In this document: in pieces, positions 1-64,000 of the stretch
Layout: every line of letters begins with the position of its first letter
Position numbering within the stretch: position 1 is the first letter of the stretch
From: Ruminococcus sp.
Lineage (GTDB): Bacteria; Bacillota; Clostridia; Oscillospirales; Acutalibacteraceae
Direction of reading: 5' to 3'
NCBI GenBank assembly: GCA_017411835.1
Contig: JAFQPG010000005.1
Coordinates: 52,774-116,773, forward strand
Length of the DNA: 64,000 bases
Translations under genes and position numbers: made by a program
Notes under the pieces: model-generated
Seen by the model: only the letters and a program-made list of their open reading frames with translations
Told to the model about the DNA's origin: nothing
The model's database searches: none

Positions 1-976
1 GCTGTGCAAGACGATTTGCAAACTCGTCTGATTTTGCATAACACTCGGCTAGATACGCTTTGTCTTTTACAAATTCTTCGTAGCGTTTACGAATTGGAGA
101 GAGCTCAGCAATAACAGCTTCGCCTACTGCAGTTTTGAAATCGCCGTAGCCCTTACCATCAAAGTCGTGCTCAATCTGCTCAAATGTAAGACCGGTAACA
201 GCAGAGTAAATAGACATCAGGTTATTGATGCCATGCTTGCCCTCGCCGTAGAAAACCTTAGCGTCGTTATCGGTAACGGCACGCTTGAACTTTTTCATAA
301 TAACATCATCGGAGTCAGTAAGCAGTACGCAACCGTTTACGTTTTCGTCAGACTTGCTCATTTTAGAGGTTGGGTTTTGCAGGCTCATAACTCGTGCACC
401 GTTTTTCGGAATAAAGCCTTCAGGCACCTTAAAGGTGTTGCCGTAAATACCATTAAAGCGTGTAGCAATATCGCGTGCAAGCTCTAAGTGCTGTTTCTGG
501 TCAGCACCGATAGGAACTAAGTCAGCCTGATATAAAAGGATATCGCCTGCCATAAGCACAGGGTAGGTAAACAAACCTGCGTTGATGTTGTCTGCGTGCT
601 TTGCACTTTTGTCCTTAAACTGTGTCATACGTGAAAGCTCGCCATACTGGGTATAGCAGTTTAGTATCCAAGCAAGCTGTGAGTGTGCAGGCACGTGGCT
701 TTGGATAAAGAACGGAGATTTTTCTGTATCAATACCGCAAGCTAAGATAGAAGCGTAAGCATCGTAGAGATTTTTTCTAAAGGTTGCGGTATCCTGTCTT
801 ACTGTGATTGTGTGTAAATCAGCTAAAGCATACAGACAGTTATAGTCTTCGTTTTCCTGCATTTTTACCCAGTTGCGTACAGCGCCTAAATAATTGCCTA
901 AAGTGATTGTGCCACTAGGCTGGATGGCGGATAAAACGACCTTTTTCTTTGCTGGAGTTTGTACTGTTTCTTGCAT
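1..976 (-). CDS. trpS: Tryptophan--tRNA ligase (3' end runs off the window)
   Basis: Not in the ORF track; translated by hand from ATG at 976: MQETVQTPAKKKVVLSAIQPSGTITLGNYLGA (HIGH-like TLGN) ... VPIGADQKQHLELARD ... KMSKS; class Ic aaRS motifs. Confidence 0.97.
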   Translation of the reverse strand, partial: MQETVQTPAKKKVVLSAIQPSGTITLGNYLGAVRNWVKMQENEDYNCLYALADLHTITVRQDTATFRKNLYDAYASILACGIDTEKSPFFIQSHVPAHSQLAWILNCYTQYGELSRMTQFKDKSAKHADNINAGLFTYPVLMAGDILLYQADLVPIGADQKQHLELARDIATRFNGIYGNTFKVPEGFIPKNGARVMSLQNPTSKMSKSDENVNGCVLLTDSDDVIMKKFKRAVTDNDAKVFYGEGKHGINNLMSIYSAVTGLTFEQIEHDFDGKGYGDFKTAVGEAVIAELSPIRKRYEEFVKDKAYLAECYAKSDEFANRLAQ

Positions 977-1005
977 AAAAATCACCTTTTTTAAATCTGT
1001 AATAG

Positions 1006-2199
1006 TTATCTGATAAATTCTTTTGCGACCTGAGCGATAATCTTGATGCCCTTTGTAAGCTCATCATCGGTAGGTGTTGAGAAGTTGATTCTGAATGAAT
1101 CACAAGGAATTGCGCTGTCGGTTAAGAAAGCGTTGCCGGGTACTACGCAAACCTTTTTGTCAGTTAATGCCTTGCAAAAGCTTAGCATATCAACAGACTG
1201 TGGGAGCGTGCACCATATAAAAAGGCCACCCTCGATTTTGTTGTATGTAATGCCTGTAGGAACAACGTACTCGTCGAGAAGCTCCATACACAGGTTTGCT
1301 TTTTTTGTATAAAGCTGACGCAGGTAGTTTAAATGACCTTTGAAATCGTACTTTGTCATAAATTCGTTGCAAACCATCTGTGACCACATAGCAGTGTGAA
1401 CGTCCTGTCCTTGCTTGCATACGATCATTTTCGCCATAGCGTCTTTGTTTGCTACCATATAGCCTACTCTGATACCAGGGGATACTACCTTTGAGAATGA
1501 GCCCGAGTAGATAACAATGCCGTCGGTATCAAAGCTCTTGATACAAGGAACATCCTCGCCTGAATATCTGAGGTCTCCGTAAGGGTTGTCCTCGATAATC
1601 AGTACGCCGTATTTTTTAGCAAGCTCATAGAGAGCCTTACGCTTTTCAAGACTCATGGTTACTCCCGACGGATTTTGGAAATTCGGGATAGTGTAAATGA
1701 GCTTGGTGTTAGGATAAGCTTTGAGCTTTTCTTCAAGTTCCTTTATATTCATACCATCTTTTTCGACGGTAACACCAACTAAATTTGTGTTATAACTGCG
1801 GAAGGTGTTGAGTGCACCGACAAAGGACGGAGCCTCGCAAATGAGGGTATCGCCTTCATTTAAAAAGGTTTTTGCGGCAATGTCCATAACCTGCTGTGCA
1901 CCGGATACGATAATAAGCTCATCACTATCGCTAATGATATTAAGCTCCTCTTTAAGATACTTTTTTAGTGTATCTCTAAGTGGGGTATAGCCGTCGCTTA
2001 TGCCGTACTGAAGCACTGAGATTGGATTATCATTTAAAAGATTTTGTGAAATCTCTTTGATTGCATCAACAGGGAAAGCATCAGGAGCAGGGTTGCCTGC
2101 TGACAAAGAAATAACGCCGGGATCAGAGGCGCTTTTCAAAATCTCTCTTATTGCGTTTGGTTTAAGCGCTAAAACCTTGTCTGAAAAGTTGTATTTCAT
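1006..2199 (-). CDS. PLP-dependent aminotransferase class I/II (2-aminoadipate/aromatic transaminase-like)
   Basis: ISLSAGNP, YTIPNFQNPSG, IIEDNPY, SGSFSKVVSPGIRVG (PLP lysine) motifs; probably co-transcribed with trpS. Confidence 0.92.
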   Translation of the reverse strand: MKYNFSDKVLALKPNAIREILKSASDPGVISLSAGNPAPDAFPVDAIKEISQNLLNDNPISVLQYGISDGYTPLRDTLKKYLKEELNIISDSDELIIVSGAQQVMDIAAKTFLNEGDTLICEAPSFVGALNTFRSYNTNLVGVTVEKDGMNIKELEEKLKAYPNTKLIYTIPNFQNPSGVTMSLEKRKALYELAKKYGVLIIEDNPYGDLRYSGEDVPCIKSFDTDGIVIYSGSFSKVVSPGIRVGYMVANKDAMAKMIVCKQGQDVHTAMWSQMVCNEFMTKYDFKGHLNYLRQLYTKKANLCMELLDEYVVPTGITYNKIEGGLFIWCTLPQSVDMLSFCKALTDKKVCVVPGNAFLTDSAIPCDSFRINFSTPTDDELTKGIKIIAQVAKEFIR

Positions 2200-2416
2200 A
2201 TTATCACCTTCATAAACTAATCAATTTATAGTAACATATATTAGTAATTTTTGCAACAAAATTGGGCTTTGAAGTAAAGCTGTGCCATAAAAAATGTCGA
2301 AAATATCAGCAAATTCGCATATTTACGCAAATTTTTGTTGTATAAAAAAAGATTTTGTAGTATAATGCTATGTGTATTTTTATTTTTTGAAGCAGTTTAC
2401 GAGAGGAGGAGCAATA

Positions 2417-3628
2417 ATGGACTTTGATTTCAATGATAACATTGACTTTGAAGAAGAGAAACGTCGAAGAGACTCAAGAGCTGTTCGTAGCGCGCAACGC
2501 GAAAAAGCAAGAAGAAAAAAGCTTTTTGCAAGACGTGCAACCATTGTTGGTATTATGCTCCTTATAGTCGTGCTTATTGTTACGCTGATTATCGTCGGCG
2601 TAAATGCGCTGATTAAGTCTATCGGTGGCGGCGGTGTAGAAGAAACAACCGCTCCTACCGTTGCTCCTACTGAAGCACCGACTACTTTGAATTTTAAAGA
2701 GCCTGAAATTCCTGACGATAAAAAGTCAAAGGGTTATTTTTCAAGTGCAAATGGCGCTGTGTATATTTATGAAAAGGCTGCTTACGAGATTTTTTCAGGT
2801 GATGAAGCATCTGCTAAAAGCTATGCCGAGTGCATCTCTTCTTTTAAAGCCTTACTTGGCGATGATGTTACCGTTTACAATATGGTAGTACCGACACATA
2901 TCGAGTTCGGCGTACCTAAGCGTTTGAAAGAAAACGGCGAGGTTACAACTTCTAATCAGATTGAAAATCTTAAGGCAATTTATAGCAGCTACACCGAAGA
3001 CGTTGTTGCGATTAACTGCTACAACAAGTTGTCTGAACACGTAAAGGAATATCTGTATTTCAATACCGATTATTACTGGACTGGTCTTGGTGCATACTAC
3101 GGATATCAGGCTTTTTGTGAGCAGGCTGATAAAAAGATACTTGATTTATCAATATGCAAGGATAACTCTGCAGAAGGCTTTGAGGGACAGCTTTTATACT
3201 GTGATACGTCACTTTATGAAAACCTTGATACGGTGCACTACTGGACATTCCCATATAACACCTACGCTATGCGTACTGACAGCAACGGTGCTATTCCATA
3301 CGAAACTACTATCTACTATGAAGCGGCGGTCGGAGGACCATATACCTACGGCGCGTTTTTATGGGGCGATTGCCCACTGTTTGTTGAGTACAATAAGGAC
3401 CTTACAAACGGCGAAAAAATCTTGGTTGTAAAAGATTCCTACGGTAACCCGTTTGCACCTTATCTCACAGCAAACTATGAGCAGGTGCACATTATCGACT
3501 ACAGATACTACGACGGTAATCTTATAAAATATTGTACTGAAAACAGTATCGACGAGGTTCTGTTTATAAACAACATTATGTCCGCTAACAGTAGCGGTCA
3601 GCAAGACTCACTTAAATCATTATCATAA
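2417..3628 (+). CDS. DHHW-family (AlgJ/AlgX/DltD-like SGNH) membrane-anchored protein, with the motif altered to DYYW
   Basis: RBS GAGGAGG before ATG 2417; basic N-terminus, one TM helix, T/P/A linker; YFNTDYYWTGLGAY, VVKDSYGNPFAPYL and HIIDYRYY motifs. Confidence 0.85.
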   Translation: MDFDFNDNIDFEEEKRRRDSRAVRSAQREKARRKKLFARRATIVGIMLLIVVLIVTLIIVGVNALIKSIGGGGVEETTAPTVAPTEAPTTLNFKEPEIPDDKKSKGYFSSANGAVYIYEKAAYEIFSGDEASAKSYAECISSFKALLGDDVTVYNMVVPTHIEFGVPKRLKENGEVTTSNQIENLKAIYSSYTEDVVAINCYNKLSEHVKEYLYFNTDYYWTGLGAYYGYQAFCEQADKKILDLSICKDNSAEGFEGQLLYCDTSLYENLDTVHYWTFPYNTYAMRTDSNGAIPYETTIYYEAAVGGPYTYGAFLWGDCPLFVEYNKDLTNGEKILVVKDSYGNPFAPYLTANYEQVHIIDYRYYDGNLIKYCTENSIDEVLFINNIMSANSSGQQDSLKSLS

Positions 3629-3645
3629 AAAGGAGGTGTGACGGT

Positions 3646-4338
3646 ATGCTTGCAAAAAGAGTAAGAGTAAATGTATATGGTGAAATTACAAATGGGCTAT
3701 ACTCGGGTTATTCTAACGCCGAGGGCGTTAACAATGTTTCGTCGTATATTATCTGCAGGAAAAGTGTGAACGACTTTTTCAGAGGTGTTGTTATTGCGGT
3801 TGTGACTCTTAAAAACAAAGAGGTCAAATGTATCGTTGCACCGGAAGGCGAAGTTTTCTACGAGCCTGAAATCAGAGAAAGACTCAAAAGCCTTAGAAAT
3901 GTCGAAATCCAGTCAATGAACTGTTTGTACGAAAAATCCTGCGGTGCGATTATTATCCACAAATCTGCTGAAAATAACTACAAGGTGTTGCTTGTTAAAA
4001 ACCACAACGGCAGATACTGGAGCTTCCCTAAAGGTCACGTTGAAAAGGGTGAAACAGAGGAAGAAACCGCAATCAGAGAAATCAAGGAAGAAACAGGTCT
4101 TGATGTTGAGATTATTAAAAACTTCAGAGAGGTTTCTGACTACTGCCCGTTTGGCAGAATTAAAAAGAGAGTTGTGTTCTTTATGGCGCAGACCTTCTCG
4201 ACAAACGTTAAGGTGCAAAAGGAAGAGATTGACTCTTTTATATGGGTTGATTTGTATGACGTTCATAATAAGTGCACATACGACAACGATTTAAGAGTCA
4301 TTAAAAAAGCACGAGAAAACATCGACAAATTAAAGTAA
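3646..4338 (+). CDS. NUDIX hydrolase (Ap4A hydrolase-like) with a degenerate N-terminal PPase-like domain
   Basis: Nudix box GHVEKGETEEETAIREIKEETG; EKSCGAII and WSFPKG motifs typical of bis(5'-nucleosyl)-tetraphosphatases; RBS AGGAGG. Confidence 0.88.
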   Translation: MLAKRVRVNVYGEITNGLYSGYSNAEGVNNVSSYIICRKSVNDFFRGVVIAVVTLKNKEVKCIVAPEGEVFYEPEIRERLKSLRNVEIQSMNCLYEKSCGAIIIHKSAENNYKVLLVKNHNGRYWSFPKGHVEKGETEEETAIREIKEETGLDVEIIKNFREVSDYCPFGRIKKRVVFFMAQTFSTNVKVQKEEIDSFIWVDLYDVHNKCTYDNDLRVIKKARENIDKLK

Positions 4339-4344
4339 ACGAAA

Positions 4345-4378
4345 ACCCCGCATACGTTAAGTATGCGGGGTGTTTTTT
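4345..4378. terminator. Bidirectional intrinsic terminator
   Basis: ACCCCGCATAC-gttaa-GTATGCGGGGT stem flanked by A and T runs, between convergent genes. Confidence 0.9.
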
Positions 4379-4383
4379 ATGCC

Positions 4384-5538
4384 TTATTTTGTTGTTATCC
4401 ACGCTAAATCGGTATCTGTTGACAGATTATCAATGCTGTATAAAAACAGCACGTGGGTGAAATTTTCGCTCTCTATAAGCTTAGATACGCTTTCTTTATA
4501 GTAACGCATATCTATCATAACAATTTCAGAATAATGGTCTGCTAAAAACGGAGTCAAGGAATGAGCAAAGCTGTCTTTAATAATGAGTAGCTTTTCTTTG
4601 TTGCCGTTTCTTTTTTGCTCTTTGTTTTCAATTTTTGTGTACGGGTGGTTACCATCAAGGAAAACCGGATATTTGTCATCGTCGTTTAAGTTATCGTAAA
4701 AGAACATCGACTCTGACTCGATAGTGTTTTTGCCTTCTGTAATGGTGACAGAAAGCAAGTCGTTGTTTAGCTTCTTGCTTTCCCAAACTTCAATAGTATC
4801 CGGCTTTGTAAACCAGAAACCGCTTGAGGAGTAGGTTGTGCCGTAAAAATCGTCGTAGGAAGTGATTTTATAATCTTCTTTTGTATTCGGAGTAAAGCCG
4901 AGATTATCTGCTAAATCACAGTAAGCAATGTACGCGCCATTGGTTGTCCAATGGTGGTCGGTTTTGTAGTAAACATCTGTGCCGTTTGAGTACGCTTCTT
5001 TAAATTCATCTCTTATATCAACAAAGGCAACCTGACTGTCATTTAAGGTCTTTGATGCTTTGTCAAAGTTTTCGTCATCGTTATATATGATATGCTTGTT
5101 AGGCAGGATATCGTTTGCAATATAGCCTGTTGATGGTGCAAGCATAACAGTGGTTGGAATTTTTGTTTCCTTTGAAAACTGAGCGATAGTGCTGATGTTG
5201 ATATCAAGACGGGTGTTTTCAGGCGGGTCGTTTATGAGATACCCGTTGTCGCAGTGGTATATGCCGTTTGATAGCGGGTTGCCAAGACCTAAGTTGTAGT
5301 ACGAATTAAGTCCCACCCAGAAATTTCTAAACGGGGTATGGTCACTTAAATACTTTTCAAAGTCCTCGCCGAAATCTCCCGAGAAAAAGCTTTTTGCAGT
5401 AAACCGCGGAAACTCTTCGAGATATCGCTTTTCTGTGGAGCTGTATTCGTTTTTAGGCATAGCGATAAAAAGCATTGCCATCGCGTAAATGAAAATCAAA
5501 AACACGATAGACGGTAAAAATTTTACTGCCTTTTTCAT
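4384..5538 (-). CDS. DHHW-family SGNH protein (AlgJ/DltD-like O-acyltransferase partner)
   Basis: YYKTDHHWTTNGAY, IIKDSFAHSLTPFL and IDMRYY motifs; N-terminal membrane anchor; directly downstream of the MBOAT gene. Confidence 0.9.
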   Translation of the reverse strand: MKKAVKFLPSIVFLIFIYAMAMLFIAMPKNEYSSTEKRYLEEFPRFTAKSFFSGDFGEDFEKYLSDHTPFRNFWVGLNSYYNLGLGNPLSNGIYHCDNGYLINDPPENTRLDINISTIAQFSKETKIPTTVMLAPSTGYIANDILPNKHIIYNDDENFDKASKTLNDSQVAFVDIRDEFKEAYSNGTDVYYKTDHHWTTNGAYIAYCDLADNLGFTPNTKEDYKITSYDDFYGTTYSSSGFWFTKPDTIEVWESKKLNNDLLSVTITEGKNTIESESMFFYDNLNDDDKYPVFLDGNHPYTKIENKEQKRNGNKEKLLIIKDSFAHSLTPFLADHYSEIVMIDMRYYKESVSKLIESENFTHVLFLYSIDNLSTDTDLAWITTK

Positions 5539-5570
5539 AATAAAGCTCCTTTCAAAAAATTTAATCTAAA

Positions 5571-6968
5571 TTAAAATCTGAAATACAAAAACGGGTTGTA
5601 GCTCTGGTTGACAAGGGAAGCGGTGCAAAGGGTCAGGATAACTAAGCAGAATATAGTATCAATCGCGATTTTTACGCCCTTGTTATTAATCTTGCCGTAA
5701 AGGTTGAACATAAGCGGAGTAGACGCGACGGTTGCAATACCGATAAGCGGTAAGAACGAAATCGTGGTCGAAAGTGCGCTTTCTCCGATAACTGTGCCTG
5801 CAAAAGAGTACATATTCACGATGAAGTCTATAAGCTGGGACATATCGGTGAAGTAGAACAGCGCCCAACCCATAATGACAAAGAACATCGTGTAGATGTG
5901 CTGAATAAATGAAGGTGCTTTTTTGAGCACATTTTTAAGCAGGAATTTTTCAATAATGAGAAGCACGCCGTAGAAAAGTCCCCACAAAATAAAGTTGTAG
6001 GAAGCACCATGCCAAAAGCCTGTTAAAAACCAAACTATAAGCAGGTTGAGTATCTGTCGTGTGACACCCATTCGGTTACCACCAAGCGGGATGTAGACGT
6101 ATTCTCTAAACCAAGTACCTAAAGAAATATGCCATCTGCGCCAGAACTCGGTAATAGATTTAGATATATACGGATAGTCGAAGTTTTTCAAAAACTCAAA
6201 ACCGAACATATTGCCAAGGCCGCGTGCCATATCCGAATAGCCCGAGAAGTCAAAGTAAATCTGGAAGGTGTAGCCTAAAATACCTATCCAGCTACCAAGC
6301 CAACCATTTACTTGTCCGGACTCTCGTATCATATCCCACATAAGTCCCATCTGGTTAGCGATAAGCACCTTTTTACCAAGACCGATGCAAAACAGCTTTA
6401 CGCCCTTTGTAAAGTCTTTAAGGGTTTCTTTTCTGTGGTCGAGCTGGTAGGCCACGTCTTTATATCGGACAATCGGACCCGCAATCAGCTGTGGGAACAG
6501 CGCAACGTACGTTCCGAAGGTGATGATATTTTTTTGCACAGGGGCATCGTCGCGATAAACGTCGATAGAGTATGACATCGTCTGGAAGGTGTAGAAGCTG
6601 ATGCCGATAGGAAGCGGAACTTGTACGCTAGGCAAAGAGAAGAACGGTATAGCATTTAATGTGTCTGTGATGAAGCCTGCGTATTTGAAAAAGCCGAGCA
6701 GTCCTAAGTTTATGCAAATTGAAGTGATTAGAAATCCTTTTGCGATTTTTCTGTTTTTAGTGCGATATTTGTCGATAAATCGACCACAGGTGTAGTCGAC
6801 AACGGTAGAGAAAAGCATAAGCAAAACGAATACAGGCTCGCCCCAACCGTAGAAAACCAGATTTGCAAAAAAGAGGAAGAGGTTGCGGAATTTATATGGT
6901 ACGGCATAGTAAATCGCCAGCACCGCAGTAAAATATACAAATAAAAACAGTAAACTTGAAAATACCAC
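5571..6968 (-). CDS. MBOAT family O-acyltransferase (AlgI/DltB-like)
   Basis: GTG start after AAAGGAGG gives MVFSSLLFLF; LPIGISFYTFQ, FPQLIAGPIVR, QIYFDFSGYSDMA, EFWRRWHISL, TGFWHGA motifs. Confidence 0.95.
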   Translation of the reverse strand: MVFSSLLFLFVYFTAVLAIYYAVPYKFRNLFLFFANLVFYGWGEPVFVLLMLFSTVVDYTCGRFIDKYRTKNRKIAKGFLITSICINLGLLGFFKYAGFITDTLNAIPFFSLPSVQVPLPIGISFYTFQTMSYSIDVYRDDAPVQKNIITFGTYVALFPQLIAGPIVRYKDVAYQLDHRKETLKDFTKGVKLFCIGLGKKVLIANQMGLMWDMIRESGQVNGWLGSWIGILGYTFQIYFDFSGYSDMARGLGNMFGFEFLKNFDYPYISKSITEFWRRWHISLGTWFREYVYIPLGGNRMGVTRQILNLLIVWFLTGFWHGASYNFILWGLFYGVLLIIEKFLLKNVLKKAPSFIQHIYTMFFVIMGWALFYFTDMSQLIDFIVNMYSFAGTVIGESALSTTISFLPLIGIATVASTPLMFNLYGKINNKGVKIAIDTIFCLVILTLCTASLVNQSYNPFLYFRF

Positions 6969-7190
6969 AACATTGCCTCCTTTCTTTGGCACAAACTTAC
7001 CTATTATAATCTTCTTATATTCTAGTTTGAAAAACGCAAAAAGTCAATGTGAATAAGGACGATAAAAGCAGAAATTTGTCGGTGATTTTTGTAGGTAGAG
7101 TTGAAACTTTTAGTTGAATTTTACTTTTTAAGCAACATATTGTTAATATGTGAGTGTTGATGTATAATTATTTTAAAGGGCGGTGGTTTT

Positions 7191-7535
7191 GTGCGTGAAT
7201 TTTTTACATCTTTAAAAAGCGTTATTATCCTTTCGGTTATATTCGCACTTGTGCTGATAGGATTTAATTTTTATGATATCGCATACGATAAAACTTATGA
7301 ACGCTCATATTACTCAAGCGATGTTGAAAATTTAGATTTAGAGCTTATAAATATCAATACAGCAAGCGAAGAAAAACTTTGCACAATCTCTTATATAACT
7401 GCCGATATCGCACAAAACATCGTAGACTACAGACAAGCTCACGGAGATTTCAAAACTATAGAAGACATACAAAATGTAAAAGGCATCGGTGAAAAAACCT
7501 TTAACAATATCCGCTCAATGATAACAGTAAATTAA
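7191..7535 (+). CDS. ComEA-like helix-hairpin-helix DNA-binding membrane protein
   Basis: N-terminal TM; ININTASEEKL ... IVDYRQAHGDFKTIEDIQNVKGIGEKTF. Confidence 0.88.
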   Translation: MREFFTSLKSVIILSVIFALVLIGFNFYDIAYDKTYERSYYSSDVENLDLELININTASEEKLCTISYITADIAQNIVDYRQAHGDFKTIEDIQNVKGIGEKTFNNIRSMITVN

Positions 7536-7541
7536 AAAAGC

Positions 7542-7618
7542 GGGAGACACTTCGTAAAGAAGTGCTCTCCCATTGTCTTTTTATATAAATAATGACACTT
7601 TCAATTTGAAAGTGTCAT
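7542..7618. terminator. Two adjacent hairpins between convergent genes
   Basis: GGGAGACACTTC/GAAGTGCTCTCCC (7542-7571) and the perfect 13-bp inverted repeat ATGACACTTTCAA-t-TTGAAAGTGTCAT (7592-7618). Confidence 0.7.
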
Positions 7619-7633
7619 AGTTGATTACATACT

Positions 7634-8047
7634 TTAAAATAAAATGTTTTTCTTAAAGTCTTCGTTACAGCGAGGACAATGAATTTTCTGATTACCGGTT
7701 CGCTTTTTAAGTCTAAGCTGCGATTTACAGTAAGGGCATTTTACGTATCGGTGAGTTTTAAAATCACGGATTTTATAGTACTGTCTTTTAAAGAAAGTAG
7801 AAACCACCGTATATATTTTTATATATTGGTTGTTTTCGTAAAGTCTTTTGTTTATGTTTTTTGATAACGCTCTAAAAATATATAAACCAAACGGCACCAT
7901 AGCTACAATAAAAAGCCAAGGTGAGCGTACAAAGACATAAATTGCATAAATAATAGCAGTTAATATCAGCAAAAAGGTGTTCAATTTATCATTGCCGTAG
8001 CGTCCCTGCATAAAGGACGCAAGTTTATACATAAAGTTTTTAAACAT
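7634..8047 (-). CDS. Two-TM membrane protein with a C-terminal zinc ribbon
   Basis: MQGRYGNDKL N-terminus, 2 TM helices, CPYC...CPRC. Confidence 0.8.
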   Translation of the reverse strand: MFKNFMYKLASFMQGRYGNDKLNTFLLILTAIIYAIYVFVRSPWLFIVAMVPFGLYIFRALSKNINKRLYENNQYIKIYTVVSTFFKRQYYKIRDFKTHRYVKCPYCKSQLRLKKRTGNQKIHCPRCNEDFKKNILF

Positions 8048-8121
8048 AATATCTTCCTTAAAATGTCGTTTAGATTATATTATCATACAGTAAACGCCAT
8101 TTCAAGAATAATCTGTAAACA

Positions 8122-9069
8122 TTATTTTAAATTAAGTGAGGAATAGGACTCGTTTAAAATAGCGGCACTTTCCCTAAGCTTTTTTGCTTCGTCACGCTCT
8201 AAAGACAGTTCGAGTATTGAACAAACACCGGTTCTGTTGATTATACAAGGATTGCCGATAAAAACATCTTTAAGAGCGTATTCATTGCTCATTTTTGAGG
8301 ATATAGTCAGCACGCTGTTTTCGTTTTGAAAAATAGCCCTGATTATGCGTACTATCGCCATACCGATGCCGTAGTAGGTAGCCTGCTTTGCTTTTATAAT
8401 CTGCTGGGCTGAGGTGCGTACCTGTGTAGATATTTTTTCAAGCTCGGAAAAATTAAATTTATCTTTGTTGTCAGTTATTACATCATAAAGCGGTTTTGTA
8501 GCAATAAGCGCCTGTGACCAAGGTACAAACTCAGAGTCCCCGTGCTCACCGATAACATAAGCGTGCATATTTCTAGGGTCAATGTGAAAGTATTTTCCGA
8601 GCAAATACCTAAGTCGTGCGGTGTCGAGCGTAGTGCCCGTACCGATAACCCTTTTTGGGTCAAAGCCCGACATCTTGTAGGTTATGCGTGTCATAATGTC
8701 CACAGGGTTTGTCGCAACCAAAAAAATACCATTAAACCCGCTATTTACAACAGGGGTGACGATTGACTCGAAGACCTGAGCGTTGCGTGATAAAAGCTCA
8801 AGTCGCGATTCGCCCTCTTTTTGATTTACGCCCGCACATATAACGACAATGTCGGCATCTTTACAGTCGCTGTATTCCCCTGCATATATACGCATAGCGG
8901 TGTGGGAAAAAGCAAGTCCATGGTTTAAATCCATCGCTTCTCCGATTGCTTTTTCGCGGTTGATATCAATGAGCACCAGCTCGTCACAGGCGTTCTGATT
9001 TAAACAGGCGTATGCAAAGCTCATACCAACCATACCCGTACCGATGAGCACAACCTTTCTATTATCCAT
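8122..9069 (-). CDS. ldh: L-lactate dehydrogenase
   Basis: IGTGMVG Rossmann motif, GVNQKEGESRLEL (Gln specificity residue), ATNPVD, GTTLDTARLR, GEHGDS. Confidence 0.95.
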   Translation of the reverse strand: MDNRKVVLIGTGMVGMSFAYACLNQNACDELVLIDINREKAIGEAMDLNHGLAFSHTAMRIYAGEYSDCKDADIVVICAGVNQKEGESRLELLSRNAQVFESIVTPVVNSGFNGIFLVATNPVDIMTRITYKMSGFDPKRVIGTGTTLDTARLRYLLGKYFHIDPRNMHAYVIGEHGDSEFVPWSQALIATKPLYDVITDNKDKFNFSELEKISTQVRTSAQQIIKAKQATYYGIGMAIVRIIRAIFQNENSVLTISSKMSNEYALKDVFIGNPCIINRTGVCSILELSLERDEAKKLRESAAILNESYSSLNLK

Positions 9070-9182
9070 AAAATCACCTTTTCCTTTTCTTTTATTCTTT
9101 GTAAAAGGCTTAAAAAATATGTGTAAAATCTTGAACTTGGGTTTTGGTAACGCTATAATAAATTTATACAGGTGGTGAGAGC

Positions 9183-10451
9183 ATGGAAAATGTTAAAGCA
9201 AAGGTAGAACATAAACTTCACAGAGTACTTCAATATATTACATCTTTTCTAAAATGGGTATTTATTGCGCTTATTACCGGCGCGATTGGAGGAGCAATCG
9301 GCGGTGCTTTTCGTTTTTGTGTTGATTATGCTACAAAAGTGCGCAATGCTCACGACTTTTTGATATTCTTTCTGCCGGTTGGCGGTTTACTGATAGTATT
9401 GCTTTATAAAATTTCAAAGCTTAAGTCTGATGCGGACACTAATCTTGTTATCAAATCTATACGCAGTGATGCAAAGGTTCCGATGTTGTTAGCGCCTGTG
9501 ATTTTTTTAAGCACGATTATTACACATCTGCTCGGTGGTTCTGCAGGTCGAGAGGGCGCAGCGTTGCAGCTTGGCGGATGTATAGGTGAGCAGGTCGGCG
9601 ACCTATTTAAGCTTGATGAAAAGGATATGCACATCTGTATGCTTTGTGGAATGAGCGGCCTTTTCGCGGCACTTTTCGGCACTCCGATTACCGCAACTAT
9701 ATTTGCGATGGAGGTTATCTCAGTCGGCATTTTTTACTACAGCGCGTTTGTGCCATGCCTTGTATCGTCGCTGATATCCTTTTCTATTACCCGATTGATG
9801 GGCTTAGAGCCTGTTGTATATAAGCTAAACCAAGCGCCGAAGATCGAAATGTGGTCTGTAATCAAGGTTGCAATCATCGGTATCGGATGCGCAATTTTAG
9901 GCATTGTATTTTGTCTTGCTTTAAGATTTACTGGCAAACTTGCTAAAAAGGTATTTAAAAATGAGTATTTAAGAATTTTTGTCGGCGGTGTTGTTATTGT
10001 ATTGCTCACCTTGATTTTTGGTACAAGATACAACGGCATCGGTGAAAATATTATCCATAGTGCGCTTAGCTACGGTGATATCAACTGGTACGATTCGCTT
10101 TTGAAAATTGCGTTTACCGCGATTACTATCGGATTTGGTTTTAAGGGTGGCGAGATAATACCAACGCTGTTTATCGGAGCAACCTTTGGTAGTGTTTTAG
10201 GCTCGTTTTTAGGACTTGATCCTGCGTTTGCGGCAGCAGTCGGTATGGTCGCGCTTTTCTGTGCGGTGGTTAACTGTCCGATGGCATCGTTTGCACTTTG
10301 TGTTGAGCTATTTATTGGTGGCTCGATTGTGCATTTTGCAGTAGCGATTGCAGTAAGCTTTATGCTGTCGGGATACTACGGACTGTACTCGGGACAAAAA
10401 ATCGTTTACTCAAAACGCAGGGCTCGTTTTGTTGACAGAAATGCAAAGTAA
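9183..10451 (+). CDS. CLC chloride/fluoride channel family protein (CLC-F-like signature)
   Basis: Multi-TM; GSAGREGAALQ and GFKGGEIIPT motifs; DTNLVI in place of GSGIP. Confidence 0.88.
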   Translation: MENVKAKVEHKLHRVLQYITSFLKWVFIALITGAIGGAIGGAFRFCVDYATKVRNAHDFLIFFLPVGGLLIVLLYKISKLKSDADTNLVIKSIRSDAKVPMLLAPVIFLSTIITHLLGGSAGREGAALQLGGCIGEQVGDLFKLDEKDMHICMLCGMSGLFAALFGTPITATIFAMEVISVGIFYYSAFVPCLVSSLISFSITRLMGLEPVVYKLNQAPKIEMWSVIKVAIIGIGCAILGIVFCLALRFTGKLAKKVFKNEYLRIFVGGVVIVLLTLIFGTRYNGIGENIIHSALSYGDINWYDSLLKIAFTAITIGFGFKGGEIIPTLFIGATFGSVLGSFLGLDPAFAAAVGMVALFCAVVNCPMASFALCVELFIGGSIVHFAVAIAVSFMLSGYYGLYSGQKIVYSKRRARFVDRNAK

Positions 10452-10467
10452 ATATATCTACATATAA

Positions 10468-10497
10468 AAAAAGGCACAGCTTGTACTGTGCCTTTTT
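10468..10497. terminator. Bidirectional intrinsic terminator
   Basis: AAAAAGGCACAG-cttgta-CTGTGCCTTTTT. Confidence 0.88.
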
Positions 10498-10500
10498 ATT

Positions 10501-11448
10501 TTAGCTTACTACGTTTTTTGGAGTGCCGTTTATAAAGTTTTCAATATTATCGCAGACAATGTTGATTAAACGGATGCGGGTTTCTATCGGTGCCCACGCA
10601 ATGTGCGGTGAGATGAGCAGATTTTTTGTTTTTGGTAGCACGCTTTCTTTGCTCATAGGCTCTACAGATAGAACATCAACACCGGCACCACCTAGGTGCT
10701 CGCTTTCGAGCGCTTCTTTTAAATCTTCTTCTACCATAACTCCACCGCGTGCTGTGTTTACAAAAAACGCACCCTTTTTCATTTTAGAAAAAGTTTCTTT
10801 GTTAAACATCTCTTTTGAGTCGTCATTAAGCGGACAATGGACGGTCACGATATCACTTTCCTTTAAAAGGGTATCAAAGTCGACAAACTCGACGCCATCA
10901 AAGCTCTTTTTTGAGCGATTAAACGCGAGCACTTTCATAGAAAACGCCAAAGCGATTTTAGCAACCGCCTGACCGATAGCGCCAAAGCCGACAATACCGA
11001 TAGTTTTACAGCATAGCTCGTTTAACGGGAAAACAAAAGGCGAGAAGGTAGAAGCGGTCTGCCAGCCGCCGTTGTGACAAAACTCGTTGTATTTAGACAT
11101 ACTTGTGTAATGCTCTAAAATCATCGCAAAGGTTTGCTGTGCGACAGCGTTTGTAGAGTAGCTACCAGCATTGCAAACGGTGATAGAGTGTGCTTTGCAG
11201 TAGTCGATGTCGATATTATTATAGCCTGTTGCAAAAAGGCCGATGTATTTAAGATTTTTTGCATCCTTCATATTTTCACTGTTGAGTACGGTTTTGTTGC
11301 ATATAACAGCGTCAGCATCGCAAATGCGCTGAGAAATTTGTGACGGGGAAGTCAGATTATATGTAACAACCTCGCCGAATTGCTCGAGAGGTTTTAGCGA
11401 TACATCGCCGTTTGTAACAGTTTGTGCGTCAAGAATTACAATTTTCAT
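10501..11448 (-). CDS. D-2-hydroxyacid dehydrogenase (glycerate dehydrogenase-like)
   Basis: GLFATGYNNID, GIVGFGAIG, VHCPL, VNTARGG, DVLSVEP, SPHIAW motifs. Confidence 0.93.
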   Translation of the reverse strand: MKIVILDAQTVTNGDVSLKPLEQFGEVVTYNLTSPSQISQRICDADAVICNKTVLNSENMKDAKNLKYIGLFATGYNNIDIDYCKAHSITVCNAGSYSTNAVAQQTFAMILEHYTSMSKYNEFCHNGGWQTASTFSPFVFPLNELCCKTIGIVGFGAIGQAVAKIALAFSMKVLAFNRSKKSFDGVEFVDFDTLLKESDIVTVHCPLNDDSKEMFNKETFSKMKKGAFFVNTARGGVMVEEDLKEALESEHLGGAGVDVLSVEPMSKESVLPKTKNLLISPHIAWAPIETRIRLINIVCDNIENFINGTPKNVVS

Positions 11449-11504
11449 ATTTCACCTGCAAGTATTTTTTTACTATTATATTATTATGGGATAAAAATTG
11501 CAAA

Positions 11505-12761
11505 TCACAGGTACTCAAGATACACCTCAAGAAAACACAGATAGGTTTCAGCAGGGTGTGAATAGCTGATAAGTGAGTTGCTGTAGTCAAATGACATGCT
11601 TGCATCAGGGTTGTCCATACCAAGCATGATGTAGTTTTTCAGCACCTCAAATTCAGTATCGTCAGAGCCTAAAAATATCAGTCCGTTTGAGATGATATTC
11701 TCTTCATTTAGTACGTGTGCAAACATGGTCATATATTCGTAAACGCTCATTTTAAGCCCTGCGATTTCGTACTTTGTGTCGTAGTAGTCCTTTATTGTGG
11801 GAGCAAGCTCATTTGCACTTGATAAAAACTCATTTTTCTTTTCTTCGCCGTTGTAGGTGATAAAATCTCTTTTTCGATATTCTAAATATTTTTGTTTGAC
11901 CTTTTGAAGCTTTTCTTCATATAAAGGGTCTGTTTCAGCTGTGAAGAACGTAATGGTTGTGCCGTATTTTGTAAAGCCCCAGCTTTCAAGCGGGATATAA
12001 GCAATGAAATCTTCAGGGTTTACAAAGTTGAAAATGCCCGAATATTTATCGCTTGTTGCAGTTTCGTTTGTGGTGGTGTTTGGGGTTGCAAAGGTGTAGG
12101 CATATACATTTTCTTTCGAGTAGGTATCTATCAGGTCTTTTGCAAAAAGATTTGCAACCGCCGCTCCGCGTGAATGACCTGTTATTAAAAACTTGCAGTG
12201 GTCTTTATCAACGGCGTAATTTGCCATATACATATCAAGCTTTTTATGTGCAAACTCATTTGCTTTTGAAAAGCCTTCGTGCACCTTTGTGACATTTACG
12301 CTTTTACCGATATCAAAATTCGAGTACCATTCTTTTGCAAATGTTCCTCTAAAAACAACCGCAACAACGGTTGTGTCTTCGATTTTACGCGATGCAATCG
12401 CTATGCCGACGGCATTTTCGTCGTAGTCGTCCGAGTAGTTAAATTTTGCTTTATGCTCAAAGCCAAGCGCCTCGAGATTTTTGTGCACGCTATCGCATTT
12501 GTAGGCTGATGATGAGAGCACAATCGATGCTTTTGCAAGCGAAGGCGAAAGGGTTTGGGGTGGGGTGAAAAATTCAGTTTCATCAAGCACCAACGTGTAG
12601 GGATATGTGCTTGTGTCCCCGTTTGTGCATAAAGGGGTGGTTATTAAATCAACCGTAAAGCTTTTAGTTTGAGTTTGACAAGATGTTAGCATTAGCATTC
12701 CTCCGATAGTTATTATTGTCAAAAATATCAGGCTTATTAATTTACGCATAATATCACGCAC
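11505..12761 (-). CDS. Lipase class 3 family lipoprotein
   Basis: Lipobox LTSC; VVFRGT, VHEGF, ITGHSRGAA nucleophile elbow, YTFATP, VNPEDFI. Confidence 0.88.
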   Translation of the reverse strand: MRDIMRKLISLIFLTIITIGGMLMLTSCQTQTKSFTVDLITTPLCTNGDTSTYPYTLVLDETEFFTPPQTLSPSLAKASIVLSSSAYKCDSVHKNLEALGFEHKAKFNYSDDYDENAVGIAIASRKIEDTTVVAVVFRGTFAKEWYSNFDIGKSVNVTKVHEGFSKANEFAHKKLDMYMANYAVDKDHCKFLITGHSRGAAVANLFAKDLIDTYSKENVYAYTFATPNTTTNETATSDKYSGIFNFVNPEDFIAYIPLESWGFTKYGTTITFFTAETDPLYEEKLQKVKQKYLEYRKRDFITYNGEEKKNEFLSSANELAPTIKDYYDTKYEIAGLKMSVYEYMTMFAHVLNEENIISNGLIFLGSDDTEFEVLKNYIMLGMDNPDASMSFDYSNSLISYSHPAETYLCFLEVYLEYL

Positions 12762-12792
12762 CTTACATATAAAAAGGGTTACAATTTTGTTG

Positions 12793-12820
12793 TTGACACT
12801 ATATCATTTGATGTTATAAT
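12793..12820 (+). promoter_or_regulatory. Sigma-A promoter
   Basis: TTGACA-N16-TATAAT upstream of the lipoprotein gene. Confidence 0.8.
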
Positions 12821-12869
12821 TTATTTTGTGGTACAATATATGTACCCTCAGATAAAGGAGATATACAAT

Positions 12870-13499
12870 ATGCAGAACTTCACTTTAATTAAAAGATTTG
12901 CCTCACTATTATTAGCAATAATTCTTGTGTTATCCTGCACAGTTATTTTTGCCGGCTGTAATGATAATAAGCTTCCTGATGGTTTAGAGGTTTATAATTA
13001 TGATAAGGATGGACAGCCTACAGGTTATTATAAGAACGAATATGATGATGCAGGCAACTGTGTAAAGAACGAAAACTACAACTCTGAAGGTGAGTTGCTT
13101 GGTTATACTGTTAACGAGTATGACGAAAAAGGAAACAAAACAAAGAGCATCTACTACGATAAGGAAGGTCAGATTCAGGCACAGGCAAAGACTGAATATG
13201 ATGAGAATAACCGCATCATTAAGTACACTGACATTGATGCTGACAATGTAGTACAAAGCTACGTTGTTTACGAGTACAATGAGCTCGGTCTTGATAACAG
13301 AATTTATCGTTACGATGGCGATGGTACTTTGAAGTCATACACAGAGTACGAGTACGACGACAACAAGAACTGCACAAAAATGACAGAGTACACAGGCTCG
13401 GGTGAAATCAAGTATTACATAGTATATGAGCTCGACGAAAACGGCGAGGAGATTTCTTACCGTTATGATGCTGAAGGAAACCTCGTTTCACAAAACTGA
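12870..13499 (+). CDS. Lipoprotein made of ~24-aa YD/RHS-like beta-hairpin repeats
   Basis: RBS AAAGGAG before ATG 12870; lipobox FAGC; repeating (E)YD-x2-GN-x6-Y-x3-G units. Confidence 0.82.
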   Translation: MQNFTLIKRFASLLLAIILVLSCTVIFAGCNDNKLPDGLEVYNYDKDGQPTGYYKNEYDDAGNCVKNENYNSEGELLGYTVNEYDEKGNKTKSIYYDKEGQIQAQAKTEYDENNRIIKYTDIDADNVVQSYVVYEYNELGLDNRIYRYDGDGTLKSYTEYEYDDNKNCTKMTEYTGSGEIKYYIVYELDENGEEISYRYDAEGNLVSQN

Positions 13500-13545
13500 T
13501 AAAAAGCTAAAGGGCAGTCAAACGACTGCTTTTCATAAGGATGAT

Positions 13546-13576
13546 AAAAACCACGATGAATTTCATCGTGGTTTTT
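13546..13576 (+). terminator. Intrinsic terminator
   Basis: Perfect 15-bp inverted repeat AAAAACCACGATGAA-t-TTCATCGTGGTTTTT. Confidence 0.85.
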
Positions 13577-13669
13577 CTTGTGTTTATCTGATAGAACCAG
13601 CATTGCATTTGTATTTACAAATGCTTTTTTGGTGATACCCAAACCCTTTTACAATAAAGCAAAAAAGCA

Positions 13670-13879
13670 AGTTATATTCTGTGCTGACACACAGAGTGAT
13701 ATTTTCACTTTGTGAAAGTTATATTACTCCCTCTGGTTGTAGTGATATTTTATTAGCCCTAAAACTGTTCGTAGGACAATATCACTATGCGAAAGCATAA
13801 TATAACTGCGAAGCAATAAAACTCGCCAAATGTAATGTGGCAAATAAAACTGCGAAACTTCCTTATGAGAAGTCTCGCA
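13670..13879. repeat. Modular nested-palindrome element (REP/BIME-like or structured RNA)
   Basis: Four AGT(T/G)ATATT boxes followed by four complementary AAT(A)(T/A)(C/A)ACT boxes, each separated by a short hairpin. Confidence 0.75.
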
Positions 13880-13919
13880 AAGACTGCCCCTTTTTGTTGG
13901 TACTTATAAGTAAAAATAA

Positions 13920-13945
13920 AAGCCCTCCGATTTTTCGGAGGGCTT
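13920..13945 (-). terminator. mgtE terminator
   Basis: AAGCCCTCCGA-tttt-TCGGAGGGCTT preceded on + by an A-rich run. Confidence 0.85.
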
Positions 13946-13950
13946 AGTTT

Positions 13951-15330
13951 TTATATGCCTAAAATTGATGTTGCTATTTCAAAGTAAATAAATACGCAAA
14001 GTGTATCAACGATGGTGGTGATAACAGGGCTTGCTACGACAGCAGGGTCGAAGCCGATTTTTTTAATCAGCATCGGCAACGCACAGCCCAAAAGCTTTGC
14101 AAAAAAGATAGTTAATATAAGGGTCAGCGATACAACAAGAGCAACGGGTATGGTGATGCTTTCGTTGTGTAGCATTAAGCCGTCTATAAGTAACATCTTA
14201 GCAAAGTTTGCAATAGCGAGCACAACACCGCACAAAAGCGATACACGCGATTCCTTGAACATTACTTTAAGTATATCCTTAAACTCAATCTCCTCAAGCG
14301 AGAGTGAACGGATAATCGTAACTGATGATTGAGCACCCGAGTTACCCGCAGTACCCATCAGCATAGGGATAAACGCGGTGAGTACGATACACGCATCAAG
14401 CTGTGATTCAAACGACGTGATAATCATACCGGTGAAGGTAGCAGAAATCATAAGTATCAAAAGCCAAGGAATACGGCTTTTGAAGATTTCAAACGCACCT
14501 AATTTGTCGTATGGTTTATCGGTTGTCGGCGTGATAGCCGCAACCTTCTGGATATCCTCAGTAGCCTCTTCTTCCATAACGTCGATAGCATCGTCGACGG
14601 TGACGATACCGACAAGACGGTTTTCTTTATCAACAACAGGAACAGCAAGGAAGTTGTACTTATTAAAAACCTGAACAACGTTTTCCTGGTCGTCCAGGGT
14701 GTTGACTGAGATGACGTTTGTTTCCATAAGGTCTTCGATAGTGTCGTCCTCGTCAGCAAGCAAAAGACTTTTGATGGTGACAATACCGATAAGTCTTGAC
14801 TGCTCGTCTGCAACGTAGCAGGTGTAGATAGTCTCTTTATCAATACCGGTACGTCTGATTCGTTTTATCGCTTCCTCGACCGTCATTTTCGGTCTAAGTC
14901 TGACAAACTCGGTTGTCATAATCGAGCCGGCACAGTCTTCAGGATATTTTAAGATTTCATTGATTTGTTTTCTGACGTCAGGGTCAGCCTGACGCAAAAT
15001 ACGCTTGACGACATTTGCAGGCATTTCCTCAATAATGTCAACGGCGTCGTCGACATACAGCTCGTCAATGACTTCTTTGAGCTCTGTATCAGAAAAGCCG
15101 TGAATTAAAAGCTCTTGAGTGTCCTCGTCCATTTCGACAAAAGCTTCGGCTGCAAGCTCTTTTGGTAAAAGTCTGAACAGCACCGCAGTTTTTTCGTCCT
15201 GAATGTCTTCAAACACACCGGCTATATCAACAGGGTTCATAGTTGAGAGTATGTCCCTTAATGTCGCGTATCTTTTATTTTCGAGCAATGTTACAATAGT
15301 CTCGAAAAGAGTGACTGTATTCCTTTCCAT
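13951..15330 (-). CDS. mgtE: Magnesium transporter MgtE
   Basis: MgtE N domain (MNPVDIA...), tandem CBS domains, RIPWLLILM, FIPMLMGTAGNSGAQS, DPAVVASPVITTIVD. Confidence 0.97.
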   Translation of the reverse strand: MERNTVTLFETIVTLLENKRYATLRDILSTMNPVDIAGVFEDIQDEKTAVLFRLLPKELAAEAFVEMDEDTQELLIHGFSDTELKEVIDELYVDDAVDIIEEMPANVVKRILRQADPDVRKQINEILKYPEDCAGSIMTTEFVRLRPKMTVEEAIKRIRRTGIDKETIYTCYVADEQSRLIGIVTIKSLLLADEDDTIEDLMETNVISVNTLDDQENVVQVFNKYNFLAVPVVDKENRLVGIVTVDDAIDVMEEEATEDIQKVAAITPTTDKPYDKLGAFEIFKSRIPWLLILMISATFTGMIITSFESQLDACIVLTAFIPMLMGTAGNSGAQSSVTIIRSLSLEEIEFKDILKVMFKESRVSLLCGVVLAIANFAKMLLIDGLMLHNESITIPVALVVSLTLILTIFFAKLLGCALPMLIKKIGFDPAVVASPVITTIVDTLCVFIYFEIATSILGI

Positions 15331-15385
15331 AAATTTATCCTCCTAATTTTATTTAGGCGGAAGTAGAAGACAGCCCTTTAGAGTA

Positions 15386-15478
15386 TCAAAGATGAAAACA
15401 GACGGTGTTACGTACTAACTGACTGTTTTCGATTGTACTTCGCCCCAAAGGGTTGCCGGCAGTACTTCCAGCGTCCAT
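15386..15478 (-). CDS. Putative mgtE leader peptide (30 aa, MDAGSTAGNPLGRSTIENSQLVRNTVCFHL)
   Basis: Translated by hand; AAAGAGG upstream of the ATG; lies wholly within the ~200-nt mgtE leader and overlaps alternative pairings. Confidence 0.5.
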   Translation of the reverse strand: MDAGSTAGNPLGRSTIENSQLVRNTVCFHL

Positions 15479-15535
15479 TTAAATCTCGCCTCTTTCATAG
15501 TTTAGTCCGATGCTTTTAAAACACCAGCACATTTA

Positions 15536-15564
15536 ATTTTATACTATCAAATTATATAAGTCAA
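15536..15564 (-). promoter_or_regulatory. Putative sigma-A promoter of the mgtE leader
   Basis: TTGACT-N17-TAAATT on the minus strand. Confidence 0.55.
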
Positions 15565-15648
15565 CCTTACATTCACAAAAAATTAAGACATTTTCTCTTG
15601 ATTTTGGTGCTCATTTTGAGTATAATTAGTTGACTAATAAATTAGGAG

Positions 15649-16260
15649 ATGAAAATGATGGAAGATTCTTTCGAGAAAAAGCTTAAAGAGTTTTTACCAT
15701 ATATAATTATTATTGGAGCTGTTTATCTGCTCGCGCCTGTGCTGTTGGTACTTACTAAAAGTGCAGGAGTGCTTAACCAGATTATTTATATCGGAGTATT
15801 TCCGCTTACTGCACTTGCTTGCGGTACATACTACGGATACAAAAAGGAAAACGACTTTTTCCTTTCTTTAGTGGCTCCGATTATTTATATTCCGAGTATG
15901 CTTATTTACGGAAACCTCAGAGATTCTGTTTTAAACAGCCTGATTTTCCTTATATCATATTTTATATGCGGATATATCGGACTTACTATCGGCGATATGC
16001 TAAAAGGTAAAAATTCCGGCTCCTCTGATGCAAAAGAAAAAGCAGACAGAACCCACAGCAGAAAAAGAGTTCCACGTAGAGTAAAAACTGTTGACGAAAG
16101 AAAGTCAAGAACAGAAATTATAATGGAAGAAAACGACATCGAAATGCCACAAAGCTTTGATACTCACGAGCACATCGGCGAGGTTGAAACAACCTTCGAC
16201 ACCACAGCAGACGATATCGACTCTATCCTTGCTGAAATTCACAGCAGACGTGAAGAATAA
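15649..16260 (+). CDS. Hypothetical membrane protein (about 4 TM helices plus a charged cytoplasmic tail)
   Basis: Hydrophobic N-terminal 120 aa, basic then acidic tail; own terminator at 16265-16292. Confidence 0.75.
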   Translation: MKMMEDSFEKKLKEFLPYIIIIGAVYLLAPVLLVLTKSAGVLNQIIYIGVFPLTALACGTYYGYKKENDFFLSLVAPIIYIPSMLIYGNLRDSVLNSLIFLISYFICGYIGLTIGDMLKGKNSGSSDAKEKADRTHSRKRVPRRVKTVDERKSRTEIIMEENDIEMPQSFDTHEHIGEVETTFDTTADDIDSILAEIHSRREE

Positions 16261-16264
16261 AACT

Positions 16265-16352
16265 AAAACGGCTTGCAAACGCAAGCCGTTTTTTAGTATA
16301 AGTAAAGCATAAAACAAACAACAAAAAGGGGCAACCAAAACGGTTGCCCCTT
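16265..16352. terminator. Two terminators of convergent genes
   Basis: AAAACGGCTTGC/GCAAGCCGTTTT and AAGGGGCAACC/GGTTGCCCCTT stems. Confidence 0.85.
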
Positions 16353-16373
16353 AAGTTTGCGTATAATTTTAAA

Positions 16374-16718
16374 TTACTCGCAGAAGAATACGTCCATGCC
16401 TGTTGTTTCACCGTCAGCAACGATGTAAGCTTTTGACTCTTCTGGCTTAACATATACTGTGTAAGCCTTCTTGCCCTTTACAACCTTCTTAACGTTCTTC
16501 TCGATGTCAGCAACTGCTACTGTAGCGCCGCCGAACTGGATGTAGAGGTCAACCTTAGCAGTTGTCTTCTTTGCAGGAGCTTTCTTAGCAGGAGCCTTCT
16601 TCTCAGCTGTAGCCTTTGGAGCAGCAGCCTTTTTAGCTGTTGTAGCCTTTGGAGCAGCAGCCTTCTTAGTTGTTGTCTTTTTCTCTGTTGTAGTTGTTGT
16701 TTTCTTTGTTGTAGCCAT
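16374..16718 (-). CDS. DUF6465-like protein with a histone H1-like Lys/Ala/Thr/Pro-rich N-terminus
   Basis: KKAAAPKAT x2 and KKAPAKKAPAKK repeats; C-terminal VYVKPEESKAY motif; RBS GAAAGAAGGA. Confidence 0.8.
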   Translation of the reverse strand: MATTKKTTTTTEKKTTTKKAAAPKATTAKKAAAPKATAEKKAPAKKAPAKKTTAKVDLYIQFGGATVAVADIEKNVKKVVKGKKAYTVYVKPEESKAYIVADGETTGMDVFFCE

Positions 16719-17159
16719 TTTAATTTCCTTCTTTCAAAATAATTATTTAATAAAACGCGTGAAAACAAATTTACTGCAAACTTTTCGTTTGCATAATAAT
16801 TATATTATTTTACTTTTTTAAAAGCAAACCATTATAGGTAAATTTGACTTATTGACTAAACAAAACGATTTTTATCTGTTTTTTTAGATATTTATGACAA
16901 GGAAAAATTCACTTTTTTTGTAGAATGCCCTTTTTTTGTCTAGCATATTTACTAAAATTATCTTCAATGTATTGTGCAAAAAATATAGAAAACGACTTTT
17001 TTCTGTACGAATTGCCCTACAAATTACTCTTTAAAATGTATATTTTTACTACATAGGGATTATGCTACAGTTGTTAAGATTTTTATGCTGTGGTATAATA
17101 TCAAAGTACGAGTTATAGGACAGTGAAAATCAGCTTTAAAGCTTAGGTGGGGCGAATTT

Positions 17160-18086
17160 ATGATAGACAGTTTTTTAACAGTTTCCGAGCAGGTGCTCAT
17201 TTTATTTGTGCTGATAGCAGTAGGCTTTATTTGTGCAAAAACAAAGCTTATAAATGAAAACGGCTCAAAGGTAATGACCAATATAGTTTTGTATTTTGTA
17301 ACGCCGTGCGTAATTATTAGTGCTTTTCAGCGTGAGTTTGATTCTACTATGCTTTTAAAGCTACTTATTTCGGCGGTGTGCTCTGCACTAATACTTGCAG
17401 TAAGTGTGGTTGTTGCACAGCTTTTGTTTAAAAATCAACAGCGTAGCAGAGCAACTATTTTAAAATTTGCGACAGTTTTTTCAAACTGCGGTTATATGTC
17501 GTTACCATTGCAAAAGGCGTTGCTTTCAGACGACGGAGTTTTTTACGGAGCAACGTTTGTTGCGATGTTCAACATCTTTGTGTGGTCTTACGGTATTATA
17601 ACAATGAAAGGTAAAAGCGAGAAAGGCTCAAGCTTAAAAATACTCATTAACCCCGGTATTATCGGTACGGCTATTGGTATAGTGCTTTTCTTATGTTCGG
17701 TAAAATTACCTACTATTATTGCTCAACCGATTAATTATTTAGCTGCTCTTAACTCTCCTGTGCCGATGCTGATTATCGGCTACTATCTTGCTAATGCAAA
17801 TCTGAAACGAGCATTTACTGATTTATGGTCGTATATAGCGATGGCTTTAAGACTTATTGTATTGCCGCTTGTAACCCTTGCGGTGCTACTGCTTTTTGGC
17901 ATAAAAGGTTCGCTTTTAGTATCGCTCATTATTGCTACGGCTTCTCCTGTTGCGGCGATTACCACTATGATGTCTGCAAAATACGGTCACGATACTGAGC
18001 TGTCGGTATCTTTGGTGTCCGCTTCGACCTTGCTGTCACTTTTTACAATGCCGCTTGTGGTAGGTCTTGCACAGTATTTATCGTAA
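17160..18086 (+). CDS. AEC (auxin efflux carrier) family transporter
   Basis: About 10 TM helices; FSNCGYMSLPL, INPGIIG, PVPMLIIG and ASPVAAITTMMS motifs. Confidence 0.9.
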   Translation: MIDSFLTVSEQVLILFVLIAVGFICAKTKLINENGSKVMTNIVLYFVTPCVIISAFQREFDSTMLLKLLISAVCSALILAVSVVVAQLLFKNQQRSRATILKFATVFSNCGYMSLPLQKALLSDDGVFYGATFVAMFNIFVWSYGIITMKGKSEKGSSLKILINPGIIGTAIGIVLFLCSVKLPTIIAQPINYLAALNSPVPMLIIGYYLANANLKRAFTDLWSYIAMALRLIVLPLVTLAVLLLFGIKGSLLVSLIIATASPVAAITTMMSAKYGHDTELSVSLVSASTLLSLFTMPLVVGLAQYLS

Positions 18087-18106
18087 AATAGAAACGAGGT
18101 TTTACT

Positions 18107-19114
18107 ATGGCAAAAAAACCCAGACAGAAATTAAAGCTACTATATATTCTTAAATATTTGAGCGAGAAGACTGACGAGAATAATCGTGTAACAGTGCAGG
18201 ATATAATTTCGTATCTTAACTCAAACGGGATAGGGGCTGAAAGAAAAAGTATCTATGATGATTTGGAGTCGCTCGAGCTTTTCGGCTACGATATCTGTAG
18301 CGTAAAAAGTAAAACCGTTGAGTACTATTTAGCGTCAAGAGAGTTTCAGCTGCCGGAGCTTGTTTTACTTGTTGATGCAGTGCAAAGCTCAAAGTTTATT
18401 ACTCATAAAAAGTCAAACGAGCTTATCAAAAAGCTCGAAAATCTTGCTAGCGAAAACGACGCAAAAAAGCTTCAGCGTCAGGTGGTCGTTACTAACCGCG
18501 TAAAGACGCTCAACGAGAAGATTTACTACAGCGTTGACAGTCTGCATCAGGCGATTAACACAGGATGTAAAATCAGCTTTTACTATTACAAATGGGAGAT
18601 AAGTCAAAACTCTAATCAGAAGATAGAAAAAACACGCAGAAACAACGGCGAAAAATATACGGTTTCTCCATGGGCACTTTCGTGGGACGATGAAAATTAC
18701 TACCTGATTGCTTACGATAGCGTGGCTGATAAAATCAAGCACTACAGAGTTGATAAAATGGAAAATGTTGAGGTGCTGAAAAAAGAAAAGCGTGATGGCA
18801 AGGATGTCTTTTCAAAATTTGATATGGCGGTTTATTCGAAGCAGGTTTTCGGTATGTTCGGTGGAGAATTGACTGATGTGAAATTGCGTTTTGACAACTC
18901 TCTTGTCGGAGTTGTTGTGGATAGATTTTCCAAAAATGTTCCTATCATAAAAAACTCAGACAACACCTTTGAAATAAGCACAAAGCTGATGCTGTCACCA
19001 ACATTTTACGGTTGGCTTTTCGGACTTAAGGATAAGGCGCAAATTCTTTCTCCTGAATTTGCAAAAGACGAGTTTTTAAGTTACATAGAAGATATAAAAA
19101 ACATATATAAATAA
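18107..19114 (+). CDS. WYL-domain transcriptional regulator (wHTH-WYL-WCX, PafC/DriD-like)
   Basis: N-terminal KLKLLYILKYL...ERKSIYDDL; VSPWALSWDDENYYLIAY...HYRVDKM WYL core; FYGWLFG in WCX. Confidence 0.9.
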   Translation: MAKKPRQKLKLLYILKYLSEKTDENNRVTVQDIISYLNSNGIGAERKSIYDDLESLELFGYDICSVKSKTVEYYLASREFQLPELVLLVDAVQSSKFITHKKSNELIKKLENLASENDAKKLQRQVVVTNRVKTLNEKIYYSVDSLHQAINTGCKISFYYYKWEISQNSNQKIEKTRRNNGEKYTVSPWALSWDDENYYLIAYDSVADKIKHYRVDKMENVEVLKKEKRDGKDVFSKFDMAVYSKQVFGMFGGELTDVKLRFDNSLVGVVVDRFSKNVPIIKNSDNTFEISTKLMLSPTFYGWLFGLKDKAQILSPEFAKDEFLSYIEDIKNIYK

Positions 19115-19347
19115 GTAAAATTTTCATAAACCAAAGTCCGTTTTATTGTACACATACTTTTTTATAATCTGAGTATAGGGAGCACTTCCCTGAAAAAATA
19201 AAAAAGGATGTTGTATTATGTTGAATTTTTGTATTTTTGTGTTTGTTTTTTACGGTCTTTGTGCTATAATCGGAATGATACTCAGACCAACTACTTTTTT
19301 CACTTTGTATAAAAGAAAGTAGGTCGTGTCTTTTAAGGGGACTTGCT

Positions 19348-19917
19348 ATGAGAAAAGTTATTCTGGCGTCGGCATCACCCAGACGCAAAGAGCTTTTAAA
19401 TGAAATAACAGATGACTTTATTATTGAACCGTCAAATGCTGACGAAACTGTAAAAGAGGGTATAAGCATAAATGATATACCTAAGTATTTAGCACTTTTA
19501 AAAGCTAAAGACATTGCTAAAAATCACATAGACGATATTGTAATCGGCAGCGATACTATCGTCGTTATTGATGATAAGGTGCTCAATAAACCAAAAGATG
19601 AAAACGATGCCTACAATATGCTTAGCTTGCTTTCAGGAAAAAAGCATAGGGTGCTTACGGGCTGTGCGATTGTTTGCGGTGAAAAAACACACAGCTTTTG
19701 TGAGGAAACGCAGGTTGAGTTTTATCAACTGACTGACAAAGAAATATATGATTATATAAAGACAAAGGACCCGATGGATAAGGCGGGTGCGTACGGGATT
19801 CAGACACAAGGCAAAATGCTTGTAAAAGCGATATACGGGGACTTTTACAATGTGGTTGGCTTGCCTGTTGCAAGGCTCAAGCGCGAGCTTTTGGACTTTA
19901 TGAATAGCATAGATTAA
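19348..19917 (+). CDS. maf: Maf family nucleoside triphosphate pyrophosphatase
   Basis: ILASASPRRKELL, IGSDTIV, KPKD, LSGKKH, DKAGAYGIQ, NVVGLP. Confidence 0.95.
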   Translation: MRKVILASASPRRKELLNEITDDFIIEPSNADETVKEGISINDIPKYLALLKAKDIAKNHIDDIVIGSDTIVVIDDKVLNKPKDENDAYNMLSLLSGKKHRVLTGCAIVCGEKTHSFCEETQVEFYQLTDKEIYDYIKTKDPMDKAGAYGIQTQGKMLVKAIYGDFYNVVGLPVARLKRELLDFMNSID

Positions 19918-19941
19918 TGATTTATATTTTGAGGGGTTAAT

Positions 19942-20850
19942 ATGAAGCATTTGTTTATTCTCAACGCTTATGCGGGTAAAAAAAGCCGAGTGGAAGAGCT
20001 TAAGGAAAAGATTAAAAGTCTTAATCTTGACTGTATTATTGAGGAAACAAAATCTCATGGTGATGCAAAAAGAATTGCTAATGAATATGTAAGCAAAAGC
20101 GACGATTTTGTAAGGGTTTACGCTTGTGGCGGCGACGGCACAGCAAACGAAGCGATGAGTGGTATGGTCGGATATGATAACTGTGCGCTTGGTGTAGTTC
20201 CTGTCGGTACAGGAAATGACTTTGTAAAAAGCTTTGATTTTGCTACTGATGATTTTCGCGATTTAGAGAAGATGGTAAGCGGCGATACCGTTACTATTGA
20301 TTTACTTGAGTGTAGCGGGCATTACGCGTTAAATACCATTTCGGTCGGATATGATTGTGCAGTTGCGAAGCTCGCACAAAAAATAAAAAGATTTCCGCTT
20401 ATGACAGGTCCGACTGCCTATAAGGCGGCACTTGTGTACTGTCTTTTTTCAAAGAGAAAGCATAGCCTTGTACCTTTTGCAGATGATGAAAAGGTAGAAA
20501 TACCACAAGGGTATAAAACACAGATGATGTGCGTTGCGGGAAATGGCAAGTACTACGGCGGTGGCTTTAAGGCAACCCCGTATGCTCAGTTTAACGACGG
20601 CAATATAGACTTTTTGTCGGTGCCTACAATCTCGCTTATAAAATTTGCTCAGCTTGTCGGAATTTTTGTTAAGGGCGAGCATATCGGTCACAAAAAAGCA
20701 CCGTTTATTGTACATAAAAAATGTAAAAAGCTTCAGTTTAAAGACGACAAAAGCATTGACATCGGTCTTGATGGCGAGATATTTAATATCAAAGACCCTG
20801 TTGTTACGGTAAAGCCGTCTTGCTTTAAAATAATTGTGCCTAAAATCTGA
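19942..20850 (+). CDS. Diacylglycerol kinase family lipid kinase (YegS/BmrU-like)
   Basis: NAYAG, ACGGDGTANE, PVGTGNDF, GNGKYYGGG and DGE motifs. Confidence 0.92.
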   Translation: MKHLFILNAYAGKKSRVEELKEKIKSLNLDCIIEETKSHGDAKRIANEYVSKSDDFVRVYACGGDGTANEAMSGMVGYDNCALGVVPVGTGNDFVKSFDFATDDFRDLEKMVSGDTVTIDLLECSGHYALNTISVGYDCAVAKLAQKIKRFPLMTGPTAYKAALVYCLFSKRKHSLVPFADDEKVEIPQGYKTQMMCVAGNGKYYGGGFKATPYAQFNDGNIDFLSVPTISLIKFAQLVGIFVKGEHIGHKKAPFIVHKKCKKLQFKDDKSIDIGLDGEIFNIKDPVVTVKPSCFKIIVPKI

Positions 20851-20897
20851 TAAATTTAAAGATTTCAAATTAGGTCTGGGATAGAAAAGGAAAAGGT

Positions 20898-22232
20898 ATG
20901 TCATTCAAAAGACTTTTAAATATTCTTTTGATATTGTTGCTGACAGTAGGGGTAGTATGCTCCTGCTGTTCTTGTGCTGTCAGCAATAGCGATAATACCG
21001 AAAATATAAATGATGAATACAGCATAGTAAGAGATATAAGCTTTTCAAAAGAAAAAACCTCGAAGGTTTTGCAAATTGCTTTTGAAAATACGGCTTTGTC
21101 AGAGCATACATATTCAGTTTGTAAAGCGTACTCGAGCTTTCTTGATGAAGCTTTTTCAAAAACGGTTATCACACGACTTGAATGGCTTAAGCTTTTGCTT
21201 GAAAAACTTGGCTGTGAGCTCGTTACTGATTTAGACGGGTATGACCACATAAAAGACCTTAACTACTTTGAGGGTAGTGAGTACTACATTACTGCGATTG
21301 AAAACGCGGTTGTTTATCGTGGTGGTAATGAATTCGGGCTTAATAGTCCGGCTAGCAGACAGTTTGTTGCGACCTCGCTTGTAAAGGGCGTAGGATATGA
21401 TATTGACTACAAGCTTGAATGTGCAGACTACGATGATATCGACGAGAAAATAGAAGCATCAACCACAGTATATTTAAGATATCTTGTGCTTGATGACGAA
21501 AACTGCTTTAACGGTGAAACTGCAATTACACAGACGGAAGTTGATTTTCTACTTAATGAGCTAGATTTGATGAATATGTTGCAGGGAAAAAAAGTAATGT
21601 CATTTGGTGACAGTATTATGCATGGTACGGGCAATGATGATATCGGTATTGCGACTCTAATAGCACAGCGATATAAAATGCAAGTAGTCGATTATTCAAA
21701 GGCGGGTGCGACCTTTGGCGATGCGCCTGACCGTGAGCAGATATCAGACCAAATAGAAAGAGCAGTTGAAAAAGGCGAAGATGCCGATTTCATTCTTTTA
21801 AACGGCGGCACTAATGATATGCGCAACCTGCCTCTTGGACAGATATCAGACGACTTTAATTACATAGAAAACGGGAGAGAGTTTTTCTCGCAGGGTATGG
21901 AATATGCGCTTGGACTTTTGCGCGACAATTATCCTGAATCAAAGATGTTGTATATAAGGGCACACGATATGGAATTTTCGCTTGAGCGAAATGAATTGCA
22001 CTTTGGTAAAACAGCACTTGATATCTGCAAAAAATGGAATGTTGATGTTGCAGACGTCTTTAACGATACAGGCTTTGATGCTCATAATGCAGAGATAAAA
22101 AAGAAGTACACAAAAATTTCAAAAAATTGCGAAAAGGGTGACTCGGTCCACCCGAATAGACTGGGATATTACGAATATTATATTCCGCTGACAGTGGAAA
22201 AAATGATAAAAAATATTAATGTAACGGAGTGA
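20898..22232 (+). CDS. Secreted/lipoprotein SGNH-GDSL hydrolase with degenerate SLH-like N-terminal repeats
   Basis: Cys-rich signal end VVCSCCSC; ITRLEW, ASRQFV and ITQTEV SLH-like motifs; FGDSI, GATF, NGGTND and DSVHPN catalytic blocks. Confidence 0.85.
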   Translation: MSFKRLLNILLILLLTVGVVCSCCSCAVSNSDNTENINDEYSIVRDISFSKEKTSKVLQIAFENTALSEHTYSVCKAYSSFLDEAFSKTVITRLEWLKLLLEKLGCELVTDLDGYDHIKDLNYFEGSEYYITAIENAVVYRGGNEFGLNSPASRQFVATSLVKGVGYDIDYKLECADYDDIDEKIEASTTVYLRYLVLDDENCFNGETAITQTEVDFLLNELDLMNMLQGKKVMSFGDSIMHGTGNDDIGIATLIAQRYKMQVVDYSKAGATFGDAPDREQISDQIERAVEKGEDADFILLNGGTNDMRNLPLGQISDDFNYIENGREFFSQGMEYALGLLRDNYPESKMLYIRAHDMEFSLERNELHFGKTALDICKKWNVDVADVFNDTGFDAHNAEIKKKYTKISKNCEKGDSVHPNRLGYYEYYIPLTVEKMIKNINVTE

Positions 22233-22237
22233 TTGAT

Positions 22238-23188
22238 ATGACAAAATTATACATTGCGGTTCCTTGCTACAACGAACAAGAGGTGCTACCTGATTCATCG
22301 CAGAAGCTGCTTGATAAAATGATGCTGATGATTGCACAGGGAAAAATCACAAGTGACAGCCGTATTGTTTTTATTGACGACGGCTCAAAAGACAAAACCT
22401 GGAGTATTATCAAAGCATTGCACGAGCAAAACGAGATGTTTCAGGGCATCAAATTAAGTCGTAATCGCGGACATCAGAATGCACTTTTGTGCGGACTTAT
22501 GACTTTAAGGGATAAGTGTGACGCGATTATCTCGATTGATGCTGATTTGCAGGATGACATAAATGTGTTTGATGAGATGGTAGAGAAGTATGAAAGTGGA
22601 TGTGACGTTGTTTATGGCGTAAGGTCAAAGCGTGAAACAGACACCTTCTTCAAGCGCTTTACTGCAGAGGCTTACTACAAAATTTTGGACAAGCTCGGCG
22701 CAAAAATTATTTTCAATCACGCTGATTTCAGACTTATGAGTGCACGTGCACTTGAGGCATTCTCGCAATTTAAAGAGGTTAACCTTTTCTTGCGCGGTAT
22801 TGTGCCGATGATTGGCTATAAGTCAGACATCGTAACCTACGAGCGTAGTGAGCGACTTTTAGGCGAGAGTAAATATCCGCTTAAAAAGATGCTTGCGCTT
22901 GCATTTGAGGGCATTACATCACTGTCTACAAAGCCGATTAAGCTTATTTCAAGAACAGGTATCATCATCTTCCTGATTTCGATTGTTATGCTTGTTTACT
23001 TTTTAATCAGATACTTTATCGGTGCTACCGAGGTGGGTTGGGCATCGCTTGCTGTGTCTATCTGGGCTATAGGCGGACTACAGCTTTTAGCTATCGGAGT
23101 TGTCGGCGAATATATCGGCAAGATTTATTTAGAAACAAAAGAGCGTCCACGCTACATTGTTGAAGAGTATCTTGATGACAATAAATAA
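22238..23188 (+). CDS. GT2 polyprenyl-phosphate glycosyltransferase (GtrB-like)
   Basis: VPCYNEQE, DDGSKD, RNRGHQNAL, IDADLQDD, DFRLMS motifs; 2 C-terminal TM helices; RBS GGAGTG. Confidence 0.93.
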   Translation: MTKLYIAVPCYNEQEVLPDSSQKLLDKMMLMIAQGKITSDSRIVFIDDGSKDKTWSIIKALHEQNEMFQGIKLSRNRGHQNALLCGLMTLRDKCDAIISIDADLQDDINVFDEMVEKYESGCDVVYGVRSKRETDTFFKRFTAEAYYKILDKLGAKIIFNHADFRLMSARALEAFSQFKEVNLFLRGIVPMIGYKSDIVTYERSERLLGESKYPLKKMLALAFEGITSLSTKPIKLISRTGIIIFLISIVMLVYFLIRYFIGATEVGWASLAVSIWAIGGLQLLAIGVVGEYIGKIYLETKERPRYIVEEYLDDNK

Positions 23189-23200
23189 AAATTAAAAAAC

Positions 23201-23231
23201 AAAGCACTTTGGAAATTCCAAAGTGCTTTTT
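23201..23231. terminator. Bidirectional terminator
   Basis: AAAGCACTTTGGA-aat-TCCAAAGTGCTTT. Confidence 0.88.
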
Positions 23232-23233
23232 CT

Positions 23234-23692
23234 TTATACCGAGAAAGCTTTTTTAAGAAAAGCTCTGCCGTAGTTTGTCATAAATTTAGAGTTTGATTCT
23301 TTAATTATCGTTTGTCTGTCGACACCCTTTTCTTTAAAGTCCACTATCATATGTGCTTCCAAAAGAATCTGGTGGTCAAGACCGGTGATGTGGTCGAAGT
23401 TATCAAAATTTTCAACTATGTAGCAAACGCGGTCTATAATGTCAAATTCAAGCTCTTGCTTTTGAAGCATATCTTTAACGAGCTCGTGTTTTTTAAAGTC
23501 GCTGTCTGAGTCATCGATATCGCACACAAGTGCTGAAATTTCGAGATATTCCTGTGTTTGTTCAGGAAGTTTTTCTAATTCTCCGATAGTTTTTGCAAGC
23601 GTGTAAACGCTGACAAAGTGACGAATTTTTGCTTCGTTATTACCGCATAGCTCTTTCATCGCTTTAGCGATTTGATTTACGTTTTTTGTCAT
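23234..23692 (-). CDS. HD-domain-like protein, degenerate (HD replaced by CD)
   Basis: RHFVSVYTLAKTIG...LEISALVCDI...QILLEAHMIV follows the short clostridial HD phosphohydrolase pattern. Confidence 0.7.
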   Translation of the reverse strand: MTKNVNQIAKAMKELCGNNEAKIRHFVSVYTLAKTIGELEKLPEQTQEYLEISALVCDIDDSDSDFKKHELVKDMLQKQELEFDIIDRVCYIVENFDNFDHITGLDHQILLEAHMIVDFKEKGVDRQTIIKESNSKFMTNYGRAFLKKAFSV

Positions 23693-24233
23693 TTCTAAAT
23701 TCCTTCATTAATTTTCTGATATGAGCAAAGGTTTTTTCTTCGCCTTGCTCTTTTAGCATAAAAAGCAATTCTTCTAAAATGTCAGATGTCTTTTGATGTA
23801 TCATATCAACACGACGGTGCTTAGCCGCCATAAAGTAGTTGTAGGCGCTTTCATCGGTATAGTTTTCGCCCTGATAGATTTTGCTCGCTGCAATTCGGTC
23901 GCAAAACATCTCAACTACATAGTTAAACGGCATTTCTACAGGAGTCATAAAGCCTTTCTTTAAAGGAGAGTAATCACGCCAATATTCAAAATGGTGGCGG
24001 TTTCTGCCCATGTGGTGCATCCATGCTGACGAATAGCCGAGCTCTTCACGTGCTTTGTCGTTAGGCGAGCGATCACCCTGAAAATACTTTGCACTTGGAA
24101 TAAATTCCGTAGGCGAGTATTTAGACAAATCGTGAAAAAGTCCCTGCCATAATATGCCTGCTTTTTTGCAGTTTCTGATAACCTCGTGGCGGTGACGGGT
24201 TATGGTTATAAAATGTTTTAGTGCTTTGCTCAT
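23664..24233 (-). CDS. DUF5662-like HD-superfamily protein
   Basis: HFITITRHRHEV, HDLSKYSPTEF, AWMHHMGRNRHHFEYW, EMFCDRIAASKIY. Confidence 0.85.
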   Translation of the reverse strand: MSKALKHFITITRHRHEVIRNCKKAGILWQGLFHDLSKYSPTEFIPSAKYFQGDRSPNDKAREELGYSSAWMHHMGRNRHHFEYWRDYSPLKKGFMTPVEMPFNYVVEMFCDRIAASKIYQGENYTDESAYNYFMAAKHRRVDMIHQKTSDILEELLFMLKEQGEEKTFAHIRKLMKEFRNDKKRKSNR

Positions 24234-24251
24234 AAAAATTCCTTAGCTTGT

Positions 24252-24767
24252 TTATACGATATAATTTTTATTATCTCTTGTTATGATATGCACAATACCA
24301 TCTTTGATTTGTTGTAGATTATCTTTAATAAAACTCGGATAAACTGTGTAGTCCTCCAGTTTATCAAGCGGTAAAAAACACATTTCTTCTTTTGCACCAA
24401 AGCTGTTGTAGCTGTTAGAATTCAACTTTTTCGTACCGCGACTTTTCATTAAGTAGTACAGCGAGATTTCGTGACAGGTAAGCCCTTTGAGCGAACTGCT
24501 GTTTTGTGAGAAAAAGTTTTCGTGTATGACTGCGAGATGATCTATTTCGTATTTTACGCCTGTTTCCTCATATACTTCGCGTACTATCGCGTCTTGCGCT
24601 TCTTCATTCATATGAACACCGCCACCGACAGAATAGTAATAATCGTCGATGTTGTTTTTGACAAACAGTACGCAGTCGTCCTCTATAATGATAGCGCCGA
24701 CACGGTAGCGAAACCAGTTGTTATCATGTGTAAAACAGCAATCGTAGCTCATTTTATTCTCCTGCAT
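24252..24767 (-). CDS. NUDIX hydrolase
   Basis: FRYRVGAII; GGGVHMNEEAQDAIVREVYEETG Nudix box. Confidence 0.9.
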   Translation of the reverse strand: MQENKMSYDCCFTHDNNWFRYRVGAIIIEDDCVLFVKNNIDDYYYSVGGGVHMNEEAQDAIVREVYEETGVKYEIDHLAVIHENFFSQNSSSLKGLTCHEISLYYLMKSRGTKKLNSNSYNSFGAKEEMCFLPLDKLEDYTVYPSFIKDNLQQIKDGIVHIITRDNKNYIV

Positions 24768-24785
24768 TTTTTATTTGTTAAACTG

Positions 24786-26651
24786 TTATCGTGTCAAACG
24801 GGTGATGTAGTCAACATCGTAGTAATGACTAGGCACGAAATACGCACCGTTTTTGATGCTTTCTATTACGGTTTGTGTCATAGTGCAGGCACTGCAGTAG
24901 TAGTGAACACCGTACTCCTTACACAATTTGTCAAACTCTTTTGTATATTCCTTATGGTTCATATACAGGTATTTGATGCTTTGCTCTTTGCAATATTTAA
25001 GTGCATTTTCCAAAGTAGAAAGTGTTTCTTCCTTTGAAATATGGTTGTCTACAGTATGGTAGATAATATTAAACTTAGGATAGTTTGCTTTTACGTATTC
25101 GATATCTTGCTTAGACTCAAGTCGCAGATAAATGTTTTTTGTGCTGACAAGGTTTCTTTTTAAAGCGTAGGTGATTTTAGACATAAGCTTTTCAAAAACC
25201 TTTTTAGACGGACGACCAAACGACAGCACAAGCTTGATTTTGTTAAAATTAAGGCTGTTTCGTGCAAGCTTTAAAAGTGTATCAAAGGTCATTGTGTCAA
25301 AGCGGTTGTAGTATTTGCAGTTTTCAAATTCACTAAGCTTAATTGAAGTTACCTTTTCGCTGTTTGCCATCGGGTGATTTAAGAGCTTGAAGGTGTCTTT
25401 GTGCCAGCGATTTACACATACTGCAACATTATCGCTTGTGAGTCTGATATCCGCCTGGAAATTTTTATATCCGTATTTTAGCGAATATTTAAACGCCTGC
25501 GGGGAGTTAGTATTTTTATACCTTGTGTCGATACCGCCCAAGGCAGGGGCAAGCATAGTCTTAGAAAAACTAAGGTTTTCACGCTCTTTTTCTCTGATGA
25601 AGCAGAAGTTATCTGCAAAATCCTTGAGCGCATCATATACTCCGTTTTTACATTCAGGCTTTAGAGTACAGCCCTTTTCTACAGCGTCTTCCCACGCGGA
25701 AATAACATTTTGCACGCTGATGTTTTCGCACTCAATAAAGCGTTCTTCATAACCGATTTTTTTGCCCCAGAACCTAAGCTTTTGGTTCCATATAAAGCCG
25801 ACACTTGGAATATTAAGTGCATAGGAGATTATATTTGAATGCATTCTTACGGCGATAACGCTTGAAAATTCAGAGATGTTCCTAACGAGGGCTACACCGG
25901 ACAAAGGAGCATCAAGCTTTTTATACTCGCCGACATACTCTAAAACTTCTTTTGCAAAAATCTCGTCGTTAGGGTCGCCATTTGTAAAGACCTTCCATTC
26001 GATTTTGCGACGATTTAGTTCATCAATAATACCTTTGAACAAATCAAGCTGGAACTGTCTGTCGATCTGCTTATTGCCGTAGTCAGCAAAAAGCCTTTCT
26101 CGAGCAATACCAATGCCGACAAGCTCTTTTTTGTTTTTACTGATTTTAAGCTCTTTTTTATATGTATCCTTACACCATACCGCAGGGTCGTAGACGCAGT
26201 AGGTGCGAGTTTGAGTGTTTTCTAAATAATCGCGTTTTAAAGTGTCTATATCGTCACGCACGCTGATGCCCTTTACGCAAGGCAGATTAAGCGCTTGCTT
26301 TAAAGCAACGCTTCCCTCGTTATCTTCATAAAATTTTTCTACGCCGATAGCACTTAAGAAAACAGGAATATTAAGGCGGTTTGCCTCGTTGATAATTTCA
26401 GGAATATATATGTGGAATTTCTCGTTAGTACATTTTAAGATACCACCCGCAAAAACAACCGCATCTACATACTTAAGCTGGCCTACATCACGACTTGAAA
26501 TGCTGTATCTTAAAATATCGCATTTTTTCGGATGTAAAGCCTTTTTAAGCAGATAGTAATCGTTGTCCGCAAGTATAGTGTCGCCTAGATTCATATTTGA
26601 TGTTTGCACCATCAAAATTTTCAGAATGTCAGACATAAATGTACTCCTCAA
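24786..26651 (-). CDS. Polysaccharide pyruvyl transferase fused to a GDPD-like domain
   Basis: N-terminal NLGD, AGG, SVRD, DPA and RMHS motifs; C-terminal TIM-barrel pattern LAPALGG...NS..AF..S...GY..FQADIRLTSD. Confidence 0.8.
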   Translation of the reverse strand: MRSTFMSDILKILMVQTSNMNLGDTILADNDYYLLKKALHPKKCDILRYSISSRDVGQLKYVDAVVFAGGILKCTNEKFHIYIPEIINEANRLNIPVFLSAIGVEKFYEDNEGSVALKQALNLPCVKGISVRDDIDTLKRDYLENTQTRTYCVYDPAVWCKDTYKKELKISKNKKELVGIGIARERLFADYGNKQIDRQFQLDLFKGIIDELNRRKIEWKVFTNGDPNDEIFAKEVLEYVGEYKKLDAPLSGVALVRNISEFSSVIAVRMHSNIISYALNIPSVGFIWNQKLRFWGKKIGYEERFIECENISVQNVISAWEDAVEKGCTLKPECKNGVYDALKDFADNFCFIREKERENLSFSKTMLAPALGGIDTRYKNTNSPQAFKYSLKYGYKNFQADIRLTSDNVAVCVNRWHKDTFKLLNHPMANSEKVTSIKLSEFENCKYYNRFDTMTFDTLLKLARNSLNFNKIKLVLSFGRPSKKVFEKLMSKITYALKRNLVSTKNIYLRLESKQDIEYVKANYPKFNIIYHTVDNHISKEETLSTLENALKYCKEQSIKYLYMNHKEYTKEFDKLCKEYGVHYYCSACTMTQTVIESIKNGAYFVPSHYYDVDYITRLTR

Positions 26652-26666
26652 AATTTTATATTACCC

Positions 26667-27482
26667 TCAACCCTTAGTATAACGCTTTTTAAGCCATTTG
26701 GCTACACCATTTTTGATATTTGAGTCAATTATTTTTGTCGCTTTTTGTTTTAGCGAGTCCACCGCATTTTCAACAGCGTATGCTTCGTCTGCGATTAAGA
26801 ACATTTCAAGGTCGTTTATACCGTCACCAAACGCAACAATATAGTCACATTCCAAAAGCGTTGCAAGCTGTTTGACAGCGTTTGCTTTGGTAGCATTTTT
26901 AGGGGTTATTTCAAGCCAGTATTCATTTGAATACATATCACGCTGAAAATAGCATTTATACCTATCTTTGTACTTTTCGTACAACTTTTTGGTTTTATCT
27001 TCATCGCCGATAAGTGTAAAATAATAAATCTCGCCTGAATATAGCTCGTCGTTTGTTTTTACGGGGTGATTTCGTTTGTCAGTCTGGCGCTCATTTATAA
27101 AGTCTTTTGTCGGCTTGTTTATCTCGTCTTTTACATAAGAAAACTTTTGCTCACCGTCTATTAAAGAAAATACAACAGGGCTCAAGTCGTTTTGCAAAAT
27201 TTCTGATAAAAGCTCTTGCGCATCTGACTTTTCAAAAATGTTTTTTACTAAAATCTCACCATTTTTATCAACGATAAAGGTGCCGTTGTGGACGACCAAA
27301 GGATGAAAAAACTCCAAGCCGTTTGTGACCTTTTTTGTTGTGACAAAGGAGCGAGCCGTCGCAAAGGTGATGGTCATACCCGCTTTGTTCAGAGCATTTA
27401 TGATAGCGTTTGTATATTCACTTGTTTTTGGTGTTTTGTCAAGCAAGGTGCCGTCGAGGTCCGACACAAAAAGTGTTTTCAT
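26667..27482 (-). CDS. Cof-type HAD hydrolase
   Basis: FVSDLDGTLL, TFATARS, ATKANA and AFGDGINDLEMF motifs. Confidence 0.93.
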   Translation of the reverse strand: MKTLFVSDLDGTLLDKTPKTSEYTNAIINALNKAGMTITFATARSFVTTKKVTNGLEFFHPLVVHNGTFIVDKNGEILVKNIFEKSDAQELLSEILQNDLSPVVFSLIDGEQKFSYVKDEINKPTKDFINERQTDKRNHPVKTNDELYSGEIYYFTLIGDEDKTKKLYEKYKDRYKCYFQRDMYSNEYWLEITPKNATKANAVKQLATLLECDYIVAFGDGINDLEMFLIADEAYAVENAVDSLKQKATKIIDSNIKNGVAKWLKKRYTKG

Positions 27483-27506
27483 TTTTTACCCCATAATAGC
27501 TTAATA

Positions 27507-29159
27507 TCAAAGTTTTTTCATATATATGTGACGCTTAAGTCCGCCGTACTTTTCTTTTGTTAAAACCTTTTTGTAGCCACAGCCTTCAAAAGTTTTGCAG
27601 CTAGGTATGTTTTTAGGCGAAACTGTCGCGAGCAAAATGTTGTATTTGTCGGTGTTTATGAGCTTTTCTGCGTAGTTTAGCATTTGTTTTTGCAAAGCTT
27701 TTCCCCTGTAGCGTGGATGCACAACAGCAGTTTCCATATGCGCAACACGTAAAAGCTCGCTTTTTTCTAAATTTATATCTCTGCCTAAGTTGTCATCTGA
27801 GTGGTGCGGGAATCTTAGTATAAGGTTTGCGATGATTTCGCTTTCTTTGTTGCAAGCGACAACACCGAGCCCGTTTTCTTCTATATGACTTTTTATAAAC
27901 TGCAAATCGTCGCAGACATAAATCGACTTATCTTCAAGGTTATCATAAACATAACGCATCAAATTAGCGATTTTTTCTGCATCAGTTTTTTTGGCAATTC
28001 TAAGCATTGTATCAGCTTTAGTAAGCAAAGCGATACTTTCGACGTGGTTTGTGTGTGGGAACATATCGACAGGCTGAATGTGCAAAACCTTGTAGCCGTT
28101 TGCTTTTAAAAATCTTATATCTCGGCTTTGGGTTTCAACATTGCAGGAAATATATACGACCTTTTGTATATCCATATCAATAACTGATTGCAGAAATTCT
28201 TTGCTGCAACCGCTTCTCGGCGGGTCAACAAAGGCGACATCGATTTTTATGTTTTCATTTTTCAGCGACTGTATATAGTCTTTTGCATCAGCACAAACAA
28301 ATTCAATGTTTTTAACTAAATTGAGTTTTGCATTTTTCTTAGCATCTTTGATTGCATCTTCGTTTGATTCAACCGCTAAAACAGTTTTTGCTTTATCAGA
28401 CAAGCAGATGCCGATTGTACCAACACCGCAGTAGCTGTCGAGTACCGTTTGTGTACCGTCTAAGTCTGCAAGCTCGATTGCTTTATTATAAAGCTTTTGA
28501 GTTTGCACAGGGTTAATCTGGTAAAAAGACTGCGGTGAAATTATAAAGGTTTTGCCACACAGCACGTCTGTGATATAGCCCTCACCGTATAAAACATCCT
28601 GTGTCTTGCCAACAAAGAGCTTTTTGCGGTCTTTGTTTACGGTCGTGACGATAGTCGTGATGTATGGATGGTTTTTTAAAAGTGCGGAAACAAAGGTCTT
28701 TTTAGCAGGGAAAATAGCGTCAGCACCATTTATGATGACCATACATTCTTTGCTGGAAAATCCCTCGCGCACGACAACGCTTTTTAAAAAGCCTGTACCC
28801 TTATACGGGTCATAGATAGAAATTTTAAAGCTTTTAAAAAGCTTGCACAAGGTATTAAAAATCTCATTTGAGTGCTGAGTATGGAGTCTGCAATTTGTTG
28901 TAACGACTACGGAATTGGTAGTAGATTTATAAAGTCCCCATACTATACTTTTATCACGCTGTACTTTAAAAACAGCTTGCGCTTTATTTCGGTAGGAAAA
29001 AGGAGTTTTCATACCGATGATTGGCTCGACTTTAGCAAAAGAGCCTAAAAATTTTCTACACTTTGACTGTTTGAATTTTAACTGCTCTGAATACGAGAGA
29101 TTATTAAGTTGGCAGGAATTGCATTTTTTTGCAATATTACAGTTTAATTTGACGTCCAT
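27507..29159 (-). CDS. rlmD: 23S rRNA m5U methyltransferase (RlmD/RlmC family, no TRAM domain) fused to a C-terminal GNAT domain
   Basis: CxxxxxCxxC Fe-S motif, YRNKAQ, SFYQIN, DSYCGVGTI, VDPPRSG, YISCN, DMFPHTNHVE; then AVVHPRYRGKAL...ATVSPKNIPS GNAT motifs. Confidence 0.88.
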   Translation of the reverse strand: MDVKLNCNIAKKCNSCQLNNLSYSEQLKFKQSKCRKFLGSFAKVEPIIGMKTPFSYRNKAQAVFKVQRDKSIVWGLYKSTTNSVVVTTNCRLHTQHSNEIFNTLCKLFKSFKISIYDPYKGTGFLKSVVVREGFSSKECMVIINGADAIFPAKKTFVSALLKNHPYITTIVTTVNKDRKKLFVGKTQDVLYGEGYITDVLCGKTFIISPQSFYQINPVQTQKLYNKAIELADLDGTQTVLDSYCGVGTIGICLSDKAKTVLAVESNEDAIKDAKKNAKLNLVKNIEFVCADAKDYIQSLKNENIKIDVAFVDPPRSGCSKEFLQSVIDMDIQKVVYISCNVETQSRDIRFLKANGYKVLHIQPVDMFPHTNHVESIALLTKADTMLRIAKKTDAEKIANLMRYVYDNLEDKSIYVCDDLQFIKSHIEENGLGVVACNKESEIIANLILRFPHHSDDNLGRDINLEKSELLRVAHMETAVVHPRYRGKALQKQMLNYAEKLINTDKYNILLATVSPKNIPSCKTFEGCGYKKVLTKEKYGGLKRHIYMKKL

Positions 29160-29281
29160 AATTTACCTACCTTTGTTATTTTGAGGTCTTTACTACAGTA
29201 TTCTAACATATATTATAGCACTTTTGCAATTTGCAGAAAATATGACTTGATAATTACATCTGCAAATTATATAATTGAGCT

Positions 29282-30532
29282 ATGAAAGAATTTAAAGTAA
29301 TGCGAAAACGCAGACACAGAAGAGTCTCAAAAGACGCTCGTCGTCGCAACAGGGCACTTGCAATTATCTCGATGGTTTTGTGTGCGGTTGTGCTTGTGGG
29401 CGGGGTGTGCGCTCTTTGCTTTAAGTATCTGGCTTTAAACGAAGAGGTGCAACATCAGGCTTTTGAGCCTTGCGTTATTGAAAATGAGCAAACTACAACT
29501 TTAATAATGAAAACAGGTCAGACCAGTATGCTGACAGTACCGATTGAAGAAGATAAGCTCATAGAGCTTGAGTTTGTCAGCGATAATCCTGACGTATTGA
29601 CTGTCGACAGCGGTGGCAGAGTAGACGCCATAAAAGAGGGTGTTGCAACGGTAACGGCATACTCGCGCGATTTTACGGGTATGTGCACAGTGACTGTTGA
29701 AAAAGCACAGGAAGCAGAAAGCAAATCTAAGTTTACAACAGCGTATATCGCAAATCTTGATATCGTTAAAGAAAACAAAAAAGATGCTTCACAAAATCTT
29801 TACAGCGTTACTGTTAACCGCAGGACTAATACGGTGACTGTTTACACCTATGACGAAAAAGGTGATTACGTCATACCTGTCAGAGCAATGGTATGCTCGT
29901 GTGGTGAGTTTACTGACGAAAATATCACTCCTGTGGGCGAGTACTCGGTGTATATGAAGAATCGATGGCACGGTTTGTTTGGTGATGTGTACGGTCAGTA
30001 TATCACAGGCTTTTCGGGGCATTATCTTTTCCACTCTGTACCGTATTTGAAGACTTCTGAAAACACATTGAAGTCTGACGAGTTCAACAAGCTCGGCACT
30101 AATGCGTCGCAGGGTTGTGTTCGACTTATGGTTGCTGATGCAAAATGGATATACGATAATATCGACATATACACCTCTGTTGAGGTTATAGATAAAACGT
30201 CCGGTAGCGACCCATTGGGCACACCGCCTGCGATAAAGGTCGACACAGACATCAAATGGGACCCGACTGACCCACACAGAAAAAACCCTTATAATGAAAA
30301 AGCTCCGCAGATAATCGGTCCAAAGGATATCACCATTGCTAAAAACACCGATTATGAGCCTAAGGTAAAAGCACTTGATACCTGCTCAAATGACATTACT
30401 GATAAAATGACAGTAACAGGAAATGTTATAACAAGCAAAGCAGGCCAGTATCTCGTTACTTATTCTGTCACAGATGATTTAGGTAAAACTGCAGAAACTA
30501 CGATTACTGTTACAGTTAAAGATGAAGAATAA
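29282..30532 (+). CDS. L,D-transpeptidase with Ig-like (Big_2 and DUF5011-like) domains
   Basis: TM anchor, Ig-like SDNPDVLTVDSGGRV, YkuD core TPVG...LFHSVPY...ASQGCVRL, C-terminal YLVTYSVTD. Confidence 0.9.
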   Translation: MKEFKVMRKRRHRRVSKDARRRNRALAIISMVLCAVVLVGGVCALCFKYLALNEEVQHQAFEPCVIENEQTTTLIMKTGQTSMLTVPIEEDKLIELEFVSDNPDVLTVDSGGRVDAIKEGVATVTAYSRDFTGMCTVTVEKAQEAESKSKFTTAYIANLDIVKENKKDASQNLYSVTVNRRTNTVTVYTYDEKGDYVIPVRAMVCSCGEFTDENITPVGEYSVYMKNRWHGLFGDVYGQYITGFSGHYLFHSVPYLKTSENTLKSDEFNKLGTNASQGCVRLMVADAKWIYDNIDIYTSVEVIDKTSGSDPLGTPPAIKVDTDIKWDPTDPHRKNPYNEKAPQIIGPKDITIAKNTDYEPKVKALDTCSNDITDKMTVTGNVITSKAGQYLVTYSVTDDLGKTAETTITVTVKDEE

Positions 30533-30533
30533 A

Positions 30534-30563
30534 AAAAGGCGACTCAAATCGAGTCGCCTTTTA
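30534..30563. terminator. Bidirectional terminator
   Basis: AAAAGGCGACTC-aaatc-GAGTCGCCTTTT. Confidence 0.85.
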
Positions 30564-30576
30564 ATTTTAAATTTTA

Positions 30577-31542
30577 TTAAGATACATAGCCTACTGTTGT
30601 TTCTTCTACAGTTTGTTCTTCGTCCGGTGTGGCTTCATCTTCAGTAGCTTTTTTACCAAACATAAAGTTTATCATATTGTAGCACAGGTCTTCGTAGGTT
30701 CTGCCCTGACGGGATAAATCAGACAGCTTAACCTGATATGTGTTGCCGTTTGTTAAAGCGTCTATAGCAGCAAGTTTATCGTCAGCATTTAATAGGTTAA
30801 GCACATTTTCGTCACTATAGAAAATGTATGCAGGTGTGCCGATTTTTAATTGCTCGAGGTCAACTTCAGATTTTTCCTGCTCTGAAAAAATATTAGTAGC
30901 ACCGCAATGTGAGAAAAACTCGTGTTGTATAGTGCCCTTTGTAAGAGTGCACAGAGTACCGTTTTCATCAACATACAGGTAGCAGGCGGTTTTAACTACA
31001 TTGCTTGGAATAGCATTTTCAAAGTCAGAAAATGTAGTCATAAGCTCGTCATAAGCACCCTCACCTGTTGCTCTGCCACTAACGTTACCGCCGAGCGCCG
31101 CACCAAGCTGAGCGTATAAAGTCTTAAGGTTTTCAAAAGAGTCTGCTCTTTTAAGTGTGATTACAGGAATCTGAGCTTGATCTAAAGCATTTTTAGTGTT
31201 TTTTGAAACCGAAGCTTCAGTAATAACGAGGTCAGCTTCACTAGCAATGATAGCTTTAACATCAGGACTTTGCGCAGAGCCTACAGAAGGCACGATAGAC
31301 AAAAACTCCTGATCACATTCAATGCTTCTGCCGACCATTTTAACGTCATAGCCCATATATGAAATGACATCAGCAAGACAATCAGACAAAACGACTATGT
31401 TAAGTGGTTCTTCTTCAATAGTGACATCCCCGATAGTAACAGGGTACTCGTCATTTTTTGCGTCTTTACATGAGCAAAGACACAAAGTCATAGCGATAAT
31501 CAGACAAACACAAAGGAAAAGCGAAATACTTTTTTTGAACAT
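30577..31542 (-). CDS. ABC transporter substrate-binding lipoprotein (iron-siderophore/B12 type III)
   Basis: Lipobox LCSC; YPVTIGDVTIEEEPLNIVVLS; PSVGSAQSPDVKAIIASEADLV. Confidence 0.82.
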   Translation of the reverse strand: MFKKSISLFLCVCLIIAMTLCLCSCKDAKNDEYPVTIGDVTIEEEPLNIVVLSDCLADVISYMGYDVKMVGRSIECDQEFLSIVPSVGSAQSPDVKAIIASEADLVITEASVSKNTKNALDQAQIPVITLKRADSFENLKTLYAQLGAALGGNVSGRATGEGAYDELMTTFSDFENAIPSNVVKTACYLYVDENGTLCTLTKGTIQHEFFSHCGATNIFSEQEKSEVDLEQLKIGTPAYIFYSDENVLNLLNADDKLAAIDALTNGNTYQVKLSDLSRQGRTYEDLCYNMINFMFGKKATEDEATPDEEQTVEETTVGYVS

Positions 31543-31660
31543 AGGATTACCTCCAACGTGTATTATATGATATTATTCTACAAAATTTGAGCCATATAGT
31601 CAAATGAATATGAAAAAGTTTACGATAATTTTAAAAAATAAAAAAAAATATAAAAAAGAC

Positions 31661-31689
31661 TTGCATTTTTAAAATTGTGGTGATATAAT
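31661..31689 (+). promoter_or_regulatory. Strong sigma-A promoter with extended -10 and A-rich UP element
   Basis: TTGCAT-N17-TATAAT, with TG at -15/-14 and A tracts at 31630-31658. Confidence 0.8.
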
Positions 31690-31714
31690 AACGGAGTTGC
31701 TTGATTAAGCGACA

Positions 31715-31830
<116 letters not shown>

Positions 31831-31843
31831 ATAAAGAGAGCTT

Positions 31844-31870
31844 CCACCCAATAGGGTGGTTGTTTTTTTT
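31844..31870 (+). terminator. 5S rRNA terminator
   Basis: CCACCC-aata-GGGTGG followed by a T run. Confidence 0.8.
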
Positions 31871-31890
31871 CTAAAGAAAAGTAGCCATTA

Positions 31891-31925
31891 AAAAGCACTC
31901 AAAGGGTTATCCTTTGAGTGCTTTT
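31891..31925 (-). terminator. htrA operon terminator
   Basis: AAAAGCACTCAAAGG-gttat-CCTTTGAGTGCTTTT. Confidence 0.88.
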
Positions 31926-31930
31926 GCTTT

Positions 31931-33652
31931 TTAGTATTTAAGTCTGTAAAGTGTAATGGTGACCTCATCGCCATCTTTGTGGTCTTCTAAAACAGCGTAG
32001 ATTTCCTGAAATGTTGTGACCTCTACACCGTCAATTTCGGTGATAATATCGAATTCCTGCACCTTTGTATCAGCAAGCGGGCCGTCTTCATCGATTTCGG
32101 TGATAAGCACGCCGTATGGTACATCGTAAGAGTATGCCATCTCTTCGTCAACCTCACGACCTAAAAGTCCGAGCCTTACGCGGTCTTTGACATAGCCGTA
32201 TTTAATAAGGTCATTTGCGATGTCTTTTACTAAAACGCTTTCAATAGCAAAGCCCATACCCTCGTACTCAGCAGATGCGATTTTTGCAGTATTTATGCCG
32301 ATAACCTGACCGTAGATATTGCAAAGCGGTCCACCTGAGTTGCCTGGATTAATTGCGGCATCAATCTGAATGTATTTAACATTTGCATTTAAAAGCAACT
32401 CTCTATCAACTGCAGAAACAATACCTTTTGTCAAGGAGTTTTTAAAGCTTGTGCCACCCGGATTGCCGATAGCAACGATGTCCTGACCTACTTCGACATC
32501 TGATGAGTCAGAAAACTTTGCGTAAGAAAGGTTTTCAGCGTCAATTTTCAGCACCGCAAGGTCGGTTCTCGTATCATAGCCGACAACCTTTGCGGTGTAT
32601 TCGTCAGCATTGTTTAAAATAACGTTGATGGTGTATGCTTTAGTGTCGCCGATAACGTGGCTGTTAGTGACGATATATCCATCTTCTGAAATGATAGTTC
32701 CGGTGCCCTCGCTCATAATATCAAACGGGTCGTCGGTGATTTTATCCTCGTAGCACAAGATGCTTACAACGCTATCGCAAACAGCATTAAAAGCACTTTG
32801 GGTTGTATATTTCTTGTTGTCCTTGTCTTTAGGGAGTTTTTCAAACTCAATGCCCTTTGCGTCTTTATCAGGCGGATATGAATCCTTGTCGCCTTCTTTT
32901 ACCTGGGTTTTGCCTTCGTCAGCCTGAAGGGTGATTTCTTCCTTAATAGTTTCGCCGTCGTATGAAGGACCTAAGTCGAATGGATAAGAGTCTTCGTAAT
33001 ACTCGTCATAGTAATCGTAGGTTGGCTCTTGCGCATAGCCTGAAAGCGGGTTATCAGAAGCATCGCTTTTAGTTCCGCTTCCAAAAAGAAGGGCAGAACA
33101 GCTTACAAAAAAGCCGAGCATAAATAATATAAGAAAACCTATCAGTACGCCGATGAGCACCTTTGTGCTTTTCGGTGTTTTTGGTTTTTGCGGTGCATTT
33201 GGTGTTTGCACAGCATAAGGGTTGTAGTTTGGATTTTGCGGATATTGCTGAGGCTGTTGATAACCGGATGTATAGTACTGCTGTGTATTATATGGTGGCT
33301 GGTTGTTATACACAGGCTGTTGGTATGGCTGTGTATATTGTCCTCTTTGAACACCTGCTTGTTGCTGTGGATAGTAAGAAGCGTAAGGGTAGCCCTGCTG
33401 ATAGTAAGGTGTAGCCTGCTGTGGCACTTGATAAGGCGGTTGCACCCCAGTAGCACCTGAGTTTTCAGCTTTGCTTTCGATGTTTTCAAAAACATCTGTG
33501 ACTGTACCAGCATCAGCCTTATTTTCGGTTACTTTAGCGTCATTAATAGCTGAAACCTGTGTAGTATCAGCATCAGCAGTATCAGCCTTTATATCCTGTT
33601 CTATCGGCGCATATTCATCTATCGGATTGAATCCGTCTTTAATTTCGTCCAT
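31931..33652 (-). CDS. htrA: HtrA/DegP-like serine protease with PDZ domain
   Basis: Triad IVTNSHV, TDLAVLK, GNSGGPL; Q/P/Y-rich cytoplasmic N-terminus, TM helix, C-terminal PDZ. Confidence 0.92.
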   Translation of the reverse strand: MDEIKDGFNPIDEYAPIEQDIKADTADADTTQVSAINDAKVTENKADAGTVTDVFENIESKAENSGATGVQPPYQVPQQATPYYQQGYPYASYYPQQQAGVQRGQYTQPYQQPVYNNQPPYNTQQYYTSGYQQPQQYPQNPNYNPYAVQTPNAPQKPKTPKSTKVLIGVLIGFLILFMLGFFVSCSALLFGSGTKSDASDNPLSGYAQEPTYDYYDEYYEDSYPFDLGPSYDGETIKEEITLQADEGKTQVKEGDKDSYPPDKDAKGIEFEKLPKDKDNKKYTTQSAFNAVCDSVVSILCYEDKITDDPFDIMSEGTGTIISEDGYIVTNSHVIGDTKAYTINVILNNADEYTAKVVGYDTRTDLAVLKIDAENLSYAKFSDSSDVEVGQDIVAIGNPGGTSFKNSLTKGIVSAVDRELLLNANVKYIQIDAAINPGNSGGPLCNIYGQVIGINTAKIASAEYEGMGFAIESVLVKDIANDLIKYGYVKDRVRLGLLGREVDEEMAYSYDVPYGVLITEIDEDGPLADTKVQEFDIITEIDGVEVTTFQEIYAVLEDHKDGDEVTITLYRLKY

Positions 33653-33655
33653 TGT

Positions 33656-35200
33656 TTAGTCCTCCGGTTTTATATTTGCGGTAGTATCGATATATTTGCT
33701 CTGCTGATTCTTTTCACTCTGCTTTTTAAACATAGGCAGCTTGAAGGTGAAACGACAGAACACGTCCGGCTCTGACTCAACAAATATATGTCCACCATGC
33801 AATCTCACTATTGATTTAGTGATGAAAAGACCAAGTCCCATACCTTTTTTATCAATACTTCTGGACTTGTCAGTTTTATAAAATCTGTCAAAAACATAGC
33901 GAATATCTTCAGGCGGGATACCCGGACCACTGTTTTCAATAGAAACAGTAAGGTCGTATTTGGTTTCTATAGCTGAAAATGCTATGTAGCCACCCTCGTT
34001 TGTAAATTTGACAGCGTTTTCAATAAGATTATATATGACCTGATGCATTAAGTCAGGGTCAGCGTTGATTTTAAGCTTTTCAAAATTTTCAAGACCTCTG
34101 ATGTCGATATTCTTTTCAGAGATTTTAAGCTCAAAGCCTGCAAGCACATTGACGATAACAGAGAACATCTCAAAATCTTGCTTGTTAAGTTTTAACTCGC
34201 CGTTATCAATTCGTGACAATGATAGCATTGACTGAACTAAACGAGATAAACGCTTAACCTCCAAAGAAACAATGTTCATATAGTGCTTATGCTGAGAAGG
34301 TGGGATAGTTCCGTCGAGCATACCATCGATAAAACCTGCGATTGTAGTCATCGGGGTTTTGAGCTCGTGAGAAACATTTGCGATAAAGCTGCGTCGCATA
34401 CCCTCACTTGCAGTTAATGAGTCAGCCATATGATTAAATGCTAAAGCGAGCTCACCAACCTCATCATTGCTGACCTGAGATACTCTGGTAGAAAAATCGC
34501 CGACAGCAAATTTCTTTGCCGCACGTGACATCTGTCGCAGTGGCTTTGACAAGTTGTAGCTGAAAAGACCAACCAAGATAATAGAAATGAGCATAGTGAT
34601 AATCGCGGAAACTAAGAATATTCGCATCATTGCCATAGTAAGACCTGCAACAAAAGCTGACTTAGTCGATACATAGCAGAAAGCGACGGTCTCCTCAAGC
34701 CCTGCTTCGTTGAGCTTTATAGGCGCACCGGCGGTATAGTAAGTATCATCGTAAAAACCCGAGAGTGTGCCAAACTCAAAGAAATTACTATTGACAGTTT
34801 GTCCCAGTATTTCAGAAGATATAACTCTGTCTTTATGTGTGCAGTCATTTACATCGGCACAGTATATAAGCTTTCCTTTATTGTTTACGACAAATATTTC
34901 TGCATCAATACTATTTGAGATAGTGGACATCGTAGCTGAAAACAGCTGAGGGTCTTCTACTACTATAGTATGATTAGCGGTGTTGTAATTAGAAAGCAAA
35001 ACGATAGTTGATGCAACCTGATTTGCGTTTTCTATGAGGTTTTCTTTTTTTTCATTTTCCCAGTAGTTGGCGACGAAAAAGAGCATAGTAACGCCAAGAG
35101 AAATCATACTGACTAAAATAATAGCAAGACTGATTATAAGATATCTCTGGAAAATTGAGCGACGCATAACAAACGTCGGCTTTTTAACCCTTGACTTCAA
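33656..35200 (-). CDS. HAMP-domain sensor histidine kinase
   Basis: 2 TM helices, HAMP, FIANVSHELKTPMT (H box), NLIENAVKF, NSGPGI, FDRFYKTD, GMGLGL. Confidence 0.95.
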   Translation of the reverse strand: MKSRVKKPTFVMRRSIFQRYLIISLAIILVSMISLGVTMLFFVANYWENEKKENLIENANQVASTIVLLSNYNTANHTIVVEDPQLFSATMSTISNSIDAEIFVVNNKGKLIYCADVNDCTHKDRVISSEILGQTVNSNFFEFGTLSGFYDDTYYTAGAPIKLNEAGLEETVAFCYVSTKSAFVAGLTMAMMRIFLVSAIITMLISIILVGLFSYNLSKPLRQMSRAAKKFAVGDFSTRVSQVSNDEVGELALAFNHMADSLTASEGMRRSFIANVSHELKTPMTTIAGFIDGMLDGTIPPSQHKHYMNIVSLEVKRLSRLVQSMLSLSRIDNGELKLNKQDFEMFSVIVNVLAGFELKISEKNIDIRGLENFEKLKINADPDLMHQVIYNLIENAVKFTNEGGYIAFSAIETKYDLTVSIENSGPGIPPEDIRYVFDRFYKTDKSRSIDKKGMGLGLFITKSIVRLHGGHIFVESEPDVFCRFTFKLPMFKKQSEKNQQSKYIDTTANIKPED

Positions 35201-35873
35201 ATTTATAGCCTACTCCCCAGACGGTGCGAAGCTCCCATTTATCGGAAACACCGTCGATTTTTTCTCTGATTCTTTTAACGTGGACATCTACGGTACGGCT
35301 GTCGCCGTAGTACTCAAAGCCCCATACCTGGTCAAGCAACTGGTCGCGGGTGAAAACCTTGTTCGGGTTAGAAGCAAGGTGATATAAAAGCTCCATCTCC
35401 TTAGGTGGAGTGTCAACAGCCTCGCCGTTTACCTTGAGCTCGTAGTTTGTCAAATTGATTGACAGCTTGTCCCAGTTGACTTCTTTTACTGCTTCCTCTT
35501 CGTTTACTGAGGTACGTCTTAAAACCGCACGAACTCTTGCGACAACCTCTTTAGCCTCAAATGGCTTGACAACATAGTCGTCAGCGCCGAGCTCAAGACC
35601 CAAGATTTTATCGAAAACCTCGCCTTTGGCAGTAATCATAATGATAGGACAGTCAGAGGTTTTACGGATTTCTCTGCAAACCTGCCAGCCATCGAGCTTT
35701 GGAAGCATAATATCAAGCAGAATAAGGTTAGGCTGTTCTTTATTGAAAAGCTCTACAGCCTGTTCGCCATCGTGTGCAAGAATTGCGCTATAGCCTTCTT
35801 TTTCAATATAAAGACGTAGCAATTCGCAGATATTAGTATCGTCATCGACAATGAGAATTTTACCATTTACCAT
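35184..35873 (-). CDS. OmpR/PhoB-family response regulator
   Basis: ILIVDDD, LLDIMLP (phospho-Asp), GADDYVVKPF, RTVDVHVKRIREK, TVWGVGYKF. Confidence 0.96.
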   Translation of the reverse strand: MVNGKILIVDDDTNICELLRLYIEKEGYSAILAHDGEQAVELFNKEQPNLILLDIMLPKLDGWQVCREIRKTSDCPIIMITAKGEVFDKILGLELGADDYVVKPFEAKEVVARVRAVLRRTSVNEEEAVKEVNWDKLSINLTNYELKVNGEAVDTPPKEMELLYHLASNPNKVFTRDQLLDQVWGFEYYGDSRTVDVHVKRIREKIDGVSDKWELRTVWGVGYKFEVKG

Positions 35874-36050
35874 TTAAATCCCTCCATTAAAGGCTAATTT
35901 AATTCAGGTTAATTATAATACAAAATTCACCATAAAAATGAATAAATTAATAACAAAGCGTGTAGTTTTTTTGAAAATTAAAGGCTGTCCTGATGGACAG
36001 CCTAAAAAAAGCGGGTTATGACTTAAGGCTGTATGCTAAGTCAAGTATGT

Positions 36051-37259
36051 TTAGCCCATTTCCTTTAATGTTTCGATGAAACACTTGATTACGTAATCTG
36101 CTTGCTCGTCGGTAATTACTGTGTTCATCGGCAGGGTTAGCTGGGCTTTGTGCATATCATAAGCATTAGGGAAGTCTTTGATGTCAAAGCCTTTCGCCTT
36201 ATATGCAGTAAACATTGGTAAAGGCTTGAAATGGACATTACACATCACGCCTTTGCTTTTCATCTTATCATAAAAAGCGTTGCGATAATCAGCATCCTTA
36301 CCGATAAATCTAACAAAGTACAGATGACCCGATGAACGATGTGTGTGGTCAGCGTGATTAAGAACAGAAATCGGCAAGTCTTTAAATGCCTCGTTGTAGC
36401 GTTTTATAAGCTCGTGTCTGCGTGAAAGCATAGCTTCGTAGCGGTCGAGCTGAGCAAGACCCATAGCCGACAAAATGTCAGGCATATTGCATTTATACTG
36501 GGTATCTACTACGTCATATTCCCAAGATGCACCTTTGTTTTTAGCAAAGGCGTCTTTGGTTTGACCATGTAAAGTCATCAGCATAAATTTTTTATAGATT
36601 TCGTTAGAGTCAATTCCCGGAATTTCTTTCCAGGTAGCGGCGCCACCCTCAGCAGTAGTCATATTTTTAACTGCGTGGAAGCTGAAATTAGTAAAATCGG
36701 CGATTTCACCGCACATTTTACCTTTGTACTGTGCACCAAAAGCGTGGGCAGCATCACTCATAACAATAATTCTGCCTAAAGCAAACTGAATAGGGTTGTC
36801 CGATGGCTTAAATAAATCACGCTTTGACTCGACAATTTCAAAAATGCGGTCATAATCGCAAACTATGCCTGCTAAATCAACGGCAATAATAGCCTTTGTT
36901 TTTTCATTAATCGCTTCTTCTAATTTATCGTAGTCCATCTCGTAGCTGTCTTTTTTACAGTCAATAAGAACAGGAGTAGCACCAACGTGGTAAATGATAG
37001 AAGCAGATGCTGTGTATGTGTAAGCAGGTACAATGACCTCATCTCCCGGTCCAATACCCAGAATACGTAAGGTCATCTCAGCACAGGATGTCTGTGAAGA
37101 AAGGCAAACAGCCTTTTGAGTGTTACACATCTGTGCGATTCTTTGCTCGAAAAGCTTTGTTTTAGGGCCGGTTGTAATCCAACCGGTTTTAAGCACCTCT
37201 ACAACCTGATCAATTTCAGCCTGAGTGATATCAGGAGGAGAGAAAGGAATATTCATCAT
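36051..37259 (-). CDS. DegT/DnrJ/EryC1/StrS sugar aminotransferase
   Basis: MNIPFSPPDI...GWITTGPKT, DAAHAFGA, FSFHAVKNMTTAEGG (PLP Lys); RBS AAAGGAG supports a start at 37259. Confidence 0.93.
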   Translation of the reverse strand: MMNIPFSPPDITQAEIDQVVEVLKTGWITTGPKTKLFEQRIAQMCNTQKAVCLSSQTSCAEMTLRILGIGPGDEVIVPAYTYTASASIIYHVGATPVLIDCKKDSYEMDYDKLEEAINEKTKAIIAVDLAGIVCDYDRIFEIVESKRDLFKPSDNPIQFALGRIIVMSDAAHAFGAQYKGKMCGEIADFTNFSFHAVKNMTTAEGGAATWKEIPGIDSNEIYKKFMLMTLHGQTKDAFAKNKGASWEYDVVDTQYKCNMPDILSAMGLAQLDRYEAMLSRRHELIKRYNEAFKDLPISVLNHADHTHRSSGHLYFVRFIGKDADYRNAFYDKMKSKGVMCNVHFKPLPMFTAYKAKGFDIKDFPNAYDMHKAQLTLPMNTVITDEQADYVIKCFIETLKEMG

Positions 37260-37377
37260 AAGTAATAACTCCTTTAATGTCATAAATTCTATTAAATACC
37301 ACTGTAATTATACTACTTTTTAATGTCAAAGTAAAGAGAAAGTTAAACACATATAAATGTACGCAAAAATGCAAGAA

Positions 37378-37416
37378 AAAGCAGGCAGAAAAGAAACTGT
37401 TTTCTGCCCGCTTTTA
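37378..37416 (-). terminator. spoIIID terminator
   Basis: AAAGCAGGCAGAAAA...TTTTCTGCCCGCTTTT imperfect stem. Confidence 0.65.
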
Positions 37417-37686
37417 TTAGGTTTTATCAGCTTTTTTAGCAAAATTCTGGTATTTTTTCTTCGTGGCAATACCGCCTCTTATGTGGCGTTCCTCTTTGTT
37501 TGTATCGAGCACCTTTCTGACCTCTTTATACAGCGCCATATTAATTTGCTTGAGCCTTTCGCTGACATCCTTATGCACAGTAGATTTGCTGACATTGTAT
37601 TTTTTTGCCGCCAGACGCACGGTAGCGCCGTTTTTAGCTATGTACTGACCAAGCTGAACAGCTCGCTCTTCGACATTCGTTTTCAT
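37417..37686 (-). CDS. spoIIID: Sporulation transcriptional regulator SpoIIID
   Basis: EERAVQLGQYI...ATVRLAAKKYNVSKSTVHKDVSERL...NKEERHIRGGIATKKKY. Confidence 0.97.
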   Translation of the reverse strand: MKTNVEERAVQLGQYIAKNGATVRLAAKKYNVSKSTVHKDVSERLKQINMALYKEVRKVLDTNKEERHIRGGIATKKKYQNFAKKADKT

Positions 37687-37712
37687 ACCAAAACCTCCGA
37701 GTCGTTGTGGTA

Positions 37713-37742
37713 ATGTATATGAGAAAAGAGCGCTGTTTATGA
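37713..37742 (-). promoter_or_regulatory. Sigma-E-type promoter of spoIIID
   Basis: Minus strand TCATAA-N15-CATATACAT; spoIIID is sigma-E-transcribed in Bacillus and Clostridium. Confidence 0.65.
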
Positions 37743-37823
37743 ATGGGTGATTATTAAAAAAGCAGTAAAAAATAGCCTATTATTTAACGGATTAAGTTGA
37801 ATGTCAAAAAACAGTCATTTTTG

Positions 37824-37852
37824 TTGACTAAATCTAGCTGATACTGTAGAAT
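37824..37852 (+). promoter_or_regulatory. Sigma-A promoter of the vanZ-NTase unit
   Basis: TTGACT-N17-TAGAAT. Confidence 0.7.
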
Positions 37853-37919
37853 TAACAAAATAGAACATTATCCAATTTGAATTATTTATGTTTTAGACAA
37901 ATTGTAAGAGGTGTAAAAA

Positions 37920-38441
37920 ATGTTTTATTATATATATCTAAGGCCTTTATGGATAATTTGCTTATGTATGTTTGTAGTGGTTTTAGTATATAGTGCTTTG
38001 GGTTGTTTTTTCTTAAGAGCTTCTAAAGCATGGAGAATTATTAATTTGTGTTTTTCTGTTATTTCAGTATTAGCTATACTCTATGTAACGATTTTAAACA
38101 GAGAAAGCGGTGAATCTGAGATTATATTTATCCCATTATGTTCTCTGTTTGATAAGAGTGTTGATGTGGAAAAATACCGTGTCACGCTAATGAATATTTT
38201 TCTTTTTTTCCCACTGGGATTATCTATGACATTTGCATTACCAAATAGGTGCAAACATCCGATATTTTTGGTGATGACATTCAGTTTTTTACTATCTTTG
38301 GTTATTGAAATATCACAATATATTTTTAGACTGGGCAGATGTGAAGTTGATGATATTATAATGAATACAATTGGAGCTTTTATAGGCGCTATTGCTTTTA
38401 TGTTGAGTAGTATTATAGTGAAAAATAAAGAGAGAAAGTGA
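37920..38441 (+). CDS. VanZ-family membrane protein
   Basis: MNIFLFFPLG, SLVIEISQY, GRCEVDDIIMNTIGAFIG. Confidence 0.9.
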   Translation: MFYYIYLRPLWIICLCMFVVVLVYSALGCFFLRASKAWRIINLCFSVISVLAILYVTILNRESGESEIIFIPLCSLFDKSVDVEKYRVTLMNIFLFFPLGLSMTFALPNRCKHPIFLVMTFSFLLSLVIEISQYIFRLGRCEVDDIIMNTIGAFIGAIAFMLSSIIVKNKERK

Positions 38442-38445
38442 CTAA

Positions 38446-39690
38446 ATGAAAAAGTTAAGATTAAGTTCTATTGATGAAACATTATTAGAAATTTTAGCAT
38501 ATGCATTGTTTGGAAATCAAAAGCCACTAATATATTTGGAACAGATAGAGCCGCTTCTTAGAGAAGCACGATTGCAATCTGTATATCCTTTAGTATATTC
38601 TAGTATGGAGAAAGATATAAAGGAAAAACTGGATTCTAGTGAATATGCTAAGTACGATAAATTATATTTGAAATACATTATGAGTTGTGCACAGAACTTT
38701 GAAGAACATAATGAATTAGATGGGGTTTTACAAGAGGCTCAAATACCTTATTGTGTAATTAAGGGCGTTGCATCTGCAGCATATTATACTCAACCATTTT
38801 TACGTAGTGTCGGTGATGTAGATTTTCTTATAAAGCACGTTCACAAAGAAGATGTATCAGCTTTAATAAAAAAAATAGGATTTGAAGCTAAAAAAACTGA
38901 TAATGATGAGGTGCATGTAGCTTTTAGTCGTGGTGATTATAGTATTTGGGAAATGCATTATTCCATCAACGGTATCCCAGAGAATGATGTGGGAGAATTA
39001 ATTCGAGAAGATTTAGAAAATATTATTTACACATCAAATGAATTTAAATCGGTGGATGTAAAATGTTCTGTTCCAAATAAATACTATCATGGATTAATTT
39101 TGCTTTTGCATACGGCTTCTCATTTGACACATGAAGGCATTGGATTGAGACATTTGTGTGATTGGGCAGTATACGTTAACAGCTTTGAAGATAATGAATT
39201 TGAGTCAATGTTTAAAGAAAAGCTGACTTCTTATGGTTTGTGGACATTTGCACAAATATTAACAGAGTTGTGTGTGAGGTATTTGGGAGTGAAACCAAAA
39301 TGTTGGTCAAGTGAAATTATTAAACACGGTGATTTTAGTTGCGAGGTTTTTCTTTCTCTAATATTAGATGTCCTAAGTGCAGGTAACTTCGGTAAAAAAG
39401 ATGTTAATCGTTACAGAGAAATTAAGTATATTCATAATAGTGCAGGAACTGTTGACAAAAAAGGTATATTTTTACAGGCATATAGAAACCTGAACAGAAA
39501 AGTGTTTGATAATCATAAGATTATAAATAGGGTTAAGATTTTATTGCCGATTGGTTGGATGATTGAGGGTATAAAATATATAAATCTTCTATTGAAAAAT
39601 GATAGAAAAAATATAAGAACAATTAGTATGATATCACAAGCTTCAAAGAGAAAAAGAATATATAGTAAAATGAATTTGTTTCAAAACTAA
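38446..39690 (+). CDS. Uncharacterised nucleotidyltransferase (NTP_transf_5-like)
   Basis: IKGVA, RSVGDVDFLI, EMH, LLLHTASH and GIGLRHLCDW motifs. Confidence 0.85.
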   Translation: MKKLRLSSIDETLLEILAYALFGNQKPLIYLEQIEPLLREARLQSVYPLVYSSMEKDIKEKLDSSEYAKYDKLYLKYIMSCAQNFEEHNELDGVLQEAQIPYCVIKGVASAAYYTQPFLRSVGDVDFLIKHVHKEDVSALIKKIGFEAKKTDNDEVHVAFSRGDYSIWEMHYSINGIPENDVGELIREDLENIIYTSNEFKSVDVKCSVPNKYYHGLILLLHTASHLTHEGIGLRHLCDWAVYVNSFEDNEFESMFKEKLTSYGLWTFAQILTELCVRYLGVKPKCWSSEIIKHGDFSCEVFLSLILDVLSAGNFGKKDVNRYREIKYIHNSAGTVDKKGIFLQAYRNLNRKVFDNHKIINRVKILLPIGWMIEGIKYINLLLKNDRKNIRTISMISQASKRKRIYSKMNLFQN

Positions 39691-39698
39691 AAGTTATA

Positions 39699-39740
39699 AA
39701 AACAACGAGGATAACAATTTATGGTTATCCTCGTTGTTTT
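39699..39740 (+). terminator. Strong terminator
   Basis: Perfect 17-bp inverted repeat AAAACAACGAGGATAAC/GTTATCCTCGTTGTTTT. Confidence 0.9.
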
Positions 39741-39756
39741 GTGCATAAGGTTTTTA

Positions 39757-39785
39757 TTGACATAATGTGTGTGCTGTAGTAGAAT
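39757..39785 (+). promoter_or_regulatory. Sigma-A promoter of the main polysaccharide operon
   Basis: TTGACA-N17-TAGAAT. Confidence 0.82.
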
Positions 39786-39823
39786 ATTTAATGGTGTATT
39801 ATGGAATTGTGGGGTAGTATGCC

Positions 39824-40360
39824 TTGCTGAAAATCAAGGCTAAATTTTTTATGAAAAAGTTACTTATTATAGGAGCGGGTGCCCATAGTGAAGTGGTCTG
39901 TGAAGTGGCTAGGAGTTGTGGGTATTCAGAGTTCATTTTTGTGGATGATTCTAAAGAATTGCTGAGTATTGGTAGAGCCCAATACGATACAACGGCATTA
40001 AGCTGGTTAATAAAAGAATATGAAGATGCTTTTATATCGGTGGGTAATAATCAAATGCGAAAGAGTATGTATGATCAATTAATTGAAAATGGGTATAACA
40101 TACCTTCGCTAATACATCCAACTGCATATATCAGCTCATCAGCTACTATAGGAGACGGATCATTGATAGGACCAATGTCGATTGTGAATTCAAACGCATT
40201 AATTGGCAAAGGATGTATTTTATCGTGTGCAGCTGTTGTTGATCATAATGTCGTGGTATCAGATTTTGCACATATAGATGCTGGTGCAGTATGCGAATCT
40301 TATAGTAAGGTAGATATGTATGGTAAGATTTTAGCAGGAACTGTTAATAAAAACCAATGA
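39824..40360 (+). CDS. PglD/NeuD-like sugar N-acetyltransferase (short copy)
   Basis: IIGAGAHSEVV, ISVGNNQMR, IHPTAYIS, hexapeptide repeats, VDHN; alternative ATG at 39851. Confidence 0.85.
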   Translation: MLKIKAKFFMKKLLIIGAGAHSEVVCEVARSCGYSEFIFVDDSKELLSIGRAQYDTTALSWLIKEYEDAFISVGNNQMRKSMYDQLIENGYNIPSLIHPTAYISSSATIGDGSLIGPMSIVNSNALIGKGCILSCAAVVDHNVVVSDFAHIDAGAVCESYSKVDMYGKILAGTVNKNQ

Positions 40361-40387
40361 AATTGTAATCTTTGGGAGAGGGTAAAG

Positions 40388-41581
40388 ATGGGATATACAC
40401 CGTTTGAAAATAAGGTGTGGCTTGCAACACCGACTATGCATGGTGAGGAGCTTGAATACATTACACAAGCGTATGAGTCTAACTGGATGTCTACAGCCGG
40501 TGCAAATATTGAAGAAGTTGAACGAATTATATCTGAAAAGCTAGGCTGCAAGTATGCGGTAGCTTTATCTGCAGGTACAGCTGCCTTGCATATGGCAGTA
40601 AAACTTGCCGGAGTAAAACGAGGAGATAAGGTTTTTTGCTCTGATATGACTTTTGACGCAACTGTTAATCCTGTCGTGTATGAAGGCGGTGTACCGATAT
40701 TTATTGATACCGAGTACGATACTTGGAATATGGACCCAAAAGCACTAGAGAGAGCATTTGAACTTTATCCTGATGTTAAGGTTGTTGTGCTTGTTCATTT
40801 ATACGGTGTTCCGGGTAAAATTGATGAGATCAGAGAAATTTGTGACAGACATGGTGCCATAATTATCGAAGATGCAGCGGAATCTCTTGGTGCTACATAT
40901 AAGGGAGTACAGACAGGAACCTTTGGAGAATTCAACTGTATTTCTTTTAATGGCAATAAGATTATTACCGGTTCTTCAGGTGGTATGATGCTGACAGACA
41001 GCGAAGAAGCAGCTCAAAAAGCAAGAAAATGGTCTACACAATCTCGTGAGCCGGCACCATGGTACCAGCATGAAGAGTTGGGATACAACTACAGGATGAG
41101 CAATGTGATTGCAGGTGTTGTTCGAGGACAAATACCACATCTTGAAGACCATATTGCAAGAAAAAAAGCCATATACGAAAAATATAAAAAGGGATTTGAG
41201 GGCTTGCCTGTTATTATGAATCCTTATGACGAGAAAAACAGTGAGCCTAATTTTTGGCTGAGCTGTATGATAATTGACAAAGAGGCAATGTGTCGTCAGA
41301 CAAGAGGTCCTCTTGCGGCGCAGTTCTTTAAAGAGCCTGGCAGATCATGTCCTACAGAAATTTTGGAAACACTTGAAAAATACAATGTAGAGGGTAGACC
41401 GGTCTGGAAGCCAATGCATATGCAGCCTATCTATGCAAACAATGCTTTTGTTTGTGCTGCTGATAGTGTTGATGTAGGAGCAGATATATTTGAGCGAGGA
41501 CTATGCTTGCCATCAGATATAAAAATGACTGATGATGAGCAGGAAATAATCATCGACATTATTAAGAGTTGTTTTGACTAA
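40388..41581 (+). CDS. PglE/EpsN-like DegT-family aminotransferase
   Basis: SAGTAALHMA, IEDAAESLGA, SFNGNKIITGSSGG, GYNYRMSN, RPVWKPMH, GLCLPS. Confidence 0.93.
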   Translation: MGYTPFENKVWLATPTMHGEELEYITQAYESNWMSTAGANIEEVERIISEKLGCKYAVALSAGTAALHMAVKLAGVKRGDKVFCSDMTFDATVNPVVYEGGVPIFIDTEYDTWNMDPKALERAFELYPDVKVVVLVHLYGVPGKIDEIREICDRHGAIIIEDAAESLGATYKGVQTGTFGEFNCISFNGNKIITGSSGGMMLTDSEEAAQKARKWSTQSREPAPWYQHEELGYNYRMSNVIAGVVRGQIPHLEDHIARKKAIYEKYKKGFEGLPVIMNPYDEKNSEPNFWLSCMIIDKEAMCRQTRGPLAAQFFKEPGRSCPTEILETLEKYNVEGRPVWKPMHMQPIYANNAFVCAADSVDVGADIFERGLCLPSDIKMTDDEQEIIIDIIKSCFD

Positions 41582-41595
41582 ACTCGGAGGAAAAA

Positions 41596-42258
41596 ATGAA
41601 GGGTAACCACAAACCTTATGGCGCGTATGAGCGTTTTTTCAAACGACCAATAGATATAATATGTGCACTGTTAGCACTTGTTGTTTTTTGTTGGCTATAC
41701 ATAATCGTTGCAATTTTAGTCAGAGTCAAATTAGGTAGTCCTGTTATCTTTAAGCAGGCAAGGCCGGGAAAGGATGAAAAGATTTTTTATCTTTACAAAT
41801 TCCGCACTATGACAGATGAGCGCGACAAAAATGGAGAGTTAATGCCTGATGAGGTAAGACTGACAAAGTTTGGAAGATTTCTTAGGAAAACATCGCTTGA
41901 TGAGTTGCCAGAGGCAATTAATATCTTAAAGGGAGATATGAGTGTTGTGGGACCAAGACCCTTGCTTGTAGAGTATCTTGATAGATACTCTGACGAGCAA
42001 CATCGTCGTCACGAGGTCAGACCGGGACTTTCGGGCTATGCTCAGGTTCATGGTAGAAATACAGTCACTTGGGAAGAAAAATTTAAAATGGATGTTTATT
42101 ATGTTGATAACATCACGTTTTTGGGCGATATCAAAATAGTATTTGATACTGTATTTAAAGCCTTCTTTAAACGAGAGGGAATCAACTCTCAGACAAGTGC
42201 AACTATGGAAGTATTTATGGGTACACAGGATACAGAAAAAGAAACGGTTGAAGTATGA
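41596..42258 (+). CDS. PglC/EpsL-like priming phosphoglycosyltransferase
   Basis: KRPIDI, YKFRTM, RKTSLDELPE, GDMSVVGPRP, RPGLSGYAQVHGRN. Confidence 0.94.
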   Translation: MKGNHKPYGAYERFFKRPIDIICALLALVVFCWLYIIVAILVRVKLGSPVIFKQARPGKDEKIFYLYKFRTMTDERDKNGELMPDEVRLTKFGRFLRKTSLDELPEAINILKGDMSVVGPRPLLVEYLDRYSDEQHRRHEVRPGLSGYAQVHGRNTVTWEEKFKMDVYYVDNITFLGDIKIVFDTVFKAFFKREGINSQTSATMEVFMGTQDTEKETVEV

Positions 42259-42866
42259 AAAAACTGGTTATTATTGGAGCGAGCGGACACGGAAAAGTTG
42301 TGGCTGATATAGCTCGTCTTAGTGGATACAAAAAAATAGTTTTTCTCGATGACAACAAGAATGTTACAAAGTGTGGTAGATACGAGGTTGTGGGAACGAG
42401 TGAAAATATCGGTGCCTACAACTGTGACTTCTTTGTTGCAATCGGTAATCCCATTGTCCGCGAAAAGGTTACTAAAGCACTTGATAAAGCAGGTAAAAAG
42501 GTCGTAACACTTATACACCCTAATGCGACTATCGGTGATGATGTCAGCATAGGTGATGGCAGTGTTGTTATGGCAGGTGCAGTTATCAATCCTTGTACAA
42601 CTATTGGTAAAGGTTGCATCATCAATACTTGTTCATCAGTAGACCATGATAGTGTAATATCTGATTATGCACACATAGCTGTCGGAGCGCATCTTGCCGG
42701 TACGGTTGAGATTGGCGAAAAAACTTGGCTTGGATCTGGTGCTGTAGTTTCAAATAATATTACGATATCTTCTAATTGCATCATTGGTGCAGGTGCAGTT
42801 GTTATCGATAACTTGTTAACAGAAGGTACATATGTTGGAGTTCCCGCGAGGTGGTTGCATAAATGA
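42255..42866 (+). CDS. PglD/EpsM-like acetyltransferase
   Basis: IIGASGHGKVV, AIGNP, IHPNA, VDHD, hexapeptide repeats, GVPAR. Confidence 0.93.
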   Translation: MKKLVIIGASGHGKVVADIARLSGYKKIVFLDDNKNVTKCGRYEVVGTSENIGAYNCDFFVAIGNPIVREKVTKALDKAGKKVVTLIHPNATIGDDVSIGDGSVVMAGAVINPCTTIGKGCIINTCSSVDHDSVISDYAHIAVGAHLAGTVEIGEKTWLGSGAVVSNNITISSNCIIGAGAVVIDNLLTEGTYVGVPARWLHK

Positions 42867-44011
42867 AAAAAATATGTTTTGTAACAACAATCTATCTTAC
42901 ATATAAAAGTTTTCTTAAAGAGTTTTCAAAATATTTGCACGAAACAGGTGAGTATGAGATTTCTCTTATCTGCAATGATGAGGAAAGTATTAGGGAAGAT
43001 TTGCCTAATTATGTGCATTATTATCCTGTTAATATGAAGCGCGGGGTAAGTTTGTCTGCTTTTAGTGCCATACAAAGTATTACTAGAATACTCAAGGAAA
43101 AAGAGTTTGATATAGTTCAGTATTCAACACCAAATGCTGCTTTCTATACATCAATAGCCTCAAAAAAAGCAAAAGTACCTGTACGGTTGTATTGTCAGTG
43201 GGGAATTAGATATATGGGGTTTGAAGGTGCTAAACGTAAAATATTTAAATTTCTAGAAAAAATCACTTGTAAGAATTCAACTTATATTGAAGCCGAAAGC
43301 CATAACATTAGAGAGTTTTCCTTAAAAGAAGAGTTGTACAATGAAGGAAATAGCTGTGTTATTTGGAATGGTAGTGCAAGCGGTGTTAATCTTAAAAAGT
43401 TTGATTTCTCGAAAAGGGAAGTTTGGCGTAAAGAAATTCGCGAGAAGTATAATATAAAAGATGATGAAATAGTTTTTTCTTTTGCAGCAAGATTAACACG
43501 TGACAAAGGTATTAATGAACTTTTAGATGCTTTTTTACAACTGGAATGTAAATACAGTAATGTAAAGCTGTTAGTTAGCGGTGGGATGGATGACGAAGGA
43601 TCACTTGATTCACAACTATATGCAAAAGCCAATGAATCTGATAGTGTTATTTTTACAGGAAGCGTTAGCAATATAGAGAAGTATTATGCGGCGGCTGATG
43701 TTTTTATTTCACCTAGCTATAGAGAGGGATTTGGACTAGTAGTTGTAGAAGCCGAATCTATGGGTTTGCCATCTATTGTAACTGACGTTCCTGGTCAGAT
43801 TGATGCTATTCTGCCAAATGAAACTGGATTGACATGCAAAGCGAAAGATGCTGAATCATTGAAGAACGCTATGATAACACTTATAGAGAATAGTGATTAT
43901 AGGGAGAAATTATCAAATGCAGCGGTTAGTTTTGTTGTAGATAATTTTGACGACAAAGAATTGTTTAAGTATTTGAAGAATAATAGGGATAAATTGATCT
44001 TTGGGAGATGA
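42863..44011 (+). CDS. GT4 glycosyltransferase (PglA/CapM-like)
   Basis: TPNAA, SASGVNL, ARLTRDKGINEL, PSYREGFGLVVVEA. Confidence 0.92.
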   Translation: MKKICFVTTIYLTYKSFLKEFSKYLHETGEYEISLICNDEESIREDLPNYVHYYPVNMKRGVSLSAFSAIQSITRILKEKEFDIVQYSTPNAAFYTSIASKKAKVPVRLYCQWGIRYMGFEGAKRKIFKFLEKITCKNSTYIEAESHNIREFSLKEELYNEGNSCVIWNGSASGVNLKKFDFSKREVWRKEIREKYNIKDDEIVFSFAARLTRDKGINELLDAFLQLECKYSNVKLLVSGGMDDEGSLDSQLYAKANESDSVIFTGSVSNIEKYYAAADVFISPSYREGFGLVVVEAESMGLPSIVTDVPGQIDAILPNETGLTCKAKDAESLKNAMITLIENSDYREKLSNAAVSFVVDNFDDKELFKYLKNNRDKLIFGR

Positions 44012-44018
44012 GTAAGTA

Positions 44019-44804
44019 ATGCCTAAAGTTAGTGTTTTGATGGGTGTTTATAATTGCGCTGATACAGTACATCAAAGCATAAACTCAATTAAAGAGCAGA
44101 CATTTACAGACTGGGAATTCATTATATGTGATGATGGTTCAATTGATAATACTGCCGCTATAGTTGAAGAATATGCAAAAAATGATTTTAGGATTAAGTT
44201 TATTAAAAATGATAAAAACCGTGGTTTATCTTACACACTTAATCATTGTTTGAAATATGCAACAGGTGAGTATTGTGCACGTATGGATGGCGATGATATC
44301 TGCAGTAAGGATAGATTTCAGATTCAGGTGGATTTTCTAGATAGTCATCCTGAGTACGGCTTTGTCAGTTCGCTTATGACCAGACACGACGAGAATGGCA
44401 TATATCAGAAGCCTGAGCAAAAAGAATCTTATGCCCCGACAAAAAAGGATTTCGTAAAAGGTTCGCCGTATTGCCATGCACCGGTTATGATGAGAAAAAG
44501 CTCTTACGATGCGGTAAACGGTTACAGAGATATTGATAAAACCCTTGGAGTAGAAGACTATGACATGTGGTTTCGCCTGTATGAAAAGGGAATATATGGA
44601 TATGTGTTACATCAACCACTTTATAGTATGTTTGATGGTCGTGCAGCTGCAAGTAGAAGAACTTTAAATAGGAGACTAAATGAAGCTTGGGTAAGAAAGG
44701 AAGGATATAAGATGATAGGGATTCCTTTTTTGTATCGAATTTATATCCTTAAGCCGATTATTCTTGCTTTTATACCACAGTGGTTATATAAAATAATCAG
44801 ATAA
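44019..44804 (+). CDS. GT2 glycosyltransferase
   Basis: VLMGVYN, DDGSID, ARMDGDD, HAPVM and EDYDMW motifs. Confidence 0.92.
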   Translation: MPKVSVLMGVYNCADTVHQSINSIKEQTFTDWEFIICDDGSIDNTAAIVEEYAKNDFRIKFIKNDKNRGLSYTLNHCLKYATGEYCARMDGDDICSKDRFQIQVDFLDSHPEYGFVSSLMTRHDENGIYQKPEQKESYAPTKKDFVKGSPYCHAPVMMRKSSYDAVNGYRDIDKTLGVEDYDMWFRLYEKGIYGYVLHQPLYSMFDGRAAASRRTLNRRLNEAWVRKEGYKMIGIPFLYRIYILKPIILAFIPQWLYKIIR

Positions 44805-44825
44805 GTCACAGGAGAGTTTTATAAA

Positions 44826-45968
44826 GTGCCAATGATTTTGATTTGTACACTGTTGATTTTTTCAGTACTTATTTATGCATCAAAAAGTCAACGTGTAGCT
44901 GAAAACATTCCATATGGAATTGATAACAATTGGAAATATGAAATTAATAAAAACACTTATATTATTTTTGCGTTAATTTTAATTATAGTATCCGGTATAA
45001 GATTTGGTTTTATCGATACATTTGCATACAAAGAGATGTATGTGTTGTCCAAAAATGACCTAGAATATGTAAACAGTGCACCATGGGATGTAGAGGCCGG
45101 TTGGCTGTATCTATGTTATTATCTTAATTTTTTGTTTTCTAATCCACACACAATCCTTTTTTTATCTGCAATTATTATCAATTATGCATTCGTTAGTTCG
45201 ATAAAGAGATATTCTGTTGATCCAGTATTGTCTTTGCTTATTTATTTTTGCATTATGTATATGGATACAAACAATGGCTTGAGACAGATGGTGGCAGCAG
45301 CGATTGTAGTAATTGGATATAGACTTTTGTTAAAACGCAAGTTTTCAGCATATTTGCTGTATGCTTTGTTAGTATTGCTTGCGATGCAATTCCATGAGTC
45401 TGCAGTGTTTGCTTTTATAGCAGTAATAATATCAGTAGGAAAACCACTGAATTTTAGAGTGTGGCTATTTATTTTATTGGGTATCATTTTTTCCTTCGCC
45501 CCAGAGATGGTTAACTCTATTTTTGGAGAGATGTTTTCTGATAGTAAGTATCTTGATTATTTGGATATATCAGGAGGAATGACTATATGGCGAGCTCTGG
45601 TGGTAGGTATAGTTCCACTAGTATTGACTATTATCTATTACTTTAAACAGAAAAAGGCGAATATAAAAATTGATTATACTGAAGGGTTTATGATGAATCT
45701 GACTATAACCAATGGTGTGCTGTATATAATGGGAATGTATCTGCAGGTTTGGGCAAGAATGGCGTTCTATACAGCATTTGCATCGATAGTGTTATTACCT
45801 AAACTTGTTGATTCAATATTTGGTGATAAATATAAGAGAGTTGTTCGGACAGTTATGGTTATCTTGTATATTGCGTTCTATGCATATAATATTTATATTT
45901 ACTATCATTTTCATGCGTTGGATAGTTTCTATCCCGAAATTTTATTTAATCATGAGGAGACTATCTGA
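44826..45968 (+). CDS. EpsG-family polysaccharide polymerase (Wzy-like)
   Basis: Multi-TM; GIRFGFIDT, NGLRQMVA, FHESA and ARMAFY motifs. Confidence 0.85.
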   Translation: MPMILICTLLIFSVLIYASKSQRVAENIPYGIDNNWKYEINKNTYIIFALILIIVSGIRFGFIDTFAYKEMYVLSKNDLEYVNSAPWDVEAGWLYLCYYLNFLFSNPHTILFLSAIIINYAFVSSIKRYSVDPVLSLLIYFCIMYMDTNNGLRQMVAAAIVVIGYRLLLKRKFSAYLLYALLVLLAMQFHESAVFAFIAVIISVGKPLNFRVWLFILLGIIFSFAPEMVNSIFGEMFSDSKYLDYLDISGGMTIWRALVVGIVPLVLTIIYYFKQKKANIKIDYTEGFMMNLTITNGVLYIMGMYLQVWARMAFYTAFASIVLLPKLVDSIFGDKYKRVVRTVMVILYIAFYAYNIYIYYHFHALDSFYPEILFNHEETI

Positions 45969-47089
45969 TGATAAAAGTTTTATTTTTTATTCCCACATTA
46001 GGACATGGTGGTGCAGAAAGAGTATTGGTGAATTTAGTAAATAATATGGATCAGACCAAGTTCGATATAACTGTTCAGACAATGTTCGACGTTGGAATAT
46101 ATAGAGATAAATTGAACAAAGGAATTAAATATAAAGGTGGACTGAAATGGTATTTCAGAGGTAATACGGTACTTTATCAGTTGTTTTCACCAAAACAGTT
46201 ATACAAAATGTATATTAAGGAAGAGTATGATGTAATCATTTCTTATCTTGAAGGACCGAGTTCAAGAGTTGTTTTTGGCTGTCAAAATAAAGATATTAAA
46301 AAAATAGCGTGGATACATACTCAACTTAATGAAAGAAAAGTTGCGTACAAGAGTTTCAGAACAAAAAAAGAAGCAGAAGACTGTTATAGTAGTTATGATT
46401 TAATTGCTTGTGTTTCACAAGGTGTTAAAGATAGTTTTTATGAGACATTTAACGTAGATTGCCCTGTTAGAGTAATGTATAATACAATAGAAGCTAAAAA
46501 AATTATAGAAAAGTCACTAGTGGTAGTCGATGATATTAAATTCTCTGATGATAAGATAAATTTAGTTTCAGTTGGGAAACTCATTAAGGTTAAGGGTTAT
46601 GACAGACTAATAGAGGTTGTTAATAAGTTAATAAAAGAAAAATATAAAATAAAGCTTTATTTATTAGGTGTTGGAGAGGAAAAAGGGGCACTTGAAAAAA
46701 AGATTCTAGAGTATAAACTAGAAGATTCTGTTGTTTTTTGCGGCTTTAAAGATAACCCATATAAATATGTAAAAAATGCGGATATATATGTTTGTTCTTC
46801 ATATAGAGAGGGATTTAGCACTGCAGTAACTGAAGCATTGATTGTTGGAACTCCAGTAGTAAGTACTAATTGTTCAGGTGCAAAAGAACTGTTAGGTTAC
46901 AATAATGAATATGGAATTGTGACTAACAATGACGAAGAGTCTTTATATCTTGGCATAAAAGAAATGATAAAGTCAAAAGAAACCATGAATAAATACAAAG
47001 AAAAGGCAAAAGAACGTGGACAAAAATTCAGCATAGACGAGACAGTAGGTGCTGTTGAGCAAATGCTTGAGGAGGTTGTAAAAGGATGA
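45968..47089 (+). CDS. GT4 glycosyltransferase
   Basis: GHGGAERVL, AWIH, VGKLIKVKGYDRL, SYREGFSTAVTEA. Confidence 0.92.
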   Translation: MIKVLFFIPTLGHGGAERVLVNLVNNMDQTKFDITVQTMFDVGIYRDKLNKGIKYKGGLKWYFRGNTVLYQLFSPKQLYKMYIKEEYDVIISYLEGPSSRVVFGCQNKDIKKIAWIHTQLNERKVAYKSFRTKKEAEDCYSSYDLIACVSQGVKDSFYETFNVDCPVRVMYNTIEAKKIIEKSLVVVDDIKFSDDKINLVSVGKLIKVKGYDRLIEVVNKLIKEKYKIKLYLLGVGEEKGALEKKILEYKLEDSVVFCGFKDNPYKYVKNADIYVCSSYREGFSTAVTEALIVGTPVVSTNCSGAKELLGYNNEYGIVTNNDEESLYLGIKEMIKSKETMNKYKEKAKERGQKFSIDETVGAVEQMLEEVVKG

Positions 47090-48150
47090 CAGTTTTACAA
47101 GTGTGTGCTTTCGCAGCCCCATATGAGGGGAATTTTATTAAATCACTTAAAGCTTTAGGTCAAGATTTATCAGAAAAAGGTCACAAAATGATTTATGCTT
47201 TTCCCGAAAGTGCAAAAAATATAGGATGGTGTAAGAAACTAGCAGAAGAAACAGATGTTTATTTCCTACCGTTAGCTAAAGCTAGACTAAAAGTGAATAC
47301 TTATAAATCATTAGTTGATATTTACAAGAGATATGACGATTTGCAAATAATTCATTCACACTTTGAGTTATATGATGTACCAGTAACTATGACAGCGCCA
47401 AAATCTGTAAGAGTTTTCTGGCATTTACACGATGCTTTGGAAGTATATAATAGCCTTAGATATCGCATTGAGCACAAGGTTCAGTATGGGTTGTTACATA
47501 AAAAAGCAGAGTTGTTGGCTGTTGCTAAAAAACTTATGACTTATGTGCTCAAATGTGGGTTTCCAGAAAGTCAGGCAAAGTATGTACCTAACGGGTTGGA
47601 TTTGAATCGAATAAATAAGGTTGGCACATCTGTTGAAAGCAGAAAATATGATTTTATGATTTTCGGTTGGGATTATGAAATAAAAGGTGTGGATTTAGCA
47701 ATTAAAGCTGCTTTAAAAACGAATGCTGATATTAAGATAGCAGTTGTTGCTTCAAAACAAACTGCAGAAATTATAGAACAACAGTTTGGGAAACTTAATA
47801 TTTTGGATGTATTAGATCCAGTTAAAGATGTTAATAAGTTATATGAAGATACTAAATGCTTTCTTCATATAAGTAGAGCAGAGGGCCTTTCATATGCTTT
47901 ATTGGAAGCTGTTTATGCTGGCTTACCTGTTATTTGCAGTGATATTGATGAGAATAAATTTGCGGATGTTTTTCCTACTGTTACAATGACAAAAGCAGAG
48001 GATATAAAGAGCATTGCTTCTGCTATGAGAAAAAGTATTGAGAACTTATCTGTTGATGCTAGCCTTATCAACGAGTCCAGAAGTATTATAGAGAGAGAGT
48101 ATTCAATTTCTTGTTGGGTTTCGAATATTTTGAAACTATATGGAGTTTAA
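47086..48150 (+). CDS. GT4 glycosyltransferase
   Basis: HSHF, WHLHD, VPNG, IKGVD and SRAEGLSYALLEA motifs. Confidence 0.88.
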   Translation: MTVLQVCAFAAPYEGNFIKSLKALGQDLSEKGHKMIYAFPESAKNIGWCKKLAEETDVYFLPLAKARLKVNTYKSLVDIYKRYDDLQIIHSHFELYDVPVTMTAPKSVRVFWHLHDALEVYNSLRYRIEHKVQYGLLHKKAELLAVAKKLMTYVLKCGFPESQAKYVPNGLDLNRINKVGTSVESRKYDFMIFGWDYEIKGVDLAIKAALKTNADIKIAVVASKQTAEIIEQQFGKLNILDVLDPVKDVNKLYEDTKCFLHISRAEGLSYALLEAVYAGLPVICSDIDENKFADVFPTVTMTKAEDIKSIASAMRKSIENLSVDASLINESRSIIEREYSISCWVSNILKLYGV

Positions 48151-48153
48151 CAA

Positions 48154-49218
48154 ATGAAGACGGTTTGCATTTTTAATGGTGATATGTCCCGTGGTGGTGG
48201 AACTGAGAAAATAACTCAGGTTTTAGCTAATGGACTTGTAAAGACTGAAAAATATAAAATTATAGTTTTGAATTTGTCTAATCAGGGGTCAACTTCGTAT
48301 TATCCATTAGAGAACAAAGTTTTGTTTAGAACACTTAACGAAACTAGTATATTAAAAAAGATTAAAGAATTAGCACGTTTTCTGAAAAAAGAGCGCATAG
48401 ATGTAATAATTAATGTTGATATTATGCTTGGCATATATACAATACCAGCGACTATGCTTTATCCGAAGACGAAGTTCGTATCTTGGGAGATGTTTAATTT
48501 ACGCAATAATATCGGTAGTAAGCATACTAATACAATACGCAAGATTTGCCTTAGAAGAAGTGCTTATTATATCAATCAAACAATAGGAGATATGCAGGCT
48601 TTTATGAATGAAATGCCTGTAAAATGTCCGATCGATTATATATATAATCCCTGTGATATTGATATGAACTATCAAGGATATGATACTAATTCAAAAACAA
48701 TCGTAACGGCAGGGCATTTTTTCTATACAAAGGGTTATGATCTAGCTGTTGAAGTTGCTAATATAGTATTAAAGAAACATCCAGATTGGAAATGGAAGTT
48801 CTTTGGTGATGGAGTAGAACTTAATAAATGTAAAGAAAAAGCAAGTGAATATGGACTTACTAATCTTGAATTTTGTGGTAGGACTAATAACATAATTGAT
48901 GAATTTAAAAAAGCTGCAATGTATATTATGACATCTCGGACAGAGGGTTTTGGACTTGTTCTTACTGAGGCGAAATCTTGCAATTTGCCAACACTTGCGT
49001 TTGACATAGACTTTGGTCCAAGAGAGATTATAGAGAATGAGGTTAGTGGTTATCTTGTTAAAGATTTCAATATTAACGTGATGGCAGAAAGAATATGTGA
49101 GTTAATAGAAAAGCCTGATTTAAGAAAACAGTTTTCTATGAAAGCCAAAGATAACTGTGATAAATTTTCCCTAGATCAATTTGTTATGAAGTGGGACAAG
49201 ATTTTGAGTAGTATTTAA
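48154..49218 (+). CDS. GT4 glycosyltransferase
   Basis: GGGTEK, YIYNP, AGH...KGYD, SRTEGFGLVLTEA, GPREII. Confidence 0.9.
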   Translation: MKTVCIFNGDMSRGGGTEKITQVLANGLVKTEKYKIIVLNLSNQGSTSYYPLENKVLFRTLNETSILKKIKELARFLKKERIDVIINVDIMLGIYTIPATMLYPKTKFVSWEMFNLRNNIGSKHTNTIRKICLRRSAYYINQTIGDMQAFMNEMPVKCPIDYIYNPCDIDMNYQGYDTNSKTIVTAGHFFYTKGYDLAVEVANIVLKKHPDWKWKFFGDGVELNKCKEKASEYGLTNLEFCGRTNNIIDEFKKAAMYIMTSRTEGFGLVLTEAKSCNLPTLAFDIDFGPREIIENEVSGYLVKDFNINVMAERICELIEKPDLRKQFSMKAKDNCDKFSLDQFVMKWDKILSSI

Positions 49219-49228
49219 GGGGTTTTAT

Positions 49229-50026
49229 ATGAGCGAATACAAAGTTGGACAATATGATGTAACTGAGATTCAGGAAAAAATATTTGAAATATTTCTTGAG
49301 TTTGATCGCATTTGTAAAAAGCATAATATTAGATACACCCTTGAGGGCGGAACATTGTTAGGCGCTGTTCTTCATAAAGGATTTATACCGTGGGATGATG
49401 ATATGGATATTATTATGCTTAGAAGTGAGTATGATAAGTTTTGTAGGGTTGTTGACGAGGATATAAGGGAACCTTTTGTTTTTTATAGTATGGAAAAATC
49501 AGAGCAATACCCTTTTTTATTTGGTAAAATTTTCAATAAAAACACTATTTACAAGTCACCCAACACAGCTCATCTGGATATTCCTCAGGGAGTATTTTTA
49601 GATATATTTATTGAAGATAATATAAAATTAAGAACTAAAAAATTACATAGTCGTATAGTCAGTGCTATAGGTACTGTTAGGTATATAAAACTAGGCGTGG
49701 TAGGATTTAGCATAAAACACATATTCTATGCACCATTGTTCTTATTTTCTATAACAAAGTTAAATGTGTTAGCTGATAAGGCGATGAGAAAGTATAACGA
49801 AGTTGATACAGGATATGTGTATCCTCTGTGCCAGTCAATAAGTTCTAAACCGCCGCTACCTAAGCGGATGTTTACAGATTTTGAAAAAGGTATTTTCAAT
49901 AACTTTGAGGTAGATATACCCACTTGTCATATGTGGTATCTTCATAAACACTATGAAACTCCAATGGAATTACCACCAGAGTCGAGTAGGCACCCAACAC
50001 ATGGAGTTGTAGAGATTAAACTTTAA
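49229..50026 (+). CDS. LicD-family phosphotransferase
   Basis: GGTLLGAVLHKGFIPWDDDMDI; FLDIF. Confidence 0.9.
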   Translation: MSEYKVGQYDVTEIQEKIFEIFLEFDRICKKHNIRYTLEGGTLLGAVLHKGFIPWDDDMDIIMLRSEYDKFCRVVDEDIREPFVFYSMEKSEQYPFLFGKIFNKNTIYKSPNTAHLDIPQGVFLDIFIEDNIKLRTKKLHSRIVSAIGTVRYIKLGVVGFSIKHIFYAPLFLFSITKLNVLADKAMRKYNEVDTGYVYPLCQSISSKPPLPKRMFTDFEKGIFNNFEVDIPTCHMWYLHKHYETPMELPPESSRHPTHGVVEIKL

Positions 50027-50046
50027 AGAATTGAGATGAAATTAAT

Positions 50047-51609
50047 TTGCAAGGAAGAACTCAAAAAAGCTTTTATAATGTAATAACGGGTATATTTGGA
50101 CAGATGTTTTCTTTTGTTCTAAGCTTTGTTATAAGAACAGTCTTTATAAATACACTCGGAGAAATGTATCTGGGTTTGGATGGGTTGTATTCCAATATTC
50201 TTTCGGTATTAAGTCTTACTGAGCTTGGACTTGGTACTGCTATTGTAATTGAATTATACCGTACAGTAGCAGAAAAAGATGATGAAAAAACAAAGCAATA
50301 CTTACAATTTTATAAAAAAGCATACAATTGTATAGGCGGAGTTATTCTTTGTGCAGGTCTGATTATTACACCTTTTTTGCATCTATTTATTAATGATGCA
50401 GAAGCAGTTGCAGAGCTTATCAACTACAAGTTTGTATTTTTATTTTATTTAGCTAATGTATCATTTTCTTACTTTTGTTTTGCTTACAGACTGTCTATAC
50501 TACAGGCTCATCAGCAGGAGTATAAGAGTAGAATTCTTACATATATCTTTAAAACTGGTGAAACTATACTTCAGATAATTACGCTACTTTTATTCAAAAA
50601 TATTTATGCATACCTGATTATTCCACTTGCTTTAGGTATTGTGCAGACTGTAGTTAGGGGTATACTCATCGGTAAGTGGTTTCCAATTGTTAGAGAAAAA
50701 CCAGATGGAAAGCTATCTAAGGATGAGGTTAAAACTACAGCAAAGAATGTATATTCGGTGGCTCTTTATAAGATAAGTGGTACAGTAATTAATTCAACAG
50801 ATAATATAGTTTTATCTTCTTTTATCAGTATCGTAATTACTGGTTTGTATTCAAATTATCTGATAATAACTAGTTCTGTTAAAACTATACTTGAAAAACT
50901 TTTTACTGCTTTTGTAGCAAGCCTTGGTAATCTAAATGTTGAGGCAGGAGATAATATTGAGAAAAAATACTCTATATTTAAAACGCTTAGCTTTATGAAT
51001 TTCTGGGCGTATAGTTTTTGTGCGGTTTGCTTATTTGTGCTGTTTGACCCATTTATTTCATTATGGATTGGTGATAGATTCATTATGAATATGGCTACAG
51101 AGTTTATGATAATATTTACTCTGTTGGTAGAAGGCTTACAGGAAACGATTGGTACGCATAGAGCGGCATACGGACTTTTTTATAAAGGGCGTTATAGACC
51201 TGTGGTTTCTGTTATATTAAACATAGGCTTATCGATATTACTTGTAAGTGTTATGCCAAATGAATTTGGTGTTGTTGCGGTGCTGTTAGGTACAGTGTTA
51301 TCAAACCTCTTGTCAAGCTGGTGGTTTGATGCGTATTTGGTTCATAAATATGCTTTTAATATGAAACCATATAAGTTTTATATTACATATTGGTTGAGAA
51401 TGGTATATTCGTTATTTTTCTGCGTAGCACTAAGATTTATATGTAGTTTCATTCCGTTAAGTGGGGTGCTAAATTTTATTGTTTGTGGTTTAATTTGCGT
51501 TGTTATATATAATATGGTTTTTGTGTTATTGTTTTACAAAAGACCAGAGTTTGAGTATCTCAAGGATAGCGTGTTTAGGATATTAAAGGTAAAAACAAAG
51601 AAGAGTTAG
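50047..51609 (+). CDS. Wzx-type oligosaccharide flippase
   Basis: TTG start; about 12-14 TM helices; LSLTELGLGTAI, STDNIVLS, YSNY, LFDPFISLWIG. Confidence 0.88.
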   Translation: MQGRTQKSFYNVITGIFGQMFSFVLSFVIRTVFINTLGEMYLGLDGLYSNILSVLSLTELGLGTAIVIELYRTVAEKDDEKTKQYLQFYKKAYNCIGGVILCAGLIITPFLHLFINDAEAVAELINYKFVFLFYLANVSFSYFCFAYRLSILQAHQQEYKSRILTYIFKTGETILQIITLLLFKNIYAYLIIPLALGIVQTVVRGILIGKWFPIVREKPDGKLSKDEVKTTAKNVYSVALYKISGTVINSTDNIVLSSFISIVITGLYSNYLIITSSVKTILEKLFTAFVASLGNLNVEAGDNIEKKYSIFKTLSFMNFWAYSFCAVCLFVLFDPFISLWIGDRFIMNMATEFMIIFTLLVEGLQETIGTHRAAYGLFYKGRYRPVVSVILNIGLSILLVSVMPNEFGVVAVLLGTVLSNLLSSWWFDAYLVHKYAFNMKPYKFYITYWLRMVYSLFFCVALRFICSFIPLSGVLNFIVCGLICVVIYNMVFVLLFYKRPEFEYLKDSVFRILKVKTKKS

Positions 51610-51642
51610 TTTGGAAATTATGAATTTTTGAGGTGATATCTT

Positions 51643-52236
51643 ATGGAGATACGCAGAATAAGAGAGGATAAAGAGTTAAAAGTATTTCTTGATTTATTGA
51701 ATGAAGCATATAAACAAAGAAGTAATGAAAAACTTCCCTTTAAGGAATTAGTTATAGACGAGATAAAGAAAGAGAAATTGACTGATATTTGTGCTGTTTT
51801 TTCAGGGAATGATATGATAGGTGGGGTATGTCTTAAAACAAATGATATTGATAATACTGATGCCTTAAAGATTAGTCACCTATGGACAAATATACGTTTT
51901 CAAAAAACAGGTGTAGCATCTTTTTTGTTAGATTACTGTTATAACTATGCACAGGAAAAACAAGCAAAGTATATGCAACTTAATGTTGCTAATATATATG
52001 AAGCTGCGGTATCACTTTATAAGAAAAAGGGATTTAAAAAATTAAAAATATATGCAAACACACCAGGAACTTATTATTTTGTGCGAATGATAAAAGATGT
52101 TGACCCATTTGTTTTTTCAAAAACAAAAAGATTTTTTGTGTTTTTTGCATCTTTAATTAAGTTTTATATGTTATTTAAAAGTGATAGTTCACCAAATGTA
52201 TTATGTAGGTTAATTTATGGAACAAATAAAAAATAG
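51643..52236 (+). CDS. GNAT-family N-acetyltransferase
   Basis: ISHLWTNIRFQKTGVASFLL (motif A), LNVANIYEAAVSLYKKKGF (motif B). Confidence 0.85.
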   Translation: MEIRRIREDKELKVFLDLLNEAYKQRSNEKLPFKELVIDEIKKEKLTDICAVFSGNDMIGGVCLKTNDIDNTDALKISHLWTNIRFQKTGVASFLLDYCYNYAQEKQAKYMQLNVANIYEAAVSLYKKKGFKKLKIYANTPGTYYFVRMIKDVDPFVFSKTKRFFVFFASLIKFYMLFKSDSSPNVLCRLIYGTNKK

Positions 52237-54250
52237 AGTTTGTATTGTACTTGGTTCAAGAGGAGTAAATGCAACAGGGCTTATTAGAAGCCTTGGAGAA
52301 GCGGGCATAGCCGTTACTTTTGCATCGACATTTTCTAATATTGAGAGTCGTTATAACACGCATTACCTGAAGCTTTCAAGTAATCAGGAAAAAATGAAGA
52401 AAGAACTAATTGAATATTGCAAGCAATTTTCAGATAAACCTGTTATTTTTCCTACTGATGACAGTATGGCTTTGTTTTTGGATAGTAATTATTATAAATT
52501 GAAGCAATATTGTGTTTTTTCTAATGCACAGGGTAACCTTACAAAAATAGCAGACAAGGCGGTTATGACAAAGCTTGCACAAGAGTGTGGTGTTGCTGTG
52601 CCATATACCGAGGAAATTGACCTTAAATCTAATCAAAAAACAGTTGAGTTTCCAGTTATTATTAAACCAAATGTATCAGCTAACGGTAGCAAAGGCGATA
52701 TTTGCATTTGCTACACTGAAGATGAGTATAAAAACGCAATAGATAAGTTTAGGACTAAAGGTTATGATAAGGTTTTAGTTCAACAGTTTTTAGAGACACC
52801 AGAACAGTATGAGGTAGGAGTAATGGGTATGTCGCTAGCTGATGGGACAGTAATAATACCTGGTGTCATACATAAAATCAGATCTTATCCGATAAAAAGA
52901 GGAAGCACTTCTTTTGCAAAAATAGAAAATGATTTTTCATATATTGATGTGTTATCCCTTAAAAAGTTTATCAGAGCAACAGGTTATGTTGGTGTATTTG
53001 ATATCGAAATGATCATCAGTAGAAAAACTGCGTGGTTCATAGAAGTAAATTTCAGAAACGGACAGTATGGCTATTCTATAACAAAAGCTGGATATAACCT
53101 TCCTGTTAACTGGTATTTTGCAATGACAGGTGGGAATATTACTCAACCGAGCGTCCTTGAAGAAATTTATTATATGAATGAACGTGAAGATTATCTTCAT
53201 GTAAAAGATGGAGTTTTAACTAAGCAGGAATGGAAAAAGCAGTTTAAAGAAGCAAAAGCATATGGTGTGTACTGCAGGTCTGACATCAGACCCTTTATTA
53301 GGCAATATGTGAAGGTTCCTGATAGAGTTATAATCAAATTTAATAAGCTTAAAAACAGGCTTAAAGATTTGCTTATCAAAGAGGAATGGACTCTTGCAAT
53401 AAGAAAAATACAGGATAAGTTGTTATTTGAAGATGGCGGAACAAAAAAATCTTTTACCATACTTAATAACAGTCTTAGATATTGGGCAGCAGATCCTTTT
53501 ATTATCACCAAGGATGAAAAAGACTATATATTTTTTGAAATGTTTGATAGGCTCAAAGGTAAAGGACTTATAGGTTACCGCGAGATAAACAATGGAAAAT
53601 TTTCTAAAATGAAAGTTGCATATGAGAGAGAGACTCATATATCTTTCCCTTTTATTTTTGAGTATAAAGGCGAAATATATATGATGCCTGAGTCGTCTAA
53701 AGACCACACTCTACCTGTGCTCAAGGCGGTAAGCTTTCCTGATAAATGGCAGGAAGTAAAGAATCTAAACAACGGTGAACGATTTGTGGATTCTGTGTTG
53801 TTTGAGCAAAAAGATGAAGTGTATTTGTTTACTCAGCAAATACAAAACGCATATTCATTTGACAAACTTGATGTTTTTCAAAAAAAAGGTGATAAGTTCA
53901 TACCGCACAAGAATAATCCTGTTGTTGTTTCTTCTGAAAACGCACGGCTTGCTGGTAAGGTTTTTGCTCATAAAGACTCGATTATAAGAGTTTCTCAGGA
54001 TTGTTCTGAAGACTATGGCAGGAAATTGACATTTAATCTTGTTAAAGAACTTTCCATTGAAAACTATTGTGAAGAAGTTATTGGAGAAATAACAGTCGAT
54101 GATGTTGCATTAAATAAAAAAAGAACATTTTGTGGAATACATACATATAACAAGAATAATAATTATGAAATAATCGATTTAAAGAATACGAACAGAATTA
54201 GATTATTTAATATTTTTAATCTGGGGCACAAATTGGTTTTTAGAATATAA
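52217..54250 (+). CDS. ATP-grasp amino-acid ligase fused to a five-bladed beta-propeller (GINT1 N-terminal/GH43-32-like) domain
   Basis: N-terminal GLIRSLG, FPTDD, PVIIKP, VQQFL, FDIEM, FIEVNFR; C-terminal YWAADPF, YIFFE, HISFPF, YMMPES, VDS, ARLAG, SQDC...YG, HTYN. Confidence 0.8.
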   Translation: MEQIKNRVCIVLGSRGVNATGLIRSLGEAGIAVTFASTFSNIESRYNTHYLKLSSNQEKMKKELIEYCKQFSDKPVIFPTDDSMALFLDSNYYKLKQYCVFSNAQGNLTKIADKAVMTKLAQECGVAVPYTEEIDLKSNQKTVEFPVIIKPNVSANGSKGDICICYTEDEYKNAIDKFRTKGYDKVLVQQFLETPEQYEVGVMGMSLADGTVIIPGVIHKIRSYPIKRGSTSFAKIENDFSYIDVLSLKKFIRATGYVGVFDIEMIISRKTAWFIEVNFRNGQYGYSITKAGYNLPVNWYFAMTGGNITQPSVLEEIYYMNEREDYLHVKDGVLTKQEWKKQFKEAKAYGVYCRSDIRPFIRQYVKVPDRVIIKFNKLKNRLKDLLIKEEWTLAIRKIQDKLLFEDGGTKKSFTILNNSLRYWAADPFIITKDEKDYIFFEMFDRLKGKGLIGYREINNGKFSKMKVAYERETHISFPFIFEYKGEIYMMPESSKDHTLPVLKAVSFPDKWQEVKNLNNGERFVDSVLFEQKDEVYLFTQQIQNAYSFDKLDVFQKKGDKFIPHKNNPVVVSSENARLAGKVFAHKDSIIRVSQDCSEDYGRKLTFNLVKELSIENYCEEVIGEITVDDVALNKKRTFCGIHTYNKNNNYEIIDLKNTNRIRLFNIFNLGHKLVFRI

Positions 54251-54266
54251 AAGTCGGAGGATTAGT

Positions 54267-55283
54267 TTGGGAATTGTTGGAAGTGTTAACAAAGTTAATA
54301 ACAGAAGCAGAATTGTTAGTTTAGATATAGCAAAATTTATATTATCGTTTTTTATAGTTGGAATACATACTTTAGGAAAATATGGGTTGTATCCAATATC
54401 CAGATGTGCTGTTCCGTTGTTTTTTATGATAAGCTCATATTTATTATGGCAAAGGTTTGATGGGAAAAACGATTTAAACATTATTAAAAAGTTTATTATC
54501 AGAAATCTGCAACTATATATCTTTTGGTTTGTTGCTTTATTACCTTTTATTTTAGTTAATGGTGGTTATTTACAGGGCAATATTGTTATGAATCTTATTA
54601 AACTTGTTGGGAAGTTTTTTGTAAGTTCTACTTTTCCGGCTTCGTGGTATATTGTTGCGCTAATAATTGGTACACTTATTGTATATTTTCTTAGAAAATA
54701 TATTAATAGATATATAGTGTTTGCACTCTGTTGTATTTCGTATATTTTATGTTGTTTATGTAGCAATTATTTTTATTTATTTGAAGGTACAGTTGTACAT
54801 ACAGCATATTTGTTGTATCCAGGTACCATATATAATAGTTTTCCAGTATCTTTATTGTGGATAGCTTTAGGTTCATTTTTTGCAACTAAGGAAAGGTGTG
54901 TTTCACCTAAAAGATGTGGTATTTTAACTGCTGTATTTGTTGTGCTTTTATTTGTAGAACATTTAGTTACTACGAAACATGAATATGTTCAGGATAACGA
55001 CTGCTATTTTATGTTGGTTCCACTATGCTGTTGTATATTCGTGATGTTGATAAATTGGAATTTATCTTGTAAATGGTCTGCAAAAATGTGTAACATAAGT
55101 ACAATTGTATATTGTTCACATGGAGTTATCGCAGGATTATTTAAAAACAAAATTAACCCTGATTGCTGGTATTTGTATGTTTTAGTGTTTATACTTACTT
55201 TGTTAGTAAGCATAACTGTATCATTTGTGATACTAAAACTTGAAAAAATCAAGTGGTTGCATTGGCTGAGATTTTCTCACTAA
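54267..55283 (+). CDS. Acyltransferase family 3 (OafA-like)
   Basis: GGAGG RBS plus TTG start; SLDIAKFILSFFIVGIH, AVPLFFMISSY, WYIVAL; multi-TM. Confidence 0.88.
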   Translation: MGIVGSVNKVNNRSRIVSLDIAKFILSFFIVGIHTLGKYGLYPISRCAVPLFFMISSYLLWQRFDGKNDLNIIKKFIIRNLQLYIFWFVALLPFILVNGGYLQGNIVMNLIKLVGKFFVSSTFPASWYIVALIIGTLIVYFLRKYINRYIVFALCCISYILCCLCSNYFYLFEGTVVHTAYLLYPGTIYNSFPVSLLWIALGSFFATKERCVSPKRCGILTAVFVVLLFVEHLVTTKHEYVQDNDCYFMLVPLCCCIFVMLINWNLSCKWSAKMCNISTIVYCSHGVIAGLFKNKINPDCWYLYVLVFILTLLVSITVSFVILKLEKIKWLHWLRFSH

Positions 55284-55323
55284 CATTAGTTATAAGATAA
55301 TTATTATAAACATTGACAATGAG

Positions 55324-56406
55324 ATGTATTCAAGGTGTATTATGGGGAAAGCTAAAGTTTATTTTGATAGGACAGAAACTAATTGCATCAAAGGTGTAAT
55401 GTTAATATTTATGTTTATTCTACATTTCTTTTGTTATCAGTCATATTTTTGTGAGAAAGTTTCTTATCCACAGCTTGCTTTTATGGAGCAATATATAGGT
55501 CATTTGCAAATTTGTATTGCAGGTTTTGCTTTTTTGACCGGTTATTTTTATTATTATACGAAGAGCAAGACCTATAAGTATTCACTAAATAAAATCTTTG
55601 ATTTATACATACCATATTGGGTCGTTTTGTTGTTCTTATTAGCAATAGCGCTGATTACAGGAACATATAGTTTTTCTTTCCCAGGTTCATTATTAGAAGT
55701 TTTCGCAGTCAGTAGTGAAATAATGTGTTTTTGCTGGTATATTATTTTTTATGTTTTATTAATGCTTGCACTACCTATTACGATTAAATTATTTAGCAAA
55801 AATATGGTAGTTTTATTTATAGTATCGCTATTAGTACCAATGGTTATATATTATGGAGTTTCTTACTTTACCTCAGCAGAGGTAATAATCAGTTTGCTAG
55901 GAAAATTTCAGATATATTATCCCATTGCAATTATAGGATATGTTTCTTCAAGAGTAGATCTTTTTTCTAGGATAGATAGTATTTTGAAAAATAAGATTAT
56001 CATTATCTTTATGTCCTTTGTTTTAGTTATAGTAGTGTTTATGCAACCATCGTGGCTTTATTCTTTTGGACATGATAATATTATTTTGCAAATGATTAGG
56101 AAAATTATTCGTATCTTTTCTATACCGTTTTTTATATATGGGCTCATAAATATATTCCGAATTTTCGATAATAAAAAGTGGTTGACAGTTTTTGATAAAA
56201 TAGGTAAATATTCGATGACAATGTGGTTTGTGCATTGTATGTTTTTTAACTGTTCAAAGGAGATATTGCAACCGGTTTTATATTTACCACGCTATCCAGT
56301 TTTGGTTGTAATATGGGGATTGTCGCTTTGCTTTATTTTGTCAGTACCATTACAGATGTTGTCAGGTGTTTTGCGTAAAAAAATTAAAACATTTAGAACA
56401 CAGTAA
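55324..56406 (+). CDS. Acyltransferase family 3
   Basis: IKGVMLIFMFILH, FAFLTGY, WYIIFY, IGKYSMTMWFVH; multi-TM. Confidence 0.85.
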   Translation: MYSRCIMGKAKVYFDRTETNCIKGVMLIFMFILHFFCYQSYFCEKVSYPQLAFMEQYIGHLQICIAGFAFLTGYFYYYTKSKTYKYSLNKIFDLYIPYWVVLLFLLAIALITGTYSFSFPGSLLEVFAVSSEIMCFCWYIIFYVLLMLALPITIKLFSKNMVVLFIVSLLVPMVIYYGVSYFTSAEVIISLLGKFQIYYPIAIIGYVSSRVDLFSRIDSILKNKIIIIFMSFVLVIVVFMQPSWLYSFGHDNIILQMIRKIIRIFSIPFFIYGLINIFRIFDNKKWLTVFDKIGKYSMTMWFVHCMFFNCSKEILQPVLYLPRYPVLVVIWGLSLCFILSVPLQMLSGVLRKKIKTFRTQ

Positions 56407-56531
56407 GGTTTTAGTAGGATTTTATGTTTGATTTAGATAAATTTATCTCTAATTTTGTCGTTGACTTTTTTTTGTAAAGTATAATATAATTATTCAGGTG
56501 TTAATCTGTACAAAGAGATGGGGGTTAGGCT

Positions 56532-58418
56532 TTGAGATTTAATTTTAGAAAAAATGTACTGATGATAATAGATGCTGTGCTTATAGCACTCTCAGCACTT
56601 GTATCAAATGCAATCATGGCATTTTTGAGTGTATTAATTCCGCATCATGGGATATCTGCTGTTAATAATATACGTTTATTATGGATAATCTTGCTAAATG
56701 TATTGTTTTGCTTCTTTACATTATTTGTTTGTGGAGCTTATAACAAAGTTTGGCGTGATTTTAACAAGAAGGACTATGTTTATTGCATAGTTGGAGTGTT
56801 ATCGGGTCTTGTGTTAAGCGGCTTTTTTGCTTCCCTTGCTGATAAACAAGGAAATCCGCTTTTTTATTGTGTTAATCTTGTGATTACATGTGCTACTATC
56901 ATTTTATTCAGATTTATTTTTAAGCATACTTTCATAGACCTTACAGAATATGGTCGTTCTGAAAATTACGAGCGTACACTTATTGTCGGTGCAGGACAAG
57001 CTGCTAAGATGATTCTGACTGACATTAACAATGCTCACGCGGACCCGAATAACCCATCTAGAAACATCTTACCTGTATGTATGGTTGATGATGATAATGC
57101 TAAAAGAGATACTAGGATTATGGGAGTTGAAGTTGTCGGCACAACCAAGGATATCCCGAAAATCTGCGATGAATACAAGATTAAACTCATTCTTTTTGCA
57201 ATTCCTTCCTGCACAGAAGAGGAACGCAAAAATATTATGGCTTTATGTTCACAGACAGACTGTAAAATCAAGATGGTGCCGTATTTGAGTCAGCTCCTTT
57301 TTGATGATGATAAGCCACAGCTTTTGAATCAGGTCAAGGATATTAAGATTGAAGATTTACTAGGTCGTGACCCGATTACTTTTGATAAAACTGAAATTCG
57401 AAAATTTATTGAAAATAAAGTCTGTATGGTTACAGGTGGCGGCGGTTCTATCGGTTCAGAGCTAGTCCGTCAGATTGCAAATTACTCTCCTAAGCAGGTT
57501 ATTATCGTAGATATTTACGAGAATAATGCCTACGATATCCAGCAGGAATTACGACTTGAATATGACGATTCGCTTGATTTGGTTACGCTTATTGCGTCTG
57601 TCAGAGATTACGATAAAATGGAGAGCATCTTCAAGGAGTACAAGCCACAGGTTGTATTCCACGCTGCTGCTCATAAGCACGTACCTTTAATGGAAACCTC
57701 ACCTGCCGAAGCAGTTAAAAACAACATTTTCGGTACATGGAATATGGTGACGTTAGCAGAGCTGTATAAAACCGAAAAGTTTGTTATGATATCAACCGAT
57801 AAGGCTGTAAACCCTACTAACGTTATGGGTGCTACAAAGCGTTGTTGTGAAATGATAGTTCAGTATAAGTCGCAAAGCGGTTCAGAAACCGAGTTTGTTA
57901 CTACTCGTTTTGGTAATGTGCTCGGCTCAAACGGTTCGGTTATTCCGCTTTTTAGACGACAAATTGAAGCAGGTAAGCCTGTCACAGTTACTCACCCTGA
58001 TATTATCCGCTACTTTATGACTATTCCGGAGGCAGTGTCGCTTGTGCTTCAGGCGGGTGCTATGGCAAATGGTGGCGAGATATTTGTTCTTGATATGGGT
58101 GACCCGGTTAAGATTACAACCTTGGCTGAAAACCTTATTCGTATGTACGGCAAAGTTCCATACAAAGATGTTGAGATAAGATTTACAGGCTTAAGACCTG
58201 GTGAAAAGCTTTTTGAAGAGTTGCTTATGGATGAGGAAGGTCTTAAATCAACCGGAAATAAAAAGATTTTTATCGGCAATCAGATTGATATTGATCCTCA
58301 AAAGCTTTTGTCAAAGCTTGAAATATTACAGGAATATGCGGCAAATAATGATAGCGAAAAGACAGTTGAGATGCTTTCAGATATAGTGCCAACTTTCCAC
58401 CACAAAAAGAATTTATAA
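56532..58418 (+). CDS. UDP-GlcNAc 4,6-dehydratase (PglF/CapD/WbpM-like)
   Basis: 4 N-terminal TM helices, IVGAGQAA, IEDLLGR, TGGGGSIGSEL, FHAAAHKHVP, STDKAVNPTNVMGATK, RFGNVLGS, GLRPGEKL. Confidence 0.95.
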   Translation: MRFNFRKNVLMIIDAVLIALSALVSNAIMAFLSVLIPHHGISAVNNIRLLWIILLNVLFCFFTLFVCGAYNKVWRDFNKKDYVYCIVGVLSGLVLSGFFASLADKQGNPLFYCVNLVITCATIILFRFIFKHTFIDLTEYGRSENYERTLIVGAGQAAKMILTDINNAHADPNNPSRNILPVCMVDDDNAKRDTRIMGVEVVGTTKDIPKICDEYKIKLILFAIPSCTEEERKNIMALCSQTDCKIKMVPYLSQLLFDDDKPQLLNQVKDIKIEDLLGRDPITFDKTEIRKFIENKVCMVTGGGGSIGSELVRQIANYSPKQVIIVDIYENNAYDIQQELRLEYDDSLDLVTLIASVRDYDKMESIFKEYKPQVVFHAAAHKHVPLMETSPAEAVKNNIFGTWNMVTLAELYKTEKFVMISTDKAVNPTNVMGATKRCCEMIVQYKSQSGSETEFVTTRFGNVLGSNGSVIPLFRRQIEAGKPVTVTHPDIIRYFMTIPEAVSLVLQAGAMANGGEIFVLDMGDPVKITTLAENLIRMYGKVPYKDVEIRFTGLRPGEKLFEELLMDEEGLKSTGNKKIFIGNQIDIDPQKLLSKLEILQEYAANNDSEKTVEMLSDIVPTFHHKKNL

Positions 58419-58434
58419 TTTTACGGAGAATGCT

Positions 58435-59451
58435 ATGAAAGTGTTACTTACCGGTGGTGCCGGATATATTGGCAGTCACACCTGCGTTGAGCTCTTAAAC
58501 AGCGGATACGAGGTTGTTATTGCAGACAATTTTGATAATGCAAGCGAAAAGGTTATCGGCAGAATCAAGCAGATTACCGGTAAGGATGTTGCGGTATATA
58601 AAATTGATGTTTCTAATAAGGCTGAATTAAATAACCTTTTTGATGAATGCAACATTGATGCGGTTATACATTTTGCCGGTTTTAAGGCAGTTGGCGAAAG
58701 TGTTGCAAAACCACTTATGTATTATAGAAACAACCTTGATACTACGCTGACATTGCTTGAAGTGATGAAAGAGCATAATGTTAATAAAATTGTGTTCAGT
58801 TCATCTGCTACTGTTTATGGCGTGCCAAAGGTTGTACCACTTAAAGAGGGAATGCCGACCTCCTGCACAAACCCATATGGTTGGACAAAGCTGTTTAATG
58901 AGCAGATTCTCACTGATGCAACGGTTGCTGATAGCGATTTGAGTGTTGTTCTGCTTCGCTATTTTAACCCTATTGGTGCACACGAAAGTGGACTTATCGG
59001 CGAAAGCCCTAATGGCATTCCAAACAACCTGATGCCATATATTACTCAGGTTGCTGTAGGTAAGCGTGAAAAACTTGGAGTTTTCGGTGACGATTACGAT
59101 ACCCATGACGGCACAGGTGTTCGCGATTATATCCATGTTGTTGATTTGGCAAACGGACATTTGAAAGCGCTTGAATACTTAAATGATGGCAGTAAGGGTA
59201 CAGAGATTTTCAACCTCGGCACAGGCACAGGCTACAGCGTGCTTGATATAGTCAAGGCTTTCTCAAGAGTTAATGATTTAGACATTCCATATCAGATTAT
59301 GGAAAGACGTGCAGGTGATGTAGCTATTGTTACAGCCGACCCAACAAAAGCTAATGAGAAGTTAGGCTGGAGTGCACAGCGCGGGTTAGATGAGATGTGC
59401 AGAGATTCTTGGAACTGGCAAAAAAACAACCCAAACGGGTATGATGAATAA
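58435..59451 (+). CDS. galE: UDP-glucose 4-epimerase
   Basis: TGGAGYIGSHT, HFAGFKAVGES, FSSSATVYG, PYGWTK, LRYFNPIGAH, RDYIHVVDLA. Confidence 0.97.
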   Translation: MKVLLTGGAGYIGSHTCVELLNSGYEVVIADNFDNASEKVIGRIKQITGKDVAVYKIDVSNKAELNNLFDECNIDAVIHFAGFKAVGESVAKPLMYYRNNLDTTLTLLEVMKEHNVNKIVFSSSATVYGVPKVVPLKEGMPTSCTNPYGWTKLFNEQILTDATVADSDLSVVLLRYFNPIGAHESGLIGESPNGIPNNLMPYITQVAVGKREKLGVFGDDYDTHDGTGVRDYIHVVDLANGHLKALEYLNDGSKGTEIFNLGTGTGYSVLDIVKAFSRVNDLDIPYQIMERRAGDVAIVTADPTKANEKLGWSAQRGLDEMCRDSWNWQKNNPNGYDE

Positions 59452-59465
59452 ACCTGAATAATAAT

Positions 59466-59500
59466 AAAAGCACTTATGCGATTTGCATAAGTGCTTTTTT
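59466..59500. terminator. Bidirectional terminator
   Basis: AAAAGCACTTATGC-gattt-GCATAAGTGCTTTT. Confidence 0.9.
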
Positions 59501-59513
59501 ATGTTTTGATATT

Positions 59514-61592
59514 TTACTGTGTGTACATTTTGAAGGTTTGGACGGAGAAGGTTTTTGTGCGTTTGTTTTGGTCGATTAAGAATTCGTCGTCGGAAATTTC
59601 AGGGAAGACGATTCGAAGTCTTAGAGTTTTGTCGTCGCCGATGAGGCGGGCAGGGACGGTGAAGTTTAATCCGTCGTTGCTGAATGACTGATTTATTTTC
59701 GCAGAAAAGACCTGTTTTCCGTTTGCGTAGATAACACAGTTTGAGGCTTTGTGGATATTGCTTACACCAAAGAATACATGGATGTCTTCAGCATCACTTG
59801 GTATGCTCGAGATAGGGATAACCATCTGCGATTGAGGTCCGGCGAGCGCGGTGCTCCAGCCGGTTGTTGAGCAGAAGCCCTGTATGCAGTACTCATTTGC
59901 GGTAGCGTCCATTGCAAATGTGCGTGATGTACCTAAGCGGTACTTGCTTGCTTTTTTAGACGAGTAAAAGCTGTCGAGCAATCGCATCTGCTCGGTATCT
60001 GCTGCATCACTTCGTGTGCTGTATTGCTCAATTCTTGTTTTGTTGTTTTCGCCTGTGTTAAGGTAAAAATAACGTGTGCGGGTTGCGTCGTCTTCGAAGT
60101 CAAAGTATGTCTTGCCAGAGCCGTAGTTTGTCACATCGTATGTTACTTTAGATGCAAGAGTCGGCGCTAAATCATACGTAGAAAGCGGAGCATCGCTTGT
60201 TTGATAACCTTTTGTACTACCCGCTTCTTTAATAAGAAGGAGTGGGTTTTGTGTAAGCTCTTTGTTGCCCATATTTGCAGTGATGATGATGGTAGAGTTT
60301 TTATAAACACCACTGTTTTTCATATCTTCTATCATCGAGAAAATACAGTTAAAGCAACCGTAAATCTGCTCATCAAGCGAAGTGGTCGTAGCACTCTTTA
60401 TAGTGTTTTTAGTCAGAGTGTACGGGGTGCGTGCACCGGATAGGTGGTATATTCTGACGCAGTCAGAGTAGCTGTCTGTATAAGAGAAGCCCTGCTTTGC
60501 GACATAGTCAGAGTAAAACTGCGCATCGTCTAAGGAGTAGGCGTTATCCGACTTGTATGATGAAATGGTATCTAAGTCCATCCAAAAATATGGCTTTAAA
60601 TAATGAGGAGCATAGCTGTAGGCAGCGTACTTGTATATAGTACCCGCCATAGACAAGCGTGCAACCTTAGTATCCATATAGTCATAGATGTTTTCGATAT
60701 CGTCTTTAGCCTCTGTTCCAAAATAGGCGGTCTGTGCAAAAATACGGGTATCTACATCATTTTTCTTAAGCAGGGAGTAGACAGTGCCGTTATCCCAGAT
60801 TGACTCCAGATAGCTTGAATAGGTAGTATCGTTCTTATATACCTCACCCGTAAGCAATGACGGTAAGGCTATAGAAGTGCCTGAACCACTGGCTAAGGTG
60901 TTATCATACTGAGTAAAACCGCCAAGACGTTCTTCATAGTCAGGAAAATCTCGTTTGATTTTTTTAAGATATTCATTATCAAAAGAGTCTAAAACAAAGA
61001 CAACGGTGTTGTCGTCTTCGCTTAATTCGTAGATTCCGTCGCGCGTAACCTCAAAGGTTACTTTGCTTAGGTTGTTACTGTTGTTTGAAATCTGTGATGT
61101 CAGTATAACAGCCTGCACAAGCACAAGACCGATTGAGGCAAAAATCAGGATTTTTCTCCATTGCGTACGGAATACCATCCAGAAAGCAAACGGCATCGCA
61201 AGGCACGCTGCCCAAACAGCCGAGTCAATCGCGCCGTAGGTGGTGTAGTCTTTCCACGCGATTTCACTACCATCGAGTACACCGGAGCCGTAATCAATAT
61301 TCAAAAAGTTACCTTGCAAAAACAGTCCAAGCGCGAGCGCAAACACAAGACAGCATAAACCCGTATGAACAATGCGCTTAGGCAATGCAAGTATTAAAGT
61401 GAAAATAATCAGAGTCACAGCGGATAGTATAAGAGATGCTGTAAGCGTTGATTCAAAATTAAACCACAGCACATCTTTGTTTTCCAGATAAAGCTTGAGC
61501 GGTGCATACAGCACAAATGTAAAAACCAAGAAAAGGCTACACGCAGCACCAAGCGCCAATCTGTGACCAAATTTATCGTATTTATTATCCAT
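59514..61592 (-). CDS. Membrane-anchored sulfatase/LTA-synthase-like (alkaline phosphatase superfamily) protein
   Basis: About 5 N-terminal TM helices; VVFVLDSFD, GTSIALPSLLTG, YHLSGARTPY, IIITANMG; C-terminal beta-rich domain. Confidence 0.78.
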   Translation of the reverse strand: MDNKYDKFGHRLALGAACSLFLVFTFVLYAPLKLYLENKDVLWFNFESTLTASLILSAVTLIIFTLILALPKRIVHTGLCCLVFALALGLFLQGNFLNIDYGSGVLDGSEIAWKDYTTYGAIDSAVWAACLAMPFAFWMVFRTQWRKILIFASIGLVLVQAVILTSQISNNSNNLSKVTFEVTRDGIYELSEDDNTVVFVLDSFDNEYLKKIKRDFPDYEERLGGFTQYDNTLASGSGTSIALPSLLTGEVYKNDTTYSSYLESIWDNGTVYSLLKKNDVDTRIFAQTAYFGTEAKDDIENIYDYMDTKVARLSMAGTIYKYAAYSYAPHYLKPYFWMDLDTISSYKSDNAYSLDDAQFYSDYVAKQGFSYTDSYSDCVRIYHLSGARTPYTLTKNTIKSATTTSLDEQIYGCFNCIFSMIEDMKNSGVYKNSTIIITANMGNKELTQNPLLLIKEAGSTKGYQTSDAPLSTYDLAPTLASKVTYDVTNYGSGKTYFDFEDDATRTRYFYLNTGENNKTRIEQYSTRSDAADTEQMRLLDSFYSSKKASKYRLGTSRTFAMDATANEYCIQGFCSTTGWSTALAGPQSQMVIPISSIPSDAEDIHVFFGVSNIHKASNCVIYANGKQVFSAKINQSFSNDGLNFTVPARLIGDDKTLRLRIVFPEISDDEFLIDQNKRTKTFSVQTFKMYTQ

Positions 61593-61820
61593 TTCTGTTT
61601 CCTTTATTATGTGATATAAAACAATAAAGCTTAAACTTACTATATAATACTAAAAAAGGTGAAAATAGTCAATAACAGTATTAATAAGTTCACAATATCT
61701 TGTGGGAGTAAGCTGAGCAAAACAATACAGAAAGGGTGTTTATTTGACTTTTATGTGTATATAGAGTAGAATTAAAATGTATAACTATTTGAATTATAAT
61801 ATATTTTGGAGGTGACATAT

Positions 61821-63515
61821 TTGGGATTTCAGGCTTTTCTTGATATAGCTGTTGTTGCACTAAGATTTTTACTGCCTGTATATGCGGTAGTTATTATTTA
61901 CCAGTGCTTTGCGTCTATGCGTCGTCATAGAAGACCGGAGAAACCTCTTGTCACTTTAGAGGAAAAGTCAACAGGTATGCAGATACCGGTGCTTTTCTGG
62001 GAAAATTCTATCGGCAGGAGCAAAGGTAGCGACATTTGTGTTGACGACCCGACGGTTTCACGTGACCACTGTGTTCTTTTAAGACGACAGGAAGGCTGGC
62101 TTGTATCCGATATCGGTTCAAAGGGCGGCACATATGTCAACAAAAAAAAGGCAAGAGACCGCACACAAGTGCTCATAGATGATGAAATCACAGTCGGCAG
62201 CACCACCTTTACACTAAAGCGTGGCGATGAATTTCAGGATAGGATAAGACCGTCTTGGTTTTTCTCGAAAGCATCTAACAAAGGTAGCTTACAGCCATAT
62301 AAGCTTATGCTGTTAATCACCTTCTTCCACCTGTTTATGACGGTTGAAGCGTGCTTTACAAATGAGGTTCAAAACTTCGAGCCGTTTACTGTATTTCTTT
62401 GTTTAGAAGCGCTGTTGTGGAGCTTTTTCTTCGTATCTACCGTGATACTGAAGCGCGTTAATTTTGAGCTTGAGGCGCTTGCGTCGTTTTTGACGGGTAT
62501 CGGTGTGATACTGCTTGTAAGACAGGAAATGCGTTCTGCGTATATCCAGCTTATTGCTGCCGGCATCGGTATGGTGCTCTTTTGTTCTCTTGTAAAATTC
62601 ATTGAAAACCCTGACCGCGTTAACTCGTGGCGTATGGCGATTATGATTGGTGCTATAGCACTGCTTGCTATAAATATTGTTTTTGGTACGGTACAATATG
62701 GTGCCGCTAACTGGATAAAAATCGGTCCTGTTACGGTACAACCGTCTGAATTTGTAAAAATCGCTTATATATTTGTTGGTGCTGCGGCACTTGATAAATT
62801 ACAGACTAAACGAAATTTCCTTGAATTTATCATATTTTCTGCGATTTGCGTTGGAGCGCTTGCACTTATGGGCGACTTTGGTACGGCGCTTATATTCTTT
62901 GCGACGTTTTTGCTTATTGCGTTTATGCGTTCAGGCGATTTCAAGACAGTTTTACTTGCGCTAGTATCCGTTGTATTTGCGGGCACTATCGTGCTAAAGT
63001 TCAAGCCTTATGTTGCAGATAGATTTGCAGCGTGGGGACACGTATGGGAGCACGCACAGGACACAGCATACCAGCAAGCACGTGTGCTTACCTATACCGC
63101 ATCAGGCGGACTAAGCGGTGTCGGCGTTGGTAATGGATATTTAAAATATGTTGGCGCTTCTGAAAGCGACCTTGTTTTCGGTTTACTTTCTGAGGAAATG
63201 GGCGTTATCGTTTCGTTTGCTATTGCTTTTTCACTTGTTGCGCTGGCATTTTACGCAAGAGCGATTACTACAAGAAGCAGAAGCACATTTTACTCGATTT
63301 CTGCTTGCTGTGCGGCAGGCTTGATGATTATTCAGTCTGCGCTAAATATTTTTGGTGCGACAGATATATTACCGCTTACAGGCGTTACATTGCCATTTAT
63401 AAGTGCTGGCGGTTCATCCATCATTTCTTGCTGGGGTTTGCTTGCGTTTATTAAGGCGGCTGACGAGCGTACCTACGCAGCTAAACGACTTAAACGTCAT
63501 AAAGAAAACGACTAA
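61821..63515 (+). CDS. FHA domain fused to an FtsW/RodA/SpoVE (SEDS) glycosyltransferase
   Basis: GGAGGTG RBS plus TTG 61821; FHA IGRS...TVSRDH...GSKGGTYVN; SEDS NWIKIG..TVQPSEFVK, DFGTAL, SDLVF, TGVTLPFISAGGSS. Confidence 0.92.
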   Translation: MGFQAFLDIAVVALRFLLPVYAVVIIYQCFASMRRHRRPEKPLVTLEEKSTGMQIPVLFWENSIGRSKGSDICVDDPTVSRDHCVLLRRQEGWLVSDIGSKGGTYVNKKKARDRTQVLIDDEITVGSTTFTLKRGDEFQDRIRPSWFFSKASNKGSLQPYKLMLLITFFHLFMTVEACFTNEVQNFEPFTVFLCLEALLWSFFFVSTVILKRVNFELEALASFLTGIGVILLVRQEMRSAYIQLIAAGIGMVLFCSLVKFIENPDRVNSWRMAIMIGAIALLAINIVFGTVQYGAANWIKIGPVTVQPSEFVKIAYIFVGAAALDKLQTKRNFLEFIIFSAICVGALALMGDFGTALIFFATFLLIAFMRSGDFKTVLLALVSVVFAGTIVLKFKPYVADRFAAWGHVWEHAQDTAYQQARVLTYTASGGLSGVGVGNGYLKYVGASESDLVFGLLSEEMGVIVSFAIAFSLVALAFYARAITTRSRSTFYSISACCAAGLMIIQSALNIFGATDILPLTGVTLPFISAGGSSIISCWGLLAFIKAADERTYAAKRLKRHKEND

Positions 63516-63564
63516 AAAATACTAAAATTCTACTTAAATTATTGCGGTAGAGAGGAACAAGTGC

Positions 63565-64000
63565 ATGAAGAGAATTATGTCAAGAAGCATATTTGTGCTT
63601 ATTGTAACGCTGGCATTTTTTGCCGGTATATGTCTGCTTGCGTTTCGACTGCTGACCCAAAATGAAGCTTGGGTACAACAACCGTATAACGGCCACGTTG
63701 CATCGAGCAACGGACTTGCACAGGCTGGTGACATCACCGACAGAAACGGTGTGGTGCTAGCACATACAAATGAAAAAGAAGAGCGTGTTTATCACGAGGA
63801 CGAGGATACACGAAAAGCACTTTTGCACCTTGTTGGTGATAACTCATTAAACATTTCGACAGCAGTGCAGAGTATGTACCGAGGTGAACTTACGGGCTAC
63901 TCATTTGTGTGGGGTTTAGGACTTCCAAAATCGCTTAGAACAAGTGATGCGGTAAATCTTACTATAAATGCTGACGCGTGTAAGGCGGCTTATCAGGCGT
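63565..64000 (+). CDS. Class B penicillin-binding protein (PbpA-like), truncated by the window end
   Basis: Translated by hand: MKRIMSRSIFVL (TM) ... AGDITDRNGVVLA ... RVY ... HLVGD ... VNLTINADACKAAY; follows the SEDS gene with an AGAGGA RBS. Confidence 0.85.
   Translation, partial: MKRIMSRSIFVLIVTLAFFAGICLLAFRLLTQNEAWVQQPYNGHVASSNGLAQAGDITDRNGVVLAHTNEKEERVYHEDEDTRKALLHLVGDNSLNISTAVQSMYRGELTGYSFVWGLGLPKSLRTSDAVNLTINADACKAAYQA

Follow-up and report, generated by a model that had tools for sequence, protein, structure and literature searches.

A Gut-1-like word array in the loop of a Ruminococcus terminator, probably part of a gene-less, IVS-like dispersed element

Introduction

Between two convergent genes of a Ruminococcus sp. 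lies a non-coding segment of 210 nt in which four short boxes are mirrored by four reverse-complement boxes, with small hairpins between them. Is such an array a mobile repeat, a set of protein-binding sites or a structured RNA? A sequence-only reading had proposed a REP/BIME-like element, with the other two as alternatives. Here the array is examined in the window (the whole stretch of 64,000 nucleotides that was analysed), in the rest of the genome and in related genomes.

Results

Word array and mini-hairpins

All eight boxes (9-nt words) were found where the sequence-only reading had placed them, as were the mini-hairpins that it had named between them (P8, P7, P4, P3, P2 and P1; Table 1). 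The pattern AGTKWTATT, for which 6.6 matches are expected in the entire 64-kb window, occurs 8 times within 182 nt (Poisson probability ~4e-19). The words are arranged in two convergent arms on either side of a short centre. The sense strand of the element is defined here by the PF05635 gene that complete copies carry (see below); read on this strand, the words of arm B are anti-words, AATATCACT. They are more uniform than the words of arm A (149/211 exact), and the spacing between words varies from 16 to 28 nt. The 5' half of P1 is the left terminal inverted repeat; this hairpin covaries between subfamilies and, taken with the U-rich first word, resembles a terminator that would act on minus-strand transcripts.

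Table 1. Positions of the element, its parts and the split host terminator in the window
Feature	Position	Strand	Sequence	Basis or remark
Host terminator, 5' arm	13509-13519	plus	AAAGGGCAGTC	complementary to 13882-13892; pairs in full fold
Gene-less element, 362 nt	13520-13881	minus		homology to sister copies, length between split arms, empty site
Right terminal inverted repeat region	13520-13545	minus	...ATCATCCTTATGAAAAGCAGTCGTTT	sense strand
Terminator-like hairpin	13546-13576	bidirectional	AAAAACCACGATGAATTTCATCGTGGTTTTT	element's own; common to C5:154 kb and C5:183 kb copies
Post-stop homologous block	13592-13648	minus	GGGTTTGGG...ACAAATGCAATGCTGGTT	hairpin 13605-13624, then T-run
Words	13670, 13695, 13717, 13741	plus	AGTTATATT, AGTGATATT, AGTTATATT, AGTGATATT	
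Arm B	13670-13749	plus		four words; hairpins P8, P7, degenerate P6 (13726-13740)
Hairpin P8	13679-13694		CTGTGCTGACACACAG	
Hairpin P7	13704-13716		TTCACTTTGTGAA	
Centre	13750-13777	minus	GTCCTACGAAC (P5); AGTTTT; GGCTAATAA	hairpin P5 (one mismatch in window copy), partial word, then GGCTAATAA
Reverse-complement words	13778, 13799, 13815, 13843			
Arm A	13778-13851	minus	AGTTTTATT (twice), AGTTATATT, AGTGATATT	four words; hairpins P2, P3, P4
Hairpin P4	13787-13798		ATGCGAAAGCAT	
Hairpin P3	13808-13814		GCGAAGC	
Hairpin P2	13824-13842		CGCCAAATGTAATGTGGCA	
Long terminal hairpin P1	13852-13878	minus	GCGAAACTTCCTTATGAGAAGTCTCGC	found by terminator scan
Host terminator, 3' arm and T-run	13882-13895	plus	GACTGCCCC + T-run	complementarity, intact relatives, full fold

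Folding and covariation

The core, folded as its minus strand, gave a z-score of -6.1 against shuffled sequence; the whole element with the host terminator arms reached -138.7 kcal/mol (z-score -11.1), the host arms being joined to the element ends. Covariation, for which a check had been suggested, was found in the mini-hairpins: RNAalifold reported compensatory changes in 28 of 47 pairs, the observed covariation was reached by 0/500 shuffles, and pair counts in a MAFFT alignment showed each variable hairpin pair to be changed on both sides. Among ~100 copies, every hairpin is represented by 50-69 distinct stems. The stem pairs include ~2,280 Watson-Crick pairs versus 6 G-T and 5 A-C; used as a test of which strand folds, the G-U and A-C counts gave no signal for either strand. 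GNA/GNRA loops occur in 57% of cases on the anti-word strand of both arms, versus 0.3% on the other strand. P3 is GCGAAGC or GCGTAGC in 96 of 107 copies, and d(GCGAAGC), the same sequence as P3, is a very stable DNA mini-hairpin.

The proposal that the unit folds into a rod or cruciform by pairing of each box with its anti-box did not hold. A rod of four-way junctions was rejected because the mirror word fails to compensate where words vary (22 and 54 sequences): at alignment columns 4/188 only 3 sequences are paired and 19 unpaired, and at columns 32/162 the counts are 11 and 11. Word 1 pairs with the centre instead, where GGCTAATAA forms a 12-bp helix with this word and the 5' arm of P2. The helix is 98% paired in 22 sequences, and its columns 5/106 are UA in 10, AU in 9 and CG in 3.

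Extent of the element and the split host terminator

The array had been taken for the whole unit; the array itself is real, and the true unit is larger, at approximately 13520-13881. The flagged 210 nt are thus the core of a ~362-nt element, to which two terminator-like hairpins and terminal inverted repeats are added. Neither does the unit lie between two terminators of convergent genes, as was first thought: it sits inside one terminator, that of the upstream RHS-repeat gene (ORF 12828-13499), whose two separated arms pair in the full fold. In two related species (G023 and G044) the orthologous spot holds the intact hairpin AAAAAAGGCAGTC-GTTT-GACTGCCTTTT. The element occupies exactly the loop of a pre-existing intrinsic terminator, and its terminal inverted repeats pair, lengthening the host stem. 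In the window these repeats are CTTCTCATAAGGA and CTTTTCATAAGGA (shuffle p = 0 of 500); they are 11-23-nt matches that are significant in 9/10 copies (shuffle p <=0.008) and specific to the subfamily. A terminator scan placed terminator-like hairpins on both sides of the arrays.

The repeat also leaves traces in assembly and annotation: two contigs end at its centre, at window position 13787, and it draws a short gene call that is probably spurious.

The lipoprotein-mgtE junction, which had been singled out as a place to look for an empty site, is indeed empty in related species. Five of five syntenic loci were empty in species of the same genus, where the terminator stands uninterrupted at precisely this position. 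Gain is favoured over precise loss by parsimony only, because the empty sites belong to other species, in which MgtE is 87-89% identical. A search for a strain-level empty site by way of an identical MgtE, which 17 contigs carry, gave occupied sites in the three that were read, all of them 100% identical to the window.

Relation to Gut-1

Both arms gave full-length matches to the Rfam family Gut-1 (RF01706): arm A with 42.8 bits (13774-13852, minus strand, E = 1.8e-6) and arm B with 38.6 bits (13669-13753, plus strand, E = 2.1e-5). These scores are below the Gut-1 gathering score of 50 bits, and four sister copies in the same genome are above it, at 51.5-59.2 bits. Judged by these matches, the repeat family is Gut-1 and the window copy a below-threshold member of it. 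The sequence-only reading, which presented the unit as an undescribed family, had itself named a match to a known Rfam family as evidence to the contrary, and since both arms match Gut-1 its novelty is lost. Gut-1 was described from gut-associated uncultured bacteria and was rated a likely non-coding RNA by Weinberg et al. 2010 (PMC2864571); Rfam has listed it since 2010, as a stand-alone RNA of 77 nt with unknown function.

An alternative is that each arm is a small structured RNA, made from two convergent sRNA genes or as one long foldback RNA; in a variant of this, the RNA could be a protein sponge that displays single-stranded words between its hairpins. The Gut-1 match of both arms and the published rating, the very strong folding z-scores and the compensatory changes unequalled by any shuffle are as expected of an RNA, and GNRA loops are typical of RNA and good RNA loops too. 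An RNA is nevertheless an unlikely product of these sequences. Wobble pairs are no commoner than other mismatches in ~2,300 pairs; the two arms have their favourable loops on opposite strands, so that no single transcript has the loops of both; and P3, with a 2-bp stem, would be marginal as RNA. In addition, the gene-less copies have lost the one promoter that was seen, the arrays are walled off on both sides by terminator-like hairpins, and at five loci the copies behave like inserted DNA.

Copies, distribution and the question of a Y1 transposase

The description of the unit as multi-copy, non-coding and non-autonomous was borne out, with ~14 loci in the 1.7-Mb genome. There are 17 Gut-1 matches, which fall in ~14 convergent loci of the 4+4 type. 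Copies within the genome are 68-92% identical, and at this level of identity nothing shows current activity. Each copy of this genome that could be tested lies between inverted repeats of its own, accompanied by an A-run and a T-run; when a strict 9-mer was used as seed, such a bracket was detected in 47 of 94 copies (from this and other genomes), its halves typically 300-400 nt apart. Gene-bearing copies are mostly without the split-terminator bracket. The distribution of Gut-1 matches among 41 relatives is patchy (0-34 per genome, many at contig ends). Phage carriage was not apparent: none of 50,697 phage records gave a match, and the word-hairpin-word pattern turned up in only 3 IMG/VR contigs.

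No consistent target-site duplication was found across copies. The direct repeat RGCAGTC(N)TTT is confined to subfamily 1, and subfamilies 2-4 are without one; the direct repeat GGCAGTCTTT matches at 10/10 positions around one unit of the tandem pair at 183 kb and at 9/10 in the window copy. The inverted tandem pairs at C5:154 kb and 183 kb were considered as possible endpoints of an inversion, which was found unsupported, because the flanks of the 154-kb pair are contiguous in related species. Copy orientation relative to the neighbouring genes (co-directional in 26 cases, convergent in 18 and both in 11) showed no clear bias.

Mobilisation as a REP/BIME-like element by a transposase gene at another locus, of the RAYT or IS200-type Y1 (HUH) kind, agrees with several properties of the element, which is palindromic, intergenic, multi-copy and placed between convergent genes, and the genome has one Y1_Tnp gene (C4:3013-3366). 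However, the contig that carries this gene has no array copy, and Y1_Tnp is missing from two element-rich genomes, G027 (34 Gut-1 matches, 98% complete) and G036 (29 matches); it is also absent from G021 and G022. The association of Y1_Tnp with Gut-1, which had been put forward as a test, is not significant (p = 0.10). Orientation is not biased relative to GC skew (8 against 6), and a unit of ~360 nt with eight words, at least eight hairpins and terminal inverted repeats differs from a REP of 20-40 nt. The REP/BIME-RAYT reading is largely refuted by these data, and we regard it as highly improbable.

A gene-bearing parent form and its cognate words

A copy on contig C10 has a promoter (TTGAAA-17-TATAAT), a ribosome-binding site and an ORF of 116 aa which belongs to PF05635 (E = 8e-27) and TIGR02436 and matches PDB 2RLD. 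This is the only gene in the parent form, and no recognisable transposase or recombinase is encoded. The window copy is 76% identical to the C10 arrays, and its block at 13592-13648 matches what directly follows the stop codon in C10 (75% identity along 59 nt, E = 9e-7); the promoter and the ORF are missing, with C10 homology on both sides of the gap. The window copy is thus an internal-deletion derivative of a ~0.7-kb form with promoter and PF05635 gene.

This genome has three PF05635 genes with three different words, and the other two also have 4+4 arrays of their own. Of 43 PF05635 genes sampled from this genome and from relatives, ~20 have such arrays. Which word is used follows the protein clade, a pattern that could reflect co-descent alone. 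In the clade studied here, every PF05635 gene goes with a 9-nt word of its own, which occurs as a convergent array of about 4+4 copies; between the words stand mini-hairpins that vary in sequence and are conserved in structure. In at least nine cases (this genome and seven relatives), a Gut-1 match immediately precedes a PF05635 gene on that gene's strand, and of the 99 copies taken from other genomes, five or six have the gene at +182 to +223. PF05635 is present in 9/9 genomes with at least four Gut-1 matches, and three genomes with one or two matches lack it (odds ratio for co-occurrence 6.5, p = 0.012).

The last anti-word and the -35 hexamer of the PF05635 promoter overlap in the cassettes on C10 and C11, as they do in L046. 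This would be expected if the word array were a double-stranded operator or decoy and the PF05635 protein an autoregulator, the gene-less copies being immobile leftovers or titrating sites. The greater uniformity of the arm B words points in the same direction, as do tRNA-adjacent copies that are followed by promoter-like sequences and unrelated genes. Binding to a duplex, however, leaves unaccounted for the perfect covarying hairpin in every spacer, the variable word spacing, the terminal inverted repeats and the copies in terminator loops that related species have empty, and an operator array appears to us quite improbable, more so than a structured RNA.

Discussion

The explanation that we consider probable is that positions 13520-13881 are a gene-less, non-autonomous, IVS-like dispersed element of gut Clostridia, the arms of which are Gut-1. 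The words would be putative recognition sites of a cognate PF05635 oligomer, supplied to the window copy in trans from the C10 copy, and the hairpins would act at the DNA level, single-stranded or extruded on both strands, rather than as one RNA. The element would spread into terminator loops without a Y1 transposase and without a reverse transcriptase. Host genes would still terminate, since the element folds back on itself and carries its own terminators, and we infer that the architecture is tolerated for this reason.

A broader reading, which we offer as doubtful, is that the PF05635 "IVS proteins" serve as the specificity factor for selfish elements that lack a transposase and form a class so far unrecognised. 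A 9-nt word particular to the lineage, shown four or five times in each arm on DNA mini-hairpins arranged as a ladder, would be read by a pentameric ring of four-helix bundles, and this ring would bring the inverted ends of the element together; the cassette and its gene-less derivatives would thereby be directed into single-stranded loops of host hairpins, which may be intrinsic terminators here and 23S rRNA helices 25 and 45 elsewhere. If true, this would bring Gut-1, the 23S rRNA IVSs and the non-DGR Avd-like proteins under one mechanism.

We know of no function assigned to PF05635/S23p proteins since 1993, and a search of the literature found no link between them and Gut-1. The present locus and its sister copies place Gut-1 and PF05635 in one element, and supply a defined word, a putative cognate protein of 116 aa, the element ends and empty targets in the form of terminator loops. 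Should the link between protein and word be true, it would provide a testable explanation for inserts in hairpin loops of rRNA genes and terminators. Gut-1 matches in metagenomes are accordingly to be taken for arms of repeat elements and not for independent sRNA genes.

Comparison with known systems

Gut-1 as modelled in Rfam and the arms described here share three hairpins, separated by a conserved linker word of 7-9 nt, and compensatory stem changes. They differ in that an arm is here one of a convergent pair within a ~360-nt terminator-lodged element with terminal inverted repeats, in the word itself (GUGAUAU here, GUGAAAU in Rfam), in stems without G-U pairs and in a loop bias that favours the strand opposite to that of the Rfam model.

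The encoded protein belongs to the same four-helix-bundle fold family as Avd, the accessory protein of diversity-generating retroelements (PDB 4DWL; PMC10053308); the Pfam family PF05635 resembles Avd, and relatives are pentameric. A role in retro-mobility or in a DGR was rejected, as no reverse transcriptase (RVT_1) was found in seven element-bearing genomes (this one and six others). Since this genome has none, the Avd-like protein is not a DGR accessory factor here.

Hairpin-forming DNA is a target of other mobile elements as well. IS1397 and ISKpn1, of the IS3 family, insert into the loops of REP palindromes, and class C group II introns home to terminator stem-loops; these encode a transposase, or a reverse transcriptase and a ribozyme, whereas the present element has neither.

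MITEs and other structured bacterial repeats (Correia/NEMIS, RUP, BOX, ERIC, REP/BIME) are small, non-coding, multi-copy and strongly folding, with terminal inverted repeats. The element resembles them in being modular, placed at gene ends, derived by internal deletion from a longer gene-bearing form and patchy between relatives; of the features that define MITEs, terminal inverted repeats, an internal-deletion origin and presence or absence at orthologous sites were all observed. Unlike in MITEs, the parent encodes a 116-aa four-helix-bundle protein and no known transposase, no consistent target duplication was found, and the target is a hairpin loop instead of a short sequence.

Close parallels in architecture exist with the S23p-bearing IVSs in the 23S rRNA of Coxiella burnetii and Leptospira, selfish inserts of 0.4-0.7 kb that replace the loop of a host hairpin. 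The C. burnetii IVS has a 28-bp stem, a folding energy of -143 kcal/mol and tandem heptamers (GACAGAT) upstream of its ORF (PMC4990558). Here too, terminal inverted repeats extend the host stem (-139 kcal/mol), complete copies carry a PF05635 four-helix-bundle protein with short repeats upstream of the ORF, and ORF-less versions exist. In contrast to the 23S IVSs, the host hairpin is not helix 25 or 45 but the intrinsic terminator of a protein-coding or tRNA gene, copies are numerous and dispersed within a genome, the repeats are set out as a convergent 4+4 array with mini-hairpins between them, and the host RNA probably does not include the arrays. The element is IVS-like in architecture and not an IVS by location, the window copy lying downstream of a protein-coding gene.

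Anatomy of the repeat and its family

The eight 9-nt words of the array (boxes and anti-boxes, four per arm) and the named hairpins among them were found at exactly the positions assigned to them in the sequence-only reading. The window contains 16 matches to AGTKWTATT compared to 6.6 expected from shuffles, and eight of these matches are packed into 182 nt (Poisson probability ~4e-19); folding of the core against shuffled sequence gave z = -3.75 for the plus strand and -6.1 for the minus strand. BLAST and an alignment of 14 copies revealed an asymmetric unit, the parts of which are listed in the table in their order on the sense strand, defined as the strand bearing the PF05635 gene in complete copies (the minus strand in the window). 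In nine of ten copies, the element ends in 11-23 nt that repeat the 5' half of hairpin P1 in inverted orientation (shuffle p <= 0.008). The sequence depends on the subfamily; these stretches are therefore terminal inverted repeats.

Features of the element, its surroundings and the related cassettes (window positions unless a contig of the same genome is named)
Feature	Position	Strand	Remark
RHS-repeat protein ORF	12828-13499	+	flanking
Terminator arm AAAGGGCAGTC	13509-13519		5' bracket of window copy
Terminator arm GACTGCCCC + TTTTT	13882-13895		3' bracket of window copy
MgtE ORF	13951-15330	-	flanking
P1, long hairpin			first on sense strand, 5' to 3'
Four words AGTKATATT alternating with P2, P3, P4			second on sense strand
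Centre: hairpin P5, partial word AGTTTT, GGCGAATAA			third on sense strand
Four anti-words AATATCACT alternating with P6, P7, P8			fourth on sense strand
3' extension, ~150 nt			last on sense strand; subfamily-specific
Two terminator-like hairpins	13546-13576 and 13605-13624		in 3' extension
Gut-1 match, arm A side	13774-13852	-	42.8 bits
Gut-1 match, arm B side	13669-13753	+	38.6 bits
PF05635 cassette, word AGTGATATT	C10
PF05635 cassette, word AATGATGTT	C11:12400-13181		directly downstream of two tRNA genes and their terminator
PF05635 cassette, word AGCTAAAT	C8:68150-69000

In a permissive Rfam scan, both arms aligned end to end with Gut-1 (RF01706; gathering score 50). The repeat family is already catalogued under this name, and was rated a likely non-coding RNA with human-gut metagenomes as its only source; the main text of that study adds nothing (Weinberg et al. 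2010, PMC2864571). The window's own genome (G000; 1.72 Mb, 20 contigs) contains 17 Gut-1 matches, of which four exceed the cut-off; many are arranged as convergent pairs ~20 nt apart. Its 14 loci comprise 13 clusters from a word-cluster scan and C8:50916 from the Rfam matches, most with the layout '++++----'. Beyond the window (C5:52774-116773), the same contig carries two same-subfamily tandem pairs (C5:154035-154583 and C5:182908-183434; periods 358 and 336 nt), in opposite orientation and ~28 kb apart. In related species, the sequences on either side of the 154-kb pair are contiguous, and those on either side of the 183-kb pair are 13.5 kb apart or on separate contigs.

Position in terminator loops

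All testable copies in G000 lie between the arms of an inverted repeat that differs from copy to copy, with an A-run before it and a T-run after it. When other genomes were included, a strict 9-mer seed recovered this bracket in 47 of 94 copies, mostly at a spacing of 300-400 nt. The empty site sought at the orthologous RHS-mgtE junction was found in two genomes of the same genus (G023 and G044), which there contain an intact terminator, AAAAAAGGCAGTC-GTTT-GACTGCCTTTT, without the element; the element is likewise missing from this junction in G018, G021 and G009. For four further G000 copies, the joined flanks were searched against ten related genomes. At each locus, contiguous flanks with an intact hairpin exactly at the junction were seen in three to five of the ten, and at three of the four the stems of these hairpins match the split arms. 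Together with its host arms the element folds at -138.7 kcal/mol (z = -11.1), and in this fold the paired host arms run on into the stem of the element's inverted repeats.

Both ends of the subfamily-1 copies (window 13509-13529 and 13879-13895; C5:183 kb) carry the direct repeat RGCAGTC(N)TTT. It matches 9/10 in the window copy and is perfect (10/10, GGCAGTCTTT) around one unit of the 183-kb tandem pair. No duplication was found at the ends of the other subfamilies. The loop of the window's residual mini-hairpin, GCAGTC-AAAC-GACTGC, is inverted compared to that of the G023 empty site (GTTT).

Gene-bearing and gene-less forms

On contig C10 of G000, arm B is followed by a promoter (TTGAAA-17-TATAAT) and then by a ribosome-binding site and an ORF of 116 aa assigned to PF05635 (E = 8e-27) and TIGR02436, which matches PDB 2RLD at 4e-27. 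The window copy is 76% identical to this form across the arrays, and the alignment resumes at the ORF stop codon (75% over 59 nt, E = 9e-7); the ~415 nt of promoter and ORF in between are absent, with ~45 nt in their place. The window copy is therefore an internal-deletion derivative of the C10 form. Among 99 copies with enough context in other genomes, five or six have a PF05635 gene on the same strand, at +182 to +223, and in every case the protein is nearest to that of C10.

At G000:C10:131640-131800, the next downstream ORF seems to take its ribosome-binding site and its GTG start from the right end of the element, GGAGGAGAAGTAGTGG. A public contig with the same sequence as the window (L030) bears a 56-aa gene call (4696-4866; window 13465-13635, plus strand) that spans the arm of the host terminator and the 3' extension of the element. 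This call overlaps three of the terminator-like hairpins, lacks a Pfam match and is therefore probably spurious.

Words and PF05635 proteins

Each of the three PF05635 genes of G000 has its own convergent array upstream, with a distinct word; gene-less copies were found there only for the first, AGTGATATT. In a sample of 43 PF05635 genes (40 from relatives and the three of G000), arrays lie <=220 nt upstream in about 20. The array-linked proteins form word-sharing clades (GTGATAT, ATGAAGT/GTGAAGT, ATGAAAT, AGCTAAAT and AGTGAATA), and two clades without arrays stand apart. Between lineages, the eight words of an element change in concert, which suggests a common reader. Most simply this would be the encoded PF05635 protein, and we infer a protein-word interaction; words would also follow clades through co-descent alone. 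The last anti-word and the -35 hexamer overlap in three cassettes, those of C10, C11 and L046.

The AGCTAAAT-word cassette on C8 is flanked by ~60-nt direct repeats (ACAAACGAGGTAGCTAAAATATRATAGCAAAAACGTACTCTCAGCGCGCCATA...), and a terminator upstream of it is duplicated. About 9% of the AGTGATATT-word copies in other genomes directly follow a tRNA gene, the identity of which varies. In tRNA-adjacent copies (L039, L047, L041, L040 and G000:C1:105555-105800), a promoter-like TGCTATACT or TATAAT comes after arm B, and the genes beyond it are unrelated to PF05635 (membrane protein, XRE-type HTH); here the array may be a portable upstream module.

Structure at the DNA or RNA level

Both sides change in every variable hairpin pair of a 22-sequence alignment, a covariation exceeding all 500 shuffles and all slid controls. 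Over ~100 copies, P2-P8 comprise ~2,280 Watson-Crick, 6 G-T and 5 A-C pairs, with 50-69 distinct stem sequences per hairpin; wobble pairs are no commoner than would be expected among random mismatches. GNA or GNRA accounts for 57% of loops on the anti-word strand compared to 0.3% on the word strand in both arms, and the favoured strand is therefore opposite between arms. Of 107 copies, 96 have GCGAAGC or GCGTAGC as P3 on the anti-word strand; as DNA, d(GCGAAGC) forms a mini-hairpin of exceptional stability, and a 2-bp RNA stem is marginal. Word 1 with CGCC pairs with the centre, GGCG-AATAAAAT, in a helix that is 98% paired, one column of which is UA in 10, AU in 9 and CG in 3. The only promoter seen is lost from gene-less copies, and terminator-like hairpins lie on both sides of the arrays. 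Taken together, these sequence patterns lead us to favour a structure at the DNA level, in which both strands would take part, over a single RNA, although the arrays may still be transcribed. The rod formerly envisaged from box-antibox pairing was abandoned, as this pairing is not kept up where the words vary.

Distribution and candidate partners

Gut-1 matches were found in 17 of 41 related genomes (0-34 per genome), patchily even inside the genus and many at contig ends. PF05635 is present in 14 of these 17, and in all nine genomes with at least four matches (odds ratio 6.5, p = 0.012). Y1_Tnp was not found in the element-rich G027 (34 matches) or G036 (29), contrary to the suggested RAYT/Y1 link, nor was a reverse transcriptase (RVT_1) in G000, G016, G017, G021, G022, G027 or G036. 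What stands of the earlier interpretation is a non-autonomous repeat with real empty sites, without RAYT or the rod.

At least 120 stretches match the exact word-hairpin-word pattern, all from metagenome-assembled genomes, labelled Acutalibacteraceae, Oscillospiraceae, Eubacteriales, Clostridia and Christensenellaceae; among the stretches listed, sample names stating a source point mostly to ruminant guts. The pattern was found in three IMG/VR contigs only, with no INPHARED phage match. Two contigs assembled from other metagenome samples match the window at 100% identity and stop at 13787, just past the foldback centre, at the start of arm A (13778-13851); short-read assemblies break at the repeat.

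Comparison with known systems

Among described systems, the ORF-bearing intervening sequence (IVS) of 23S rRNA genes comes closest. In Coxiella, the IVS is a selfish element of 428 nt that occupies the helix-45 loop, and the inverted repeats on either side of it pair into a stem of 28 bp; it encodes S23p (PF05635), has tandem heptamers upstream of the ORF, and its origin and mobility are unexplained (PMC4990558). The Xanthomonas S23p is a pentameric toroid, PF05635 resembles the DGR protein Avd, and CPR rRNA insertions also bear the domain. In the literature searched on PF05635, the IVS protein and Avd-like proteins, Gut-1 is not mentioned, and the Gut-1 papers are silent on the protein. The element largely agrees with the criteria for a MITE, with a parent form lacking a known transposase; its mechanism of spread is one that we infer. 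It shares its architecture with the 23S IVS but differs in that its host hairpin is a terminator, its copies are many and dispersed, it has gene-less derivatives, and its array is convergent and includes mini-hairpins. Relative to the literature searched, what is new is this context, a terminator-lodged, IVS-like element from a PF05635 cassette.

Follow-up and report, generated by a model that had tools for sequence, protein, structure and literature searches.

In Firmicutes, Mg2+ homeostasis is usually credited to the M-box (ykoK) riboswitch, an untranslated, three-helix, metal-binding aptamer of ~170 nt that is followed by a terminator. The stretch of DNA analyzed here (the window, 64,000 nucleotides from a Ruminococcus sp.) carries an mgtE gene behind a leader of another kind, which raises the question of what this leader does and how it might be read. 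A first-pass annotation of the minus strand had described a leader of ~200 nt with a 30-codon upstream open reading frame (uORF), a hairpin over the mgtE Shine-Dalgarno (SD) sequence, and alternative pairings, and it had proposed that either the position of a ribosome on the uORF or Mg2+-dependent folding toggles exposure of the SD. Each of these elements was found where it had been placed, and the interpretation as a whole is partly supported.

Searches with Rfam models at gathering score recovered nothing in the window except 5S rRNA, and at E<=10 the region 15250–15700 returned only noise (hsp17, glutamine, and SNORD43), so no known riboswitch was recognized in the leader. The M-box (RF00380) was absent from the window at gathering score, from the leader at E<=10, and from the whole 1.7-Mb genome, in searches whose B. 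subtilis and L. lactis controls were positive; the claim that the leader is not an M-box therefore holds. The Mg_sensor model (RF01056) likewise had no match in the leader scan (15250–15700, E<=10). A search of the literature found no published description of the element, which is apparently new, relative only to the searchable literature. Taken together, the results below make it fairly probable that translation of mgtE, and with it the uptake of Mg2+, is attenuated by a leader in which a translated ORF and three competing helices are read by the ribosome.

The mgtE leader and its reading frame

The locus has the following features.

15536–15564, minus strand: sigma-70-like promoter of the mgtE leader (consensus scan)
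15505–15530, minus strand: 5'-terminal stem-loop GUGCUGGUGUUUUAAAAGCAUCGGAC (MFE fold)
15485–15495, minus strand: uORF Shine-Dalgarno AAAGAGGCGAG, with a GAGG core 10 nt 5' of the AUG
15386–15478, minus strand: uORF, 30 codons plus TGA, MDAGSTAGNPLGRSTIENSQLVRNTVCFHL (ATG at 15478, TGA at 15386)
15440–15442, minus strand: nearly invariant CGA Arg codon (13th of the uORF), with GGG (Gly) before it and AGU after it
15328–15347, minus strand: mgtE ribosome-binding site (RBS) AUUAGGAGGAU, with GGAGG at 15343–15339, a spacer, and AUG at 15330–15328; target of helix H3
13951–15330, minus strand: mgtE, Mg2+ channel of 459 aa (Pfam MgtE_N, two CBS, and MgtE membrane domain)
13912–13945, minus strand: intrinsic terminator-like hairpin 3' of mgtE, AAGCCCUCCG-aaaaa-UCGGAGGGCUU followed by a U-run (read from the sequence)

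The gene 3' of the leader encodes a full MgtE by its Pfam domains (MgtE_N, CBS, MgtE), with homologues 60–89% identical in Oscillospiraceae/Ruminococcus MAGs. The consensus scan places the promoter hexamers at 15564–15559 (-35, TTGACT) and 15541–15536 (-10, TAAAAT) with a 17-nt spacer, and in an alignment of 8 congeneric species both are invariant or nearly so. Transcription would then start at ~15530, and the position of the promoter gives a leader of ~200 nt. In 7 congeneric species the leader is 75–82% identical, and its folding beats that of shuffled sequences (z = -2.5, MFE). A 5' hairpin, differing in sequence, is seen by eye at the same place in each of the 8 congeners; it is probably an mRNA-stabilizing hairpin outside the switch. 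There is no second copy of the leader in the genome, the sole other match to the sequence model being weak noise (E ~0.007–0.09).

Comparison of homologues indicates that the uORF is a conserved coding element. Codons 1–14 are conserved and the remainder varies in sequence and length, so that the family consensus is MDAG[SG][ST]xG..(P)GR[SRE] and the peptides span 20–45 aa, with the C-terminal half free in both respects. The AUG is invariant in the homologous leaders, a purine-rich GAGG/GGAG core lies 7–10 nt 5' of it in 101 of 120 distinct leaders, and information peaks at positions -11 and -9 relative to it. Third positions are degenerate in codons 2–4 (GAC/GAT, GCA/GCT/GCG/GCC, and GGA/GGC/GGT/GGG), and substitutions in the peptide are conservative (D/E, A/S/T). 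The GGN-CGA pair is in frame with the AUG in 90 of 95 leaders, at distances of 30, 33, 36, 39, or 42 nt; indels between AUG and CGA thus come in multiples of three by 90:5. The frame also stays open over 29–31 codons in 8/8 congeners despite indels. ORF length in itself is indecisive as evidence of coding, because in the homologous leaders the +1 frame, too, is frequently open. What is found, then, is a translatable leader ORF with its own SD and a conserved frame, as a leader-peptide attenuator demands, and the uORF is presumably translated in vivo.

The Arg position is CGA in 62 of 64 homologues, with a variable wobble base in the Gly codon before it. Within the genome itself, 9.5% of Arg codons are CGA and 2% of Gly codons are GGG, and there is one gene for tRNA-Arg(ACG). 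A programmed frameshift at GGGG-CGA was considered and rejected, because the fourth G varies among the leader sequences read (CCC-GGG, GGA-GGG, and CUU-GGG variants). The stop codons are mixed (TAA 29, TGA 22, TAG 8), a distribution without the pattern that a special stop codon or slow termination would call for. Pfam and NCBIfam scans of four leader peptides matched no family, and six peptides were absent by exact look-up from a collection of 15 billion proteins, where they have never been called as genes. Conservation of the peptide could largely be a by-product of constraints on the RNA, since the Ser codon within codons 5–7 is always AGY in the homologous leaders and codons 4–9 must mimic the mgtE RBS.

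Distribution and association with Mg2+ importers

An SD followed by ATG-GAY-GCN-GGN-AGY, the start of the MDAGS..G..GR[CGA]S element, is found before mgtE at 72 of 80 related loci, and the start motif occurs in none of 240 control segments (three sets, 0/80 each). The uORF foreseen by the first-pass annotation is therefore conserved in relatives. At E<=0.01 a sequence model of the leader matched 137 of 401 Oscillospirales genomes, ~85 of them below 1e-4, and about a quarter carry the leader. The model also matched 34 of 399 genomes from other orders of Clostridia, where 19/19 inspected matches stand before mgtE.

Five matches precede not mgtE but genes for Mg2+-translocating P-type ATPases (TIGR01524/NF011702 over cut-off). 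These MgtA-type leaders keep MDAGSS; the G-R(CGA)-S motif is not always present. By sequence, the same leader thus stands before two unrelated kinds of Mg2+ importer in many Clostridia. In addition, 16 genomes have a complete M-box with its own terminator 45–260 nt 5' of the uORF. The uORF might have been the expression platform of the M-box, but in all tandem leaders inspected a terminator belonging to the M-box itself comes before the uORF SD, and this possibility was rejected. The link to Mg2+ that had been drawn from mgtE alone is strengthened by the MgtA-type genes and by the tandem M-boxes. Because the same leader precedes two unrelated Mg2+ importers, often behind an M-box, the physiological signal is most likely to be cytoplasmic Mg2+ or a Mg2+-dependent capacity for translation.

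Competing helices and the position of the ribosome

Three helices compete for the leader: H1, H2, and H3, the last being the strand after the uORF stop paired with the mgtE SD. The elements involved are these.

15468–15480, minus strand: H1 5' arm, uORF initiation region UAAAUGGACGCUGG, nt -2 to +11 (RNAalifold, 59-species duplex scan, partner swap, and alignment-only diagonal test)
15395–15408, minus strand: H1 3' arm or 'anti-start' ACACCGUCUGUUUU, uORF nt 71–84, overlapping the 3' arm of the apical hairpin
15394–15430, minus strand: apical hairpin GAAAACAG (15430–15423) / CUGUUUUC (15401–15394) with variable loop (MFE); predicted in fold Y, competes with H1
15437–15473, minus strand: H2 5' strand, uORF nt 6–42, codons 2–14 (elsewhere 2–15) (duplex energies, swap tests, and pair counts)
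15356–15392, minus strand: H2 3' strand, pyrimidine-rich, from the uORF stop to the anti-SD UCUUUGAUACUCUAAAGGGCUGUCUUCUACUUCCGCC (duplex energies, swap tests, and pair counts)
15352–15365, minus strand: anti-SD core UACUUCCGCCUAAA, common to H2 (with GGAAGUA) and H3 (with the mgtE SD)

On comparative evidence, H1, H2, and H3 each co-vary with their partners. The partner of the H1 5' arm always lies within the distal uORF in 59 species and mostly ends 7–15 nt before the uORF end. The mean H1 duplex energy is -17.2 vs -11.5 kcal/mol for shuffled sequences, with z<-1.64 in 73% of the 59 species; in the clade of this genome, H1 is weaker than in the rest of the family (-10.4 kcal/mol, z -0.6). 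For H2 the corresponding energies are -32.3 vs -16.2 kcal/mol (shuffled) in the window and -28.7 vs -19.7 kcal/mol as family means. When native partners were exchanged for GC-matched foreign ones, the native partner was better by 4.6 (H1), 5.9 (H2), and 3.0 (H3) kcal/mol and ranked above the median in most species (98%, 86%, and 84%, respectively). In a 17-sequence alignment, 95.9% of fold X and 98.0% of fold Y (see below) are paired, as opposed to ~40–46% for slid partners (59% in one register), and three H2 pairs have changed on both sides; covariation in this alignment is limited to a few pairs and to two clades. H1 and H2 are mutually exclusive because they cross. H1, which joins the uORF start region to the distal uORF and competes with the pairing of uORF and anti-SD, is the best-supported helix and the one that the first-pass annotation had missed.

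Two folds result. Fold X would contain H1 and H3, locking both ribosome-binding sites, and in the window the whole strand 15392–15352 is predicted to pair with the mgtE SD, the AUG, and the first mgtE codons. In fold Y, codons 2–15, a purine-rich mimic of the mgtE RBS, would capture the anti-SD in the long interrupted H2, leaving the mgtE RBS free. The two are nearly isoenergetic in the window (-56.5 and -56.7 kcal/mol, a gap of 0.2), and the predicted ground state flips from one to the other between close relatives. The mgtE SD can thus be sequestered, as had been proposed, and the small hairpin described over it, CCGCCUAA (15360–15353) paired with UUAGGAGG (15346–15339), is real but forms only part of the lock; the local SD hairpin, at -9.9 against -8.1, is weaker in the clade of this genome than in the rest of the family. 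The pyrimidine strand UACUUCC(GCC), present as UACUUCCGCC at 15365–15356, also has its two alternative partners within the uORF, GGCGAAGUA at 15444–15436 and the SD mimic GGAAGUA at 15469–15463. Both pair with the anti-SD strand, but they are not equivalent alternatives, since both belong to the 5' strand of a single H2. In sum, the anti-SD pairs with the downstream SD and has an alternative partner inside the leader ORF, both H3 and H2 exceeding shuffled and swapped partners; these computed helices overlap the uORF in an element linked to mgtE and mgtA-type genes.

The apical stem that had been noted in the 3' half of the uORF is present in the MFE fold, and in the 8 congeners the stem is kept with a loop that varies in sequence and length. 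A transcription attenuator of the trp/his type, or any terminator in the leader, was considered and rejected, as no terminator-like site occurs in 15200–15800. The apical stem itself is A/U-rich with a 17-nt loop and no U-run after it, which argues against a terminator.

The consequences of a ribosome on the uORF were modeled in 59 species by an equilibrium calculation in which pairing across the bound ribosome is allowed and co-transcriptional folding, queued ribosomes, and effects of Mg2+ on RNA stability are left out. In this model, opening the mgtE RBS costs 9.3 kcal/mol when no ribosome is present. With the P site at codons 5–15 the predicted cost rises by 2.7–3.5 kcal/mol (in 88–98% of species at codons 7–15), and with the P site 4–7 codons before the last it falls by 1.3–1.7 kcal/mol (73–78% of species). 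The corresponding values for the window are 4.8 without a ribosome, 9.9 with a proximal ribosome, and 2.8 with one near the uORF end. Modeled closure is strongest with the P site at codons 10–13, just before and at CGA. An MgtA-type leader (L143) has the same decoy/anti-SD design, with a footprint effect of +10 kcal/mol. The idea that ribosome position on the uORF alters SD exposure is thus borne out in the calculations.

These results lead to the following model, in which the winning fold would be set by where the ribosome is on the uORF. Occupancy of the conserved proximal codons would hide the decoy, and the anti-SD would close mgtE, an effect that should peak around Gly-Arg(CGA)-Ser (codons 11–14). 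A ribosome on the last codons would instead cover the anti-start and break H1, so that the decoy takes the anti-SD and mgtE opens. The frequency of ribosome loading and the dwell time on the uORF would then set the level of mgtE translation. In most species the uORF stop lies 50–60 nt 5' of the mgtE AUG, and a terminating ribosome would consequently leave the anti-SD uncovered. However, in the predicted ground state without a ribosome both RBSs are already closed in most species, a point against the model.

Candidate signals and comparison with known leaders

Both the direction of control and the signal are matters of inference. If low Mg2+ slows the decoding of CGA, the model predicts repression at low Mg2+, the reverse of the control that an importer should show. 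One alternative, which we regard as unlikely, makes the leader a sensor of demand: the uORF would report elongation capacity, for example the decoding of CGA or the availability or charging of tRNA-Arg(ICG), such that fast transit opens mgtE while the cell is building ribosomes and needs Mg2+, stalling at CGA closes it, and the M-box, where present, senses free Mg2+. A nearly invariant, in-frame CGA that is a minor codon in the genome fits this idea, as do the modeled maximum of closure at codons 10–13 and the opening near the uORF end, and the 16 genomes with M-box and uORF in tandem are easier to grasp if the two modules read different signals. However, a lone Arg codon would sense an amino acid only weakly, not every MgtA-type leader retains G-R(CGA)-S alongside MDAGSS, and in genomes such as this one the uORF is the sole recognizable element of the mgtE leader and an M-box is altogether absent. 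The least likely of the readings weighed here takes the uORF product as a small protein that influences Mg2+ homeostasis in trans, like the enterobacterial MgtS, MgtR, and MgtU, or as an arrest peptide that, at high Mg2+, keeps the ribosome on codons 12–15 in a Mg2+-dependent way. The conserved 14-residue N-terminus with its conservative substitutions and co-transcription with Mg2+ importers would suit either version, and arrest at codons 10–15, the site of modeled closure, would even give the expected sign (off at high Mg2+). Against this, the C-terminal half varies freely over peptides of 20–45 aa, there is no hydrophobic helix as in MgtS or MgtR, the peptides belong to no Pfam or NCBIfam family and are uncalled in the 15-billion-protein collection, and the conserved residues coincide with the pairing needs of the RNA.

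A further alternative is that RNA alone is the sensor, the conserved nucleotides forming a metal or ligand riboswitch and the reading frame being incidental or an aid to unfolding. The highly conserved nucleotides (GGACGC, GGNAGUA, GGC, CGAAGU), the constant choice of AGY for Ser and CGA for Arg, the two near-isoenergetic folds, and the advantage of the leader over shuffled sequences are all compatible with such a sensor. Nevertheless, it is quite improbable, given the well-spaced SD and invariant AUG, the concentration of variability in third codon positions, the 90:5 bias toward AUG-CGA indels in multiples of three, and the lack of any Rfam match; in addition, the conserved stretch is part of partner-exchanging helices and not of a pocket-like junction or loop, and a second Mg2+ aptamer would be redundant beside an M-box. 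The earlier proposal of Mg2+-dependent folding as the sensor has nothing specific in its support, and the evidence points to a translated element read by the ribosome.

A broader proposal is that Clostridia as a class sense their Mg2+ status with the ribosome, by way of the so far unrecognized MDAGS..G..GR(CGA)S leader. Translating ribosomes would be made responsive by the in-frame rare CGA after Gly or by the nascent peptide in the exit tunnel, and the leader would form a second tier behind the M-box, or replace it, on MgtE channels and MgtA-type pumps. This broader reading is speculative and, on balance, doubtful. Should the attenuator itself be confirmed, a large part of gut and rumen Clostridia would govern their main Mg2+ channel by a translated leader of a different design, the same module would have been recruited to an unrelated Mg2+ pump, and, where stacked behind an M-box, it could integrate two signals on one mRNA. 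The leader would also offer a compact model (~150 nt) of how a self-locking uORF, an RBS decoy, and an anti-SD convert ribosome loading and dwell time into expression, with one in-frame rare codon (CGA) flagged as a possible point of sensing. In any case, mgtE leaders without a match in Rfam should not be taken for unregulated.

What is known of ribosome-mediated Mg2+ sensing by leader peptides comes mainly from Salmonella and E. coli. Like the MgtL/mgtA leader of these species (RF01056) and MgtP/MgtM of mgtCBR, the Clostridia element has a short leader ORF whose occupancy by ribosomes would pick among RNA helices, and like MgtL it could act with an RNA Mg2+ sensor on the same leader. However, MgtL is Pro-rich and has 17–18 aa, whereas the unrelated Clostridia peptide is Gly/Ser-rich (MDAGS..G..GRS) and 20–45 aa long; the peptide of this genome has one Pro (P10), which is not conserved in the family (GGRR and AGRE variants), and the conserved proline codons, consecutive or spaced, that serve MgtL as stall sites are missing. 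The Salmonella mgtA leader works via Rho-dependent termination, but the Clostridia output looks translational, by sequestration of the SD. The Clostridia leader also differs in its double RBS lock and crossing helices, its main target (mgtE), and its hosts, which are not Enterobacteria. It shares its target genes in Firmicutes (mgtE and mgtA-type) with the M-box; in the tandem arrangements the uORF module is a separate unit, placed after an M-box that carries a terminator of its own, and in this genome the module stands without an M-box. Leader-peptide control of downstream SD pairing is familiar from ermC/ermB, cat, and cmlA, in which drug-dependent arrest acts on nested helices (1:2/3:4 vs 2:3) and stalling opens the SD. 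There, too, the position of the ribosome on the leader peptide decides the outcome, but in the Clostridia leader the helices interleave (1:3, 2:4, 4:5), the predicted consequence of proximal occupancy is a closed SD, and the target is an ion channel.

Three published leaders invite closer comparison. A riboswitch candidate, the 'mgtE motif', is likewise a structured, non-M-box leader before mgtE; it has been reported only from Thioalkalivibrio (32 representatives), is described as holding the SD and AUG in its P4 stem (PMC11109978), and differs from the Clostridia element, to which it has no relation, in having no leader peptide. In Salmonella, mgtQ is reported as a translation-aborting small ORF ahead of mgtB; when it is translated, the structure in which the mgtB RBS is sequestered is remodeled (PMC8092293). 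The mgtQ ORF is intergenic within an operon and unfolds the RBS upon translation, whereas proximal occupancy of the Clostridia uORF, which is unrelated in sequence and also locks its own start codon, is predicted to be closing. Finally, the Mg2+-stress leader of pe20 in Mycobacterium tuberculosis consists of an M-box followed by a conserved small uORF, rv1805A, and there the expression platform of the M-box directly controls translation of the uORF, together with Rho (PMC12810186). No relationship between that uORF's peptide and the Clostridia peptides is known. In the Clostridia tandems, by contrast, a canonical intrinsic terminator belongs to the M-box, and the uORF switch is also found in leaders that have no M-box.

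Layout of the leader and its conserved uORF

The leader that precedes mgtE in the window spans 216 nt and folds at -56.7 kcal/mol (z = -2.5 versus dinucleotide shuffles). Its parts are arranged as follows.

Features of the mgtE leader and gene
15564-15536, minus strand: sigma-70-like promoter TTGACT-17-TAAAAT, 5' of the mgtE leader
15530-15505, minus strand: 5'-terminal hairpin of the leader, at the predicted 5' end of the transcript
15492-15489, minus strand: purine-rich SD of the uORF, GAGG
15478-15386, minus strand: uORF of 30 codons, MDAGSTAGNPLGRSTIENSQLVRNTVCFHL
15392-15352, minus strand: pyrimidine-rich strand 3' of the uORF
15343-15339, minus strand: mgtE SD, GGAGG
15330-13951, minus strand: mgtE, with Pfam MgtE_N, CBS and MgtE

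The first-pass annotation had held that this leader is not an M-box, and the Rfam scan agrees, since it gave no match to the leader even at E<=10; the sole match in the window above the gathering score is a 5S rRNA gene (31715-31831, plus strand; RF00001, 89.5 bits). Furthermore, the M-box model (RF00380) found nothing in the whole 1.7-Mb genome, with control genomes positive.

The same annotation had proposed looking for the uORF in relatives, and there it is conserved. The leader is 75-82% identical across seven congeneric species, and the frame is open in all eight congeners at 29-31 codons, indels in its variable part notwithstanding. Among 80 loci with MgtE homologues of 60-89% identity, a frame of 10-70 codons starting with ATGGA[ACT][GTA]C stands upstream of mgtE in 72; no such frame was found in three control sets of 80 segments (two within mgtE, one from the opposite strand). 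The encoded peptides have a common core, MDAG[SG][ST]xG[TN]x(P/G)GR[SRE], beyond which sequence and length (20-45 aa) diverge. Of 120 distinct leaders, 101 carry a GAGG/GGAG core 7-10 nt 5' of the AUG. Codons with fixed first and second bases vary at the third (GAC/GAT, GCA/GCT/GCG/GCC, GGA/GGC/GGT/GGG), and peptide substitutions are conservative (D/E, A/S/T). In addition, GGN-CGA keeps the frame of the AUG in 90 of 95 cases even though five different distances (30-42 nt) separate the two, and consequently indels come in multiples of three. The SD spacing, degenerate third positions, conservative replacements and in-frame GGN-CGA argue that the uORF is translated; judged by its sequence, it is a conserved coding element.

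Of 64 homologues, 62 use CGA as the Arg codon of the uORF, and the wobble base of the Gly codon before it varies freely; the shares among synonymous codons in the window genome are 9.5% for CGA (Arg), 2% for GGG (Gly) and 11% for AGT (Ser). Because Ser at codons 5-7 is encoded by AGY throughout and never by TCN, part of the conservation clearly also acts at the RNA level. The peptide matches no Pfam or NCBIfam family and is absent as a called gene from a collection of 15 billion proteins.

Several minor features surround these elements. The 15530-15505 hairpin, probably a 5' stabiliser, has a different sequence in each of the eight congeners but the same place, a pattern that by eye looks like covariation. 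The first mgtE codons (AUGGAAAGGAAUACAGUC, 15310-15330, minus strand) are kept at the nucleotide level among congeners. A divergent 203-aa predicted membrane protein (15649-16260, plus strand), with only sub-threshold Pfam matches (DUF5367, DUF2070), has a 318-nt intergenic region in common with the mgtE leader. Beyond it, a 114-aa ORF (16374-16718, minus strand) carries a Lys/Ala/Thr-rich low-complexity repeat over its N-terminal two-thirds (KKTTTKKAAAPKATTAKKAAAPKA...), which recalls tails of the histone H1-like or DNA-binding kind.

Alternative helices and ribosome position

The pairings first described for this leader, in which the mgtE SD is buried in a hairpin whose 5' strand can pair instead within the uORF, were all found where they had been placed. 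RNAalifold, applied to 17 leaders that represent two clades, found a helix that had gone unseen, H1. It pairs the start region of the uORF (AAUGGACGCNG) with a distal uORF segment (CNGCGUCUGUU or CUGCGUACAUU); nt -3..+12 have a good distal partner in all 59 non-identical leaders, in most of them 7-15 nt short of the uORF end. H2 pairs uORF nt ~6-45 with the 37 nt from the uORF stop onward, and H3 joins this 37-nt strand to the SD and spacer of mgtE. Since H1 crosses H2, the two are mutually exclusive, giving fold X (H1 and H3) and fold Y (H2).

Mean energies are -17.2 kcal/mol for H1 versus -11.5 for shuffles (z<-1.64 in 73% of the 59 leaders), -28.7 versus -19.7 for H2 and -13.7 versus -9.5 for H3. 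The flanks of H1 co-vary (for example, CACCAUGG/CCAUGGUG, GGUCAUGGAAUCCGG/CCGGCUUCUGUGACC and ACA/UGU), three H2 pairs are changed on both sides in the 17-sequence alignment, and the spacer pairs of H3 shift jointly between clades (GUCUUUU/AAAAGAC, AAGUGU/ACACUU, GCCUUG/CAAGGC and GCCUUACC/GGUAAGGC). In an alignment-free covariation test, the native partner outdid GC-matched partners from dissimilar species by 4.6, 5.9 and 3.0 kcal/mol for H1, H2 and H3, and its rank was better than the median in 98%, 86% and 84% of species, respectively. When the last 45 nt of 120 uORFs were aligned with MAFFT alone, one antiparallel register emerged in which uORF nt 2-6 are paired in 78-97%, versus 0.49 +/- 0.11 for other registers. 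In the 17-sequence alignment, 95.9% (fold X) and 98.0% (fold Y) of cells are paired, versus ~40-46% with slid partners (59% in one fold Y register). In the window the folds have energies of -56.5 (X) and -56.7 kcal/mol (Y), and the predicted ground state alternates between them among close relatives, as would be expected of a switch. The first mgtE codons (AUGGAAAGGAAUACAGUC) pair in fold X with GGCUGUC..UUCU of the anti-SD strand, and thus the SD lock reaches into the coding region. The rest of the family has a stronger H1 and a stronger local SD hairpin than the clade to which the window belongs.

It had also been proposed that ribosome position on the uORF toggles exposure of the mgtE SD, and modelling supports this. 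The ribosome was treated as a 28-nt unpaired block stepped codon by codon, with the cost of opening the mgtE RBS (-15..+6) as readout. In this model, which is an equilibrium one, allows pairing across the ribosome and ignores co-transcriptional order, the cost without a ribosome is 9.3 kcal/mol in 59 species and 4.8 in the window. With the P site at codons 5-15, it changes by +2.7 to +3.5 across the 59 species (88-98% of them at codons 7-15), closure peaking at codons 10-13; in the window it reaches 9.9 kcal/mol at codons 11-16. With the P site 4-7 codons before the last codon, the change is -1.3 to -1.7 (73-78% of species), and the window's cost falls to 2.8 kcal/mol at codons 27-28. The conserved proximal codons thus coincide with the stretch whose occupancy would free the anti-SD to lock mgtE; rich in purines, this stretch mimics the mgtE RBS. 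A ribosome over the anti-start in the distal uORF would break H1 and favour this decoy. In most species 50-60 nt separate the uORF stop from the mgtE AUG, and consequently a terminating ribosome would reach over the beginning of the 3' strand of H2 but leave the anti-SD uncovered.

Target genes and the proposed control

R1, a sequence-only model covering the SD and first 17 codons of the uORF, matches 137 of 401 Oscillospirales genomes from many families at E<=0.01 (~85 of those below 1e-4) and, among 399 genomes of other Clostridia orders, 34 at E<=1e-4; the window genome has one copy. Nearly all matches inspected have mgtE 50-120 nt downstream. Five precede long ORFs instead, and the three of these scanned against NCBIfam all match models of Mg2+-translocating P-type ATPases, two of them, longer fragments, above curated cut-offs (TIGR01524, NF011702) and the remaining one, truncated at 457 aa, below them at E 1e-161 to 1e-165. 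In one genome (G280) the leader stands in front of both an mgtA-type gene and mgtE; the GGAAGUA/UACUUCC and GCGUCUGU elements recur in the mgtA-type copy (L143), where a modelled ribosome footprint has an effect of 10 kcal/mol on the pump RBS. In one clade (L035, L037, L038, L040, L043, L046, L047), 120-440 nt of extra, apparently structured sequence lies between uORF and mgtE, where most species have 50-60 nt.

The chief argument for a signal that concerns Mg2+ is that the leader precedes two Mg2+ importers unrelated to each other. Other explanations are that the uORF is a demand sensor reading translation capacity or tRNA-Arg, that the RNA alone is the sensor, or that the product is a trans-acting or arrest peptide. 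In the mechanism considered most likely, the frequency of ribosome loading and the dwell time on the uORF would set the level of mgtE translation. Without translation, H1 and H3 would lock both start sites. Frequent loading or slow transit of Gly-Arg(CGA)-Ser would cover the decoy, leaving the anti-SD on the SD and mgtE off; a ribosome at distal codons with no follower would let the decoy take the anti-SD, turning mgtE on. Efficient leader translation would then repress, as it does for MgtL in enterobacteria, and low Mg2+ would de-repress by lessening translation initiation. The sign of control may also be the opposite: were low Mg2+ to act chiefly by slowing the decoding of CGA, repression is what the model would give. 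The anatomy of the leader is well supported; its signal and the direction of that signal we infer.

Relation to M-box leaders and other known systems

In its predicted working, the leader resembles classical translational attenuation and the leader-peptide attenuators of Salmonella/E. coli Mg2+ transporter genes (MgtL, MgtP, and mgtQ of PMC8092293). It differs from the M-box (RF00380) and from MgtL-type leaders (RF01056), matching neither, from Pro-rich leader peptides and terminator-based attenuators, and from the "mgtE motif" of Thioalkalivibrio, an untranslated RNA (PMC11109978). No account of a leader peptide before mgtE in Clostridia turned up in a full-text literature search; the leader-peptide switch of these Mg2+ importer genes is real and widely conserved, and apparently it has not been described before.

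An RF00380 search of the same 401 genomes found an M-box in 40, and 16 of these have it immediately 5' of an R1 match, at a distance of 45-260 nt and in the same orientation, before mgtE or mgtA. In all six tandem leaders inspected (L130, L140, L131, L136, L139, L112), a canonical terminator hairpin and U-run belonging to the M-box separate the aptamer from the uORF SD; the further tandem genomes, by coordinates, are G228, G108, G180, G128, G101, G267, G196, G433, G318 and G280. The separate terminator rules out, for the six, that the uORF module is the M-box expression platform. Rather, it is an independent second tier behind the M-box, and it also stands alone, as in the window. M. tuberculosis offers an earlier case of a small ORF behind an M-box, rv1805A, but there the aptamer platform controls the uORF directly (PMC12810186). 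In one leader (L145, G267:C9:105100-108200), two MDAGS/MESGS-type uORFs ~270 nt apart, the second unusually long at 63 codons, stand behind an M-box and precede a Mg2+ P-type ATPase gene.

Follow-up and report, generated by a model that had tools for sequence, protein, structure and literature searches.

A pyruvyltransferase fused to a catalytically dead GDPD barrel in a Ruminococcus genome: a candidate for pyruvylation of polyol-phosphate wall polymers

The stretch of DNA analysed here (the window; 64,000 nucleotides of contig JAFQPG010000005.1 from a Ruminococcus sp.) carries on its minus strand a gene that joins a polysaccharide pyruvyltransferase domain to a GDPD-like barrel (Table 1). The listed open reading frame, 24786-26651, is a single frame without interruption. 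The TTG codon at its beginning, position 26651, is probably not the true start; the ATG at 26636 is favored instead, because it is preceded by GAGGAG and because the resulting length of 616 amino acids is that of most close homologues. The gene lies in an operon with genes for a Cof-type HAD phosphatase, a NUDIX hydrolase, and a DUF5662 protein. The HAD phosphatase neighbor is also present at four of the six closest loci, and the DUF5662 gene is syntenic in L002 and L004-L006. The fusion gene of the window is not part of a wall-polymer cluster, and an adjoining tag or tar gene is absent both here and in the closest relatives (L001-L006, 59-63% identity).

Table 1. Features of the fusion gene, its product, and its operon (positions in the window).
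Feature	Position	Strand	Remark
Pyruvyltransferase / pseudo-GDPD fusion gene, 616 aa	24786..26636	-	Likely start ATG 26636
Ribosome-binding site GAGGAG	26644..26649	-	7 nt upstream of ATG 26636
PS_pyruv_trans domain, GT-B-like fold, residues ~6-351 (ORF numbering)	25599..26636	-	Pfam and fold match
R269-M270-H271	25839..25847	-	Invariant in 104 family members
Catalytically dead TIM barrel with GDPD fold, residues 360-621	24789..25574	-	Z 20-25 to 2pz0, 3ch0, 5t9c, and others; Foldseek E 1e-10
A-P-A-L-G-G after beta-1	25533..25550	-	Nearest His-bearing relatives have A-H-A-L-G-G here, canonical GDPD has H-R-G
FQADIRLTSD, degenerate E-x-D-x-R-x-T-x-D block	25431..25460	-	Metal Glu replaced by Q399; D401, R403, and D407 kept
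VCVNRW after beta-3	25404..25421	-	N414 in place of the second catalytic His; relatives read H-D/G-W
S-F-G-R-P at end of beta-4	25209..25223	-	Replaces E-x-K block; aligned phage K gp155 chain 9f49 reads E-T-K-R-P
Cof-type HAD phosphatase gene, upstream operon neighbor	26667..27482	-	15 bp from listed ORF, ~30 bp from ATG 26636
NUDIX hydrolase gene, downstream operon neighbor	24252..24767	-	18 bp gap
DUF5662 gene	23664..24233	-	Same minus-strand operon as fusion
Terminator-like hairpin, bidirectional, 13 pairs	23201..23229	.	Terminates minus-strand operon and convergent DAGK-SGNH-GT2 operon

The amino-terminal domain of the fusion protein matches Pfam PS_pyruv_trans (PF04230) at residues 21-288 with an E value of 2e-16 and covers profile positions 1-278 of 280; the score of 61.2 bits is above the curated cutoff of 25.3 over the whole domain, and the pyruvyltransferase domain is intact, as the original prediction had stated. 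Residues 8-327 of an AF2 model of the protein superpose on Pvg1p (5ax7_A) with a Z score of 18.8 and an rmsd of 3.5 A over 259 aligned residues. The GT-B-like fold alone is not specific, because UDP-GlcNAc 2-epimerases score equally well, and sequence searches with E values as permissive as 10 reached neither Pvg1p nor CsaB. Within the family, all 104 sequences carry R132, D133, D155, and R269-M270-H271 unchanged. The residues of Pvg1p that contact PEP are R217, D240, and R337-L338-H339 (PMC6801904). R132, D155, and R269-M270-H271 are found at offsets compatible with them, which is a match of motif and offset and not a residue-by-residue alignment; by motif, R269-M270-H271 would be the counterpart of R337-L338-H339. 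The fusion has in common with the ketal-pyruvyltransferases Pvg1p, CsaB (Paenibacillus alvei, B. anthracis), WcaK, and EpsO a full-length Pfam match and the GT-B-like fold; its invariant R-x-H and R-D motifs may correspond to the Pvg1p contacts, and PEP is the expected donor. It differs from the characterized enzymes in carrying an additional carboxy-terminal domain of ~260 amino acids, and in lying, in relatives, in clusters of the tag/tar type and not in sugar-polymer clusters.

The best-studied bacterial wall pyruvyltransferase is CsaB (PMC6030368), and the original prediction had connected the fusion to CsaB systems and to an "SLH-like SGNH protein" encoded at 20898-22232. In such a reading, a CsaB-like enzyme would make the pyruvylated ManNAc epitope that is bound by SLH-domain proteins. 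The protein weakly resembles the CsaB model (E 2e-6), but its score of 27.3 bits is far below the TIGR03609 equivalog cutoff of 213.1, and no match to the SLH domain (PF00395) was obtained in the whole genome, which is 99.2% complete. The protein at 20898-22232 contains a GDSL/SGNH domain and has no SLH match. We therefore regard the CsaB reading as very improbable, and the link to an SLH epitope as ruled out for this genome, barring SLH-like proteins that are invisible to Pfam.

The AF2 model of the fusion protein (pLDDT 95.4, pTM 0.92) was compared with solved structures. Residues 360-621 superpose on more than 25 GDPD crystal structures with Z scores of 20-25 and rmsd values of 2.4-3.0 A over ~230 residues, and so the GDPD fold that had been proposed for the carboxy-terminal domain was confirmed at the level of predicted structure. 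The window protein scores 18.4 bits with Pfam GDPD (PF03009), under the cutoff of 23.6, and phmmer, run against the PDB with this single protein, gave no match. A profile of the family matches solved GDPDs at E 5e-4; many homologues have a precomputed PF03009 match, and many family members pass the Pfam threshold. The barrel has the same TIM-barrel fold as the enzymes of T. tengcongensis (2pz0), B. subtilis (GlpQ, 5t9c), and phage K (gp155, 9f5m), and shares with GDPDs the core block x-D-x-R-x-T-x-D and the Cys that precedes the His site. Unlike GDPDs, it has neither of the two catalytic His residues, nor the catalytic Arg and Lys, and the window protein is also devoid of two of the three metal ligands. 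Other differences from GDPD phosphodiesterases are the cytoplasmic location of the fusion, its attachment to a transferase, and its score below the Pfam threshold.

The three motif strings from which loss of activity had originally been deduced, MLAPALGG (25533-25556), FQADIRLTSD, and VCVNRW, are all present in the barrel. The position of the first catalytic His corresponds to P369 when the nearest relatives are used for alignment, or to L371 in an HMM alignment to 1o1z; no His occurs at 368-371, and the Arg of the H-R-G motif is absent under either alignment, since P-A-L-G fills positions 369-372. The metal Asp D401 is retained in the window protein, while the third metal ligand is replaced by S477 and the Lys of the E-x-K block by G479. 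Thus, the predicted loss of both catalytic His residues and of the metal Glu is upheld, and to it are added the loss of the Lys and of another metal ligand. The absence of the two His residues extends across the family: His is missing from 368-371 in 95 of 104 sequences, and at position 414 there is N in 71, S in 10, D in 8, and H in only 3 sequences. One candidate for a displaced catalytic His, H417, which HMMER pairs with the His of 9f49 across a gap, was rejected, as only 47 of the 104 sequences have His there and the catalytic His of the nearest relatives aligns with 414.

It could be argued that the barrel is not dead and that it catalyzes some other reaction, for example phosphotransfer or, in the larger sub-group, metal-only hydrolysis via E399/D401/D477, which would make the protein bifunctional. 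Approximately half of the family does keep the E399-D401-D477 triad, which could hold a metal; all sequences share R403, G479, and P481, and at least 95% have D407, C412, and W416. However, both general acid/base His residues and the Lys have been lost across the family, the sub-clade of the window protein is in addition without two of the three metal ligands (Q399 and S477 stand in their places), and the invariant residues belong to the ancestral core and are not new. We consider a new catalytic function of the barrel improbable. The carboxy-terminal domain is less conserved than the amino-terminal one (pairwise identity of 32% versus 50%), but we conclude that it is still under constraint, because more than 100 clusters carry it with invariant and near-invariant residues at 32% identity. 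The conservation of D401, R403, D407, and C412 is no proof of ligand binding, because these residues also form the structural core of ordinary GDPDs.

The fusion of PS_pyruv_trans and GDPD is not confined to the window: over 100 clusters of full-length proteins have it, as do 79 genome loci in Clostridia. Since the frame is unbroken and the architecture recurs to this extent, we conclude that the fusion is neither an assembly artefact nor a pseudogene. A literature search returned no description of a pyruvyltransferase/dead-GDPD fusion. The nearest relatives of the carboxy-terminal domain (E 1e-13 to 1e-5) form an uncharacterized GDPD subfamily of Firmicutes with the signature H-A-L-G-G ... 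E-x-D ... H-D/G-W, which shares with the fusion barrel the A-L-G-G and W416 signatures and an association with wall-polymer enzymes. Members of the subfamily occur in secreted, lipoprotein, or membrane-anchored forms, and their domains are fused to TagF, GT8, SGNH, Acyl_transf_3, CWB2, and Ig domains. Because they keep both His residues and E-x-D, these relatives look active, in contrast to the pyruvyltransferase-fused clade.

An exhaustive HMMER search identified 62 non-fused relatives that keep both His residues, while the fused forms, in which both His are lost together, have N (41 sequences) or D (6 sequences) at position 414. In a phylogenetic tree, the forms without His group together as a single clade of 53. 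As judged by sequence comparison, the barrel appears to descend from the two-His subfamily, and the fused clade appears to have lost both His residues together (H369 to P, T, or A; H414 to N) along with the Lys of E-x-K, so that the phylogeny points to one event in which an active phosphodiesterase became a pseudo-enzyme module. A "missing link", i.e., a pyruvyltransferase joined to a GDPD domain with both His, was not found among the best 150 representatives; P0149 retains H369 only, and P0127 retains H414 only. A search for shorter proteins yielded no stand-alone or split dead barrel. The short N-G-W matches of the exhaustive search begin inside the barrel or inside the pyruvyltransferase domain, and therefore look like truncated gene calls. 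When 120 genomes were sampled from the taxonomic family of the window, only one had the fusion, and the sampled genome of the same genus did not; with this single occurrence, a co-occurrence test across the family has no statistical power.

The genes around the fusion were compared at the 79 related loci. At 37 of them, TagF-like, TarI, or TarJ genes are found within 8 kb of the fusion, often directly adjoining it, in at least eight different arrangements; one "Eubacterium" clade contributes ca. 24 of the teichoic-acid-adjacent loci, which are for that reason not independent. In many tag/tar-linked loci, a TagF-like gene of ~380 codons is located 10-160 bp downstream of the fusion, and the pair is tandemly duplicated in L055 and L060. 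Two relatives from the sub-clade of the window protein, L026 and L009 (47-49% identity), contain the same string of GatZ-like, TarI, TarJ, TagF, and Acyl_transf_3 genes; in L026 the fusion follows this string immediately, and in L009 it is set apart by a split SHMT gene. The operons of the Eubacterium type encode two pyruvyltransferases and have no glycosyltransferase gene within 8 kb on either side. In Eubacterium plexicaudatum ASF492, a carrier that can be cultivated, the gene order is TagF-TarI-Epim-PvT-phosphoesterase-fusion-TagF-TarI-TarJ-TagF. The idea that the barrel directs pyruvylation to phosphodiester-linked wall polymers gains indirect support from the neighborhood of the related loci, but not from that of the window gene, which lies outside any wall-polymer cluster.

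Two further interpretations bear on this neighborhood. All characterized PS_pyruv_trans enzymes act on sugars (PMC6801904), and the fusion may be an ordinary pyruvyltransferase that modifies a lipid-linked repeat of a capsule, an exopolysaccharide, or a secondary wall polysaccharide. In that case, the barrel would serve as a scaffold for structure or oligomerization, or as a binder of the undecaprenyl-pyrophosphate head group, and proximity to tag/tar genes would reflect the general clustering of envelope genes. The absence of tag/tar genes at the window locus and the faster evolution of the carboxy-terminal domain agree with such a role. Against it, the fusion stands directly beside TagF-like genes of the same strand in many arrangements, the two were duplicated as a pair, the Eubacterium-type operons combine two pyruvyltransferases with a lack of glycosyltransferases within 8 kb, and sister domains of the barrel are fused to TagF itself. 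We view an ordinary saccharide substrate as a serious alternative, if on balance an unlikely one. According to the second interpretation, polyol-phosphate and pyruvyl chemistry decorates flagellin glycans and not a wall polymer. The Eubacterium-type operons, which have no export and priming genes within 8 kb on either side, would be in line with this, but no flagellin gene is present in the genome of the window, the genomes of L026 and L009 yielded none, and in E. plexicaudatum the nearest one is more than 580 kb away. A role in flagellin glycosylation is extremely unlikely overall, and is excluded for the organism of the window because its genome has no flagellin gene.

The chemistry of pyruvylated teichoic acids has long been established, e.g., from Nocardiopsis metallicus and Brevibacterium iodinum. 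Pyruvate ketals are found on ribitol-phosphate and mannitol-phosphate teichoic acids, and the review that describes them (PMC6801904) names no enzyme for teichoic-acid pyruvylation; our literature search did not find one either. In Tetragenococcus halophilus, a putative pyruvyltransferase gene follows tarIJL (PMC9045211). Because it is found repeatedly in gut Clostridia, in many cases within teichoic-acid clusters, the fusion is a candidate for the pyruvylation of polyol-phosphate wall polymers. The gene product would be a soluble cytoplasmic two-domain enzyme, with an amino-terminal PEP-dependent ketal-pyruvyltransferase whose putative PEP-binding motifs are intact, and a carboxy-terminal pseudo-enzyme that keeps the fold and structural core motifs of a GDPD barrel. 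The dead barrel may have preserved the ancestral ability to bind a polyol-phosphate diester (glycerol-, ribitol-, or hexitol-phosphate) without cutting it, and would tether the pyruvyltransferase to a polymer of the teichoic-acid type, to the lipid-linked precursor of such a polymer, or to a CDP-polyol; the pyruvate ketal would then be added to the polyol or to a neighboring sugar. We infer the binding, the acceptor, and the activity alike, and put the chance that the fusion pyruvylates a polyol-phosphate polymer with the barrel as its binding module at somewhat less than even. A narrower version, which is more speculative, casts the barrel as a "reader" of polyol-phosphate repeats and the pyruvyltransferase as a "writer" that places the ketal on the polyol (ribitol or hexitol) of the polymer or of CDP-polyol, the modified unit being handled by the TagF-like partner; we offer it tentatively and would not be surprised to see it fail. 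Were it true, teichoic-acid pyruvylation would have its first assigned enzyme family, and a phosphodiesterase would have been recycled as a substrate-targeting domain.

The proposed logic, cytoplasmic decoration of a polyol-phosphate chain, is that of the tailoring glycosyltransferases of wall teichoic acid, TarS, TarM, and TagE. These are encoded next to tarIJL, as the fusion is found beside TarI, TarJ, and TagF-like genes in relatives, though not in the window; the fusion differs in its fold family and in that it is predicted to transfer a pyruvate ketal from PEP instead of a sugar. The family is common in gut and rumen Clostridia, often in TarI/TarJ/TagF operons, which makes it a concrete candidate for teichoic-acid pyruvylation, and the attachment of a pseudo-enzyme module to a transferase may be a generally usable way of targeting substrates when the envelope is built. 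In gut bacteria, the charge and decoration of surface polymers affect phage receptors, host recognition, and the anchoring of cell-wall proteins. The genome of the window itself encodes, on other contigs, LicD-TarI-TarJ, LicD-TarI-GatZ-ADH, and Acyl_transf_3-TagF sets, and contains three LCP ligases.

The reading frame that encodes the pyruvyltransferase/pseudo-GDPD fusion is single and uninterrupted. The TTG listed as its start is improbable; a GAGGAG site stands 7 nt upstream of an ATG at 26636, and initiation there yields 616 aa, as in most close homologues (residue numbers below are those of the ORF). A search of 5.8 billion proteins returned over 120 clusters, 600-660 aa long (98-100% query coverage, 34-99% identity), many with precomputed PF04230 and PF03009 matches, and one JGI record bears both labels, pyruvyl transferase and glycerophosphoryl diester phosphodiesterase. 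A genome scan revealed 79 loci with the fusion, from Lachnospiraceae, 'Ruminococcus', Acutalibacteraceae, Oscillospiraceae, Eubacterium plexicaudatum ASF492, and one Gastranaerophilales MAG. We conclude that the fusion is real and conserved, and is not an assembly artefact. Its spread is patchy: of 120 genomes sampled from the same taxonomic family only one has it, and the sampled genome of the same genus does not, a pattern typical of accessory surface-decoration genes.

In Pfam, PS_pyruv_trans matched residues 21-288 over almost the entire profile (E 2e-16), and GDPD matched residues 381-560 below threshold (18.4 versus 23.6 bits). An AlphaFold2 model was built from 104 homologues (pLDDT 95.4, pTM 0.92). 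In VIA-align, its residues 360-621 superposed on over 25 GDPD barrels of known structure, including 2pz0, 3ch0, B. subtilis GlpQ 5t9c, and phage K gp155 9f5m (Z 20-25, rmsd 2.4-3.0 Å, ca. 230 residues); residues 8-327 matched, alongside GT-B epimerases, the pyruvyltransferase Pvg1p of yeast (5ax7, Z 18.8). Because the model aligns to solved GDPDs and the ESM Atlas likewise leads to GDPD clusters, the C-terminal domain has a GDPD fold, as originally proposed. R132-D133, D155, and R269-M270-H271 are invariant in the 104-sequence family. The modelled PEP contacts of Pvg1p are R217, D240, and R337-L338-H339 (PMC6801904); offsets within the structural alignment ranges are compatible with these, the residue-by-residue match being putative. 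Judged by these features, the N-terminal domain, which the original prediction held to be intact, looks competent.

Both catalytic histidines and the metal-binding glutamate of the barrel had been claimed lost, and the window protein bears this out: it has P369-A370-L371-G372, Q399, D401, N414, S477, and G479, with no His at 368-371 and one Asp as the sole remnant of the canonical set (two His, Arg, Lys, and three metal ligands). Aligned by HMMER to the canonical H-R-G enzyme 1o1z, the first His falls at L371 and not 369; His is absent under both alignments. Of the 104 sequences, 95 lack His throughout 368-371. The residue counts are N 71, S 10, D 8, K 5, and H 3 at position 414; E 45, Q 27, and H 24 at the metal Glu (399); and D 40 and S 38 at the third metal ligand (477). 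The Lys of the canonical E-x-K is replaced by an invariant Gly, G479. Positions 399, 477, and 512 co-vary in the family alignment (A2), which splits into two groups, E399/D477/Q512 versus Q or H399 with S/G/A477 and E512; the window protein belongs to the latter, more degenerate group. The co-varying positions look like a remodelled former metal site.

The C-domain alone (P0122) was used as an exhaustive HMMER query against 1.84 billion representatives; 254 matches were obtained at E <= 1e-3, and their active-site columns were tabulated. Fused representatives lose both His together, with T, P, A, or V at 369 and N (41 representatives) or D (6) at 414. The closest relatives without a pyruvyltransferase constitute a GDPD subfamily of their own, with the signature (I/V)-A-H-A-L-G-G ... 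E-x-D ... T-x-D ... H-(D/G)-W, which differs from canonical GDPDs in having H-A-L-G-G for H-R-G and the second His within H-D/G-W; we found no description of it. Both histidines are present in 62 sister representatives, and the subfamily exceeds the Pfam GDPD threshold. In a FastTree of barrel sequences, the forms lacking His group as a single clade of 53 (modest node support, 0.58), consistent with a single loss of the histidines. We infer that the fused barrel derives from the H-A-L-G-G subfamily, the catalytic set having been lost in one clade. Since sister barrels occur in fusions with TagF-like enzymes, GT8, SGNH, Acyl_transf_3, CWB2, Cu_amine_oxidN1, or Ig domains, and others carry signal or lipoprotein leaders or are membrane-anchored, the whole subfamily is tied to wall-polymer enzymes.

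The barrel evolves faster than the N-domain (mean pairwise identity 32% versus 50%). It is still maintained: R403, G479, and P481 are invariant, D407, C412, and W416 occur in at least 95% of sequences, R510, Y531, and Y611 in 84-87%, and barrel pLDDT is above 90 throughout. Several of these residues are ancestral GDPD core; that they are conserved shows constraint and does not identify a ligand. The main rival reading, an ordinary saccharide pyruvyltransferase with the barrel as a structural appendage, we consider rather unlikely.

Neighbour ORFs of the 79 loci were clustered, and recurrent ones annotated. At 37 loci, a TagF-like Glyphos_transf, TarI-like cytidylyltransferase, or TarJ-like dehydrogenase lies no more than 8 kb away on the same strand. 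About 24 of these are one 'Eubacterium' clade, including E. plexicaudatum ASF492, with the operon TagF-TarI-epimerase-PvT(402 aa)-metallophosphoesterase/5'-nucleotidase(1230 aa)-fusion-TagF(ca. 380 aa)-TarI-TarJ-TagF; no glycosyltransferase was found within 8 kb on either side. The stand-alone PvT is the operon's second pyruvyltransferase; it and the 1230-aa protein, which bears Big_6 repeats, immediately precede the fusion, and two TagF-TarI sets flank. At least eight other arrangements were seen (L009, L014, L021, L026, L032, L036, L055/L060, L065/L068). At L055 (738-6335) and L060, the fusion and a TagF-like gene are duplicated in tandem, which suggests that their products function together as partners. 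Loci L026 and L009 fall in the same sub-group as the window protein (47-49% identity): ABC-LicD-TagF-GatZ-like-TarI-TarJ-Acyl_transf_3 lies immediately upstream of the fusion in L026, and GatZ-like-TarJ-TarI-TagF-Acyl_transf_3, then a split SHMT gene, in L009. The six closest loci (59-63% identity) have no tag/tar neighbours; in four of them the HAD/DUF5662 context of the window recurs. The window's genome (1.72 Mb, 99.2% complete) carries such genes on other contigs (see table) and three LCP ligases, and contains no PS_pyruv_trans or GDPD-like sequence besides the fusion gene. The LicD/TagF-TarI-GatZ/KbaZ-ADH set looks like a route to CDP-hexitol, not CDP-ribitol, possibly serving a hexitol-phosphate polymer.

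The best explanation, in our view, is that the pseudo-GDPD barrel would bind polyol-phosphate units and the pyruvyltransferase domain would decorate a teichoic-acid-type polymer or its precursor. We hold it tentatively, with somewhat less than even confidence, because the polyol-phosphate link comes from gene neighbourhood in relatives. The proposed link to an SLH-binding epitope was not upheld: the genome encodes no SLH domain, and the CsaB equivalog score is 27 bits, far short of the cutoff of 213. Flagellin-glycan decoration is excluded for this organism, whose genome lacks flagellin; in E. plexicaudatum, over 580 kb separate the operon from the nearest flagellin gene.

Pyruvylated polymers of this type are recorded: 1,5-poly(ribitol phosphate) whose ribitols each carry a 2,4-pyruvate ketal in Nocardiopsis metallicus, poly(mannitol phosphate) with 4,5-pyruvate in Brevibacterium iodinum, and a glycerol teichoic acid with pyruvylated GalNAc (PMC6801904). 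In Tetragenococcus halophilus, a putative pyruvyltransferase lies behind tarIJL (PMC9045211). No enzyme for teichoic-acid pyruvylation is named in the review (PMC6801904) or was found in literature searches, and among the papers searched none combines pyruvyl transferase and GDPD. The proposed role of the fusion can be tested directly.

Features of the window, of related loci (L), of other contigs of the same genome (C), and sister-subfamily proteins (P)
Feature	Position	Strand	Remark
m5U RNA methyltransferase with fused GNAT domain	27507-29159	-	first gene of tightly packed string
Cof-type HAD phosphatase	26667-27482	-	second gene, before fusion
Pyruvyltransferase/pseudo-GDPD fusion	24786-26651	-	third gene
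NUDIX hydrolase	24252-24767	-	directly after fusion
DUF5662	23664-24233	-	after NUDIX hydrolase
Unannotated ORF, 152 aa		-	last of string
Bidirectional hairpin, 13 pairs	23201-23229		terminates minus-strand string
DAGK/YegS-like lipid kinase, SGNH protein, GT2	19942-23188	+	one unit, converges on the hairpin
'Eubacterium'-type operon	L038:2942-9884		ca. 23 similar loci (L042, L044, L047-L052, others)
Acyl_transf_3 adjoining 918-aa TagF-like protein	C10		own genome
LicD-TarI-TarJ	C11		own genome
LicD-TarI-GatZ-like-ADH	C1:65481-70290 (= L089:5482-10291)		own genome
LicD or TagF, TarI-like, GatZ/KbaZ-like, zinc alcohol dehydrogenase	L026:3785-6928; L009:117-3539		set also on own C1
H-A-L-G-G subfamily members	P0165, P0187, P0190, P0195, P0185, P0207, P0210, P0222, P0215, P0179

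The SGNH protein, originally described as SLH-like, has no SLH match; it is 444 aa long, with a C-terminal SGNH domain and ca. 230 unannotated N-terminal residues, and its gene overlaps the GT2 gene by 4 bp. Elsewhere in the window, positions 38000-58000 have low G+C (0.28-0.36) and strongly positive GC skew.
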